This document shows positions 1-64,000 of a stretch of 64,000 nt of DNA, piece by piece (positions within the stretch are counted from its first letter, which is position 1; the number at the start of each line of letters is the position of its first letter). Source of the stretch: Octopus sinensis (taxonomy: Eukaryota); NCBI RefSeq assembly GCF_006345805.1, contig NC_043006.1, positions 67,084,001-67,148,000 on the forward strand, read 5' to 3'. The position numbers and the translations under genes were made by a program. A model generated the notes under the pieces. The model had not been told where the DNA came from and ran no database searches. It was given only the letters and a program-made list of their open reading frames with translations.

Positions 1-95
1 TAGAGACAGAATATTTGGCGCACGTACAGGCGCGTATGTTTATGTGTGTTTGTAAAGACGTGAACGAGAGATATATTTTATTGTTATTATTATTA

Positions 96-139
<44 letters not shown>

Positions 140-494
140 GAAAGTTTTGGGCAGTATACCAAAAGTCCCAATTTTTCAAAACTAAAATCAGTTCATCTTG
201 AAAACCACACATACAAACGCTAAACGTGAATAAATACTGCTTGAAAAAGCCCTAGAATATTCACATATCCTACAATTGTTATTTTCTCGAATGTACCTCT
301 GGCTATCCTCAGAGGTAATTTGTCAGTGGCTTTCTAGACATTGTTATATGTCTTAAATTATCAATAGGATGAGTGGTCCATTCTGTGACAGCCAGATTTT
401 ATTCAATTGAGCAGTTTGGTCGGTGTGATTCCCCAAAGTTTTACTCGTTGCGACACACCGTTGTTGTTGTTGTTGTTTTGTATTGTCTTTTATC

Positions 495-802
495 CGTCAT
501 TTATTTTGGTTATTGGACTGTAAACATGCTAGGAGCACTGCTATGAAAGGCTTAATGAAACAAATCTAACTTAGTACTGATATTTCTTCTGCTTTTCTTT
601 TTTGCCGAATTCCTAGTTTACGAAGAATTAAACAAAATCGCATCGATTGTCAAACGGTGAAGGTGGCGGTAACAAATACAAACACAGTGATAAAGACCAC
701 AGACACACACGTGCGTATAGATAGATAGATAAATACATACATACTCACACACACACATATTCAATCACGCGCGCACACACACATGAATGTATATATATGT
801 GT

Positions 803-879
<77 letters not shown>

Positions 880-912
880 TATATACGAACATACGATATA
901 TCTATATACATA

Positions 913-956
<44 letters not shown>

Positions 957-1095
957 AATATACACATATATATTTAAGCATTTCAAAGTTTCCATTTTTT
1001 AAATTTTCCTCACAAGGCATCGGTAAGTCCGGAGCTATGGCAAAACTCTTCTGCCCAAGATGTGCAGTGGTGCCAAGCGAGCTCTTTAAACACCC
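495..1095 (-). mobile_element. Old diverged copy of SINE family A with internal (TA)/(CA) microsatellite
   Basis: Degenerate matches to both halves of family A (catgctaggagcactgc...tttttgccgaa; cacaaggc...ctgcccaagatgtgcagtgg) flank a TA tract. Confidence 0.6.
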
Positions 1096-1310
1096 CCTTT
1101 GCTTTTAAAGCCCACAGTATTTTCTCATTGTCATTTTCTGAAGCAAGAGAAGATTTTATCAATGTTTCTCAACCAGTTTTTAACCTTTGGACCTTTTCGA
1201 TTCCTATCTTACTCATTTGGGCGCCCAGGGCCATTTCATGTTGAAAAAATCCTCTTATAATTTTATAATTAGATATTATTTGCAATTGTATAAATACACT
1301 TGTTAACATG

Positions 1311-1670
1311 CAGGTTGCGGCAGGAGTAACGCCCTTTCATATATGTGTAATCTTTATAGTTTTCTACTTTCAGAAGAATGGTGCGCAACCTCACTATGGG
1401 TAAAACGTCCAGGAATGTTTAAATCTTAATTTTGAGGCGAGGTAGAAACTCTTTTACTTGTTTCAATCATGTGACTGTGGCCATGCTGGAGCACCGCCTT
1501 TAGTCGAGCACATCGACCCCCCAGGACTTATTCTTTGTAAGCCTAGTACTTATTCTATCGTTCTCTTTTGCCGAATCGCTAAGTTACGAGGACGTAAACA
1601 CACCAGCATCGGTTGTCAAGCGATGTTGGGGGGACAAACATAGACACAAAAATATATACACACATACACA

Positions 1671-1705
<35 letters not shown>

Positions 1706-1709
1706 AAAC

Positions 1710-1780
<71 letters not shown>

Positions 1781-2361
1781 TACAACGAGGTTCTTTCAAT
1801 TTCCGTCTACGAAATCCACTAACAAGGCTTTGGTTGGCCCGAGGCTATAGTAGAAGACACTTGCCCATCGTGCCACGCAGTGGTACTGAACCCGGAGCCA
1901 TGTAGTTCGCAAGCATACTACTTACCGCACAGACACTGAAACACATAGGACAACATGGAGTAAAACGTCACCTGACGTTTTCTTGTGGGTGTATTGGATG
2001 ATCTTGAATTCATGAATTAAACCAAGAAATTTCTGGTAAATTTTCTGCAATTAACGTGGAAATGTATAAAAAGGTTTGTAAAAATATTGCTTGTAGTGTT
2101 CAGCAGTGTTCAGAAAACGAAGGGGAGCGTTTTGGTCATGTTAATTAAATTTTATATCATAATGAATTACGTTATTCTGATGGAGCAATATTTAATAAAT
2201 TTCTTAAAACTGCTGTAATATGTATTCATTCATTGTTTTTTTTTTTTCATTTCATTAACTAGTGCAATAAATTTTTGCATAAGAAAAAAATTACTAAATG
2301 AAAAAAGTTTTGTACTATAAAAGTTACTAAATAAAATAGGAGCTACTTCTGCCGCACTCTG
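1311..2361 (+). mobile_element. Decayed, internally deleted Tc1/mariner-superfamily element (DD41D/rosa-like C-terminus), interrupted by a SINE
   Basis: TIRs are CAGGTTGCGGCAGGAGTAAC (1311-1330) and GCTACTTCTGCCGCACTCTG+TA (2342-2363). Residual peptide at ~1955-2148 reads SPDVFLW...INVEMYKKVCKNIACSVQQCSENEGERFGHVN*, resembling WPPRSPDL..DFFLWG...G.HFEH transposase ends. Confidence 0.6.
1450..1937 (-). mobile_element. tRNA-derived SINE family A (head, CTTGGGCAAGT-type core, internal microsatellite, conserved 3' half)
   Basis: The minus strand has a box A/B-like head (GTGCGGTAAG...GGTTCAGTACC), then GGGCAAGTGTCTTCTACTATAGCC, then (TA)n(TG)n, then a tail ending GGTGCTCCAGCATGGCCACAGTC...GAAACAAGTAAAAG. 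About 12 copies occur in the window. Confidence 0.85.
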
Positions 2362-2399
2362 TATTGTAGAAGTGCAAACCAATTTATTGCAGATAAATT

Positions 2400-3397
2400 T
2401 TAACAGCAAAATCTTACACGTCTGAAAGATGAAAAGGTGGCAACTATGTGTGTAACCGATAAACCCCGTTCTGGCCGTCCGTCCGCTTCTGTGAATCCTG
2501 CCAATAAAGCAAAAGCAGATGTTCTGATTAGAGAAGACAGATGAGTTGGCAGAAAATCTCGAAGTGAGCCATGGAAGTGCTTACAACATTGTCGGATCAC
2601 TTGGCTTTTCAAAAGTGTATGCCCGTTGGGTACCGAGAGAGCTGACTACCGAATGCAAGACTGACAGGGTCATCGCCTGCACTGAACTTCTCGAACAAAG
2701 TCAAAGAGACAACACCTTCTTCCGAATGCTCGTAATGGGTGATGAAACATGGATTCATCATTATGAACTGGAATCAAAGCGGCAGTCAATGGAATGGCGC
2801 CACTTTACGTCACCATCACCGAAAAAGTTCAAGACTCAAAAGTCAGCTGGAAAAATCTCTTGGGATGCTCAAGGTGTCATTCTGTTCGATTTTTTACCAA
2901 AAAGGGAAAACAATAAAGTTTGAGGCCTACATTGAGATCCTGACGAGGCTCAGAGCAAGAATCCGACGTGTAAGACCCAACTTGCCAATTGACAGTGACA
3001 ATGCTCGACCACACACAAACATCAGGACAAGGGAGACAACATTCGGGTGGACAACATTACCGCATCGTCCATACTCACCAGATTTAGCGCCTTCAGGCTA
3101 TCATCCCTTGAGCCCCATGAAAGAGGGTTTGAGAGGTGAACATTATTCCAGTGACGAGGAAGTGAAAACTGTAGTGAAGAAGTGGCTCAAAGAACAGTCA
3201 ACAGAATTTTACGGGCAGGGATACATGCTCTAATTCGAAGGTAGAACATTGCTATTGAGAGAAACGGGGACTATGTTGAGAAGTAGAGAAGTGATCCACA
3301 GAGGACCAGCTTTATTTTGATGTATGATACATGTTCCAGTGGTGGTAATTATACCTGTCCTAAACAAAATGGCATTACTTTTTGACTCACCCTCGTA
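2400..3397 (+). mobile_element. mariner (DD34D) transposase pseudogene with 3' TIR, 5' end missing
   Basis: Motifs PRSGRP, WVPREL, MGDETWIHHY...SMEW, DNARPH and PYSPDLAPSGYH (third D changed to G), with frameshifts. Ends in TIR ATTACTTTTTGACTCACCCTCG+TA (3397). Confidence 0.92.
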
Positions 3398-3788
3398 GAT
3401 CAGTTTGGCTACTTTCATTACATCCCCAAGAATATTCTGTCAGATTTAGTTTAGCTTATCGTGATAAAATATAATCTATTGTTCCAGGAAATCCACATCA
3501 TAGATGGAATATGTCATCTATGGCCATTCCTTTCAATAGTGATGGCTTAATTCTTCGTTATCATGAATGTTGATATTTATTTTCTCCACGCTGAAGCTGG
3601 AGTCGTCCATCTGGGGAAAAATAAGCGATGTTTTGTTAAGAGAGTCTATTCCGCAGAAGTACTGGCCATGTGAAGTCATATGTGATCTGATGTTTAAATA
3701 GAACCGCCTCCCACTCACTCTCTACGAATGTGAGTGTTACACACGTTGTGCAGTTGCGTTCTCTGAGAAGATTTCGTTATTGACCTTA

Positions 3789-3801
3789 TCAATCCTCATC
3801 G

Positions 3802-3839
<38 letters not shown>

Positions 3840-4198
3840 GTCATCGCCGTCGTCGTCGTCATCACCATCATCATAATCATCAATCACTACCATCACAATC
3901 GTCCACTTAGACACCATCATTCTTGACATCATTATCATCATCATCACAATCATCATCATCATTATCATTATCGTCATCACCATCGTCGTAATCATTATCC
4001 TCATAACCATTGTCATCATCATTGCCAACATCCCCAACGTTATCGTCGTCATCCTCATCACCAGCATCATCGTTCTCATCACTATCAAAATCGTCATCAT
4101 CGTCCTCATCATCATCATCATCATCATCATCGTCATCATCATCATCGTCATCATCGTCGTCATCATCATCATCATCATCATCATCGTCATCATCGTCC

Positions 4199-4239
<41 letters not shown>

Positions 4240-4450
4240 GTCATCATCGTCATCATCATCATCATCATCTTCATCATCATCATCATCATCGTCATCATCA
4301 TCAACAACATCATCATCATCATCATCATCATCGTCATCATCGTCGTCATCATCGTCATCCTCATCATCTCCATAACCATCATCATCATCATCATCGTCGT
4401 CATCACCATTACCACCATCATCATCAGCATCATCACCGTCGTCGTCGTCA
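3789..4450. repeat. (ATC/GTC)n trinucleotide microsatellite
   Basis: Directly visible; gives poly-D/S/M ORFs. Confidence 0.95.
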
Positions 4451-4499
4451 AAACAATTTAGTGACGTGGGACAATGACAGAAATACAAGCGTCCAACTA

Positions 4500-5980
4500 T
4501 GACCACTACCACAACACCGACACTTCCATTTTTGTGTCGCCAACCACACAACAACTGCAACGGCAACTACAACAATAACATGATATCTTATACCACATTT
4601 GAGTCTACAAAGTCTTCAATAGCACCTTGATGTTTGTACCATTACCACTACTACCAAAACTACAGCGTCTACATGCTTTTATCACCACTACAACCACCAC
4701 AGCCAATACACTATGTTCTTGATGATTGTACTACCACCGTTACGATGAAAACACTAACATTTTGGTGTACCACTAACTCTACTGTCACCAGCACTACAAC
4801 GGCAACTACACCAAGGTCTTGACGTACCACTAACTGTACTATCGCCAACGCCACAACAACCATAATACTATCCTCTTGTACCAATATTATGACCAAAGTC
4901 ACTACTATCACCGGAACTGCTACAACTATAACACTAACATCGTGATGTTCTACTATCACCACTACCAAAACTAGCACAATAAGTATACCGACAATCTGGT
5001 TGATGTACCCCTACTACTACAACCTTAGCAGTAACTACTACAACCTTAGCAGTCTTGTTGTATCACTACCACTACCACTACCTCTATTAGTGCCTATACT
5101 ACAAGAAGATCTATAGTAACCTCTTGATGTACATCTACTATCGTCACCACTACTACAGTCTTATCAGTAACGTCTTGTTCTACCACTAAAATCACCACTA
5201 CCAGTACTACCGTCAAAACTACAACAATAACTATACCAGCATCTTGATTGATATACCACTATAACTACAACCTTAACTGTAACGTCTCGTACCACTACCA
5301 TAGTCACTACCTCTACTAGTGCCTAAACTACAGGAAGACCTATAGTAACATCTTGATGTGGCTCTACTGTCGTCACCGCTACTACAACTTTAACGCTAAC
5401 GTCTTGTTCTGCCACTAAAATCACCACTAACTGTACTAGAGCAAAAAACTACAACAATAACTAAACCAACATCATTTACCGCTGCTGTCATCGCCACAAC
5501 TATAGCAAGCACACTGTGGCACTCCGTCGGTTACGACGACGAGGGTTCCAGTTGATCTGATCGATAAAACAGCCTGCTCATGAAAATAATGTGCAAGTGG
5601 CTGAGCACTCCTCAGACACGTGTACCCTTAACGTAGATCTTGGGGCGATTCAGCGTGATACAGAGTATGACAACCCTTTGAAATAGAAGTACAACAGAAA
5701 CAAGAAGAGAGAGTAAGAGAAAGTTGTGGGGAAAGAGAACAGTAGGGTTCGCCATCAACCCCTACCGGAGCCTCGTGGAGCTTCAGGTGTTTTTGCTCAA
5801 TACAATCTCACAACGCTCGGTCTGAGAATCGAAACCGTGATCGAGTCCGCTGCGCTAACCACTGGTCCATTGCGCATCCATAAGAGCACACTAACGTCTT
5901 GTTGTACTTCCACCGTCACCACTACCACTACTAGCGCCTAAACTACAAGAACGACTCTAGCAACATCTTGATGTACCAGT
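4500..5980. repeat. Degenerate ACT-rich minisatellite with ~229-bp higher-order unit
   Basis: Subunits resemble AACATCTTGATGTACCACTAC. CCTCTA(T/C)TAGTGCCTA(T/A)ACTACA recurs at 5081 and 5310, and partly at ~5930. Confidence 0.7.
5518..5880 (-). mobile_element. tRNA-derived SINE family C
   Basis: Reverse complement of the 54999-55381 copy; possible TSD AGCACACT at 5508-5515 and 5885-5892. Confidence 0.85.
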
Positions 5981-6060
5981 AAACCTTACACCAGACTTCA
6001 TCAAACCGACATCTCGACCGTAATAACGTGGGCAAATATGTGTGAAAACCTCAGACTGAA

Positions 6061-6880
6061 GGGGCGTGTGTGTGTGCGTGTGTGTGTGTGTGTGCGTGTG
6101 TGTGTGTGTGTGTGGTGTGTGTGTGTGCGCGCGCGCGCGCGTTGTATTTATAGACTGGTCGGAGTGGAGTGAGGGAGCGAAAGGGAGAGTCGGTGGTGGA
6201 GTTAAAGGAAATAGGTTAGAGATCAGGATAAGGTAGAACGTAGTTAGTGAAAGTTGGTGATGGTAGTGGTCGTGGTGGTGGTGGCGGTGGTTGTGGTGGT
6301 GGTGGTGGTGGTTTTTGGCGGTGATTGTAGTGATGGTGCTGATGGTGGTGATGGTTTTGGTGGTGGTGTTGGTGGCGATGGTGGAGGTGGTTTTTTCGGT
6401 GCTGGTGGTGGTGGTGCTGGTGCGGGTTTTGGTGGTGGTGTGATGCTGTTACTGGTGCTGGTGCTGGTGATTTTAGTGGTGGTGGTGGTGTTAGTGGTGG
6501 TGGTGGTGGTTGTGGTGGTGTTAGTGGTGGTGGTGGTGGTGGTGGTGGTGTGGTGGTGGTGGTGATTAGGTAAAGATATTGATATCGTTGATGACGCTGG
6601 TGGTGTAGATACGTGCAACGGTAGTGAAGGAGGAGGGGCTTGTGATAATGGCAGTGGTGGTGGAGATGGTGTCGGTAACGGTGGAGAAGCTACAAGTAGT
6701 GGTGTGTTAGCATTGGCGGTAGTAGTGGTAAATGGTGGCATTACTACTACTACTACTACTACTACTACTACACTTACTACTACTACTACACCTACTACAC
6801 TTACTACTACTACTACTACTACTACCACTACTACTACCACTACTACTACTATTGCTGCTGCTGCTGCTACTATTACTGCT
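6061..6880. repeat. (TG)n(CG)n, (GGT)n and (TAC)n microsatellites
   Basis: Directly visible. Confidence 0.9.
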
Positions 6881-7024
6881 ATCATTGTTATCTGTCTGTA
6901 TGCTATATTTCATAGCAAGAGTTCAACATGCTGGAATGACGTGGCTTCGGTACGTCGTATAAGTTTTATTTTTCTAACATGACGTCATCGTGTTTGTTTT
7001 GTACTGTTGCTGTCGACTTCGTTA

Positions 7025-7029
7025 CACGT

Positions 7030-7061
<32 letters not shown>

Positions 7062-8075
7062 ACACACACACGCGCGCAGACTGGCACATAATCACACGAG
7101 TACAGACACACAGGATCACGCACACAAAGGTGCGCACACACGAGTGTGCAAACAAACATACGCACGCACACACACACACACACACACACGTACATAGGTA
7201 CACACAGACACACACACATGCGTACGCATACATGCACACACACATACACACACACTGGCACATAAGCACACGAGCAGCTCCACAGTCACACACCTGCGCA
7301 CACACAGCTAAGCAAACAAACATACACACGCACAAACGTGCACGCACGCACGTACATATGTACACACACACACATAAAAATACACAAACGCACACACACA
7401 GGTACGCACACACAACTGGGCACACACACGCACACACACACACGTACGTACACACATGAACGCGCGTACGCATACACATATACACACACATTCACTTGCA
7501 TACGTACGTACGCACACAAACACACACACACATACGTACACACACACATACGCATAGACACGCACATACACACATGCACAAACACATACTAGCACGCACA
7601 CACAAGTGTGCAGAAACACACCCACATGTACGTACATCCATGCACACGCGTATGCACACACAGATACACACACATACACACATACACATACACACGTGCA
7701 TACGCGCATACACACACACGTACATACGTACACAAACGTACGCATACACACACATAAACGCATACACAAACACACACACACAGAGGCATGCACGCACATG
7801 TATGCGCACAAACACGCACATACGTTTGCGCGCCGCGCGCACGCACATATACACACACATACAGATACACACGCACGCACACACACGTATATACGTACGC
7901 ACATACATACACACATACACAAACACACCCACAGGCACGCACCCACACACACAGGTACGTGCACCCACGCACGCATACATACACGCACGCACACACGTAC
8001 GTACACATACGCAGGCGCGTACGCACACACATATACACACATACGTACGCACGCTCATACACACAAGCACACACT
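7025..8075. repeat. ~1-kb cryptic alternating purine-pyrimidine (CA/CG/TA) tract
   Basis: Nearly continuous RY alternation with variable dinucleotides. Confidence 0.9.
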
Positions 8076-8290
8076 GTCCTTATTACACAAAATTCTATGT
8101 GGATTGACAAACAAAATATTAAGTACTCAATACACCATATTCTGCGATTAATTATGATTCAGTCCTGTTTTTCTCTTGAATGGCGATTATATTCTATTAT
8201 TTAGGTGTTCTTCATCTGTTGAGATATGTTGACAATTTGCGTCTAAGCATGCGCAAGGTGAAATGTCAATAATTTAGGACGTCAGGCTAA

Positions 8291-9047
8291 GGTGGCGAGC
8301 TGGCAGAAACCTTAGCACGCCGGGCGAAATGCTTAGCGGTATTTCGTCTGCCGGTACCTTCTGAGTTCAAATTCTGCCGAAGTCGACTTTGCCTTTCATC
8401 CTTTCGGGATCGATAAATTAAGTACCAGTTACGCACTGGGGTCGATATAATTGACTTAATCCGTTTGTCCTCTCTGTGTTTTAGCCCTTTGTGGGTAGTA
8501 AAGAAATAGGTATTTCGTCTACCGCTACGTTCTGAGTTCAAATTCCGCCGAGGTCGACTTTTCCTTTCGTCCTTTCGGGGTCGATAAACCAAGTACCAGT
8601 TACGCTCTGAGGTCGATGTAATCGACTTAATCCCTTTGGCTGTCCTTGTTTGTTCCCTCTATGTTTAGTTCCCTGTGGGCAATAACCAAATAGGTATTTC
8701 GTCTGCCGTTACACTCTGAGTTCAAATTCCGCCGAGGTCGACTTTGCCTTTCATCCTTTCAGGTTCGATTAAGTAAGTACCAGTTACGCACTGGGGTCGA
8801 GATGATCGACTTAATCTCTTTGTCCTTGTTTGTCCCCTCTATGTTTAGTCCCCTGTGGGCAATAAAGAAATAAGAAACGTTAGCACGCCTGTATTTACGT
8901 TCTGAGTACAAATTCCGCCGAGGTCGACTTTGCCTTTCATCCTTCCAGGTTCGATGAATTAAGTACCAGTTACGTACTGGAGTCGATCTGATCGACTGCC
9001 CACCCACCCCCAAAAATGGGGCCTCGTGCCTTGAAGAGAAACGAATA
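8291..9047 (+). mobile_element. Tetrameric array of SINE family B inside one 16-bp TSD
   Basis: Single head GGCGAGCTGGCAGAAAC..., followed by four GAGTTCAAATTCCGCCGAGGTCGACTTTGCCTTTCATCC...AGTACCAG units with junctions at ~8508, ~8692 and ~8872. TSD TAGGACGTCRGGCTAA at 8275-8290 and 9048-9063. Confidence 0.9.
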
Positions 9048-9149
9048 TAGGACGTCGGGCTAATGTTTCACCGCATCCATGTACTCATGAATATACAGAT
9101 CAACAGCAAAGTTTTTATGCTCTTAACCTGGCTCCTTGTATATTTGATT

Positions 9150-9960
9150 ATAATTAACTTGGAGAAGTTTTTCAACCTTCCAACATTTGGACTTTTTGTA
9201 GTTCTTGGGCTTATTAAGAATATAACATTCCCAGTAATTCGTGGCCACAAATTTTGGAATTATCAATATTTGCCTTATTTTGGTTCAGTTTATCACAAAG
9301 GATGCTGAAAGTGTTAATAATCACATCTATTCCATAGATAGTTCTAAGTAGCTGCGACGCTCCCCTGTTCTGCATTTGGGAAATGAGAAACGTTGTTGTA
9401 GTAGCGATGTTTGAAATTTCCTTCACTCATGTCTATGTAGTGTTGTGGAATGATGTCATTATTCCTGTTACTAATGAGATAGATCACACTGTAACCCTTT
9501 ATAGTTATAGTTACAGCGCATGTACCTAATGTAATTTTTTTTAGAAGGTTGATACAATCTTTTGCATAGATATTTATATATCGGTTGTGCAAATGCTGAA
9601 GTATTTGATTCTCAATTGTGTTACTGTTGAATAACTTCTGCCGTCTGTAATGTAAGGAAACGCTTCTCTTTTTTCTTTTGTCAATGAGTTTCACAAATAC
9701 GTCTTTTCTAAACAGGTTTAGACATTTGGAGGGAAGGATATATTAAATTTTGAAGACTCTTGTTTGTTGGTATAGTGGGGGAACTTGGGTGGGAAGGTAG
9801 TCATAATATGGAATCCACTATTCCTTAGGCCATTGCTGTAATAGATTTCTTTGTTTGGAGATGAATGAGAAATTATTTTGTTTACGTTAATTAGCTTTTT
9901 TGAAAACGCCGAAGAGTAATTAATATCATATTTGTTTATACGTTACAACGATTGAGAAAG
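9150..9960 (-). mobile_element. Degenerate Penelope-like element (linker + GIY-YIG region)
   Basis: Peptides SSPNKEIY..SNGLRNSGF, KLIDK, and SVIY...HYIDMSEGNFKHRYYNN...ICGHELL, parallel to the 36647-37342 endonuclease. Confidence 0.7.
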
Positions 9961-10550
9961 GATTTAGATTTATTACGAAAATGTTTCATTAATTAAGCAA
10001 TTGAAACAAATAACATGCAAACATGTTCCAGATATGGTTTATACTAGTTGTACGAACAGATATCAACGGACGTTAATATTTAAAGAAGGGAGCCAAAATT
10101 TCATCAAATGAAATTGTCTTGTTCAGTGTCCTGTACTTGTGAACTATCTCCAGCAATCCCTGTCCGACCTGAAAAGGCCCAGGCCCCTCTCTGCAATCGT
10201 TAATTTGATCAGTGGAACTTCGGTTACGATGATCAGACTTAGGATGAACACTGCAGGTTTCCCGTGGCCTTCTCCATGTATATGGGATTTGAATCCAGAA
10301 TGTAAAGGGGCCGAATATACCGTAGAGTGTTTCCGCCAACGCACCAATAATTTTACCACTCTCACAGTGAAGATGAAATGAAGTGTTTTGCTAAAGAATA
10401 CAACTCCTCATTCCATCCAGGAAACGAACTCACGATCTCGCATCTGTGATTGCAACACCCCTAACCACGCACCTTCACCAACTAAAATTAAATACTAAAA
10501 ATAGTTGACAATAAATCCATGGGCAGAAAATCCGAAATTCATGTCCATAG

Positions 10551-11814
10551 ATTTATAGGTCATCCCATAAATAATGCAGTTTTTTATACTATCTTTTCAA
10601 TTTATAGGTCATCCCATAAATAATGCAGTTTTTTATACTATCTTTTCAAAATTAACATAAACAAAATTCTTTTCTACGCTCCTTCATTTTCTACAATCCT
10701 CTTCTATCTATCTGGTTGACTTGCATGGACCCTCTTCTAAAATTCACTTGTCCATCAATAATAATACACCTCAAGTACAGTTCTGACCTCGTCTACAGAA
10801 TTCATATTTTCTCCTTCCAAATGATTCGAGGACTGCGGAATAAATGATGATCAGAAGGGGCAATGTCAAGCGAAAATGGCGGGTGGGGCATTGTTTCCCA
10901 TTCAAACTGCTCCAGCCTTTCGAATATCATCTTTCGTCTTGAAACCAAAGATGGTCGTTTTTCTTCTAACGATTAAGCCGCTTAAGCTGCTCGTAGTAGA
11001 TCTCCTTTGTTATCGTTTGGTTTGATTTTAAAAGTTCTAAGAGGACTAAACCTTTCATGTCCTACCAAACAGATAAGAACACCTTATGTGAGTGAAGACG
11101 TTCCTTAGCCTGGAATGCCGGTGTTCATCCTTTCCCTACCCACTATCTTCGCCTCTTGACATTTTTATAGAGAGCCCGTTTCTCGTCACCAGTCACTATT
11201 CGGTCCCCAAACTAGTTTCATTCCTGAGATGTGACAGCAAAGAAGAGAACACATTTACTCTCAGATTCGAAAACTTTCTGAGGAACCCATTGACCCAATT
11301 TTCTAACTTTTCCGATGGCACGCAGTTGTTGATGAATAGTTGAATGACTAAATAGGTTCTCTGCTAGTTCCTCAAAAGTTACGATGGGATTTTATTCCCC
11401 CAGGGTTTTCAGGACGTCCTCGTCGAGCTCTACAGATCTTTCAGCGTGAGGCTCATCTTCTAGGCTGTAGTTTCCGTCTCAGAATTTCTGGAACCACCAT
11501 TGACACTGGCTTACGCTTATTGTCCGATCCCCATATACTGCATTAATATTCCTCGCACTTTCCGATGCGTTGTTGTCTTTATTGAACTCAAAGTATAATT
11601 TCCCGAATATGTTCCTTTGTCACCACCATTATAGCTTTGAAAAACCCACTGTTAAGATCAAATTGCACTCTTCAAAACTTGCACTAAGAATAAGCACGAG
11701 GTTAAATTACTGCCTGCTGTTATAGCAACTTGATGCAGGTAGTTTATCCAGTCCCTCTCCAACTTTTAGTTTATGCAGTTGAGAAAACTGCATTATTTAT
11801 GGGATGAACCAATA
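10551..11814 (-). mobile_element. Near full-length decayed mariner (Mos1/Hsmar1-like) with both TIRs
   Basis: TIR GG(T)TCATCCCATAAATAATGCAGTTTT at 10558 and 10607, with its complement at 11784-11812+TA. Transposase from ATG 11629 reads MVVTKEHIR...ARNINAVYGDRTISVSQCQWWFQKF*DGNYSLEDEP, then WVP and VTGDEK, with stops and frameshifts. Confidence 0.9.
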
Positions 11815-12439
11815 TTTTCCCCGCCCACTATTCCCGTCAAGGATCGTGGATCGTTGATGTGGAGTCCACAGGAACCGCCTACCTAAGGTCCTCTTTTTAA
11901 AACGACCGACATTACACTTTCTAGCTTCATACTCAAGCCTGACAAACTGATACTATGGTTATTATCCAGCTATCCCTTTATTGCCCTCTCTCCCTACATC
12001 TGTCAATCCAGCCACCAAACAGGGGACATAAATTTAAATTAGTTTTAAAATTATAGGGCGGCATTTGGCAGCACGTTTTATGTTTGGTAAGTACTGTAGC
12101 AATTATGCAAACCTCCTCAGATGTTTACACACTGTAACGGGTAAGTGAGTAGAGATTAGAACGACTTTGCGAGGAGACAATTAAATTTGATAATAATTCA
12201 CTGATAATTGGATTACAAATAATTACGTAATAGTCTCTAGCTGAGACACGAAGCCCCAAACGTGTGTGTGTATGTATGTGTGTGTATGTATGTGTGTGTA
12301 TGGGTGTATGTGTGCGTGTATGTGTGTATGCCTATTTATAGAAACGCATATATATGTAGAGATATATGCGTGTACAAATGTACAAATCGAGATAGACAAA
12401 TAGACAGACAAAATACAGAGATAGACAGATAGAGAAACA

Positions 12440-13445
<1,006 letters not shown>

Positions 13446-14003
13446 AATAATGGGATCAAAGCCAGGCAAGGGTTACAAAACGATATCTCCGATCAACGCT
13501 TCAACGTTTGACCGGAGATGACCACTCTAATAGCTAGATGGAAATTCTGCTAACCACTTTAGGGGCCTGACTGCAGTTGGAACGCAGGTTAATGCTTAAT
13601 GTTAATGGCTAATAGCAGGCTTTTAGCGATATACGGTTAGCGACAAGATATTGGATATGGGCTGGGGGAGTATCGTGGGACGAACACGAGGCAAAAATCA
13701 TTAATATAAATAGTTTTAAAGCAACGACCACTGGTCAATATTTTACGGTTTTTCTATGTTGTGATATCACTTGCCGCGTTAGCAACCTGTGATCTTTGCT
13801 CTCCTCTACTCGTTACAAAAAATTGCACATATAAACTCCTTCTTCCACACGCACTTCACCGAAACCAACATTTATACGCATGCGTGAGTGTGTGCGTGCG
13901 TGTGTGTATCTGCATGGATATGATTATACATAAAATAAATAGACATATATGCATGCATACATATATACATACATGCAAATATATATATATATATATACAC
14001 ATC

Positions 14004-14432
14004 CTTTTACATGTTTCAGTTTTTCACTGCGGCCATGCTGGGGCACCGCCTTTGGTCGAACAAATCCACCCAAGGACTTATTCTTTGTGAGCTTAGTACT
14101 TATTCTGTCGGTCTCTTTCTGCCGAACAGCTATGTGACGAGGACGTATACACAGCAACATCGGTTGTCCAGCGATGGTTGGGGAACACAGATACACACAT
14201 ACGTATATATATATACATATATACATATATATATATATATGTATGTATACACACACACACACATATGTATATATACGAAGGGCTTCTTTCTGTTTCCGTC
14301 ACCCAAATCCATTCACAAGGGTTTGGCCGGCCCAAGTGTATAGTAGAAGACACTTGCCCAAATTGCTATGCAGTGGGACTGAACCCGGAAACATGTCGTT
14401 GGAAAGCAAGCTTCTTAACACACAGACCTTCT
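14004..14432 (-). mobile_element. SINE family A
   Basis: Same two-part structure as 1450-1937. Confidence 0.85.
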
Positions 14433-14482
14433 ACCGCCTATATGTGTGCGTGTATGAGCGCGCGCGTGTGTGTGTATGTTTG

Positions 14483-14513
<31 letters not shown>

Positions 14514-14542
14514 TATAGATATATATATAGATAGATAGATAA

Positions 14543-14571
<29 letters not shown>

Positions 14572-14574
<3 letters not shown>

Positions 14575-16786
14575 GTTTCTTTATTGGCCACACAGGGCTG
14601 CACACACATGGGACAAGTTACAAGGTAGAGATTTTCTGTTGGGGGATGAAAAAAAAAAGAATTTAAAAAAAGGGTGGCGTAGGTTTTCGATCAAAAGGGA
14701 TCGTAAAAGGGAAAAAAGAACAAAAAAAAAGGAAAAGAAAATAAGAAAAAAGGGAAAAGGAACAAAGGAAGAGAAAAATGAAAAAAGAAGAAAAAGAGGA
14801 AAAAAGGGGGGAAGAGGAAAAGAAAACGATCAATAGGGATCGTGTATCACAGTGTCATGATGTATGGTGTAAAGGGGAAAGCAAGTAAGGTTTATCCGTG
14901 GGAAGAAAAGCCTACGAAATAGACCATCCTTGTTACATCCTTGCCATCCACGTGCCATCCTTGCTACATTCACCCATCTTTTTTTAAAACATTCGCTAGA
15001 CAAAACTTGCCTTTCTACTCTCACTTTCCTTTTCAAGTGGTACTTGAAGAAGTTGATGAGAGGGTGATCAGAGAGGAAGGTGTTTGTTTCCAATCCTTTC
15101 AGGCGCGTCCACCAGATACATTCTTTCGCCATAGCCACAAGGATGATGAAAATAGCTCTTCCTTCCCGTTTGAAGGAAGGAGGCGTGACAATATTGACGA
15201 TAGACTCAGCTACTAAACCGACTCGTCCCACACGTGACAGCAGTTGTTCGACATAAGCCCACAGGTCGGAAATTGTTGCACACTGCACGGGTACGTGCAG
15301 AACGGTTTCGTCGCTCTGACCATATCTCGGGCAGGTCGGCCCCGTGTTTCTCGAGCCGTGTCTGTAGAGCTTATCCCGAACGGGTAGCGCTTCTCGGTAC
15401 CACTGCCAGGCCAGGGATCTCTGGAAGTTGTCCATGGGCCCTGGCCCGAAAGTCGTCCCGAACAGGCGGGTCAGGTATTCCTCGTCGACGTCCAGTTTCG
15501 CCCCGAGCTCGTCGTCGTACCTCCCCTCCACTAATCCCCTATAGAATGCTTTGGTTGTGATGGAGTCACTCAAGGTTGACCCAGGACGGCAGAGTTGCTT
15601 GAGAGCAACGCGACACTCGCGGTGCCATTCGCCCTTCCTCGCCCTTTTTTTAATCCACGATTGCAGTTCGGTCATGGAGACGAGCCTCACAAACGGCGAC
15701 CACACCTGTTCACCGTCGTCTACGAAAAGCCTGAGATGTTGCAGTCTCAGCGCGTGTCTGCGCATCATCAACCACGGCATGCCCAGTCCTCCTGTTAACG
15801 GGTGTTGACAGCAAATGGATCACCTGACCATCGGGACACATCCTTTCCACAAGAAGCAAAAGAGAATGCGTTCTAGTTTGGTGATGTTAGGGTTGGGACA
15901 AGGCACGACGGTCAGGCAGTAATAGATGACGGACGCGATGTACGTGTTCGCCACCTCCGCCCGACCTTTTAGGGACAGTTTCCTTCGGCCCATTGCCGGC
16001 GAGAGAGACCACCCTACTCGTTATCTCGTTCCAGTTCTTCTCCATTTGGAGGTCCGAACCGAACCAGACCCCGAGCAACTCGACTGGACCGTCGATCCAG
16101 CGTCCCACAACGGAGGCGCTGGTGGACGGCATGGGCTTGCTTCTCCAGGTGCCTAGTCGCAAACCCACTGACTTTTCCAGGTTGATTTTTGCTCCTGTCA
16201 CCGCTTCGTAGTTTTTCAGTGTTTGCCGACCTGCTCGATGTGCTCGTGGCTAGACACTATGACGGTGACGTCGTCCGCGTATGCAGACACGCTCGTCCCG
16301 CATCCCAGTTCTCGCGGGATGCCCTTCAGAGTCGCCAGCTTCCGCAGTAGTGGCTCGAGAGTCAATACGTATAGAAGCGACGAGAGGGGGCATCCCTGAC
16401 GGACTGAACGTGCGATGTTCTAAGGTCTCGATAGATGTCCATTTACGCGAATTACCGAACGGATGCCTCTGTACAAAGCGGCTATCCAGCCGCGGAAGAC
16501 GGGACCGAAACCAGCCGCTCTGAGGACTGCCTCCAAGTATCGATGGTCTACCCTATCGAAAGTTTTCGATTGATCCAAATTGATCAGCGCCCCACCCATG
16601 CCAGGTTCGTTAACTACCCTGTCTATGATGTAGCGCATCAGGTGGAGGTTGTCATGGATGGTCCGGCCCGGCACGGCGTACGTTTGCGCCTTGTCGACCA
16701 GTTTCTCGATGACAAGCGCCAACCTCTTGGCTAACACCTTGGCCAAAATTTTCAAGTCTGCATTAAGCAGAGTGATGGTTGTTCCT
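14572..16786 (-). mobile_element. 5'-truncated L1/Tx1-clade LINE: RT domain, C-terminal Cys region and 3' UTR (frameshifted)
   Basis: ITLLNADLKILAKVLAKRL, LDQSKTFDRVDH, SVRQGCPLSSLLY, AYADDVT (16268-16285), GAKINLEKS, TCPR.GQSDETVLH...C. The 3' end AATAAAGAAACTT joins (ATCT)n. Confidence 0.92.
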
Positions 16787-16795
16787 AAATCTCTC

Positions 16796-17321
<526 letters not shown>

Positions 17322-17429
17322 CATACAAAATATAGTGGTTTATTCCACAAGTGATCTAACCGATGGGGTCGATAGCTTTTACTAACCACCTATACGCCCC
17401 GCCCAATAGCGCTTGCAATTTGCCTAAGT

Positions 17430-17505
17430 GGTTGCGAGTTGGCAGAATCGTTAGCATGTGAAAATGTATGCACTTTTATTTGTATGTTTATGGGTGAGTA
17501 TGTAT

Positions 17506-17557
<52 letters not shown>

Positions 17558-17652
17558 CTATGAGTACAAATGTATCTGTATTTGTTTAATTTTAAAACGA
17601 AATGTACTTAAAAGAAGTGGAACTGATGGATGGATGAATATATAGACAGACC

Positions 17653-17725
<73 letters not shown>

Positions 17726-18050
17726 GTGGATGGATGGTCATTATCACGTGACGGTATGAACTCTATTCCAACTGACAATATCTCATGAAGTCGATTTGGT
17801 GCCGATTTTTGTATTCGTTTGGTGATGTCATCAAAGGAAACCCCTAGACTATATGATCTAATGCGTCGTCAAATGTATCACTTAGAGGCATTTCGTCTGC
17901 CGTTACGTTCTGAGTTCAAATTCCGTAAAGGTTGACTTTGCCTTCCATTTTTCGAGGTCGATAAATTAAGTGCCATTTGCTTACTGGGGTCGATCTAATC
18001 GACTCATGCCGCCCTTCAAAATGGCTGCCCGTGTGACAAAATTTGAAATC
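17430..18050 (+). mobile_element. SINE family B split by two templated insertions
   Basis: Head GTTGCGAGTTGGCAGAATCGTTAGCA at 17431-17456. The body resumes at 17881 (CTTAGAGGCATTTCGTCTGCC) and ends in (ATT)n. Confidence 0.8.
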
Positions 18051-18274
18051 ATTATTATTATTATTATCATTATTAACATTATTATTGTTTTTGTTGTTGT
18101 TTTTGTTGTTGTTGTTATTATTATTGTTATCATCATCATCATTATTATTTTTATTATTGTTATTATTATTATTATCATTATTATTATTATCATTATCATT
18201 ATTATCATCATCATCATCGTCATCATCGTCATCATCGTCATCATCATCATCATCATCATCATCGTTTTACTTCT

Positions 18275-19170
18275 CAGAGCTCTAGGTCCTGTTTCTCTGG
18301 TTGATTCTGTGAGAGCGGACACCTGTCTGCACTCAGAGGTCTCACACGGTCTCTTTCCGTATATTATATGCTTTGATACTTGATTGTGAATCATCGTGGA
18401 AGACATTCAACACCCAAGTATCAATCTCAAAATAATAGCTTTACCCAGCAGAGTAGTTTTCAGGGTTTGCTCTATTCTCATGCCAGTTCTGATTTCTGTG
18501 ACATATTTCTCGAACTTGGTTGTCAATTCTCCGAATGCCTCTACTGGTATGATAGACACTCTTCTTAGAGTCCTCATACTTGCAATTTCGTCTTTTAGTA
18601 GTCTGCACTCTTCTAGTTCTTTGTCACTGAAATATCTATAATCTTGGTTTCCTTTTTTCCTTTATGTACCACAACAATATCTAGTCTCCGACCATCAATT
18701 AGGGAGTCACACAGGATTGTAAAATCGCACATTATCTTATATTTATTGTTCTCGGTGACTCCTTCTGGTTCATGTTCGTACTATTTCTGTGCTCTGTTCA
18801 GGCCGTACTTTTCAATAGCCTCCAGTGGACGAACTTAGCCACTTAGCCATGTTATTGTGCCTCCATTCGTGTTGCTTTTGGGCCGGATTCCTACATTCAC
18901 TCAAAATATGTGAGATAATTTCGTTTTTCCTGCCACACATCCTACAAGAGGCGATTCGCTGCTCTTAACTATTTGGAACTTGTTGTAATGAGTTCTCAGA
19001 GCTTGTTCCTGGGCGCTGCATATCAATGCCACAGTGTGTCTTTTCAGATCAATTTTTTCTTAGCCATCTCAAGTGTTGATCTTGTTTTTTTCCTTCCATT
19101 TCCCTGAGGAATTTCATTATCCAATTATTCTTTCTTCATCTTGATTCTTAAATGTTTCTGGGTGCATCAT
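18275..19170 (-). mobile_element. R4/Dong-type non-LTR retrotransposon remnant (zinc knuckle + RLE)
   Basis: AAPRNKL, RMCGRKNEIISHILSEC...RHNN, RRLDIVV and LKTTLLGKAIILR motifs; flanked by ATT/ATC repeats. Confidence 0.75.
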
Positions 19171-19189
19171 ATTATTATTGCTGTTGTTG

Positions 19190-19700
19190 TCTTTGCACAG
19201 CTTCTAATGTTGCAGATGTACTACGGTGCCAGGTGTTCACTACTAGTGAACTGAAGTAACATCCGTTATTTTTTTAGCACCTTCGGAGTATTCGTGCGGT
19301 TCCAAGCATTGCTGTTTTCTGCAAGTGCCCCACCCTTATTGCAGCCTCTATTTGTTTCATGTACTTTTCAAAATTTTTATTCTCTGTTACCAGGGTTCCG
19401 ACAGTTATAGGTACTATTACCACCTTTTTCAGCGACCACAACTGCCTAACCTTTGCTATATTATCATGATGTCTCTTATATTCATTCTGGGCTAGTGGCG
19501 TACATTGATGCGTTATACGCCGTATGGTTTCACCATTTTGTCCACAAATTCTGCATTTATCACTCCCTGATGTGTTATCTATTCTGCATTTGATGTAATT
19601 GGTTCTTAATTCTTGCTCTTGGGCAGCAAAAATTAGAGCCTCCGTTTTCTGTTTAAATCACTTTAATAATCTATATGCATCTTTTTTCTCTGTCTGTCTT
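19190..19700 (-). mobile_element. R4/Dong-type remnant (3' end)
   Basis: ETEALIFAAQEQELRTNY and HLQKTAMLGTARILR. Its 3' UTR is shared with 20580-20695. Confidence 0.75.
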
Positions 19701-20069
19701 ATGTTCAGCATCCCTATAAAATTGTCCATGCATTCTTTTCTTTATCTACCTATTTTCAGTTTCATTCACTCTCAAGTGCTTGTACAGTGCTTTATCTTTG
19801 CAATATTCCATCTTACACAATTTATATGGATAGGTTTTTCTAAGGATGTGGGCAGTCCTTGTCAGAAATCTTGTGGATTTCTCTGAGACATGGCTCGCTT
19901 GGGATGTTATCTACATGTTTCTACTTCCCTTTTTTATCATACATAAGGTACGTATAATAACAGGAACAGTTCTTGTTTTAATATATCACATCTTTTGCAT
20001 TTAAGTTTACAGGTCCTTGTATTTACTTAATTTGTTAAATTCTTTTACAATTATATTTTCATCAGTGAG

Positions 20070-20460
20070 AACACTTACATCTATTTATTAGTCTACAAGT
20101 ATTTTCTTGCCCATCTTTAATAATTTTGTCGGGTCGATTAGACTGAATCGTTCTGTCGGTGTTGGTTGACTGGAAAATCTCAGAGGATAGTGACATTTTT
20201 ACCTTCAAAGGCAAGCTCAGGGAGATGTTCATACCAGTAAGCAGGAGTACTGATTATGTAGTGTTTACATTTTTTTCAATGTAAATATTGCCCCACCCTA
20301 TGGTGCCGGTTTTTGTATTCGTTTGGTGATAGCATCAAAGGAAACCCCTAGACGATATGATCTAATGCGTCGTCAAATGTATCATAGAGTCTGCCTTTAG
20401 AGTCAGAACCAATTTGAAGAACGTTAGCCTGGTAGTTTTTTGTAAGAAAGTGTTGATATT
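20070..20460 (-). mobile_element. R4/Dong-type remnant
   Basis: NYQANVLQ...DDALDHIV*G...EYKNRHHRVGQYLH, WYEH, RPDKII. Confidence 0.65.
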
Positions 20461-20475
20461 GTGTTGTTGTTGTTG

Positions 20476-20536
<61 letters not shown>

Positions 20537-20539
20537 TAA

Positions 20540-20579
<40 letters not shown>

Positions 20580-20695
20580 GCCTTTGCATAGCTTCTGATG
20601 CTGGAGATGTAGTACAGTGTCAGCTGTTCACTACCAGTGAACTAAGATAATACCTCTTATTTTTCGGTCACCTTCCGGAGTATTCGAGCGGTTTA
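20580..20695 (-). mobile_element. Severely 5'-truncated R4/Dong-type 3' end within (TAA)n
   Basis: Homologous to 19190-19300; ATT/TAA tracts on both sides. Confidence 0.65.
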
Positions 20696-20699
20696 TTGT

Positions 20700-20779
<80 letters not shown>

Positions 20780-20780
20780 A

Positions 20781-20822
<42 letters not shown>

Positions 20823-20834
20823 TTATTATTATTA

Positions 20835-21660
20835 TTTTTTCAAATTTTCTTCCATTTCTCGCCGAGTGTATGCATTGTATGCCTTCTCAGATAACACACG
20901 CATATTCACAGGTAAAATATGTATTTAAAAAAAAATTAATAAATATATAAATTCACGAATGGATATTATTTTCACTGAGATAATACCCTTCGCAGTACAT
21001 GAGTTGTTCCAGGTAACATGATTTTTAGCATTTCCTATTGGGATGGTAAACCTGGTAGCATTTTCAAATAGGTTTCAGTACCTTTTTTTTTTATCATTCC
21101 TGGAGATCCTACAATCACTGGTACTGTAGTCACCTTGGGATGCCACACTTTTTTCAATTTCTATTAGCAAGTCTTTATATTTACTGATCTTGGCAAATTC
21201 ATTCGCCGCTATATTGTGACCGCAAGGAATACTCAATTAATAAACACACCTTTTTTATCTGATCTTTTATAACAATATCCGGTTTATTAGCCCATAAAAT
21301 CGACACATTTTCTCCCTATGCCACAGCTTCAGGATGGTGTTTATACCATTTGTGAGCGGTTTTGATTTTATAATGCCGACATATTATCCAGTGTAAATAC
21401 TGGCCTACTCTGTCATGTCTTGCTTTATATTCTACAGTTGCTAAGACTCTACACCCTGAGGTTAGATGGTCAATAGTTTCAATCTCATCGTTACAGAATC
21501 GGCATTTTAGTTCAGCTCCATTTTTTATCACATTGGCTTGGTAGTCCTGGGTTAATAAGCTTTGGTCTTGAGCAGCTAATATGAAAGTTTCACTCTCTGC
21601 TTTTAGCCCTGAGCTTCGTAACTATTGATGCGTGTGTTTCTGGATGACATCAGCTTGTTT
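20835..21660 (-). mobile_element. R4/Dong-type non-LTR remnant (CCHC + PD-(D/E)xK RLE)
   Basis: AAQDQSLLT.DY, CRFCNDEIETIDHLTSGC..EYKARHDRVGQYLHW, KPDIVIKD, KYKDLLIEI and VPVIVGS; flanked by (ATT)n. Confidence 0.85.
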
Positions 21661-21679
21661 GCTGTTATTGTTGTTGTTG

Positions 21680-21749
<70 letters not shown>

Positions 21750-22115
21750 ATCGTTGAAATGACCCTCGTTCCACATTCCGCACAACATTTTGTATCAGAT
21801 GCCGGAATATAACGAAAAATATTTCTTGCAAAGTTGGCAATTGTCTTTATAAGTCAACGACACATCATTAGACGCGAAAGAATCCTTCATAAATCTTTGC
21901 TTTGTCATGTTAATATATGTCATCATGAAATACAAAACATCCAATAAAGTATTTATTTCACGGAACACACCCATGAAATTATACATTGTGAACAACACCG
22001 TATTTTTATTTCGCAGCTGTATTGTCAGACTCATCCGTATTGATACAAACAGTATAACTATGGGATTACGTATGGCACACGCGTTTGCTAATTTTCATAT
22101 GTTGAAATAATGAAA
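21750..22115 (+). mobile_element. Highly decayed Penelope-type RT fragment
   Basis: SLDAKESFIN and ITMGLRMAHAFANFHM resemble the SLDV.SLFTN and MGSPLGP.LAN.YM motifs. Confidence 0.45.
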
Positions 22116-22390
22116 GGTAACTATAAGTTGTTAAAAGATAGCCATTTAATCACAGTCATATAGAGTTTGCATACACATACACACACATATACATACATAT
22201 ATTTAAATATATATAGATGTCTGTGTGTGTATACGTATGTATATATATGTGCATATATATATTTACATACATATTCATACGTACTTGTGTATATGTATAC
22301 ATATAATACATATATAATATACATACTCGTGTATATATATACATATACATACATGTATGTATCTATGTATATTTGCATATATATATATAA

Positions 22391-22436
<46 letters not shown>

Positions 22437-22965
22437 TTCTAATTAGTACTTCCAAGCTTCTCTCTAAATTAGAACTAAAATAAATACCACAAAGTAATAT
22501 TTAATATATACTCTTAGTTTTGTTTACTTCACTGGGTGTGCGGGGGTAGGGGAGACAGAAGGAGAGAGAGAGGGAGGTGGAGAGTGAAAGGAAGAAAGAA
22601 AGAGGGAGAGGAGAGAGAGAGAACTAAATTAAAGACGAATTGTATCAAATGTACCGAAGTCATACAACAGTAAAATTATTCTACTAAATTAGACAAACAA
22701 ATCTATAATTTACTTTATGTTCTTCCGTGAAACTCAGACCAAAAAAATCAATATAAAACGGACGCAAATCTTACATTTCTCTATTATTTGTTCTGGTGTT
22801 TTATATTTAGTTTTATGTCTGATTTGAAATTTTCAAATCACATTTTTATTATTGTTGTTTCTTTTATAGTTATTTTGTTATTGTTCTGTTATTGCCGTGC
22901 ATAAGAACCGATTAAAGATAACCCATGACGAGAGGTATTCCAGCCATGACAGTGGCGTTTAATTC

Positions 22966-23047
<82 letters not shown>

Positions 23048-23049
<2 letters not shown>

Positions 23050-23200
23050 TCGCCTATCGCTACGTTCTGAGTTCAAATTCCGCCGAGGTCGACTATGCCT
23101 TTCATCCTTTCGGAGTCGATAAATTAAGTACCAGTGAAACACTGGGGTCGGTGTAATCGGCTAATCCCCACCTCCCCCAAGCTGCCCTTGTGGCAAAAAA
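23048..23200 (+). mobile_element. SINE family B (5'-truncated) in (ATT)n
   Basis: TTTCGCC...GAGTTCAAATTCCGCCGAGGTCGAC...AGTACCAG. Confidence 0.8.
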
Positions 23201-24140
23201 TTATTATTTGAAGGGATTCAAGAAACAGTTGCCTGGCTTTCTACAGCAGATCGTGCATTTGGGTTGTCTATCAGAATTAAGAACACTGAAGTTTTGTTTG
23301 ATCCAAAGACGGGCACGACATACTCAAGATAAAAATGTGATGATTGACAATAAGCCACTCAAATGGGTCAGGTCATTTAAATATGTTGGAACTGCAGTGG
23401 ATTTTAAAAGTACTTTTGATGATGAAATCAATATTAGAATATCTACAGCTGCAGTTGCTTGTGAAAAACTTTTCCATCGTTTGTGAGATGAATATAATGT
23501 AAGTTTGAAAACTATAATAAGCATATACAAATCTTGTATTTTGAGCACAATTTTTCTGTCGCAGAAGTATGGACTCCCATCAACAAACGTAAGGAAACTT
23601 GAAAACTTTCACGTGCACTATCTGCTTAATATCTGCGCAAAGTAAGATATCACTTTCTGTTTTACGCAATTATCTGTTTCAGTCATTTGATGTGGCCATG
23701 CTGGTATACCGCCTTTAGTCGAATAAATCGACCCCAGGACTTATTCTTTGTAAACCTAGTGCTTATTCTACAGGTCTCTTTCGCTGAACCGCTAAGTTAC
23801 TACGGCATAAACACACCAGCATCGGTTGTCAAGTGATGATTAGGGAACAAACACAGACAAACAATCATTTACATCTCCCCTTCTCCCTAGCTCTCCTATG
23901 TGACCCTTCTGTTCGGCATTCGGCATGATAGATCGCAAGCCACTACACGTTCTTTATTTTCTCTCCTTGTTTCTTTCTTTTTTTTCTTTTCTGTGCAAGA
24001 GCGTAGGCTCGAAACGTTAAAGACTTTGTCACTTAGTGTTATACTAATACATCTGTTTGTTGTCTACACCATCTCTCTTCGTCTTTTGTTTTTTTCTTAA
24101 TGAATTCTCCCTTTATATATACATACATAAATATATACAT

Positions 24141-24200
<60 letters not shown>

Positions 24201-24720
24201 TATATATGATGGGCTTCTTTCAATTTCCGTCCACTAAATCCACTCACAAGCTTTGGTCGGCCCGAAGCTATAATAGAAGACACTTGCCCAAGGTACCACG
24301 CAGCAAGACTGACGCCGGAACCATGCTACTTACCACACAGCCACTCCTGCATCTATAATCCCAAATTTATTTTTAATTTGTGATATCTCCAATATCGAAA
24401 GCAAGCTGTTGAGTATTCAGTGCAATGGACTGATCGCATTCCGAGAATTCTTTAATATGATCAAAAAGTACAGTGATTCCGCGGCAAAGGGAGAACTCTG
24501 GTCAGCTATAAGGATAATTTGAGACAAACACTAAAATTTATACAGCTTAATTGAACACCCTGAAAACATTATTATCCAGATCTATCTGAGTGGCGTGTAA
24601 TGTGCGTTGATGCATCTAGAAGAATCAGAAGATTAGTAGGATTATATTCTGCAATCAACAGACACATTTGTTCAATTCCAGGCAAAATCAAAACCAACAT
24701 TGTCTCCAATATGATGTTTT
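23200..24720 (+). mobile_element. RTE-clade LINE remnant (RT C-terminus) with nested SINE A
   Basis: LKWVRSFKYVG...DDEINIRISTAAVA...KTIISIYKSCILS...KLENFH; followed by (TAA)n. Confidence 0.7.
23672..24352 (-). mobile_element. SINE family A with a probable Penelope-type terminal fragment (23872-24113) in its microsatellite
   Basis: Both SINE halves are present. The insert contains AAGAGCGTAGGCTCGAAACGTT (hammerhead-like) and ends at (TA)n. Confidence 0.75.
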
Positions 24721-24733
24721 GGCAATAATAATG

Positions 24734-24797
<64 letters not shown>

Positions 24798-24804
24798 TAA
24801 TAAT

Positions 24805-25005
24805 AATCCTTTCTACTAAAGGCGCAAGGCCCGAAACATTTTGTGAGAGAGGGCAAGTCGATTACATCGACCTTAGTGTTTCACTGGTACCTCATTTATC
24901 GACCCCGAAAGGATGAAAGGCAGAATTTGAACTCAGAATGTAAAGACGGGCGAAAGGCTGCTAAGTATTTCATTCAGCGTGTTAACGATTCTGCCCGTCG
25001 CCGCC
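24805..25005 (-). mobile_element. SINE family B with (ATT)n-type tail; tail stub repeated at 25098-25135
   Basis: Reverse complement of the family B body. TAATCCTTTCTACTAAAGGCGCAAGGCCCGAAACATT occurs twice. Confidence 0.8.
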
Positions 25006-25050
25006 TTGATTATGATGATGATAATAAAAAGAATAGTAATAATAATAATA

Positions 25051-25092
<42 letters not shown>

Positions 25093-25148
25093 TAATAATA
25101 ATCCTTTCTACTAAAGGCGCAAGGCCCGAAACATTATTAATAATAATA

Positions 25149-25590
25149 GATGCCCTGGTGCAGTACCAGGCAGTGGCTTCTGATCTTAACTGATTGGAAG
25201 TGTTATCGTGTATATTGTTTTGTCTTGGTATAAAAGATGAGCTATAGCAAATATTCTGCTCAATACCACAGATTTGCTTGTCAGTGTTGGGAGGGATTCT
25301 TTGGGGTTTGAATAATGCATCTCTGGAAACATGGGTGTTTCGTTCAACATCCTTAAACAACTCTTATTTAGGGACCTTTGGAGCGGGATGGGTTACTCGG
25401 CCAGAAGAAAATTCTAACTTGGCCCCCACCTGCAAGGTCATGTGCTATGGGATCACCATATCGCGCAAATATGGTTGTGATGCATGTGCCTAGAGTACCC
25501 TTATCAGACAGGTAGTCGTGATGTGTATACTGAACTTCGTATATATTACCCCAGTGTCACTTTGATGGCATGCACTGCTCTCCGACTCAA
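25149..25590 (+). mobile_element. Unclassified retroposon-like insert within (TAA)n
   Basis: Complex 440-bp block bounded on both sides by TAA repeats, ending CTCTCCGACTC(AAT)n. Confidence 0.45.
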
Positions 25591-25616
25591 TAATAATAAT
25601 AATAATAATAATAATG

Positions 25617-25674
<58 letters not shown>

Positions 25675-25866
25675 GTAGAAGAAGAAGAAGAAGAAAAGAA
25701 CAACAACATATGAAAACTTGTATATATGGAGAAAAGATGACGAGAGAAATAGAGCAGGAGTATCACCAACATCATTATCATCGTCATCATCATCATCATC
25801 AACCAAAAGACGACTCCTTACTCCTCCTCTGCCACTACTGTTACTACTACTGCTACTACTATAGTA

Positions 25867-25922
<56 letters not shown>

Positions 25923-26427
25923 AATAATAGCCATGGAATAGAGGAAGTAGGAAGAATAACAAAACCTGTAAATACCGACGATCCTCGCTACTTCCGGTCA
26001 TACACTAAATGCAGCCATCTTTCCTACTATAAAATCTGTCTGTGTGTGTATGTCCGTCTGTCTGTCTGTCTGCGTTGTGTATTTCATTATTCGGCTTTCT
26101 GCTTCACCTAACAGGTTTCCCACTGTTTATTTTCTTTCCTCGAACCTTTTCTGTCAATGTCAATCGTTTACATTTTTAAGGCCATTTGCTCGAAAGACAA
26201 AAATAAATTCTTAATATTTGCTTTCCCTGTTTATCTCTCGCTATGTCTGTTTATCTGCTTATCTGCATTTCACTTTCCTTTCTATCTCTCGCTCTCTTTC
26301 TATCACGTCCTTTTCTCTTCCTTTTTTTCTCTCTCTCCCTTCATTCGACTAAAATTCTTTAACCTTTGCCCCTGCATGCCTGGCGTTTAATGACTGAAAG
26401 AAGTAGAATATATATAATAATATATAT

Positions 26428-26464
<37 letters not shown>

Positions 26465-26535
26465 GCATGTATGTATTTATGTATGTGTATATATGTATGT
26501 ATATATACACACACACATATATATATATAATATAT

Positions 26536-26568
<33 letters not shown>

Positions 26569-26679
26569 GTACAGATAGATAAATAGATTAAAGCAAGAAT
26601 AAAAAAGCAAAATGTGTGTACATCATTTGAAAATGACATTTAATTTAGATAGAAAGTATAAATATACTGTCTCTTACAG

Positions 26680-27100
26680 CTGTTTCTAACATAGCCAAGC
26701 TTGTGGATCATTATATTGAGTAAGGAGACCATCAGACGAGTATTCTTCAATCGTTCCATCCTCAAATTATCTTACTGTTCTGCGATGAGCATTGAATCCA
26801 TTATAGCCACATCTAATAAGCGCAAGTTTAATAGCCATCGCCAACAAAACACTACTAAGGAGAATAATAGATATGATGATGATGATAATGATAATAACAA
26901 CAACAACAACAACAACTATCATAACTATGATATTACTATTAACCCTAGCAACAGAAATCATCATAGCAATCTTGTTTACGAGAGTACTAGTTACAGTGGT
27001 CCTATTATTAGCGCTAATAACTATCGTAATGAGAGTGATTGTAATAATAACTCTTGTGATAACACTAATAATATTAACATTAACAACAACGACGATGACG
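26680..27100 (+). mobile_element. Decayed Penelope-like linker fragment
   Basis: FFNRSILKLSYCSAMSIESIIATSNKRK resembles FNRNTVKVSYSCMPN..II..HN, followed by an Asn-rich linker. Confidence 0.6.
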
Positions 27101-27167
27101 TTAATAATAATATAATTATTATTATTATTATCATTATTATTATTATTAATATCATTATTACTCAGTT

Positions 27168-27240
27168 CACTGCCTGGAATCGAACTCGAAATCTTAGAAT
27201 TAGTAGCCCGCGCTCTTAACCACTACGCCATATGCCCGTA
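27168..27240 (-). mobile_element. tRNA-like SINE head / tRNA pseudogene
   Basis: GGCATATGGCGTAGTGGTTAAGAGCGCGGGC...GAGTTCGATTCCAGGC followed by a TAA tail. Confidence 0.6.
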
Positions 27241-27631
27241 AATAAATAAACTGCCTTCATTTATTTATTGATTTTTACATTTATCAATTTTTGTTGCAAG
27301 ATTCCTGATGTGAAAACGTGTGTTAAAACAGATATTGTTCTATTTTGGGATGACCCTTTTGTTTTTCATTCGTATATTGCTGTTCTTATTTTATTGTTTT
27401 AACTCATTTCCATTGTCCGGAAGTCTTTCGTCACACCTCTGTGACCTCTTCAGTGACACTTTTCGTTTTCGTGTCTGCTCTTGCTTCACTTACTCCAATG
27501 GATATGCACCACACGCACACACAAACACAGCCAAAGATATATGTATAGAGAGAGAGATAGCTAGATAGAAGACAGGCAAACAAATAGACGGACAAACAGA
27601 CTGTTACAAAGACAGACAGATAGGCCGACAA

Positions 27632-27712
<81 letters not shown>

Positions 27713-27715
27713 AAT

Positions 27716-27973
27716 GGAAGCACTCCGTCGGTTACGACGACGAGGGTTCCGGTTGATCCCTTTGAAATACAGGTACAACAGAAACAGGAAGTAAGAGTGA
27801 GAGAAAGTTGTGGTGAAAGAGTACAGCCGGGATCACCACCATCCCTGCCGGAGCCTCGTGGAGCTTTAGGTGTTTTCGCTCAATAAACACTCACAGCGCC
27901 CGGTCTGGGAATCGAAACCGCGATCCTACGACCGCGAGTCTGCTGCCCTAACCACTGGGCCATTGCGCCTCCA
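27716..27973 (-). mobile_element. SINE family C (internally deleted) within (GATA)n
   Basis: Matches 54999-55381. Confidence 0.85.
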
Positions 27974-27974
27974 C

Positions 27975-28047
<73 letters not shown>

Positions 28048-28266
28048 CAGATATGATTACATACATCCATAAACACAGGCATACACACACACATACACAC
28101 AAGAACAGTAATAAACGAGTGACGAACAAATATATGTGCGTGTGTTTAAGTTTATTTTCGACTTATTCTTTATTTGTCAGTTTGAATTTTTTCTTTTCAT
28201 CCCTCTGTTGCCAATGAATCCACACTCTACTGGTTTTGCTTTTAATTAACATTATAGGCTCATATA

Positions 28267-28478
28267 AGGCTGTGAGCTGGCAGAATCGTTAGCACACCGG
28301 GCAAAATTCTTTGCAGCATTTCGTCCGCTGTTACGTTCTGAGTTCAAATGCTACCGAGGTCAACTTTGCCTTTCATCCTTTCGGGATCGATAAAATAAGT
28401 ACCAGTTGAGCCCTGGAGTCTATGGAATCGACTTGCCCCCTAACTTGCACTTTTGTCAAAGTCTGAGATCCATATTAT
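28267..28478 (+). mobile_element. SINE family B monomer
   Basis: GAGCTGGCAGAATCGTTAGCAC...GAGTTCAAAT...AGTACCAG...TTTTGTCAAA. Confidence 0.8.
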
Positions 28479-28549
28479 GAGAATGTATTTGAAGCACCAC
28501 TTATACAGGCAAGCCTTAAGCCTCCACTCACTTCTATTAGTACCAGGCC

Positions 28550-28915
28550 TCCTTTAACTTTCGATCTTCAGTATCCTTAGCTGTTCATCTTCTTTCGCAT
28601 TTGATCGTCAGCATCCTTAACTTTTAATCTTTAACTTTTAATCTTTAACTTTTGATCTTTCGCTTTTGATCTTCTTTCGCTTTTGATCGTCAGAATTCTT
28701 AACTTTTGATCTTTAACTTTCGATCTTTAGCTTTTGATCTTTAGCTTTTGATCTTTAACTTTTGATCTTCAGCTTTTGATCTTCTTTCGCTTTTGATCGT
28801 CAGTATCCTTAACTTTTAATCTTTAACTATTGATCTTCTCTTTTGATCTTCAGTCTCTTTAGCTTTTGATCTTCTTTGCCCTTTGATATTTAGCTTTTGA
28901 TCTTTATTATCTTTT
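28550..28915. repeat. Minisatellite of ~13-17-bp TTTTGATCTTTA(A/G)C units
   Basis: Directly visible; includes a higher-order CTTCTTTCGCTTTTGATCGTCAG variant. Confidence 0.9.
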
Positions 28916-29769
28916 ACAACCGCCTTATTACCATCACAACCTCTCCCTTTCCAGTTTTGCCAGCTCAGACCAACATTGGAGATCACTTAAATGGAGGACA
29001 GCTTATATCTGGTATGATTCATCCCTTTATCTATCTGTCTGTATGCATATATCCCCTAACCTCTCTCGACATACATACTCCTTCTATACTGACTAGTGCA
29101 TAGCTACTCTACCACATCTTATTGTGTCCTTGTCCTTCATACTGTAGCATAATATTTCTATTCAACCTTCATTCTCTATTTAAAACTGGAACTGGAAACT
29201 TTCACATGTCCTTGCCATGGATTATCACCGAACATTCTCGTTTGTAACTTCTAGCGAACATTACCTATAATTGTATTATTTCTTTCATCATGGAACCACC
29301 AAACGCGTGCCTATCTTATTCTGATCCTTCCTTCATTTTTAATGAACTGGAATATACGAATAGCCGCGATTGGGGATATTCCCGCAGTTTTACATCTCTC
29401 TGGCTTCTCATTCCTTGATGACGGTGTACGCAGCTTTAAAAAATTGTTTCTCAATAGGGTGATACATATACTTGGATGATGCAGAAAGAGCCGTACATGA
29501 CTCTCTGTTTATATTTTCTATCTAAATCAAATGTTCATTTCAAGTGATGCCCAATGGATTTTTTGTTGTTGTTTGTTTATAATTTAATCTATGTCAATCT
29601 GCTCAAGGAAGAAACCCTTCTAGCCACCTCTGATAGGCAGCCACAACATCACACTTTCAGCTGAAGTCTAGGCCGTGGTTTTAATGACAAACTTATCTGA
29701 GCACTTGCTACTAACTATTAATTTGCGTCCATTGGCGTATATATATATATATTATATATTATATATATG

Positions 29770-30712
29770 AGATAGAAAGGATGGTTATTAATTCAACGTG
29801 GTTGAATATTCAAAGAAAGAAAAAATGAAAAAAATCATTTGTTCTACAAGACTAAAGAATCATCAAAGCAAAAGTATTATACAATATTATACAAAATAAG
29901 ACTTTTCTCTTCCAACATAATAACAGGTTTCGCTATTGCTTTTCAAAGTTTGAGTGTTGAATACAATTCGGAGTTAGAGATTTGGTTTGCTAGGAGGGAT
30001 AATTGGTAAACAAGGTATTTTTCAGTAAAGGGGAGGTTAATCTGAAATTTTTAATATTGATTTGTATTTCAGTCTGGCTTATATCGATATTATATCCAAT
30101 ACACGTGATAAATATTTACTCGTAAATATATTTCAATCTGGCTTATATTTTTCGATAAGCGAGGTCTCTTTATTTAGTCGCACTTGTGTTGAGGTCCAAT
30201 TAGCAAACAGATATAACAGGAAGATAAGGAATTGTGGTTGAAGTTGTTCTGCACATCTGTCAATATGTTCACTGAGATATACCTGGCCATATAGTGGAGA
30301 AGATATCTGTTGCCTGTGAGCATTACATCTTCGTCTGATAGATATTCTTGTAGAACCTGTGTAGGTTTTATAGCAGCCCGAGCATCTTATTACATAAAGG
30401 AGGTTTTCAGAGGCGCAAGTGAAGTTGGATTTAATTTGAATGTTTGCCCTTCCAGAAGATTGTTCCGCAGTTAGGTCGACCACATTGTTTTACTGTTGCA
30501 TCTGTTATTCTTTAGAATAATTTAGCATTCGTGAGTATCTTAAATGTATTTGGTTGTCTACTGCTTTTAATAGTATTGTGCGTATGTAAAATAGCCTTCA
30601 GCGTCGGGTCCTTATGGAGTATTGGGAGATTTGGGGCAAAGATGTTAAATGTTTCTTTGTTTCTAGGGTTGTATGTGAATACATAAGTTAGTGTTTTTAG
30701 AGTAGGTGTCTT
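29770..30712 (-). mobile_element. Penelope-like element 3' part (GIY-YIG endonuclease, 3' UTR, degenerate hammerhead), ending at (TA)n
   Basis: TYNPRN...SSRQPN and FTCASENLLYVIRCSGCYKTYTGST...RCNAHRQQI...RLNKETSLIEKYKP. TTGAAAAGCAATAGCGAAACCTGTT lies at ~29921-29947. Confidence 0.85.
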
Positions 30713-30715
30713 ATT

Positions 30716-30960
30716 GTATTCTTTTATTCTTTTACTTGTTTCAGTCTCTTGACTGCGGCCATGCTGGAATACCGCCTTTAGTCGGGCAAATCGACCCCAG
30801 GACTTATTCTTCGTAAGCCTAGTACTTATTCTATTGGTTCCTTTGCCCCGAACCGCTATGTTAAAGGGGACGTAAGCACACCCACATCGGTTGTCAAACG
30901 ATATTGGGGAGACAAACAAGATCCACAAGCATATACAACACATACATACATATATATATA
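30716..30960 (-). mobile_element. SINE family A, 3' half
   Basis: Family A tail sequence. Confidence 0.8.
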
Positions 30961-31214
30961 TGATGGTTTCCTTGTATGTTAACACTCTCCTGTTTTTCCA
31001 ATTTCTCTCCCCGTTGTTTGCGTATTTAATTCATTTTTTCATAGTTCTTGTTGTTTCTGTGTTGATGTCTCTGTACCCATGTATATATTATATATATATA
31101 TATATTATATATATTAATATATATATATATAATATATATATATATAGATATTATACATACATATATTATTTTTATTTTATTATATCTAATGAACGCCGCA
31201 CATCCATTTCCAAT

Positions 31215-31251
<37 letters not shown>

Positions 31252-31498
31252 CATAATATATTATTACCTTATATATATTTTATCCTCATGATCACATTGT
31301 TTGAATCTGATTACTAAAAAGGAATAGAGCATGTATTGAATTCTGTCTTCTCCGTTCTTCTCGACACAAATAATATTTGAAGAAGTCATACACATAGTCA
31401 CGCATGCTCATGAACACCATACGCGCGCGCAAACCACAGCCAAAATATATGTATATATATTATATAATATATATAGAGAGAGAGAGTGATAGCGAGAT

Positions 31499-31598
31499 NN
31501 NNNNNNNNNNNNNNNNNNNNNNNNNNNNNNNNNNNNNNNNNNNNNNNNNNNNNNNNNNNNNNNNNNNNNNNNNNNNNNNNNNNNNNNNNNNNNNNNNN
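31499..31598. other. Assembly gap (100 N)
   Basis: Run of N. Confidence 1.
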
Positions 31599-31700
31599 AC
31601 ACACACACACACACACATACATACATACATACATACATACATACAACATTACATACATACATACATACATACATACATTACATACATGCATACATACATT

Positions 31701-31738
<38 letters not shown>

Positions 31739-31740
<2 letters not shown>

Positions 31741-31975
31741 GGAGTAAACACATAAATGTGAAACAAGGTGGAAAAAAAGAGTACTCAAATACCAGTGGTA
31801 GAGTAATATGATTTATTTAAAGCAGCAGAAAATTCAACAAAACCTGTTACCCTGAGTTCCCGTTGCCGTTCATCGGACAGTTTTTTCTAGCAAAAACTGT
31901 CCGATGAACGGCAACGGGAAACTCAGAGAGCAGAGTAATAGGTTTTGTTGAATTTTCTGCTGCTTTAAATAAAGT
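31739..31975. mobile_element. Miniature inverted-pLTR Penelope-type insertion with two minimal hammerhead-like motifs, in (TA)n
   Basis: Palindrome 31812-31973 centred on CTAG (31887-31890). Each arm reads CTGT-CCGATGA-ACGGCAACGG-GAA(A)CTCAG..GTA-A(C/T)AG, with a one-sided 73-bp extension. Confidence 0.7.
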
Positions 31976-32011
31976 ATATATATATATAATATATATATAT
32001 ATATAACATAT

Positions 32012-32173
32012 ATACGATGGCTTCTTTCAGTTTCCGTCTACCAAATCCACTCACAATGCTTTAGTCGGCCCGAGGCTATATTAGAAGGTAATTGACCAAT
32101 GTGCCACGAAGTGGGAGTGAACCCGGAAACATTTGGTTGGTAAGCAAGCTATTACTACAGCTACTCCTACGCC
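32012..32173 (-). mobile_element. SINE family A, 5' half
   Basis: TTTCCGTCTACCAAATCCACTCACAA...GAACCCGGAA. Confidence 0.8.
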
Positions 32174-32319
32174 TGAATAAAGTTATATTATATTGCTTAA
32201 TGCAGTATTGCATCACTTTGAAAGTTATGGACATTATTCCGCATATATGGATACACGTATGAATATACAATGTAGGCGTATATGTATGGATATATAATAT
32301 ATATATATATAGTAGGTAT

Positions 32320-32353
<34 letters not shown>

Positions 32354-32652
32354 ATATATATATATATATACCTATATTGTAACACCTATATATATATATA
32401 TACACCTATATATATATATGTTTAAGGTTTTTGTATGTATATGTGCTCGTCAAAATAGTCGGTAGAGTATACCACCCGATGAGCTAGCTGGCGTATAACA
32501 ATACAAATATACATAATGTTGCCTAATAAATTATGTAATGGACTCAATATTTGAATTCAACCACGCTGTTGAAACCCATGTAGTGTTCATTCAAACTAGA
32601 CATTCATTTCTGCTTATTATTTATACGTAATAACTATACGTATACATACATA

Positions 32653-32696
<44 letters not shown>

Positions 32697-32773
32697 TATG
32701 TGTGTGTACTGAGACAGACAGACAAAGATGAATATACTTGTGTTTGTATATATATATGTGCATATATATATAT

Positions 32774-32823
<50 letters not shown>

Positions 32824-32883
32824 ATTATATATATATATATAAATTGATCAAAATAAAAATAAAAACATGATGCGAGGATTCAG

Positions 32884-32958
32884 CGGTACATATGTTTCGG
32901 GCTTTATTAGACAGATTATAACAATGCATAATGTATGTCTGTGGCCTTCTTCAGCCGC
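32884..32958 (-). ncRNA. Minimal type-I hammerhead ribozyme (inverted copy)
   Basis: Reverse complement of 39176-39253. Confidence 0.8.
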
Positions 32959-34953
32959 GCACAACAGCTTCCACAAGGACATGTGTTACATCAAAAATTC
33001 TGGTTGGGGATGCAAATCCTCTCATTCACGTACGACATAATGCGGCAGCAGCATAGAGTTGAAGCGTCCATCTCTTTCTTCTCTCAATGTAGAATGAGGA
33101 AAATTGGATGTTGAGGTAATGTAAATAAATAAATACATATATAGAGTGAAAATGGAGGGGCGAGAGTTCGGGACGAGGGATAAAAAATGTATAAAAAGTG
33201 TAAGTATAGAATAATATAAAAAGTAGAGGATAAAGGGTTGTAAGGAGATGTAGGGGGGTATAAAGAAATATAAAGTAAAAATAGAAATAGAAATAAAAGT
33301 AAAAAAACCTGATAAAAACATGATAAAAGTGTAAAAGAATGTAAAGATAAGGGATGTATAGAGGTTATGGACCAAGCATGGTGGTCAGGAGATTGATAAA
33401 TTTAGTTGTAGAATTGTCAGTACATCAACAGTTTCGTCTGGGGACTTAATGCGTTGTAAATCAGAGCTGATGAGCATTTAATCTGGTTCCTTGAATTAAA
33501 TGGACTTCTAGTACATACATATCATCATGGATATATACATCCACATACACGCGTACATATACGCCTCCAAGCCTATAAGCATACACACGCACTCGCGTGT
33601 AAACACGTACATAAACACACACGCACCCACACGCACGCGCGTACACCACACATACATACAACAGAATATCCGCATATATACACGGACATTACGCGCGTAC
33701 ACGCTCACATGTATATACGCGCGCCCATCACTACATACACAACGTATATGCCCACGCCTCTAGGTCCAGGTATAAGATATTAAAGGATGTTATAAGAACG
33801 TATGTAAGAATCCCGTACTCATGTCAATACGCGCACGCACACACGGCTGTGGTCCGTATGTGCGTGCACATATACACTCATATACACACACACAGACACA
33901 CGCGCACTGGGTATAGCTATAAGATATCGAAGTATGCATGTACATATATGCGCGTGCATATGTATGTATGCGTATACACACGTACGCGGACGCTCGTATA
34001 TTCAAAAGGTGGATCACAGGTAAGTAAATAAACATATATAGAGGTGTAAAGCGATAAGTTAGGGGTAAGAATGAGGGTAAGGGTAGAGATTAGAAATAAA
34101 AAATACAGTATAAAATAAGAAATACAATGTAATAGTTAGAATGAAGTATAAGAATTATAAAAATATAAGAGAGTAAGGTAAGGGAAAATGAAAATGAGAT
34201 AAATGGAAGTAGAATAAAGGTAAAAATAAAATTAAAAATAAAAATAAAAATAAATGGAAGTAGGATAAAAGTAAAAATAAAAGTAAAAATAAAAATAAAA
34301 TAAAATAAGATAAAATATAATTTTGTAAAGTTTAACATGAGATGAAGGTGGTTGAAAGTTAGAGGTGTGTGTTAAACGTAGGGGCGGGCGGGTGGAACTG
34401 AAAATGGAAGGGTGGGAAGTGGAGTTTGGCGGTGTGCGTTCAACATCTGAGTTAGAAATGTGAAAGGGTATAGATATAGGGGATTAAAGAGACTACATAG
34501 GGAGGATATGGGTGTAGGAGAAGAAATATTTAGGGAAAAGAAGTCATATATGGGAGACAAAATTTGTTATATAGGGGGAAAATGCAGGGAACCCTATATG
34601 CACGTACACACACCCACACACACACACACACACGCCACATGAATATATGTATATGTACACATACGTACACGTATGTGCACATACATACGCACACACACAC
34701 CACACATACACATATACCGCACATATAGGAAAGCGGGATGTGCTGGAGCCGAAGGTGCACCGGGTGGGAGGAAATTGCATGGGGGAGTTGGTATAAGACC
34801 TAAGCATTGTAGTATTTGAAAGTATTAATAAGTTTATGTATACAGGATGGTTTGAACTCTGACCTTTTGTTAATAAGATTGTGTTTGTCTTTGAATTTCA
34901 AGATGTTAAGGAGTTCTACACAGCATAGTTGGCATCCTGCTCTATTATTTAAA

Positions 34954-37342
34954 AGAATCAGGTGGGCGGCCTACCATTCGATACCGGAGAGGAGAAAAGC
35001 AACCCCAACTCTAACCAAGAAGAAAAATAGCACACAGGAAGATATTAAAAGCAGAAGAAACCACCTCTAAATACGCACTGGAAATTTTGAAAAAGACTTA
35101 ATCGACCTCATTACCAACATCAACATTAGTAAACATAAGACCATTTCCAACACCCACTTAAGGAGCCTTAAAGATTTCCTGCTTTCACTTAGGAACCGAT
35201 AGTCTTATCATACCCGCCGACAAGACTGGGAACTGGTATAGGCTAGACTACCAAACCTACAAATCGCTCATCATGAGGGAACTTAGCAAAAAGTATAAAA
35301 CTACTTCTACGGATAACCTTAAGGAAATAACTACAAATCAAGGAAGTTATGAGCAAATTAGACCTCCTGGACAGAACAGAACCTATTAAACCACAAGTAC
35401 CCAAAATTACTATTAAAGACCATAAGAAAGACTTCCCAGATAGTGTAGGAGTACGATTAATCTGTCCGACTAAATCGGATATCGGCAGACTTAGCAAGAC
35501 CATCCTGGACAGGGTGATCCCACACATCAACCCCACATCCCACTCCAACTATGGATTAACACCAACGATGTGCTAGAATGGTTTAACACTATCACCAATA
35601 GGCACGACTACTCATTCATCCAATTCGACATAGCTAGCTACTACGCCAGTATATCCCCCATCTTACTTAACAAATCCCTTATTTTTGCCCGCAACCTTTC
35701 ACTCATAGACAGAGAAAAAATTGACATAATTCTATTAGATAGAAAACATAATAGAATTCGACGGTAGACTCTGGACCAGATCCGATACCCCCGACAATTT
35801 CAATGTGGCTATGGGCTCGAGCGATTCAGCTCAGGTGACTGACTTGGTCGGGGCCTACCTGCTCAAGAAGCTTTTCTCCGAGGTACCGGATCTTCAGGGG
35901 GGTCTATACAGAGACGACGCTCTCTCATATACCCCACCAACAATAGGAGTAAACTAGAAAGAATTAGGAAAAAGATCAGGCTTTTTTTCAAAGCTTCAAT
36001 CTTAAACTAGAATTTATGACCAATACTAAAATAGTAAACTTCTTAGATGTTACGTTAGATTTGAATAAGCACCTTCACTACCCGTATAGGAAACCAGAAG
36101 AAACTACCAAATACATCCATACCTCTTCCACCATCCACCCTGTATAATTAGCACCACGGTCCAAGCCATCTCAGACAGACTGACAAAACTATCCTCTAAT
36201 AGAGAAATTTTCAATAATCATGCACAACACTACAACCAGGCTCTCTATAGTGCCGGGTATAACCAGAGAATATCATATGTAGACCACCCGGGAGCGTTCG
36301 TCGGCCATAAGACTCCCAATTATAATCGAACTCAGCACTCAACTCACACTAGCGATAATTCTAATTTAAACTCCAAACAACGTATAGGAAATAGGCGAAC
36401 TAATAGAACAGCACACAATAGTAACCCTCCCGACGAGAGCAATATAGATCCTATTAGGAGAAATAGAAGGGATAATAGTAGATTACGCAAATATATATGG
36501 TTCAACATACCTTTCAACTTAGCAGTTAGGGGTAAGTTATGTAAGAGAATATTCTCTATAATTTCCAACAACTTCCACCCACCCACAAGTATAGAAGTAT
36601 CTTCTCCAACAAAACTATTAGGATTTCCTACTCTACCCTGCCCAACATGAGCTGCCTCATAGCTAAACATAACTATATTAATATTAGAACAGCTAGATCA
36701 AGAGCAAACCATAGCGACCAACAGAACCCCCCTCATCCAGACAGTAGACAATATAACCAGACTGGCAGCCATACTACCCAAACAGTTAGTAATAACACCC
36801 GCCAACACAACAGAGGAAATACTACACCATCAACAACCAGGAGGATACCAACGCCCCCACTCGTATTGCAACACCTCCGCCTGGGATTAGCAGCACACGA
36901 CGACAATGCAATGCAATGCAACTGCAGATGTGCATCAGAGTGCCCGCTGCAGGGCGCATGTAGGGCGAAAAACGTAATATACTCATGTGAGGTGAGTACT
37001 CAGTTTAACACACTCACCTATATTGGTTGCTCAACCTCCTGGAAATCCAGATACTACAACCACCGGTCCTCGCTGAGACACAGACCTAAGGCTAACAGCA
37101 CCTCCCTCTCTAAAAGAATTTGGGAATTAAAAGACAAATGCATAGGCTTCAAACTCAGATGGTCCATCATCGGATCAGCTGCACCTTATTTAAATAATAG
37201 AGCAGGATGCCAACTATGCTGTGTAGAACTCCTTAACATCTTGAAATTCAAAGACAAACACAATCTTATTAACAAAAGGTCAGAGTTCAAACCATCCTGT
37301 ATACATAAACTTATTAATACTTTCAAATACTACAATGCTTAG
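34954..37342 (+). pseudogene. Penelope RT-GIY-YIG polyprotein, frameshifted and 5'-truncated
   Basis: KRIRWAAY, FEKDLIDLI, PADKTGN, KDHKKDF...RLICPTKSDIGRLSK, QFDIASYYASI, MGSSDSAQVTDLVG, YRDD (35907-35918), FLDVTLDL, CNCR...CPLQGAC, NVIYSCEV...YIGC...KSRYYNH, CQLCCVE, LINKRSE...CIH. Confidence 0.95.
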
Positions 37343-39175
37343 GTCTTATACCAACTCCCCCATGCAATTTCCTCCCACCCGGTGCAACCTGTCGGCTCCA
37401 GCACATCCCGCTTTCCTATATGTGCGTGTATATGTGTATGTGTGTGCGTATGTATGTGCACATACGTGTACGTATGTGTACATACATATATATGTACATG
37501 TGTGTGTGTGGGTGTGGGTGTGTGTACGTGCATATAGGGTTCCCTGCATTTTCCCCTATATATACAAATTTTGTCTCCCATATATGACTTCTTTTCCCTA
37601 AATATTTCTTTTCCTACACCCATATCCTCCCTATGTAGTCTCTTTAATCCCCTATATCTATACCCTTTCACATTTCTAACTCAGATGTTGAACGCACACC
37701 GAAACTCCACTTCCCACCCTTCCAATTTTCAGTTCCACCCGCCCGCCCCTACGTTTAACACACACCTCTAACTTTAACCACCTTCATCTTGTTAAACTTT
37801 ACAAAATTATATTTTTATCTTATTTTATTTTATTTTATTTTTACTTTTATTTTTACTTTTATCCTACTTCCATTTATTTTTATTTTTATTTTTAATTTTA
37901 TTTTTACCTTATTCTACTTCCATTTATTCTCATTTTCATTTTCATCCTTACCTTAACTCTTATAATTTTTATAATTCTTATACTTCATTTCTAAACTATT
38001 ACATTGTATTTCTTATTTTATACTGTATTTTTTATTTCTAATCTCTACCCTTACCCTCATTCTTACCCCTAACTTATCGCTTTACACCTCTATATATGTT
38101 ATTTACTTACCTGTGGATCCAACTTTTGAATATACGAGCGTCCGCGTACGTGTGTATACGCATACATACATATGCACGCGCATATATGTACATGCATACT
38201 TCGATATCTTATAGCTATACCCATGTGCGCGTGTGTCTGTGTGTGTGTATATGAGTGTATATGTGCACGCACATACGGACACACAGCCGTGTGTGCGTGC
38301 GCGTATTGACATGAGTACGGGATTCTTTACATACGTTCTTATACACATCCTTTAATATTTATACCTGGACCTAGAGGCGTGGGCATATACGTGTGTGTAT
38401 GTAGTGATGGGCGCGCGTATATACATGTGAGCGTGTACGCGCGTAATGTCCGTGTATATATGCGGATATTCTGTTGTTGTATGTATGTGTGTGTACGCGC
38501 GTGCGTGTGGGTGCGTGTGTGTTTATGTACGTGTTTACACGCGAGTGCGTGTGTATGCTTATAGGCTTGGAGGCGTATATGTACGCGTGTATGTGGATGT
38601 ATATATCCATGATGATATGTATGTACTAGAAGTCCATTTAATTCAAGGAACCAGATTAAATGCTCATCAGCTCTGATTTACAACGCATTAAGTCCCCAGA
38701 CGAAACTGTTGATGTACTGACAATTCTACAACTAAATTTATATCAATCTCCTGACCACCATGCTTGGTCCATAACCTCTATACATCCCTTATCTTTACAT
38801 TCTTTTAACTTTTATCATGTTTTTATCAGGTTTTTTTACTTTTTTTCTATTTCTATTTTTACTTTATATTTCTTTATACCCCCCTTACATCTCCTTACAA
38901 CCCTTTATCCTCTACATTTTATATTATTCTATACTTACACTTTTTATACATTTTTTATCCCGTCCCGAACTCTCGCCCCTCCATCTTCACCTCTATATAT
39001 GTATTTATTTATTTACATTACCTCAACATCCAATTTTCCTCATTCTACATTGAGAGAAGAAAGAGATGGACGCTTCAACTCTATGCTGCTGCCGCATTAT
39101 GTCGTACGTGAATGAGAGGATTTGCATCCCCCCAAGTTTTTGATGTAACACATGTCCTTGTGGAAGCTGTTGTGC

Positions 39176-39253
39176 GCGGCTGAAGAAGGCCACAGACATA
39201 CATTATGCATTGTTATAAATCTGTCTAATAAAGGCCCGAAACATATGTACCGC
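39176..39253 (+). ncRNA. Minimal type-I hammerhead ribozyme with enlarged stem II
   Basis: Stem I GCGG/CCGC; CUGAAGA 39180-39186; stem II GGCC...GGCC with ~40-nt insert; GAAA 39238-39241; palindromic stem III ACAUAUGU; GUA cleavage after 39249. Confidence 0.8.
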
Positions 39254-39362
39254 TGAATCCTTCCCATCATGTTTTTATTTTATTTTGATCAATTTACTCC
39301 ACCACCACTACACCACCAAACGGTATACACAGGTGCTTATAATTATCAAGTACTCACCCCGA

Positions 39363-39402
<40 letters not shown>

Positions 39403-39765
39403 ATAATCGCAGCCAGTAACAAACACCACCCACCCCAACATCACTACTACCAACACTACCACCGCCTTGACCACTACCCGACGTTAACACCATCAACTCC
39501 ACCACCCTCGAACATGAAACACAAGTCCCCTCTCTCTTCTCCTCCATCGCTGGGGTGTCCACGTCCCCGTAACTCACAAGGGATGTTGTTATTGTTATTG
39601 TGGTTGAGGTGTTTCCGACTTATGTGGGTGATGGTGGTGATGGTGCTGTTGACAATGTTGTTTTTTCGTGTTGTGCTTATCTTTCCATCTGACAGAATAA
39701 CTTTAAAAAATAACAAAATAAGTACTGTAGTCGCTACATTCATCTAAAAATACGGTGCTCCAGCT

Positions 39766-40075
39766 TAGGCGCGTGGCTGTGTGGTAATAAGCTTGCTTTC
39801 CAACTACATTGTCCGGAGTTCAGTCCCACTGCGTTGCACCTTGGCCAAGTGTTTTCTATTATAGCCTCGGGACCGAACAAAATTGTCAGAAACTGAAAGA
39901 AAACCGTCCTGAATATTTGTGTCTGTGTCTGTGTGTGTGTATGTGTGTATGTGTGTGTATGTGGGTGTATGTGTGTGTATGCTTGACAACTGGTGTTGAT
40001 GCGTTTACTTCCTTGTAACTTACTGGTTCGGCATAACAGAGCGATACAGTAAGTAGCAGGCTTTGAAAAACTACG
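39766..40075 (+). mobile_element. SINE family A
   Basis: GTGGCTGTGTGGTAA...GAGTTCAGTCCCACTGCG...TTGGCCAAGTG, with internal (TG)n. Confidence 0.8.
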
Positions 40076-40129
40076 TACCTGAGGTCATCAGACCGCGGCC
40101 GTGCCGGACATTTCTTTGCAGGTATATTC

Positions 40130-40354
40130 GTTTTTCTTTTACTTCTTTCAGTCATTTGACTGCAGCAATGCTGGAGCACCGACTTCAGTCGAGCAAATCG
40201 ACCCCAGGACTTATTCTTTGTAAGCCTAGTACTATTCTATCGGTCTATTTTGCCGAACCGCTGAGTTACCGGGAGGTAAATATACCTGCATCGGTTGTCA
40301 AGCGATGTTGGGCGTACGAACACAGACACACAAACATATACACACAGACACACA

Positions 40355-40395
<41 letters not shown>

Positions 40396-40550
40396 TTTTT
40401 ATATATATATATACGACGGGGTTCTTGCAGTTTCCGTCTACCAAATCCACTCACAAGGCTTTGGTTGGCCCGAAGCTCTAGTAGAAAACACTTGCCCAAG
40501 GTGCCGCGCAGTGGGACTGAACCCGGAACCATGTGGTTGGTAAGCAAGCT
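40130..40550 (-). mobile_element. SINE family A
   Basis: Both halves present; tail-to-tail with the previous copy. Confidence 0.85.
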
Positions 40551-40584
40551 ATATATATATATATATAACTTTATAAGTGATGCG

Positions 40585-40660
<76 letters not shown>

Positions 40661-41477
40661 ATATTGAGCACTTCTTCACAACGTATATAAGTGTTTGCGT
40701 GTTTGTGTGTGTATGTGTGTGTTCATACATTACTATTACCCATGTTCTCTAACATTAATGACGTCTGCGTCTCTGATGCGTGCGCTGAACGCTTCTTCCA
40801 GTCGCCCCGGGGACACCGAAGCAGACACATAGTGCAACCGACAGCCGGGAACATCCGTAAATAGCAGGCTTAATACATGATGCGGAAAACAATAATTTTG
40901 GGGATTGCATAAAGAATACAAATGCAATATTATTATGTACATTAGAATAAAAAATACAATTTTATAACCCAAATATTGATTTGTAATATATGATACATAA
41001 TTATAAACATAACCATTATAATTATTATAATTACGATGATTAGTTTTATTACTAAAATAACCACGGATTCGAAAATAATGCAGAGATTTATTATTAAAGT
41101 GGCGATACTGATGAAGGCGTCATTTGCGTATGTGTACGTGTTTTAATGTATATGTTCACATATATTAGACACATACACTAACACATTTGTAGGTGTGTAT
41201 ATGTGTAAGTTCTTAGGTATGTACGTATATATGTGTGTTTTGTGCTCCGATGAAATTAATGATTTTCCTTCACAATACAGTTTCATCAATTTCGTTATAA
41301 AAATTTGCGGTTCATTTATCTGTTCCAGACACCTGCTATATTCAAACCAACGTAATTCCTGCTGAACATAAGGATTTTTTTCTTTCAACACCGCCCGGTG
41401 AGAAATAGAGTTCTCGAAACAGAAATTACCGTAGTGTAAACTTGCCTTGATAAAAGACCACAGCAAATCAAAGTATG

Positions 41478-41517
<40 letters not shown>

Positions 41518-41555
41518 CACACACACACACACACACAAACAAGCAAATGTGTTAT

Positions 41556-42177
41556 AAACCGGTCCTGCATTATCCGTTTTTAGGTTTTTCATTTTTCAGA
41601 TGTTCTTCCTAGAGGTAAGGCAATTTTTTTCATGTTTCTTGCACACACACGTCTTTGTTAGTGTATACGCAGTGAAGCTATACAATAGCGTCGTATTTAT
41701 TACGATCGCTATTTTCCAGTAAATATCGGTACTTCGTTGTACCATTTATTTACTTTTATATGTATAATTTTACCATTACGGGCTATATTTTACTGGAAAG
41801 CAATACTTTCGTATTGCATTACTATTTTCATTGAAACTTCTTCACTGTTCTCGTTCTGTTAACGTTTTGGCGTTCAGACGAGTGTACTAGCATAGATGTG
41901 GCAACATTTGAAATTTTGTCAAGGTATATGCAGCTGATGCGGACAAATCAAATCTACGTTGTCAAACGTATTTGAAGAGTCTGAAACCAGTCCTGTATTA
42001 TCCGTTTCTAGGTTTTTCAGATGTTCTTCCTAGAGGTGAGACAAATTTTTTTCATGTTTGTTGAACACACACGTCTTTGCTAGTATATACGCAGTGAAGA
42101 TATACAATAGCGTCGTATTTATTACGATCGCTATTTTCCAGTAAATATCGGTACTTCGTTGTACCATTTATTTACTT

Positions 42178-42187
<10 letters not shown>
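41556..42187 (+). repeat. ~200-bp direct duplication (41556-41766 and 41985-42187)
   Basis: AAACC.GTCCTG.ATTATCCG...GTACCATTTATTTACTTTTATATGTATA occurs twice. Confidence 0.85.
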
Positions 42188-42233
<46 letters not shown>

Positions 42234-42319
42234 TATATTTATTTATATATATATATACATATATATATAAATATATATGCATACACACACACACACACAT
42301 ATATATATATACATATATA

Positions 42320-42371
<52 letters not shown>

Positions 42372-42390
42372 AATACATATATATAATATA

Positions 42391-42421
<31 letters not shown>

Positions 42422-43039
42422 AATACATATCAAGGGTGCGATGGGTAAATTGTCACCATTATATAGTCTTAATTTTGGGCTGCAGTTATGAGTGAGATCC
42501 AACGGTGGATCTCACTGAGGAGCAGGAGGAAGAGTATGCTACTGCTGTGAAGAAACGAAGGATATATGGTTGTGTGGGGAGCAGGTTTGTCCGCGTAGAT
42601 GTTGGGGTTACGATGCGTAATTTATTTTCTAGTAAATCGGGAAGATGCGGAGAGTGGTTGGAGTATTTTCATGACTTAGACCTGGGCCTGAAAGGTTCGC
42701 AAGAGAGTGACTCCTGCTACATGTACCCCAGTTACCACTTACCGGTGTTTAAAGCTAGCTAGCAAATGATTAGACTTACCATTCCTGTAGTCAATCGTGA
42801 GTTTCAGTGTATGAAGGTAGAGAGATGGAACAAATACCGCAAGGTACCATGCGCAACTTCCACATTCACGAACCCTAAACCTACCACGGACCGGCGCCAT
42901 CTTTAGGATGCTGAAAGGAGGAAATGTAAAGGAAAACTAAGCTCGGCAGTGTTTGAAATAAAATCAGAGAATTTAGCATTTGAGACTGTTCCAAAAGCTG
43001 AAGCTGCACCCAGTGTCCAAGATTACAACACTAACGCCC

Positions 43040-43222
43040 CTGAACGTGACGCCAGTCCATCGCGGATCTAATTTCCCAGGTATTTCTAGAATCTTTTCAT
43101 ATATGAGTGGACTGGAGCACCGTGAAAATAAGTGTTTTGCTGAATAAAACAAAGCACTGACTGGCACGGGTATCGAAACCACGACTATAGGATCGAGAGT
43201 GCAATAATCTAGCCACTGGAGC
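43040..43222 (-). mobile_element. Old tRNA-derived SINE (similar relic at ~10330-10475)
   Basis: CAGTGGCTAG...GGTTTCGATACCCG head followed by an AGCAAAACACTT core-like segment. Confidence 0.55.
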
Positions 43223-43766
43223 ACACTGGAGTACAGCTGAGACAATAGAATCAAAATTCCTAACATTCTTACTGTTCCACTAACACACCGGCGAGGTTTG
43301 GAACGGATTTTATCGAAACCGCGAAGATGAAATGAAAGGCAGAGCGAACCTGAGCAGGATTGAACACACAGCGGAGAAAGTCGGAACTAAATGACGCGAA
43401 ACATTTTATCCAGCTCTAAGCAACTGTGCCAAGTTCGCTGCCTGTGTGTGGCGGCCACGAGCTGTGTACATGTGTATGTGTACGGGTGCGTGTGGTGTGA
43501 TGTGGAGGTATGATAGAGGATTCGGAATGTACGTGGAATGCGTGGAATATGTGAGGTGTATGTAATGTGCGCGGAGGTGTGGAAACATCCATTTCAAAAT
43601 TACTTTAGTCAGCTAGCCATGGATACATAATCAGCAGGAGAATTTTGTCTTAAACATTCTAAAGAAAAAGAAGAAAGAAAAAAACGTATAAACTTCCGAA
43701 TGTCGTACAAAATATTGCTTTTCACTTTGTAATGTGTGTGTGAGTGAATGAGTCTATATGTACATA

Positions 43767-43827
<61 letters not shown>

Positions 43828-43944
43828 CTGTGTATGTGTGTGTTTGTCTGTGCGTGTAGCAGAGCCTTTATGTGATTATACGAGCATTCACATACAAGGA
43901 AATAACTTAGTGTATATATGTGCATGTATGTATGTATATATATA

Positions 43945-44007
<63 letters not shown>

Positions 44008-44030
44008 TAAATAGACAGACAGACAGACAT

Positions 44031-44069
<39 letters not shown>

Positions 44070-44070
44070 T

Positions 44071-44138
<68 letters not shown>

Positions 44139-44308
44139 ACATACACACGTACACATATATAGGTCTGTGTGTATATGTATCTATGATCCATGGTTATCCA
44201 TACACATTGATGTACATGCAACTGAACACATGCGTGCGTTGACGGAAACACTGATGGCCATAAGCACACAAACATTTACGCAATTGCATACACTGCATAT
44301 TATATATA

Positions 44309-44354
<46 letters not shown>

Positions 44355-44680
44355 ATGCATACATATATAGATACATATGTAGATACCTTTGTACAAGAGT
44401 AATCACTCACTCCGTCGATGTATGTATGTGTGTATGCATGTACACGTCTAGCTCTCTTTATATATATATATATAAATAAATATATAATTATATATATATA
44501 TATATATAATATTATATTTATATATATAATATTATATATATATAATTATAATATATAATATATATATATATTATATATATATATTAATATATATATATAT
44601 TAATATATATACATATATATATATATATGCATACATATATATATTATATATTTATATATATATATATATATATTATATAA

Positions 44681-44711
<31 letters not shown>

Positions 44712-44752
44712 TATAAATATATATATATTATATATATATAATATTATATATA

Positions 44753-44804
<52 letters not shown>

Positions 44805-45218
44805 TTACATATAAACACACGTGCAAAAATATTTGCAGATACACACACAACCAGACATATATATATGTGTGTGCATGTGTGTGTGTGTTTGTGTGTGTAT
44901 TTATATATATGTATATATATGGATGTATATATATGAGTGTATATATATGTATATGTATGCATGTATATAAACACGTATAACAACCCGTGTTATGATGGAT
45001 GTATAGTTGTAAACGCCCCATCAATTACAATTGCGATTGCTGGATGCCACACAAGAAAATACAAAATAGCCAATCTCATTATGGTAAAGAAAATGAAGAC
45101 AAGCACACATCCATAGACACACACACAAATACCTACACGCATACGCACACACTCACACATTGATGCACACACATGGACATACACACACACACATATATAT
45201 ATATGCTTGAATTCACTT

Positions 45219-45273
<55 letters not shown>

Positions 45274-45859
45274 CATGACGTCAAAGAATTGTCGAGAACC
45301 AAAGATATAATTTAAATTTAAAAAAACGCCGAGAAAGAAATGTATAAAAGAACATTTATATTTTTCAAGTTATTGTTAATGTTGTTTTTGCTGTTGTGTT
45401 CCCTAGTTATGTGGGAACTGGTGGTGACGATGCTGTTGACAAAGATGTTTCCGTGTTGTTTTTGACTTATTTGTTTTTTATTTTGTTTCTTTTTTGTTTT
45501 GTATTTTTTTGATGCAAAGAATTAATCAGAAGGACATTTTCCCACTTGTGATCATCTTCAAAACCTCGGAGACCGGTGAAACAAAGTGAACTAATTATCC
45601 TACGAGCGTGTTTGCAACTGAGTGACGGCCCTCTTAAATACACCCAAGGGGGCAAGAAATTCTATTAAAACGGGTTTAAAAGTCGGATTCACATCACTAC
45701 CAGTGAATACCATCGATTTCTTGGACATCCATTCTAAATACGTATCTTCAGACTCCAACTAAAAAATATGATCATTCCAGAATGAATGTTCAAATGTTCC
45801 ATTCCCGCTGCTTCGTAATCCATGAGTGAATAGTTATCTTCGCAGGCTTTGACATACAG

Positions 45860-45990
45860 ACGCAGGAGTGGCTAAGTGGTAAGTAGCTTGCTTACCAACC
45901 ACATGGTTCCGGATTCAGTCCCACAGTGTAACACCTAGGGCAACTATAGCCTCGGGCCGACCAACGCCTTGTGAGTGGACTTGGTAGACA
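45860..45990 (+). mobile_element. SINE family A, 5' half
   Basis: GCAGGAGTGGCTAAGTGGTAAG...GGATTCAGTCCC. Confidence 0.8.
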
Positions 45991-46245
45991 AACTTACTCG
46001 TCGCTACAAGGGGACTTAACTCCTGTTTGTAAACAATGGTGATTTCTCCGACTTCAAAATTGTTAAAAGTTTATGTTGAAAATTTATTTTTACTGCTATT
46101 CGCTGTCGAAAATACATCAAGGATCATGACGAATGTCCTCCTAAAATTGGCGCGACATGCGTACTAATTTGTGGACGTGCATAAATTACATTCACGTACA
46201 CACACACACATCCTGTTTTTTATATATGTATATATATATATGGAT
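45986..46245 (-). mobile_element. Putative non-autonomous Helitron-like element
   Basis: The minus strand starts ATCCATATATAT..AAAA.AGGAT(GT)n and ends in a degenerate CCC.TGTAGCGACGAG hairpin followed by GTTTGTCTA. Confidence 0.4.
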
Positions 46246-46645
46246 TTTTTTATCTTTTACAAGGAATGTTACAAGTGCCTAGGGGTAGATGAAGATATAT
46301 CATACATATGGCACCTGTAACAAAATACATGTCACTAAAGAATATTACAGCTGAATAAAGAAAATTTGGACCTCAGAACTCTCTGCATCCAATAAAACAG
46401 AACTCATACCAACATCTGGGTTGCTTGATTAGACGCTTGATGAGATCTGAGGCATTGATCTGAAAACCCGAAAAATACCAACAAGCACGCTTAATTTCCG
46501 CATAAACAGTGACAAAGCTTTGGTAGGCACGTCGCCGAAGATGCCACGCAATGGGACTGAAACAAGGACCATATGGTTGGAAAGCAAACTTCTTAGCACA
46601 CAGTGATATACACACACACACAGTGATATACACACACACACAGTG

Positions 46646-46706
<61 letters not shown>

Positions 46707-46764
46707 GTATTTATATTTATTTATATATATATAATCGCACGCACACACACACACAGATAGATAG

Positions 46765-46830
<66 letters not shown>

Positions 46831-46865
46831 GATAGATAGATAGATAGATAGATGGATGGATGGAT

Positions 46866-47988
46866 AAATAACTTTTTATTTTGCCACACAGGGCTAAACA
46901 CAGAATAAAAATGGACGAAATACAATGTAGAATTTTTTCTTTTCGAGGTGGGATGGGTGGGGCACAAAAAAAAACGTTTGATCAATAGGGATCTGTGGGC
47001 TGTGTGGTGTATAAAAAGGCAATATATATATATATAAGGTTCACAGTTTAGGTGTAGCCTTGGAAAGAAAAACCTACAAAAAAGACCAAGGTCACCTCAG
47101 ACAGTTCGAAAAGGAACACATGAGTAAGTCGCCTTACTTCTCGTTGTCTCTTTTGGTTACAGATTTATGCTTTAAATAGTATCGTCTTTCATACTGACCA
47201 TTTTTGCCACTTTTACCCACTTTTTATTAAAACATTCGTTCGACAAAGCCTTCGTCTCTATTCTTATCCTCCTTTTCAAGTGGTACTTGAAAAAGTTGAC
47301 GAGAGACTGACCAGAGAGGAAGGTGTTTGTTTGCAGTCCATTCAAACGCGTCCACCACACACATTCTTTCGCCATTGCCATCAGCGTAACGAAAACCGTT
47401 TCCCCTCCCGTTTAAAGGAAGGTGGTGGAACAACATTCACGATAGACTCGGCCGATAGGCGGGCCCGACCTACACGTAACAACAGCTGTTCGACGAAGGT
47501 CCACAGCTCAGAAATATCTGGACACTGCACGAGTGTGTGCAGAACGGTTTCGTCGCTCTGACCGCATCTCGGGCAGGTCGGTACGGTGATGGTTTTCGAA
47601 CCGTGCCTGTAGCTCTTCTCTCGAACAGGTAGCGCGTCTAGATAGCACTGCCAAGTCAGGGATTTCTGGAAGTTATCTATAGGCCCCCAGCCCGAACGTC
47701 GTCCTGAACAGGCGGGTTAGGAATTTCTCGTCGACGCCCAGGTTTGCCCCGAGTGTGTCGTCCGACCTCCCCTCCACTAGTCCTCTATAGAACGCTTTAG
47801 TCGTTTGTAAGCTGCACAAGTTTGACCCCGGTCGGCAGAGCTGCTGTAGAGCTTGGCGACACTCTCGATGCCAATCGCCCAGTTTCGGTCTCTTCTTGAT
47901 CCACGTTTGCAGTTCGGTCAGTGAGACGAGCTGCGGGAAAGCGCGCCTCACAAACGGCGCCCACACCTGTTCACCGTCGTCGATGAAG
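46866..47988 (-). mobile_element. L1/Tx1 LINE 3' segment (ORF2 C-terminus + 3' UTR), 3' end at (TATC)n
   Basis: DDGEQVWAPFVRR..., TKAFYRGLVEG, TCPRCGQSDETVLH and AKECVWWTR, homologous to 14830-15780. Confidence 0.9.
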
Positions 47989-48959
47989 TTCCAGATTGAG
48001 GGGTCCTCTATCGAGAACCTACCTGATAGGATCCACTTAGAAAATGGGCAAAGCCTATATGTTCTAGCAGAAGGCAAAAAGCCTAGATGCTACAACTGTG
48101 GCAGCCCAGAACATTTAATTGCCAAGTGCGCTCTGGCACAGAAAAAACAAGAAAGAATAAATCAGAAAACAAATAAAAAACCCTTGTTGCCAACACCAAC
48201 ACCAACACCAACACACTCATTTATGGAACAATGCCAAGAAAAACAACAAACCAGCAAACAAAACCCAAATACATCACCAAGAAAAGAAACAGTACCAACA
48301 CACTCACTGTTGACGTTGCAACCAATTCAACATGCTGAACCAACAAAAATAGACCAACACCAACACCGAGGACGACAATTAAAAAGACAGAAAACAGTGA
48401 CGAGAAGACAAATTCTACCCCTAACACCACAACAACACAAACACCCCACAAAACATCAACAATTTCTACAGGCATACATATTAACGCAAATGCTTTGCTT
48501 TTACCTCCTTCTGATTAGTCGACGACGAAAGTTCGACGGAATGGCAAATAGCCACAGGGGGTAAAAGGAAAAGATCAAAAATGCCCGCCAAACAAGGAAG
48601 TAAAGCAGGGAGATATTTAACTCCGGACAGCATCCCCCTAGACAATCAAAAAAATCAATGAACCCGCAAAACCACACACACAACTAACTGCAATAGACAC
48701 AGACAATAAAAAATTAATGGATTACATTGCATCCAACACGGACATCTGTAAAGATGACTTTAAGACAAACAATCATCCGCGCAGCACACCACCGAAACAC
48801 ATAAGAATTGTACACATAACACAAACACAACACCATACACTGAAAACAATATTTCCAAATGCGGTAGGCGGTTTCAACGATACCTGTCGAAAAAACTATA
48901 CAAACACCTCATCAAAGACACTACAAAAGAAGAAGAAAAAAATGAAACTTTCGAAATGA
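47983..48959 (+). pseudogene. L1/Tx1 ORF1 (gag-like) C-terminal part, 5'-truncated and frameshifted
   Basis: LPDRIHL...VLAEGKKPRCYNCGSPEHLIAKC CCHC zinc knuckle, directly upstream of ORF2. Confidence 0.8.
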
Positions 48960-49033
48960 GTAAGTGACCTTCCCTCTTGCCTCTTGTCTCTTCCAATGTA
49001 GTGTGTGAAACACAATTTTCGTAAACGTCAATT

Positions 49034-50516
49034 ATGCTTAAATTAGGTTGTGTGAGTGTGCGTGGCTTGGCGTCGGCTTGGAAGCAAGGTTACCTTCTAA
49101 ACGACATCAAGTCACTGAACGTGGATATAGTAGCTATCAGCAAGCCGCGGGCCCTCGCGTCCATGTTTGGCGATCAATTTGTCATTTATTTTTCTCCTTG
49201 TCTTCCAAACATGGGTGGTAGAGGTACCGCGGTGCTTTTTCGAAAGAGTCTAAATGTAAAAGTAAAAACAATATTCCTAGACCCGGAGGGTAGGCTGGTT
49301 GTCTTGGACGTGGATGGCAGAAATGGGTGTGCATTCCGTCTGATGGCAGTTTATGCACCGTCCTTAACGGGTCGGGAGGATGTCTTCAGACGTCTAGAGG
49401 TTTTCCTGGGTACGTCTAGACCTTTACTGTTAGTAGGGGATTGGAACGCTACCTTGGACACGCATCTAGATTATGTGGGAATGGATAGGAATAGAAGGGG
49501 GTGTAAGTGCCTCAAAGACCTACTCAGATGTTTCCATTTGTCTGACAGGTTCCGACTCGACCATCCGAACGTGCCAACGTGGACTTGGACAAACCGCGTC
49601 GGATCGTCGAGATCTTATCTAGATAGAATTCTATGCAGGACAGCGGATAGGGATAGTGTAGGATGTCCACAATTTAAAATAGTCAGCTACACAGATCACA
49701 AATTTGTTACGTGTACGCTCGACTTAGATAAGACACATAGACAGGGTCCCGGTTACTGGAAACTGAACACATCGCTCTTAGTGCGACAGGTTTACAGGAA
49801 CCGGATTAGCGAGTTAATTAAGAGGGCGCTGACGGGAGCCGTCGTTAACAACCGCTGGTGGTACGCCCTGAAAATGGCAATAAAATCGGAATCAATTAGG
49901 TTTAGCAAGGAATTAGCGATAGATCGAAATAGAGTAGAGGGAGATCTGGTTAAGAAACTAAAAGAGGCACTTACCACTGGCAGCGCAACCATCGTGCTGG
50001 CTGCGAGGATGGCCCTCGACCAACACCTCAACGCCAAGCACGAGGGTTGCGTCGTCAGAGCTAAAATGCGTGCCTTAAGGAACGAAGGGATCGAAGCTGC
50101 GCGAGAGGCCCGGGTAGCGGGGGCGCAGCGGGGCAACAGGGCCACCATTCGGTCTCTAATAGATCAACAGGGATGCAGTTTACTCGAACCCGAAAGGATG
50201 TGTAAGGCCTTTCAACAGCACTTTGCTCGACTGTTTGGTGCGAGTGGTGGGTCGGAACGCGGGATGGATTTCAGTGCCTACCTGACCGACTTGCCGCGGC
50301 TCTCTGCAAGAGAAGCAAAGTGTTGTGAAAGTCCCATCAGAGCCGCTGACGTGCGGGATGCGATGGCGGGCTGCGTGAGGGATAAGTCGCCTAGATTGGA
50401 TAGTTTACCCTACGAGCTGTATTGTCAAATGCCAGACTTGTTTGGCGACCTCTTGGCATCAGTCTACTGCAACTGGCAACAAAACGGGAGAATCCCCGGT
50501 TTCGTGAGCACGTCCG

Positions 50517-50517
<1 letters not shown>
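49034..50517 (+). pseudogene. L1/Tx1 ORF2 N-terminal part: APE endonuclease to start of RT, truncated at (GATA)n
   Basis: SVRGL, GTAVL, DPEGRLV, AVYAP, VGDWN, TW...SRSYLDRI, TDHK, GPGYWKLNTSLL, KSPRLDSLPYELY. Confidence 0.93.
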
Positions 50518-50588
<71 letters not shown>

Positions 50589-50721
50589 CTGATTGATATA
50601 TACATAGATAGATAGATAGATTGATAGATAGATAGATACATACATACATACATACATAGACAGGCAGTCAGACAGACAGACACGCAGACAGACAGACAGA
50701 CAGACAGTCAGACAGACACAC

Positions 50722-50814
<93 letters not shown>

Positions 50815-50834
50815 TATCGATAGATAAATAGATA

Positions 50835-51676
50835 TGTTTCTTTATTGCACACACAGGGCTGAACACAGAGGGGACAAAATACAAAGTAGAGCGATTCTTT
50901 TGGGGATGAAGAGAAAAAAAGGGGATCGTGGAAAAAAAAGCCGATAATTAGGGATCGTGTGTCTCAGAAATGTCATAATGTAACAAGGGAAAGAAAAGCC
51001 TACGGAAATGACCACGGTAACCTTGGGCAATAATGTCATGTAAAAAAACATATTACAGTTAGTGACTCTCTTTTTTCCTTTCTTTTTTTGGTTCATAAGA
51101 TTATGCTCAAGCTGGCTCCGTTATTCACATCTTTTTTTGAAACATTCACTAGACAAAACTTCCCTCTTTTTCCCTCACATTCCTCTTCAAGTGATAGTTG
51201 AAGAAGTTGATGAGAGATTGACTAGAGAGGAAAGTGTTTGTCTCTAGCCCTCTCAGACGCGCCTACCATACAGATTCTTTCGCCATAGCCACAAGTATGA
51301 TGAAAATAGTTCTTCCTTCCCGTTTCAAGGAAGGAGACGCGATAATATTCACGATAGACTCGGTTGATAAACCACACACGATAGCAGTCGTTCGACGTAA
51401 GCCCACAGGTTGGAAATGGTTGGACACTACGAGTGCGTGCAGGACGGTTTCGTTGCTCTGACCGCATCTCGGGCAGGTCGGTCCTGTGTTTCTCAAGCCA
51501 TGCCTGTAGAGCTTATACGGAACAGGTAGCACTTCTTGTTAGCACAGCCAGGCAAGGGATCTCTGGAAGTTGTCCATAGGTCCCAGCCCGAAAGTCGTCT
51601 TCAACAGGCGGGTCAGGTATTCCTTGTTGACGCCCTGGTTTGCCCCGAAATCGTCGTCGTACTCCACCAATCCCCC

Positions 51677-51678
<2 letters not shown>
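50835..51678 (-). mobile_element. 5'-truncated L1/Tx1 LINE flanked on both sides by (GATA)n
   Basis: GPTCPRCGQSNETVLH...MAKESVW; the 3' end GCAATAAAGAAACAT joins ATCTAT. Confidence 0.9.
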
Positions 51679-51752
<74 letters not shown>

Positions 51753-51790
51753 CAGATAGATAGATAGATGGATAGATAGATAGATAGATG

Positions 51791-51863
<73 letters not shown>

Positions 51864-51891
51864 GTAGATAGATAGATAGATAGATAGATAG

Positions 51892-51948
<57 letters not shown>

Positions 51949-52564
51949 CATATGATGAAAGGAGAACAGATTACAATCTGTAAAGTATTTATACTTCATA
52001 CGTTCTAGTAGAACCCACTGTGAATATCTAACTACTGATGTTTTTCTTCATCGGAGAACACCTATTCCTCTAGACGTACTCACAATTTACTAGTGTAGGG
52101 TTAGGCGCCAAAATGTTTCTATTTATTGTGCATAGAGATTCTCTAAAGGGAGGATGTGTTATCCATTGGCGTTAAACAACAGTCATAAGATATTCACGTT
52201 CTAATGTGTCAGAACGTGTCAAGTATCAATAGATACGTTATTATTTGGATTCTCACCGTTCTGCCTGCACCTCAGGATTTCTTATCTATTTGGCGAGCAT
52301 CCGTAAAAATCAGCAAATATTATGTTTGTTGATTCCTAACAACAAGGACTCTTGTTAATGTCAGATTCATAGGTCCGGCATTATAGCTGAGGTGACGCAT
52401 AAAGAGGCCGAAACGCCTCGGCATGTCAATGACCTTGTTCATTGTTCACTCGTATGTCTTATAAATACACGTCACCTAAAACGAGGACGTCTTCACCGAA
52501 GAGAAACAACAATCTTCGAATATTCCCGGTGGAATCTGCCAGAACGTGCAAGGAATGAATAGTT

Positions 52565-52915
52565 TTTATTCTTTTACTCTTTTACTTGTTTCAGTCATTT
52601 GGAGCACCGCCTTTAGTCGAGCAAATCGACCCAAGACTTATTCTTTGTAAGCCTAGTACTTATTCTATCGGTCTCTTTTGCCGAACCGCTAAGTTACGGG
52701 GACATAAATACACCAACACCGGTTGTCAAGCTATGATGGGAGGACAAACACAGACACACAAACATACACACACACAAACACATGTATATATACGACGGGT
52801 TTCTTTCAGTTTCCGTCTACCAAATCCACAAGCAAGGCTGAACGACGCAGCGGGACTGAACCCCGAACCATGTGGTTGATAAGTAAGCTACTTAACACAC
52901 AGCAAATCCTGCACC
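52565..52915 (-). mobile_element. SINE family A (internally deleted)
   Basis: Family A halves. Confidence 0.85.
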
Positions 52916-53112
52916 TATTGAAAGTCCTGCGCCTATTGAAAATCCTGCGCCTAGAATACGTTTTTCATATATATAAATATATATATCTTATAAAGAGAGA
53001 GAGGGAGGAATGAGAGAGAAGGAGATAAAGAGGGAAGCGTCATACATACTATAGAAAGCACGGAAGGTAAAGATTATCGAAATATACGAGTAAAACGGGC
53101 GTTAGAGGTATG

Positions 53113-53155
<43 letters not shown>

Positions 53156-53231
53156 CTGTGTGTCTATATGTGTGTGCGTGTCTGTGTGTGTGGGTGTGTG
53201 TAGGTATTTATGCATATATATATATATATTA

Positions 53232-53263
<32 letters not shown>

Positions 53264-54384
53264 TGTGTGTGTGTATGTGTGTGTGTGTGTGTGTATGTTA
53301 AAGGGAATGCGGCGCTAAATATTTGACAATATGTTTTGAAGACAATGTGCTATCATGTGACCAAATAAATGAGAAGATGATACATCAACAAAGAAATGAA
53401 GACACGACATTCGTTCTGTCTTAGATATATGTTATTATGTAATGTCGCCGATGATTTATGTTTCGGTATTATTTACCTGTTAAACATCATGTTTGACGTT
53501 AGTTATGAATAATTTAATAAAAATATTGGAAAAAGAAAACATACACTATTGGTACAATTCGACCGAGACATATCGTAACGTTATAGATACGAAAACATGT
53601 GTATACATACATACTTACATACATACATATATACATACATATATGCGTAAATTTATACATGACTAAATGGATGTATTGTTACACACACATATGCATAAAT
53701 ATATATACATATATACATACATACATACTTATATACAAACAGGCAGACAGACAGACAGGCGCATATACGTAAATGTATGTGCTATTAAGATTACATTACC
53801 AACAAAACAAAGAATATTGTATCGAATTATTGTAAAGATGATTATTTTTCTGTTACTTCAAGCTTGTCGCCAGAACTGTAATCTTCAGTTGCTGTGTTAA
53901 CAGTGATTTCGAAAATTACAAGATATTTACGAGCGCTAATACAAAAAAGGCAATTGCCACTAAGTCTTAATTACCACAATTCTTTTTATTGTTTTCAATG
54001 AACATAACGTGAAAGTTAGCTACAGTTATATGAAAATTTCTAGGCTGCACTTTGATACCTAAGCATAGCAGCTAAATCTATCACACTTCCAAATGGCCAA
54101 CGGTGTCTATCTATTTAAAAGGCGAAGAAAGAGATCTGGAGCATGAAATACTTAGCGTCAAATTCTTTTGCTACGCGAAAGTCTGATTATTTATTGGAAT
54201 TACCACACGGTCAACGGAATAATACGTACGAATCAAGACAACGTCTCCATGGTGAGCTTACTACGGGGAAATGAACAGTCTTCGGCCAGAAAATTGATTT
54301 AATTTATAACCTTAAAAATAACATTAAAATTTATAAGGGGCAGCAGCAGTAGCGGTAGCAACAGCAACACCACCACCAGCAGCA

Positions 54385-54464
<80 letters not shown>

Positions 54465-54998
54465 TGTTGTTGTTGTTTTATGGGGACGTGCGCTGTTGCA
54501 GCGCGTCGCTACATGGGCCATTTGTTGTTGATTCTCTAATCCTGGTAGATGGCGCCTTTGAACCAGTCAGGCGGCAACTCTCCAACTCATAGGTTTGTTT
54601 GGGCAATCGTCGTTGATGCGGCTTTTACGACGTCAGAATACAAATCTTATCTTAACATCGTTTAGTCACCTTTTACAACAACGGAGAAGAAACGTTGGAT
54701 CTATTCTGTGGCATGCCGCTCCCCACACAGCACAACATTTATAAGTATTGTCATGAATCGATAGTCGCAACTGAGTCAAAATAGAAACCCTCGACACAGC
54801 CTCCTAAAGACAAGTACTAAATTCACAAAGTTTTATTTATACATATACATATACATATATATTTTTGTATCGTCTATCTGGATGTCTTGTTGTCCCTTTT
54901 TGTATCATCTAGTTGTCCGGATGTTTTGCGTTCTTGTCCTATTTTGTATTATATATATATAGCGGCGTACGTACACTTTGTTCTCTTATATGTAAGTA

Positions 54999-55381
54999 TG
55001 GAGGCGCAATGGCCCAGTGGTTAGGGCAGCGGACTCGCAGTCGGAGGATCGCGGTTTCGATTCCCAGACCGGGCATTGTGAGTGTTTATTGAGCGAAAAC
55101 ACCTAAAGTTCCACGAGGCTCCGGCAGGGGGTGGTGGTGAATCCTGCTGTACTCTTTCACCACAACTTTCTCTCACTCTTTCTTCCTGTTTCTCTTGTAC
55201 CTGTACTTCAAGGGGCCAGCCTTGTCACATCATGTGTGTCACGCTGAATCTCCCCGAGAACTACGTTAAGGGTACACGTGTATGTGGAATGCTCAGCCAC
55301 TTGCACGTTAATATCACGAGCAAGCTGTTCCGTTGATCGTATCAGCTGGGACCCTCATCATCACAACCGATGGAGTGCTCC
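54999..55381 (+). mobile_element. Full-length tRNA-derived SINE family C with 12-bp TSD
   Basis: Box A TGGCCCAGTGG and box B GGTTTCGATTCC; TSD TATATGTAAGTA at 54987-54998 and 55382-55393. Confidence 0.9.
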
Positions 55382-56028
55382 TATATGTAAGTACACATTT
55401 CTAAAAATCTTGGACGATTCTATTTCTATCAACCCTTTCACGCTTATTCGTTCATTCCACTCTTCGTTCTTTCGTTCCCCCTCTCTCACATTTCTTTGCC
55501 TTGTCTTCTTACTCACTATCGCTCCACTTTTCACTTCACTGTATCTCTGTCAATTTTTCTCGCCCCTCTTTAATTCTTCTGTCTCTCTACTTCTCTCTTT
55601 TCTCTTACCCCACTTTAATTCTTTTGTTCCTCTGCTTCTAGTTTTCTCTCTCTTCTCTTCCCACGTGACCGATCCGCCAGACTGCTCGCTCTTTCTTTCT
55701 GGGTCTGACCGTGGTCCGTGCAACATCGATATTCTTCCTTGGATATTTATATATACATGTATATATATTATCTAACCAGGAGGGTTGAAAAATGTCCGAA
55801 TTTAGGCTATTTTTAAATACTAACACCACGTGTAAGCAATTTTCGAGCTGGACTTGTATTTACTTCAGAAAGGAAGCGAAACACTGCAAATACCACCCCA
55901 AAGAAATGGCAATTAACACCAAAATGTACTCCAAGAAGCAAAAGTTTACAGCCTACACAAAGTCGCAGCAGAAAAATATGAAACGTGATCGACTGCAGAA
56001 TAAAACTGGATATATAAATACCTGTTCA

Positions 56029-56139
<111 letters not shown>

Positions 56140-56183
56140 ATGTATATATATATATATGTATATATATATAATATATATATATA

Positions 56184-56214
<31 letters not shown>

Positions 56215-56849
56215 GCATATATGAACAATATGGTAATTGTTAATTACTTATATCCTACAATAACTTATATTAATAAATTCTTCAATAACATATTTCATCG
56301 GATCTGCTTATCGATAAGTTGTACATTTATACGTCTATCGATTTTTTCCAGACATGTAAATTCACTTTACAACAGTGATATGTGAATAGAGAAAGAAAAG
56401 TGACATAACTCAACAACCAAGAGAATTTATCCAACATTGTAACGATTCCGAGAACACACCAACTCTTCAAATATGTAGTACCTTGTGAATCCTAGCCGAG
56501 TTACTCGGTATTCGGCGCCATGCATGCGGAACTCCACTTTCTTTTTTGTCAAAGTTAAAAGACAAATTTCGCAAATCAAAAAAAATGCTGGAGGGGTGAG
56601 ATGATTACAAAACAAAGTATTTGGAAGTGAAACACTTGTAAACATCTTTCATTATGGATACAAAAATAAATAAAGTATATTTTCGTTTCAACTTCATAAT
56701 CGTTATCTCGACGTTGGAAAAATTTTATAGCGGAAAATGTCGTTAAAAATATATATTATGAAAGTTATGTGCACATAATTTCGGAGAGGGGGCGCTAATG
56801 TATAGTTTTGATATTCATGTAAATACAGCGTTGTCTGGTTAAACATATT

Positions 56850-57330
56850 TTCGTATGAATTTTAGTTATCATTAGAAGGACAATTATATTCTATGTTCGT
56901 CGACGCATAGAATCCAAAGTGCTATTTGTATACGGCTTGTTCTGTAGAACTCCAGCAGATAGCTGCACACGGTTGTCCTTCATGGGGTAGTATGCCGAAT
57001 GATATCTCTGTGTTTACTTCGCAAGTTGTGAATTTTGTTCGTGTCATCACGTGTACGCTGTAGCCTGCGATTCTCTCATGAACATTGCGCCTAAGTCTGA
57101 TTACACATCCTGCCTGTCGAGGATCATCACCGGTGACAATAGTTAGCTCTACGAGTAATAATACCCTGACACGAAGCAGCAGTCGTCATAATGGAATAGC
57201 CCTTCATCTCCACATCCGAAAAATGCACGACATTGCCGCAGCTCAATCAAGAACATACGTTTTTTTTTTTTTGACACACAGGCTGGTGCTGGAAAATTTT
57301 CACTGTTCATCCTTTTATTGCATTCGTTAT
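56850..57330 (+). mobile_element. Highly decayed mariner transposase fragment
   Basis: SRIITGD.S.LYE..PDTKQQSS*WN resembles ITGDE.W.Y.YDP.TKQQS.QW. Confidence 0.55.
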
Positions 57331-57503
57331 TGATTTGTAAGGTTTATGAGAATTTTGGTAAGGTTCTTTGAAAAATCATGGACTTCTTTATAGACAGATA
57401 CATACTGAGCCTTAAAGATGGAAAATAATTATTAATTTGACACGGTTGATAAATTAAAGGAAAATACAGACCAGATCGAGGGACTAGTATTTGTTTCAAA
57501 TTT

Positions 57504-57714
57504 AAGGCGGCAAGTTGGAAGAAAGGTTTGCACGCCAGGCGAAATGCTTAGCGGTATTTCGTCTGCTGTTACGTTCTGAGTTCAAATTCCGCCGAGATCG
57601 ACTCTGCCTTTATCCTTTCGGGGTCGATAAATTAAGCACTAATTGCGTTCTAGGATCGATCTAATCGACTTTCCCCGTCCCCCAAAATTTCGGATATTGT
57701 GCCTACAGTAGAAA
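57504..57714 (+). mobile_element. SINE family B monomer
   Basis: GGCGAAATGCTTAGCGGTATTTCGTC...TTGTGCCTACAGTAGAAA. Confidence 0.85.
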
Positions 57715-58072
57715 ATTTAGTGGGAGGGGGTGCCAGTCGATTAGATAGATCCCCAGTACATAACTGGTACTTAGTTTATCTACCCCGAATAGATAAAAGG
57801 CAAAGCTGACCACGGCGGAATTTGAACTCAGAACGTAAAGAGAGACGAAGTACCAATTTCTTTACTACTCACAAGGGGCTAAACACAAAGAGAACAAACG
57901 GATTAAGTCGACTACATCGACCCCAGTGCGTAACTGGTACTTATTTAATCGACCCCAAAAGGATGAAAGGCAAAGTCGACCTCGGCGGAATTTGAACTCA
58001 GAACGTAACGGCAGACGAAATACTGCAAAGCATTTCGCACGTGGTGCTAACGAGTCTGTAAGCTCGCAACCA
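57715..58072 (-). mobile_element. SINE family B dimer (first unit with Tx1-type tail)
   Basis: Minus-strand junction GTAGTAAAGAAATTG|GTACTTCGTC at ~57855, equivalent to the junction at 8508. Confidence 0.85.
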
Positions 58073-58250
58073 TAAAATCGATTTGAATGTAATTATTGAA
58101 TACTTTGTATCTCTATCCTTCACCCTCTCTTTCCCTCTCCCTCTTTCTCCCTCTCTCTTTTCTCCTCCTTCCTCTTTTTCCCCTCTCCCTTTACGCTCTA
58201 AAATCTTTTTTGTTTAGTAAATAAGTAATTTCAGAGAATGGAATTTTTAA

Positions 58251-58603
58251 TTGACTGTTCTTTGAGCCACTTCTCCACTACAGTTTTTACTTCCGCGTCA
58301 CTGGAAGTTTGCCTCTCAAACCCTCTTTCATAGGGCCGATGAGATGATAGTCCAGTGACGAGGAAGTGAAAAAAGTAGTGAAGAAGTGGCTCAAAGAACA
58401 GTCAACAGAATTTTACGGAGCAGGTATACATGCTCTCATTCGAAAGTGGAACATTGATATTGAGAGAAACGATGACTATGTTGAGAAGTAGGGATGTGAT
58501 CCACAGATGACCAGCTTCATTTTGATGTATGATACATGTTCCTGTGGTGGTAATTATACCTGTCCTAAACAAAATGGCATTACTTTTTTGACTCACCCTC
58601 GTA
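58251..58603 (+). mobile_element. mariner 3' end (same family as 2400-3397) with an inverted duplicated segment
   Basis: 58351-58603 matches 3147-3397 including TIR+TA. 58251-58350 is the reverse complement of ~3098-3201. Confidence 0.9.
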
Positions 58604-58609
58604 TTATGA

Positions 58610-58980
58610 GAAGGGCGATCTATGGAGGAAATTGACCTCAACGAGTATAAGAACTTAGACATTCTGGAAACAGACCAAATGAAAGAATTGTTATAAAATG
58701 GATGTAAACGGAGACTGAAGTTAGTGTTAAAAAGATAGTTAAGTGTGGTGAAATAAGATGCTGACTGTCAATAAATGGGCCGTTGCAGCTCTGAGATATA
58801 GTGCTGGTGCGATACAGGGGTAAAATAATGATAGAAAGACAAGCAAAATGATGACACTCGAAGGAGCTCTACACCTCCATGTGACGTCGACAGGTTGTAT
58901 CTATCGCGACAAAAAGGAAGAAGTGGTTTCATCAGCTATGAAGTGTGTGTGAAATCTGCAGAAAATAATCTGTATTTGTC
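58610..58980 (+). mobile_element. Decayed R4/Dong-type RT fragment
   Basis: EYKNLDILE, LRYSAG, LHLHVTS/DVDRLYLSRQKGRSGFIS. Confidence 0.55.
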
Positions 58981-59759
58981 GATCATCACCGACAGCATAA
59001 GTATAATTAACCAGCCGGGCTTTCATTTAGTCTCCATCTAAAAGATTAGATTGAAAATATTTAAATAAAGTCGAGAATTTCGTAAAAGATGACGGGAGTA
59101 AGATGTAACGCAGCGAAGTTCACCTTCAAACCATTTGAGTCCAAAGCACATTTAACTACTTGGCCACGATGTGCCTATATGTTTATACATGCACACACAC
59201 ACAAACACACACACACACGCGCACACACAAAGATATAGACATGGAGATACACTTACACATTCATTAAATACATGCGCAATTATCTCTCTCTCACACTCTC
59301 ACTCGCACTTTCTATGTATATACAGTATATATATATATATTCATATGTACATATACATATATATACATATGTAATTCTCTGTATAGACACACGCACACAT
59401 ATATATATATACAAAATATATATAATAGAGATGTGTACGTATTCACTTTTCATATGAAAACATCTTCACCAATTGCTTTCATACTTGTGATGCATGACAT
59501 GAATAATTAGACCTCGGACAAACGGACAAATAATAGGCTGTTCATTTGATTTTTTTTTAAATATTGCTTTTTATATTATATTCACATCTTTGAAAGTTTT
59601 TGAAAATATTGAATTCCGGCTTTCTAGTGTCAGTGACGTAACATATATCGTTATGTATATCTCTCTATCCTTTTCTCCCTCTCTCTCTCTCTCTCTCTCC
59701 ATCTCTATCTATCTATCTATCTACCATCTATCTCTATCTCTCTATAACATATCTCTCTA

Positions 59760-60688
59760 TCTATATCTTTTGTTTAGACTTTCATTTTTCAGACGCTATT
59801 TTTTTCACTATCAATTTTCATACGCCATTATTTAATTTCCATGTTATTGTTTTCACTAAGTTTTCAATCGCTGTTTACAAAATAAACAACGACAAATTAC
59901 TGACAGAAAGAAATTCGCAATTACTGATGTAAGTAATTTCATAATTTACTGACAAAATTATATTCATAAATTTCACTATAATCCGTACAGTTTTGTGTTT
60001 TTCTGTTGTCGACGGTTTCTTTCTGGTTCCTTCGATACTGGCTCTTTGGTTCACTGAGTGACAAATTTCGCTTCAACCCGTAAAATACTTTATTTTCCGT
60101 TAAAATTTATTTACTTTCTGCCCATCGTATTAAGAAACATAATTTCCGTTACCAAGTTATTTTCATTGTTTACTATATTCTGCACCCTTGTATTTCTGTA
60201 TGCATATGTAAATATACCTATGAGAAAAGTGTCAAATATGTCGGCATAAATGCAGCATTCTGTCCCCAACCCGAATTTGGATGATCATAACTTTCAGAAA
60301 AATGGATATTCTTTTAATAAAATGTTCTTCGAATATGTGTTATATCATGTAGATTCTGAATATACAAAATTTTTGAGGGGTAAGTATTTTAGGAGGTGTT
60401 GGGGAAAAAAACCACCGGAGCACATTTCAATTCGTCTTAACTTCCAAGAAAATCGATATGTTTTAATGAAATTCTCCACAAATACACCTCAGACTATGTA
60501 GATTCCGGGGACATAGGAATTTGGGAAGAAAGCGATTGGGGGGTTACTTTTGAGAACTGTGTCCCACTTGGAAACTAGTCGTTTCCTTTTCTCCGTTTTG
60601 TACGTTTATGCATCCGTAGATTTCTACGAAAGTGACAAATAAGGAATGAAGGCAAATTTCAATAAATTTACACCAGAAAACTCGCTGT

Positions 60689-60759
<71 letters not shown>

Positions 60760-60765
60760 CGTGTA

Positions 60766-60798
<33 letters not shown>

Positions 60799-61110
60799 AA
60801 GAGAGAGTGTTGTGTGCGTGTGCGTGTATGTGTGTGTGTACTCTCCGCGCGGCCTTTTATTGTTAATAATCTGTACCTGTTTTTTGGTTACGAAATAAGT
60901 TACAAACATGTATTAACTTTATATACATATAGGAGTTGAAAACATTGCTTTCAGATTTCCCTTAACGTCTCTGTTCCATATTGGCATGGGTTGCAGAATT
61001 ACGTAGAAAGTTGGTATCTCAGCTACTAGCAGTTGAGGTCTACGTGATCTAGACGGCGTTTTAAAATTTCATTTTCTATAACCCGGGCAACGCTGGGTAT
61101 CCGGCTTTGT
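59760..61110 (+). mobile_element. Putative non-autonomous Helitron-like element (5' limit uncertain)
   Basis: 3' hairpin CCCGGGCAACGCTGGG then TATCCGGCTTTGT (61082-61110); internal ~150-bp subrepeat (60285 and 60435); abuts a truncated Tc1. Confidence 0.4.
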
Positions 61111-61615
61111 GCAGCTCCCGGTGAACAGTTTTTGTGCAAACTAGGTTCTTGGGGTGATCATTAAGCTCTGCAGTAATTTTGAGAGCTGTACTTTTGTGAT
61201 ACTTTTTAACAATTTGCGTAACAGTCCGACGGTTCCTATCTAAAAGTTTTGGTTTTCTTCAGGAGTTTTGTTTCGACGAGGTTTTCCGTCTTTCTGAAAG
61301 GCTGTCATTACTTTCGAGACAGTACTTCTTGATACAACAAACATTTCGGCTGTTTTCGTTGCGCTAACGCCTGTCATACGAGCACCAACACTTTGATCTC
61401 TTTGAAAGTCTGATGGATCTGTCATTTTAATGAATTTTAATTATACTTTTCTGATGATATCTGAAAAGAAACGGCAATTTTAGCAAAACATATTAAGCAA
61501 CACTAATAATAAATCAAAAACATAAAAATAAACAAGGTGTTGGCGGTTTTATAGATATTTCAAACTTATGATGCTAAGATGCTAGGTGTTTCCATTATTT
61601 TGTCCAACCCCAGTA
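61111..61615 (-). mobile_element. Tc1-like element, 5' TIR and paired-HTH N-terminus (decayed)
   Basis: TIR-like TACTGGGGTTGGACAAAATAATGGAAACACC; peptide MTDPSDFQRDQSVGARMTGVSATKTAEMFVVSRSTVSKV. Confidence 0.8.
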
Positions 61616-61674
61616 TATAAACAGACCGACAGACAGACAAACAGACAAACAGACAGATAGACAGACAGACAAAC

Positions 61675-61762
<88 letters not shown>

Positions 61763-61777
61763 CGTGGCTGTTACGAT

Positions 61778-61990
61778 CCAAAACCCCACACGATAGGTGA
61801 AAATCCGCAAAGCAGAAACAGCACTGTACTTTTTCTTTTGTAGATTTTTAGAATTATTTTTATAATTTGTAAATATTATTTTATCATAAGGGCAAAACAA
61901 CACCATGGTGGAACAGACGTAAGCTTAAATGATAAACCGCGATAGGTGAAACGCGATAAGTGAACCACGATATAGCGTGGGATTACAGTA
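61778..61990. mobile_element. pogo/Tigger-like MITE end
   Basis: Subterminal CGATAGGTGAA repeats, ending CGATATAGCGTGGGATTACAGTA. Confidence 0.55.
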
Positions 61991-62790
61991 AATATATACG
62001 CATATATATTTATATATCTATACATATAAACGGAAACAGACGCGCACACACACACACATATATTGTATTGTGTATGTATGTATGTATGTATGTATGTATG
62101 TATGTATGTATGTATATGTATCGGTATATAGATAAATATGTGCGTGAGACACTGTACATGAGTGTATGTGTGTATGCATGTATGTCTGTTCGTGTGTGAG
62201 TGCATTAAATCTATGTTTCTTAAAGATGTTCTCTAATTCAGCGAATCTATATAACGTAAACACATTAGACAACACAAGCAGACGACAATCAGACGTTTAT
62301 GGCAACTTAAAAAACCTGATTTCTGGCAAAGATGTCTCCTGTGTGTAGTTTCACTGTTGTTGTCTCTGGTAAAGTTTAGAGGCTATAAAGAATTTAGTTG
62401 TTTGTTCGGAACACCAGCAACATTTCCATATTTCACAAAGACTACTCTAACGTAAATGATTTCTCTATACAAGTGGATTATAACTCTTATTCTTCAAATA
62501 CACACATTCACACACACACGCACACACGCAAAAGCAAACAAACACACACAAACACACATAATGTGTTAGATACATATACGGAAAAATATGTATATGTATA
62601 CATATAATTGTTTGTGTATTTGCACAAACACACAAATGTACACACACACACCTACACACAAACATAAATATATAACATATATGTATGTGTATATATACAT
62701 ACATATATAAAAAAATATATATGTATACATACATCTATATACATATAAGTGTATATATATATACATATATATATGTTTGTATGCATGTAT

Positions 62791-62841
<51 letters not shown>

Positions 62842-62870
62842 GTATATATATATATATATAGATATATATA

Positions 62871-62930
<60 letters not shown>

Positions 62931-63138
62931 GTATATACATGTAGCACTTCCAGTGGTTTCATAGCACCACGGGGACGTTTACTAAGTAGAGATATTTTGG
63001 GAAACTTTGAAACTACTGAAGGCCAGTGAACTACAAACGTCCGGTAAACATATTTCTTTAAAATAAAATGTAACCCCCTCTCTCTCTCTCTTTCACTCTC
63101 TGTATATATATACATGTGCATATATATATATATATTAT

Positions 63139-63186
<48 letters not shown>

Positions 63187-63377
63187 ATATACATATATAT
63201 ATATTTATAAGCGTATATTATTTTCATGAATTCTGAATTCCCTAACGATAAAATTTTACTATTCCGACGCACATGCGCCTACGTATAAATATTACTTTAT
63301 ATATTTATATATACATATTTATACATACATATTCACAAACACTCAACAGAGAGAGAAAGAGAGAGAAAGGGGTAAAT

Positions 63378-63535
63378 AGAGTGGCTGTGTTGTAAGTAGC
63401 TTGCTAACCAACCACATGGTTCCGGGTTCAGTCCCACTGCGTGGCATCTTGGGCAAGTGTCTTCTGCTATAGCCCCGGGCCGACCAATGCCTTGTGAGTG
63501 GATTTGGTAGACAGAAACTGAAAGAAGCCTGTCGT
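63378..63535 (+). mobile_element. SINE family A, 5' half
   Basis: GAGTGGCTGTGTTGTAAG...GGGTTCAGTCCCACTGCGTGGCATCTTGGGCAAGTG, then (TA)n. Confidence 0.85.
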
Positions 63536-63536
63536 A

Positions 63537-63581
<45 letters not shown>

Positions 63582-64000
63582 ACATCACAATCAAGGAATG
63601 GCCATAATAGGCCATTCACCCACTAGAAATAACAGCCAAAGCTTCAACCGCAAAATAACATTAATTCCGCAAACCAGGAGAAAATTAAAAAAACATTTAC
63701 CCTGTAATTTCTTATACGATGCACCGTTTCATCTATTGTTTAATGGTAAACTAACCTGATTAAATAAATCAAGCCAATCTTCCATAGGCCCATAGATTCG
63801 TCAGTAAGAAACAGCCAGGTCCGAGCAGATATTATCACGAGGCATCTCTATCCCTGCCTCGGCAATATCTGACCTAAAATTTTCAAATCATCGCACTCGC
63901 GCCAAATTTATCGGCAGCAAATATAAGCCGCCGATTCCATTACGGAATTAACAAGAGAATTCATAATTAATCAATATAGGGTGGCAAAAAAATTCGTAGA

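Follow-up and report, generated by a model that had tools for sequence, protein, structure and literature searches.

An abundant tRNA-derived SINE of Octopus sinensis forms tandem arrays in which most units restart at one position of the SINE's own head, and we favour by a modest balance (probability roughly 0.55) the view that the Tx1-tailed subfamily of this SINE targets the head of its own family. The window analysed, 64,000 nucleotides of microsatellite-rich animal DNA, holds seven loci of the family: an array of four units, a dimer on the opposite strand, and five further loci, all of them carrying the other tail type. The base-by-base reading given here concerns the array and the dimer, two loci only, and alignments of public contigs supplied the genome-wide view.

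The array (8289-9047, plus strand) is composed of four units of the tRNA-derived SINE with a repeat period of 184 bp, or 3.7 copies, and the positions of its parts are collected in Table 1. The earlier note had claimed that it possesses one head, one 16-bp TSD around the whole and a last unit of the other tail type, and all three held. Only unit 1 has the full head; the TSD copies match at 15 of 16 positions, which was equalled by 0 of 3000 random position pairs, and a search for a TSD around each individual unit found none; and unit 4, other-tailed, also lacks 27 nt internally (equivalent to 8322-8348). We infer that unit 4 was the original host copy of the array.

Table 1. Coordinates, in the numbering of the window, of the array, the dimer and associated features.
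Feature	Position	Strand	Description
TSD, 5' copy	8275..8290	+	16 bp; 15/16 match to 9048-9063; overlaps first two head bases
Only full SINE head	8289..8337	+	head positions 1-49, tRNA-like; minor site between 8304 and 8305, main site between 8337 and 8338
Predicted head-RNA hairpin	8321..8350	+	13-bp; fold of 8315-8360: -19.4 kcal/mol, z -2.8
Unit 1	8338..8508	+	body 8338-8456 and short-variant LINE-derived tail 8457-8508
Unit 2	8509..8692	+	starts at head position 50; body and long-variant LINE-derived tail
Unit 3	8693..8872	+	starts at head position 50; body and long-variant LINE-derived tail, end AAAGAAATA
Unit 4	8873..9047	+	starts at head position 17; old-subfamily letters, other tail type
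TSD, 3' copy	9048..9063	+	pairs with 8275-8290
Broken L1/Tx1-type LINE	14574..16806	-	RT and zinc-binding remnants; 3' end homologous to SINE tail, on (TATC)n
D2, second unit of dimer	57710..57854	-	begins at head position 50; has the other tail type, split by an inverted SINE
D1, first unit of dimer	57855..58073	-	head (58073-58025) diverged and of old type, body (58024-57906) young, LINE-derived tail of the short variant

The start of the head is corroborated by the 5' ends of other copies, which, seen as loose ends of aligned contigs, pile up at 8288-8289. The head contains a motif that we take to be A-box-like (8301-8311), and the body of unit 1 one that we take to be B-box-like (8363-8374), both labels following the box consensus. 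ARAGORN called 0 tRNA genes, and a scan against Rfam returned 2 weak chance matches and neither a tRNA nor a ribozyme family. The element is short, non-coding and dispersed, with 158,328-334,552 contigs aligned per contig run. A spurious translated frame of the array gave one match, to a predicted Octopus bimaculoides protein (81% identity) that corresponds to a monomer without the junction, and the SINE is therefore of octopus type.

The sequence GGTATTTCGTC, which begins at 8338 in the native head, begins again at 8509 and 8693, so the junctions claimed after 8508 and 8692 are both as they had been written. The minus-strand junction at 57855, claimed to be the same, does fall at the same head position but differs by two substitutions, reading GAAATT joined to GGTACTTCGTC. 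The further claim of a single site applies to three of the four junctions, those at position 50, but not to the third junction of the array, which joins position 17; this junction is best placed between 8872 and 8873, and its tail end, AAAGAAATA, is as in the first junction. All four Tx1-tailed units share one tail end point, with two different head sites, and both sites read TRGC/RG (the slash marking the point of joining), a motif present only twice in the unit. The minor site, which lies within the A-box-like motif, ranks 1-2 of about 215 positions in its likeness to the main site when 6-8 bases are compared, but the rank drops to 3-11 at 10-12 bases and to 14-75 at 16-20, and the ranking describes one event with a comparison width picked after the fact. 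A microhomology deletion at the third junction was considered and rejected, given that both AGAAA copies are retained there.

The main junction base, 8338, is also the first base of the 3' arm of the predicted head hairpin, directly after its 4-nt loop, and the stability of that hairpin was reached by 3 of 200 shuffles. This position at the border of loop and 3' arm leaves an RNA-level origin of the junction open. The short palindrome at the junction was also considered as a structure, but shuffled sequences fold just as stably (z 0.6). Two 5'-truncated monomers on the plus strand, at 17881-18004 and 23046-23162, both start near the hairpin, at head positions of about 43 and 52, and the region is a possible truncation hot spot.

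Relatedness among the units is informative about local duplication. Units 1-3 are mutually 87-90% alike, and 90-91% alike to D1, the first unit of the dimer some distance away. The earlier note had named as a sign against insertion that units would be nearest to one another within the array; we looked for it and it is absent, and slippage duplication was rejected since the array units are no closer to one another than to the distant D1. Homogenisation within the array locus is likewise absent. A second such sign, clustering of units by position as expected from a shared master, is weakly present, in that the two first units, unit 1 and D1, share the minority short tail. The predicted younger 5' units do not stand out as an age ladder within the array, where the differences are too small. 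With its 4 subfamily-type letters set aside, unit 4 has 8 changes in 108 bases versus 7-9 in 119 for units 1-3, and thus it is not clearly older than they are; units 3 and 4 also have 3 derived letters in common. When bodies are pooled, those with the Tx1-type tail carry 29 changes in 476 bases and other-tailed ones 104 in 814, a difference that consists partly of subfamily letters.

The order of the tail types is the same in both arrays. Within the window every one of the four Tx1-tailed units continues into SINE sequence, an other-tailed unit closes both arrays, and none of the five other-tailed monomers is followed by a unit on the same strand. We rejected the idea that truncated units had inserted where an upstream unit's tail ends, given that the TSD comes after the tail belonging to the last unit itself and that the head of the dimer is of the old type.

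In D1 the head has 10 changes in 49 bases and the body 6 in 119 against the reference (p 0.007), and at non-CpG bases the contrast is 8/36 versus 4/96 (p 0.003), while the same test applied to three monomers gave no contrast (p 0.43-0.81). Unit 1 was the basis of the reference head, and the contrast is weaker in a pairwise comparison of D1 with unit 1, in which 38/49 head bases and 107/119 body bases are identical (p 0.047); an ungapped leave-one-out head count was excluded, the copy at 25007 being misregistered. D2 shows old-subfamily letters from the 13th-16th base past the junction, out of 119 homologous bases. The old head and young body of D1, together with this early switch in D2, fit a young unit having entered an old monomer, either at position 50 or immediately beyond it, and the letters support reading the dimer as a chimera of old-type head, young Tx1-tailed body and old-type last unit. 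The tail of D2 contains a full other-tailed SINE in inverted orientation (57504-57715, plus strand), with AAATTT at either side, indicating that nesting also occurs at sites outside the head. The tail and microsatellite of the SINE at 25007 recur upstream of its head as a long TSD-like repeat within another element (24800-25160, minus strand).

For the genome-wide view, four of 24 public runs were aligned, at a likeness of 80%, to unit 1 and a further 24 bases. Three were contig runs, under three species labels, with 334,552, 158,328 and 194,939 contigs aligned; the fourth, raw-read run X21, gave 13 aligned reads of 12.9 million, none over the tail, and was left out of all ratios. Summed depth over the 12 bases past the tail end, relative to the last 12 tail bases, was 0.66 in X1, 0.67 in X20 and 0.72 in X8, ratios that are biased upwards as junction contigs match over more bases, that leave some events uncounted, and that are drawn from depth, which is not copy number. 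Tandem-continuation joints, leading from 8517-8520 back to 8359-8362, make up 4 among the 15 joints listed, with 630 more in existence. The depth of the junction relative to the head was 0.41 in X1 and 0.44 in X20, but 0.02 in X8, and on the first two values the position-50 junction is a major feature of the SINE family. The repeated junction claimed from the window is therefore no accident of one locus, being abundant among the contigs under all three species labels.

At the array locus, flank contigs from both X20 and X8 enter the head, reaching 8316 and 8328, respectively. Given that both enter the head while the junction ratio of X8 is 0.02, the host copy is older than the greater part of the burst; it is common to all three labels, and the burst of tailed units took place mostly in two. 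The short tail variant accounts for ~6% of tail depth, and the long variant, as in units 2 and 3, is frequent across the genome, with 1475 loose ends in X1. A head variant, 8333 T>G with 8338 G>C, alters the main site; its share of depth is 13-16% in X1 and X20 and <1% in X8, and it may represent a target-escape subfamily whose rise accompanied the burst. In the three runs 11, 7 and 6 contigs show a head-to-head joint from 8288 to 8359, on opposite strands, and this joint may mark inverted insertions near the main site. Outside octopus, pattern scans gave 0 and 0 matches in viral contigs and 0 in GTDB genomes, and 2 metagenome matches were dismissed as chance, lying in unrelated AT-rich DNA.

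The SINE tail is homologous to four LINE-type 3' ends within the window, with a best alignment of 48/59 and one of 45/55 to the end of the RT-bearing LINE copy; of the 16 tail-to-end scores, 14 lie at least 4 points above the best of 300 shuffles, one lies 3 above it and one ties. By this homology, the broken LINE of Table 1 shows where the tail comes from. LINE remnants in the window carry PF03372, PF00078 and PF13966 (APE endonuclease, RT and zinc-binding domain), and the one with the APE endonuclease, separate from the broken copy, matches LINE-1 ORF2, which together place the tail donor in the L1 superfamily. ORF2 relatives measure 1087-1151 aa (5 matches, without family names), and the Atlas gave zf-RVT clusters only. 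The donor is likely of the Tx1 clade, as judged from microsatellite targeting and ORF2 lengths. The claim of a Tx1-type tail thus stands as regards homology to L1/Tx1-type 3' ends, with Tx1 rather than L1 as the likely clade.

All four homologous ends (12576, 14574, 46878 and 50834, minus strand) sit on TATC/TATT/CATC microsatellite. None of these four in the window lies in a SINE head, and no junction of LINE tail to head appears among the 20 loose ends listed, of which 1095 more exist; the true partner LINE may be a sister family of the LINEs in the window. Unrelated 3' ends at 13030-13380, 17730 and 27712 are also located on TATC-type microsatellite. At the 5' side of the broken LINE lies a 380-bp stretch (16824-17203), 72% self-complementary, that is perhaps a MITE. 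Elsewhere in the window, the look of the ORFs at 2528-3233 and 58200-58660 leads us to take them for Mariner-like transposase remnants, 36090-37342 is presumably a Penelope-type GIY-YIG remnant by its look, and an assembly gap of 100 N occupies 31499-31598.

Under the reading we prefer, the enzymes of a partner LINE would insert the L1/Tx1-tailed SINE into the heads of resident copies, mostly between positions 49 and 50. The endonuclease would nick at the short motif TRGC/RG, of which each head offers two, reverse transcription would begin at the tail end, possibly aided by pairing of read-through RNA with the target, and the 5' end would be joined to the host head by homology, in which case neither a new head nor a visible TSD is to be expected. 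The host A box would remain upstream and, with the B box of the new unit, rebuild a promoter and renew the target, each later copy thus going in on the 5' side of its predecessor. For the array this gives the order unit 4 first, with the TSD, then unit 3 at the minor site between positions 16 and 17, then units 2 and 1 between 49 and 50. Self-targeted insertion predicts the composition of both arrays: inner units Tx1-tailed, the last one other-tailed, one head and one outer TSD.

The earlier note had proposed self-targeted insertion by sequence-specific TPRT. The self-targeting gains from the genome-wide junction, the chimeric dimer, the absence of slippage and the use of one tail end at two TRGC/RG sites. 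Sequence-specific cleavage would be the proposed step; the window offers no partner LINE at the head site, and there all four homologous ends sit on microsatellite instead. A wider reading, which we advance tentatively and as somewhat less probable than the targeting itself, is that the SINE lives on its own family: a Tx1-type endonuclease would act at the A-box-like TRGC/RG, the new SINE would go in between the A box and the B box, old copies would be turned into growing arrays and, through a rebuilt Pol III promoter, into new sources, and the process would have gone through a burst in one octopus lineage (0.41-0.44 versus 0.02).

It was also reasonable to consider that the junction arose once or a few times, and that multimers have since been transcribed whole by Pol III and copied by way of the last unit's tail. 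We regard this as unlikely, although it stands first among the alternatives. A single TSD around the array, a nearly invariant junction and the minority short tail common to the two first units are what such masters would produce; the array holds few T4 terminators (2 runs, at 8479 and 8559), and unit 4 is not clearly older once its subfamily letters are removed. The two arrays, however, are unlike in their heads (38/49 identical), in the second unit, in the last junction and in the number of units, and a single transcript leaves the old head on the young body of D1 unexplained.

Slightly less probable again is growth at the DNA level, in which a monomer gains a 184-bp unit, and with it the donor's junction, from an array already present by non-allelic recombination or break repair, and unequal exchange or slippage extends the result. 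Such growth would need no targeted enzyme to account for the one head, the fixed junction, the old head and the other-tailed last unit, the anatomy is that of whiptail sSat3 units (PMC10702118), and the 3 derived letters shared by units 3 and 4 suggest that some local exchange did take place. Against it, the switch in the dimer falls at most 13 bases from the junction out of 119 homologous bases, which chance would give in about 1 case in 9, the units of the array are unhomogenised, and the position-17 junction requires a separate origin.

Assembly in one event at the RNA level, whether reverse transcriptase jumped end to end from the 3' halves of SINE RNA cut at the hairpin loop between positions 49 and 50 to the tails of other RNAs, or copied a circular unit RNA repeatedly, we consider improbable: the junction at the exact loop/3'-arm border of the predicted 13-bp hairpin, the nearby starts of both truncated monomers, the single TSD bracketing all units and the addition of 5' parts to SINEU by template switching (described in the accessible part of PMC4494074) speak for it, but it explains neither the Tx1-tailed inner and other-tailed last units of both arrays (2/2) nor the head/body break of D1, a rolling circle predicts identical units where the tail variants of unit 1 and units 2-3 differ, and no ribozyme family was matched. 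These alternatives and self-targeting do not exclude one another, as finished arrays may be copied whole or exchange sequence.

The nearest precedent for self-targeted insertion, as far as the accessible portions of the cited papers go, is found in crocodilians, where SINEU-3 and Tx1-Mar insert into a Mariner element, 313 of 347 SINEU-3 copies adjoin Mariner-N4_AMi, and sequential insertion is taken to account for SINEU-3 copies in tandem (PMC4494074). The likeness lies in a SINE probably moved by Tx1 enzymes, a target inside another repeat and the occurrence of tandem copies; by analogy, the octopus array system would work like a target-specific, Tx1-mobilised SINE. SINEU-3, however, has a different element as its target, a TSD between its tandem copies and snRNA heads, whereas the target in octopus would be the tRNA-derived head of the SINE's own family and the added units are headless. 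Target-specific Tx1 LINEs include Kibi and Koshi (microsatellites), Keno (U2), Mutsu (5S) and Dewa (tRNA spacer) (PMC4494074, PMC3706591), and as described there they belong to the superfamily of the tail donor, the LINE ends in the window lying on microsatellite like those of Kibi and Koshi. All five are nevertheless autonomous LINEs with host-gene or microsatellite targets, and the accessible text of these two papers names no SINE head as a target of Tx1 LINEs.

Short arrays of 4-5 units with an extended terminal unit are described, in what is accessible of that report, for sSat3Ati1/2 of whiptail lizards, whose unit comprises the end of a head, a whole body and a LINE-derived region in 179-215 nt (PMC10702118). 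These agree with the octopus arrays in unit anatomy, shortness and extended terminal unit, but are ascribed there to duplication, unequal recombination and homogenisation, whereas the octopus arrays have unhomogenised units, an other-tailed last unit and, in the dimer, an old head on a young body. The whiptail sSat3 arrays could share a self-targeting origin.

Two other systems are alike in single respects, going by the excerpts at hand. Insertion of R2Ol rises from 12% to 96-98% when read-through target sequence is present, and R2 in 28S rDNA resembles the proposed process in its fixed site within a multicopy transcribed target and in the aid given by read-through pairing (PMC6530143); it is unlike it in endonuclease type, in being autonomous and in that the target is not its own family. 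Dada transposons target the tRNA A box, TAGCTC (PMC3706591), and so also use an A-box sequence in a multicopy transcribed gene, but they are DNA transposons and again their target is not their own family.

In octopus, tRNA-derived SINEs go back to Ohshima and Okada 1994 (as cited in PMC4758252), mention is made of the classes tRNA-Core and tRNA-Deu (PMC8967140), and SINEs make up 11.6% of the O. vulgaris assembly, split over hundreds of unclassified families (PMC13282606); the SINE of the array, a very abundant one of tRNA type in an octopus-type genome, fits these accounts so far as their accessible text extends. Within that same extent, PMC13282606, PMC8967140, PMC4758252, PMC5786205, PMC3747384 and PMC3649969 do not describe such arrays, and a search of the supplement of PMC13282606 for a consensus sequence with the junction motif found none. 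Our literature search found no SINE that targets its own head and no such octopus arrays; a family name or a multimer consensus may be given in the octopus SINE paper of 1994, which, like most subscription papers, Repbase and Dfam, fell outside its scope.

If self-targeted insertion is the correct reading, it would represent an unusual mode of multiplication for a mobile element, a safe-haven strategy in which the target of a non-autonomous element is its own family and is renewed at each insertion. It would also provide a retrotransposition route from SINEs to satellite-like arrays, for which current accounts invoke DNA duplication. For annotation, chimeric arrays of this kind would bias the consensus sequences that are built as well as the ages estimated from them. 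Thousands of such arrays are to be expected in one octopus assembly, each of them recording the order in which its units were inserted.

What the first reader, a model, noticed from the sequence alone, without database searches (positions are those of the whole stretch)
8291..9047. SINE that carries the 3' tail of the local Tx1/L1 LINE
Seen: units 1-3 end in TTTGTCCCCTCTATGTTTAGTCCCCTGTGGGCAATAAAGAAA (8829-8870). The LINE 3' end (reverse complement of 50835-50880) is TTTGTCCCCTCTGTGTTCAGCCCTGTGTGTGCAATAAAGAAA, and the copies at 12574 and 14572 are similar. Other family-B copies (9010-9047, 24805, 57690) carry a different CCTTGTGCC...AGAAAG(ATT)n tail. Established: SINEs borrow the 3' end of their partner LINE, which is common for CR1/L2/RTE but uncommon for L1/Tx1. 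Inference: one SINE body has swapped tails and is mobilised by two LINE clades, one being this Tx1.
Basis: partly seen in the sequence, partly recalled or inferred. Interest (0 to 1): 0.85.

Follow-up and report, generated by a model that had tools for sequence, protein, structure and literature searches.

The report
Octopus SINE with Tx1-like LINE tail
A very abundant short jumping element of octopus DNA has a subfamily that ends in about 43 bases copied from the end of an L1/Tx1-type retrotransposon and often stacks head-to-tail inside other copies of itself; it is likely moved by a Tx1-type enzyme, a pairing rarely reported in animals, but that step is untested.

Summary
The shared segment is real: SINE unit 3 (8829-8870) matches the LINE end (50878-50837) at 36 of 42 bases; 0 of 300 shuffles score as well. 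The LINE is of the L1 group, Tx1-like, and sits in (TATC)n arrays (5 of 5 ends). Raw reads of one public run show one fixed body-to-tail junction on about 15% of SINE bodies, so this is an amplified subfamily, not scattered stubs. But in the window the tail is internal in 4 of 4 units; the four-unit block lies between 20-base target-site duplications, ends with the other tail, and has no (TATC)n flank. In the reads about 25-30% of tails run into SINE position 15 and about 10% or more into position 48; the rest go elsewhere, and four contigs and four predicted proteins suggest real termini. Best reading: a SINE captured the LINE's end once and is likely moved by a Tx1-like enzyme with other target habits than the local family, often landing in SINE heads. 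A passenger tail inside multimers moved by another LINE stays open. No genome was available. New variant of a known kind.

The parts
8271..8290 (+). left target-site duplication
   Evidence: 18/20 identical to 9044-9063
8291..8508 (+). unit 1: full SINE with tRNA-like head (A-box-like 8301-8311, B-box-like 8363-8374), shared body, short-form LINE-like tail 8464-8506
   Evidence: the Pol III boxes are read by eye against the recalled consensus; ARAGORN and Rfam found no tRNA
8509..8692 (+). unit 2: starts at SINE position 48, body, long-form LINE-like tail 8649-8690
8693..8872 (+). unit 3: starts at SINE position 48, body, long-form LINE-like tail 8829-8870
   Evidence: 36/42 to the LINE end; laid reads
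8873..9043 (+). unit 4: starts at SINE position 15, two short deletions, body, the other (non-Tx1) tail at about 9002-9043
9044..9063 (+). right target-site duplication
58024..58073 (-). second locus: SINE head, more diverged than the unit that follows
   Evidence: 7 private differences in 50 bases against 3 in 118 for the following body, Fisher p 0.008
57855..58023 (-). second locus: body with short-form LINE-like tail (57899-57856)
57712..57854 (-). second locus: downstream unit from position 48, older-looking, its tail cut off against an inverted SINE copy
   Evidence: 10 private differences in 118
50836..51754 (-). 5'-truncated L1-group (Tx1-like) LINE: end of ORF2, 3' UTR, terminal segment 50878-50837, (TATC)n on both sides
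   Evidence: tblastn to P0001 residues 683-883; flanks
14576..16776 (-). LINE copy with RT and zf-RVT, 3' UTR and the same terminal segment, (TATC)n downstream
12578..12760 (-). short LINE 3' end in a (TATC)n array
12941..12958 (-). 18-base stub of the LINE terminus inside (TATC)n
46872..47978 (-). 3' part of a diverged LINE copy with the terminal segment
47985..50518 (+). inverted 5' part of a LINE (ORF1 zinc knuckle, endonuclease, ORF2 to residue 273 of P0001)

Best explanation
A subfamily of an abundant SINE carries the last 43 or so bases of an L1-group, Tx1-like LINE at one fixed junction, likely captured once by a template switch, and is likely copied by a Tx1-like reverse transcriptase that lands it outside the local LINE's (TATC)n targets and often at positions 15 and 48 of other SINE copies. 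Shown: the homology, the fixed junction, the high copy number, the two stacking positions, the LINE's (TATC)n flanks. Inferred: single capture by template switch; that RNAs ending in this tail are the substrate; that the enzyme is a sister Tx1-like family, or the same enzyme on an RNA that lacks the read-through repeat that would pair with (TATC)n; that arrays grow by repeated insertion into an existing copy, the head of the host serving as the 5' end of the new unit.
For: Homology 36/42, 0 of 300 shuffles. The last 68 bases are the conserved part of the LINE 3' UTR: 40 invariant columns in 68 against 24 in the 169 before, 4 copies, as expected of a recognised end. Run X21 (202,550 of 12,895,792 reads laid): tail depth about 23,800 against body peak about 162,600 (15%); no rise in depth at 8829 where LINE homology starts; 7,814 loose ends and 6,960 four-base insertions at 8820-8821 agree on one SINE-body junction. 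Tail followed by position 15: about 24-29% of tail depth; by position 48: about 8-10% from 365 joints. The remainder goes elsewhere: 4 of the 16 contig pieces listed stop at 8873 and run on 406-1375 bases; 4 of 32 predicted proteins hold an antisense translation of the whole tail (score 50 or more) next to non-SINE residues. Both head variants follow the tail (15.5% of reads have T at 8877), so there is more than one array founder. At the second locus head and last unit look older than the middle unit (7/50 and 10/118 against 3/118; p 0.008 and 0.08; four other copies show no such contrast), as nested insertion predicts. Units of the block are no closer to each other (11-14 differences in 101) than to the remote unit (9-10), and unit 1 has a different tail form from units 2-3: not a simple local duplication. 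Tx1 elements are known to target other transposons and to move SINEU elements that insert in tandem (PMC4494074, passages and one section).
Against: In the window the tail is terminal in 0 of 4 units and the one block with target-site duplications ends with the other tail. SINE loci have no (TATC)n flank (0 of 2) while the LINE ends do (5 of 5); shared target was the criterion for SINEU and Tx1-Mar and it is not met. No LINE copy was seen inserted in a SINE head. No conserved hairpin: z-scores -1.7 to +1.4 in 8 tails, 0 consensus pairs. The letters behind the tail were among 932 loose-end rows not shown, so termini were not read directly; the stacked share may be well above 40% if diverged heads break the alignments (depth 6,478 at 8877-8884; 28% of tail reads have the short-form marker that is followed by position 48 in both window cases). 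The read counts rest on one run of unrecorded library type from an unnamed relative; a second raw run (X24) gave 13 reads. The age contrast is one locus, tested after it was noticed. The four proteins come from unnamed records and may be spliced models. Type-2 heads dominate the loose ends genome-wide, yet 84% of position-15 junctions have the type-1 head, which fits family-internal multimers as well as targeting.
Confidence: 0.5

Rival explanations
1. Passenger tail: the LINE segment was captured once but now rides inside dimeric and multimeric master SINEs that are read through by Pol III and copied by the LINE that recognises the other tail.
For: 4 of 4 window units are internal; the block has one pair of target-site duplications and ends with the other tail; its four units are equally diverged; only two runs of four T in 758 bases, each in a single unit, so read-through is plausible; 84% of position-15 junctions have the subfamily's own head type; no (TATC)n flank.
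Against: More than a third of tail reads are not explained by the two junctions; contigs and proteins with non-SINE sequence behind the tail; mosaic ages at the second locus.
Confidence: 0.27
2. Template jumping: during one insertion the reverse transcriptase copies a SINE RNA, stalls at position 48 or 15 of the tRNA-like head and jumps to the 3' end of another SINE RNA that ends in the LINE-like tail, so that arrays arise in one event without any target preference. Here too the tail is a true RNA end.
For: Explains one pair of duplications around a block of mixed subfamilies, equal ages of its units, fixed truncation points, and tail-to-tail joints (8872 back to 8823 in contigs of X1 and X15). 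Template jumping by R2 and L1 enzymes is recalled; PMC10830420 mentions the term (search listing only).
Against: Does not explain an old head joined to a young body at the second locus (one locus). Arrays would need to be unusually frequent (a third or more of tails).
Confidence: 0.18
3. One reading: the local (TATC)n-targeting family itself moves the SINE, and most terminal copies lie in (TATC)n arrays elsewhere in the genome.
For: The SINE tail is as close to the 50835 end (86%) as LINE ends are to each other (82-87%).
Against: 0 of 2 loci in (TATC)n; summed depth shows that more than half of the reads at the tail end still match 8873-8876, which the LINE-type junction into (TATC)n would not (rough).
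Confidence: 0.08
4. Chance likeness or independent LINE stubs inserted at variable places in SINEs.
For: The segment is short and T-rich; an 18-base LINE stub exists at 12941.
Against: 0 of 300 shuffles; one junction in thousands of reads and in both loci.
Confidence: 0.02

Closest known systems
SINE/LINE pairs with a shared 3' end in the L1 clade: maize and sorghum ZmSINE2/ZmSINE3 with LINE1-1_ZM; Chlamydomonas SINEX-3_CR with L1-1_CR (PMC3747384, Table 1 and passages; PMC3472496, passages)
   Same: SINE ends in the conserved last 45-80 bases of an L1-group LINE
   Different: animal host; Tx1-like, microsatellite-targeting LINE; no hairpin found here whereas the plant pair has one with compensatory changes; here the tail is often internal in arrays
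Crocodilian SINEU with Tx1-Mar (PMC4494074, passages and section 16)
   Same: SINE attributed to a Tx1 partner; insertion at fixed places in another repeat; tandem stacking
   Different: SINEU has an snRNA head and poly(A), and was tied to Tx1 by shared target and shared heads, not by a shared tail; here the tail is shared and the target is not; the repeat that is hit is the SINE family itself
Microsatellite-targeting Tx1 families Kibi (TC)n, Koshi (TTC)n and crocodilian (TTCC)n/(TTTC)n families (PMC4494074, passages)
   Same: L1-group LINE found inside one microsatellite type
   Different: target here is (TATC)n; no tree with these references could be made
SINE superfamilies with one body and exchanged tails: MetaSINE, CORE, Deu/Nin (PMC4824008, passages; PMC5786205, parts 1-2 of 5; PMC4758252, passages)
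   Same: constant tRNA-like head and body, several tails, tail exchange by template switch
   Different: the partners named in the passages read are CR1, L2, RTE, Vingi; membership of this body in any of these superfamilies was not tested
Known octopus SINEs OR1 and OR2 (named in PMC4824008 and PMC4758252) and OK (recalled); 900 recently active SINE and 13 L1-Tx1 families in Octopus vulgaris (PMC13282606, part 1 of 3 and passages)
   Same: host group and abundance; the family is very probably in an existing repeat library

Membership tests
tRNA-derived SINE | short, non-coding, interspersed at high copy number | tested here: met
   seven loci with the body in 64 kb; 202,550 of 12.9 million reads in X21
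tRNA-derived SINE | tRNA-related head with Pol III A and B boxes | tested here: inconclusive
   box-like motifs by eye at 8301-8311 and 8363-8374; ARAGORN 0 genes, Rfam no tRNA match
tRNA-derived SINE | target-site duplication | tested here: met
   20 bases, 18/20, around 8291-9043; one locus
L1 group LINE | APE endonuclease, RT and C-terminal zinc domain in one ORF2; RT closest to L1 | tested here: met
   Exo_endo_phos, RVT_1, zf-RVT (below cut-off) in window pieces; all pieces colinear with P0001; P0001 hits human L1 ORF2p at 1e-50, R2 at 1e-24
Tx1 clade | RT phylogeny with named Tx1 references | not testable with these tools
   no named Tx1 sequence came back
Tx1 clade | ORF1 with CCHC knuckle rather than Transposase_22 | tested here: inconclusive
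   zf-CCHC at 21 bits, cut-off 20.8, in a partial ORF1; PMC5203782 ties such ORF1s to Tx1 in non-mammalian animals (passages)
Tx1 clade | target preference, often a microsatellite | tested here: met
   (TATC)n share 0.70-1.0 in 5 of 5 3' flanks and 0.96-1.0 in 4 of 5 5' flanks; window mean 0.027
SINE/LINE pair of the stringent type | shared 3' sequence | tested here: met
SINE/LINE pair of the stringent type | the shared sequence is the SINE's terminus | tested here: inconclusive
   0 of 4 in the window; indirect support from 4 contigs and 4 proteins
SINE/LINE pair of the stringent type | conserved stem-loop in the shared tail | tested here: not met
   no tail folds better than shuffles; 0 consensus pairs in 8 sequences
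SINE/LINE pair of the stringent type | same insertion signature as the partner LINE | tested here: not met
   SINE loci 0 of 2 in (TATC)n, LINE ends 5 of 5
SINE/LINE pair of the stringent type | trans-mobilisation shown; overlapping age | not testable with these tools
   needs a genome and an assay
MetaSINE / Deu / Nin / CORE superfamilies | central conserved domain | not tested
   domain sequences are in figures; 2 supplementary files of PMC4824008 held no match to three terms and one file could not be searched

The most novel reading that the evidence does not exclude
A Tx1-tailed SINE that homes into the heads of its own family: a Tx1-like enzyme recognises the borrowed tail and inserts new units at positions 15 and 48 of existing copies, which were themselves spread by a different LINE clade, so one SINE body runs on two engines and builds self-nested arrays at tens of thousands of sites in octopus genomes.
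Probability: 0.3. Interest if true: 0.7.

Novelty: new variant of a known kind. Interest (0 to 1): 0.5.

Why it matters
Shared SINE/LINE tails are common for CR1, L2 and RTE; the table of pairs in PMC3747384 lists L1-clade pairs only for maize, sorghum and Chlamydomonas and none for Tx1. An animal pair would indicate that Tx1-like enzymes recognise a specific 3' end, a point in the stringent-versus-relaxed question for the L1 group, and gives a natural test: same tail, different target. SINEs make up 11.6% of the Octopus vulgaris genome (PMC13282606), and nested arrays would distort family consensus sequences and age curves in such annotations. It stays a variation on known SINE biology (tail exchange, tandem stacking), and the family is probably already in a repeat library.

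Tried and rejected
No whole genome is held for the window, so the decisive flank count could not be made. Exact-pattern scans for the SINE found nothing in viral contigs, metagenome contigs or prokaryote genome contigs; a protein scan of viral contigs found no LINE relative. Run X24 gave 13 reads and was not used; contig depths of X1 and X15 are not copy numbers and were used only for joints and pieces. Shares of words were not used as evidence. ARAGORN and Rfam did not name the head (two chance hits). RNA folding gave no conserved structure. Homologue, cluster and Atlas searches returned no Tx1-named reference. The first head-versus-body age test had a misaligned row and unequal comparators and was redone. 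The top hit (P0229) is an unrelated repetitive protein and was dropped, leaving 32 proteins; of these 12 had a tail-like match, 4 whole-tail matches of score 50 or more lay next to non-SINE residues, 2 weak ones next to the SINE head, 1 next to a second tail, the rest were truncated, weak or chance; an antisense frame cannot cross (TATC)n, so this set cannot test that flank. A search of the window for the other tail outside SINE copies found only a tail duplicate at 25134-25104 and no LINE partner. Simple local tandem duplication was rejected as the sole origin of the block. Literature: nine answered full-text searches and one search showed no paper on an octopus SINE with a Tx1 tail or on a (GATA)n-targeting octopus Tx1; the library lacks most subscription papers, and Repbase, Dfam, SINEBase and the Zenodo library of PMC13282606 could not be searched, so absence from print is not established. 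Look-ups of earlier findings by sequence, words and place gave nothing; one search gave notes on other genomes only.

Full report
Setting. The window is rich in microsatellites and holds no identified host gene near the finding. Antisense translations of the SINE match predicted proteins named for Octopus bimaculoides and the LINE's closest named relative is from Argonauta hians, so the DNA is very likely from an octopus. No whole genome was held.

The observation. The 42 bases at 8829-8870 match the LINE end at 50878-50837 at 36 positions. Against the SINE-masked window the segment scores 54; 300 shuffles gave at most 33. A profile finds the segment in four SINE units at two loci and at five LINE ends, and nowhere else below E 2. 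Two forms exist: a short one in unit 1 and at 57899, and a long one in units 2 and 3.

The LINE. Window fragments carry endonuclease, RT, zf-RVT and a CCHC knuckle and all align in order to one 912-residue relative, P0001, whose best solved relatives are human L1 ORF2p (1e-50), far ahead of R2 (1e-24). The tails are therefore true 3' ends of an L1-group LINE. All five ends run into (TATC)n and four of five copies have it upstream too: the family inserts into this microsatellite, as Kibi and Koshi do for others (PMC4494074, passages). That, the knuckle (PMC5203782, passages) and the L1-Tx1 class reported in octopus (PMC13282606, PMC8967140) make 'Tx1-like' reasonable; no tree with named references could be built. 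The last 68 bases are the conserved part of the 3' UTR (40 invariant columns in 68, against 24 in 169); the SINE has about the last 43 of them. No conserved hairpin was found.

The block. 8291-9043 is one full SINE followed by three 5'-truncated units (period about 184). Units 2 and 3 start at SINE position 48, unit 4 at position 15. Units 1-3 end in the LINE-like tail, unit 4 in another tail, and a 20-base duplication closes the block. The second locus (58073-57712, minus) has the same build with two units. So in the window the tail is internal in 4 of 4 cases and neither locus touches (TATC)n. This counts against the simplest version of the finding.

Beyond the window. One laying of four public runs on 8693-8912 was possible. 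X24 gave 13 reads. In X21, raw reads of a coded organism, depth was about 162,600 over the body and 23,800 over the tail (15%); for a genome of 2.4-2.8 Gb (assumed; 2.8 Gb is the O. vulgaris assembly) that is roughly 30,000-34,000 tail-bearing copies. The body-to-tail junction is one and the same in thousands of reads, which disposes of independent stubs. About 24-29% of tail depth continues into the head from position 15, and 751 reads show the full run from there back into the body; 365 joints lead to position 48, about 8-10% after correction, possibly up to 28% since short-form tails align less well to unit 3. These are rough figures from binned depth. Something between a third and two thirds of tails lead elsewhere. 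Their letters were not displayed. Four of 16 listed contig pieces stop at 8873 and run on for 406-1375 bases (three are on the minus strand, where I read record coordinates as the record's own), and four of 32 predicted proteins show the whole tail beside non-SINE residues. More than half of the reads at the tail end still match 8873-8876, which suggests an A-rich continuation rather than the LINE-type junction into (TATC)n.

How the arrays form. Random insertion cannot put a third of the tails at two exact positions. Units of the block are as far from each other as from the remote unit and belong to different tail forms, so plain local duplication is not enough. At the second locus the head (7 private differences in 50) and the last unit (10 in 118) look older than the middle unit (3 in 118; p 0.008 and 0.08), while four other copies show no head-body contrast; this is what insertion of a young unit into an old copy at position 48 would leave, but it is one locus. 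The end of the tail resembles the head at both sites (AGAAA at position 15, GAAAT just before position 48), so pairing of the RNA end with the target may guide insertion; this is inference. Multimeric masters moved through the other tail, and template jumping in one event, explain the first block equally well.

Mechanism, most likely. Capture of the LINE end by a template switch (the route proposed for tail exchange in PMC4824008, passages), amplification by a Tx1-like enzyme, and frequent landing in SINE heads: 0.5. Passenger tail 0.27, template jumping 0.18, the local (TATC)n family as partner in the strict sense 0.08, chance 0.02 (the second and fourth overlap partly with the first). The partner of the other tail was not found; three other copies end in or sit in (ATT)n, which recalls the (TAA)n-targeting Dong/R4 elements (recalled; Dong-R4 is abundant in O. 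vulgaris).

Comparison and novelty. It works like a SINE/LINE tail pair; it fails two membership tests (stem-loop, shared insertion signature) and leaves terminus status open, so I do not file it as a stringent pair with the local family. L1-clade pairs in the table of PMC3747384 are plant and algal only; the known Tx1-driven SINEs were linked by target and head, not tail. Ten full-text searches showed no report of this pairing, but repeat databases, subscription papers and one supplement were out of reach. Verdict: a real, abundant SINE subfamily with a Tx1-like tail and a habit of nesting in its own family; new variant of a known kind; interest 0.5.

Noticed in passing
window 46872-50518: A LINE copy whose 5' part (ORF1 piece and ORF2 to residue 273 of P0001, plus strand) is inverted against its 3' part (from residue 644, minus strand), with about 1.1 kb missing and (TATC)n on both outer sides: the layout expected from twin priming, here in a Tx1-like element.
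   Followed up: partly
window 12578-12958, 14576, 46872, 50836: The L1-group LINE family targets (TATC)n/(GATA)n arrays; a search for such a Tx1 target in print gave two unrelated papers.
   Followed up: partly
window 17881-18080, 23046-23210, 24760-25140: SINE copies with the other tails end in, or sit inside, (ATT)n arrays; one has its tail duplicated (25134-25104). These tails share a short CCTTGTG-like core with the LINE-like tail.
   Followed up: partly
window 57503-58073: Two SINE loci meet tail to tail in opposite orientation, the minus-strand tail being cut off.
   Followed up: no
window 33006-39131: A long, nearly perfect inverted duplication (arms 99-100% over several stretches) around ORFs at 36090-37342 with no Pfam hit; by eye Penelope-like.
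   Followed up: no
window 19277-19657 (minus): Remnant of another LINE ORF end, weak zf-RVT match (E 0.026); its 3' end does not resemble the SINE tails.
   Followed up: partly
window 2528-3233: Broken ORFs that look by eye like a mariner transposase; no Pfam hit for the piece tested.
   Followed up: no
window 1776-1937, 14231-14433, 32019-32151, 40389-40551, 63377-63579; 5519-5842, 27843-27973, 54999-55378: Two further interspersed repeat families, probably SINEs.
   Followed up: no
contigs of runs X1 and X15 laid on window 8693-8912: Joints from 8872 back to 8823 with two letters between: the tail module itself occurs in tandem; P0247 shows the same in translation.
   Followed up: no
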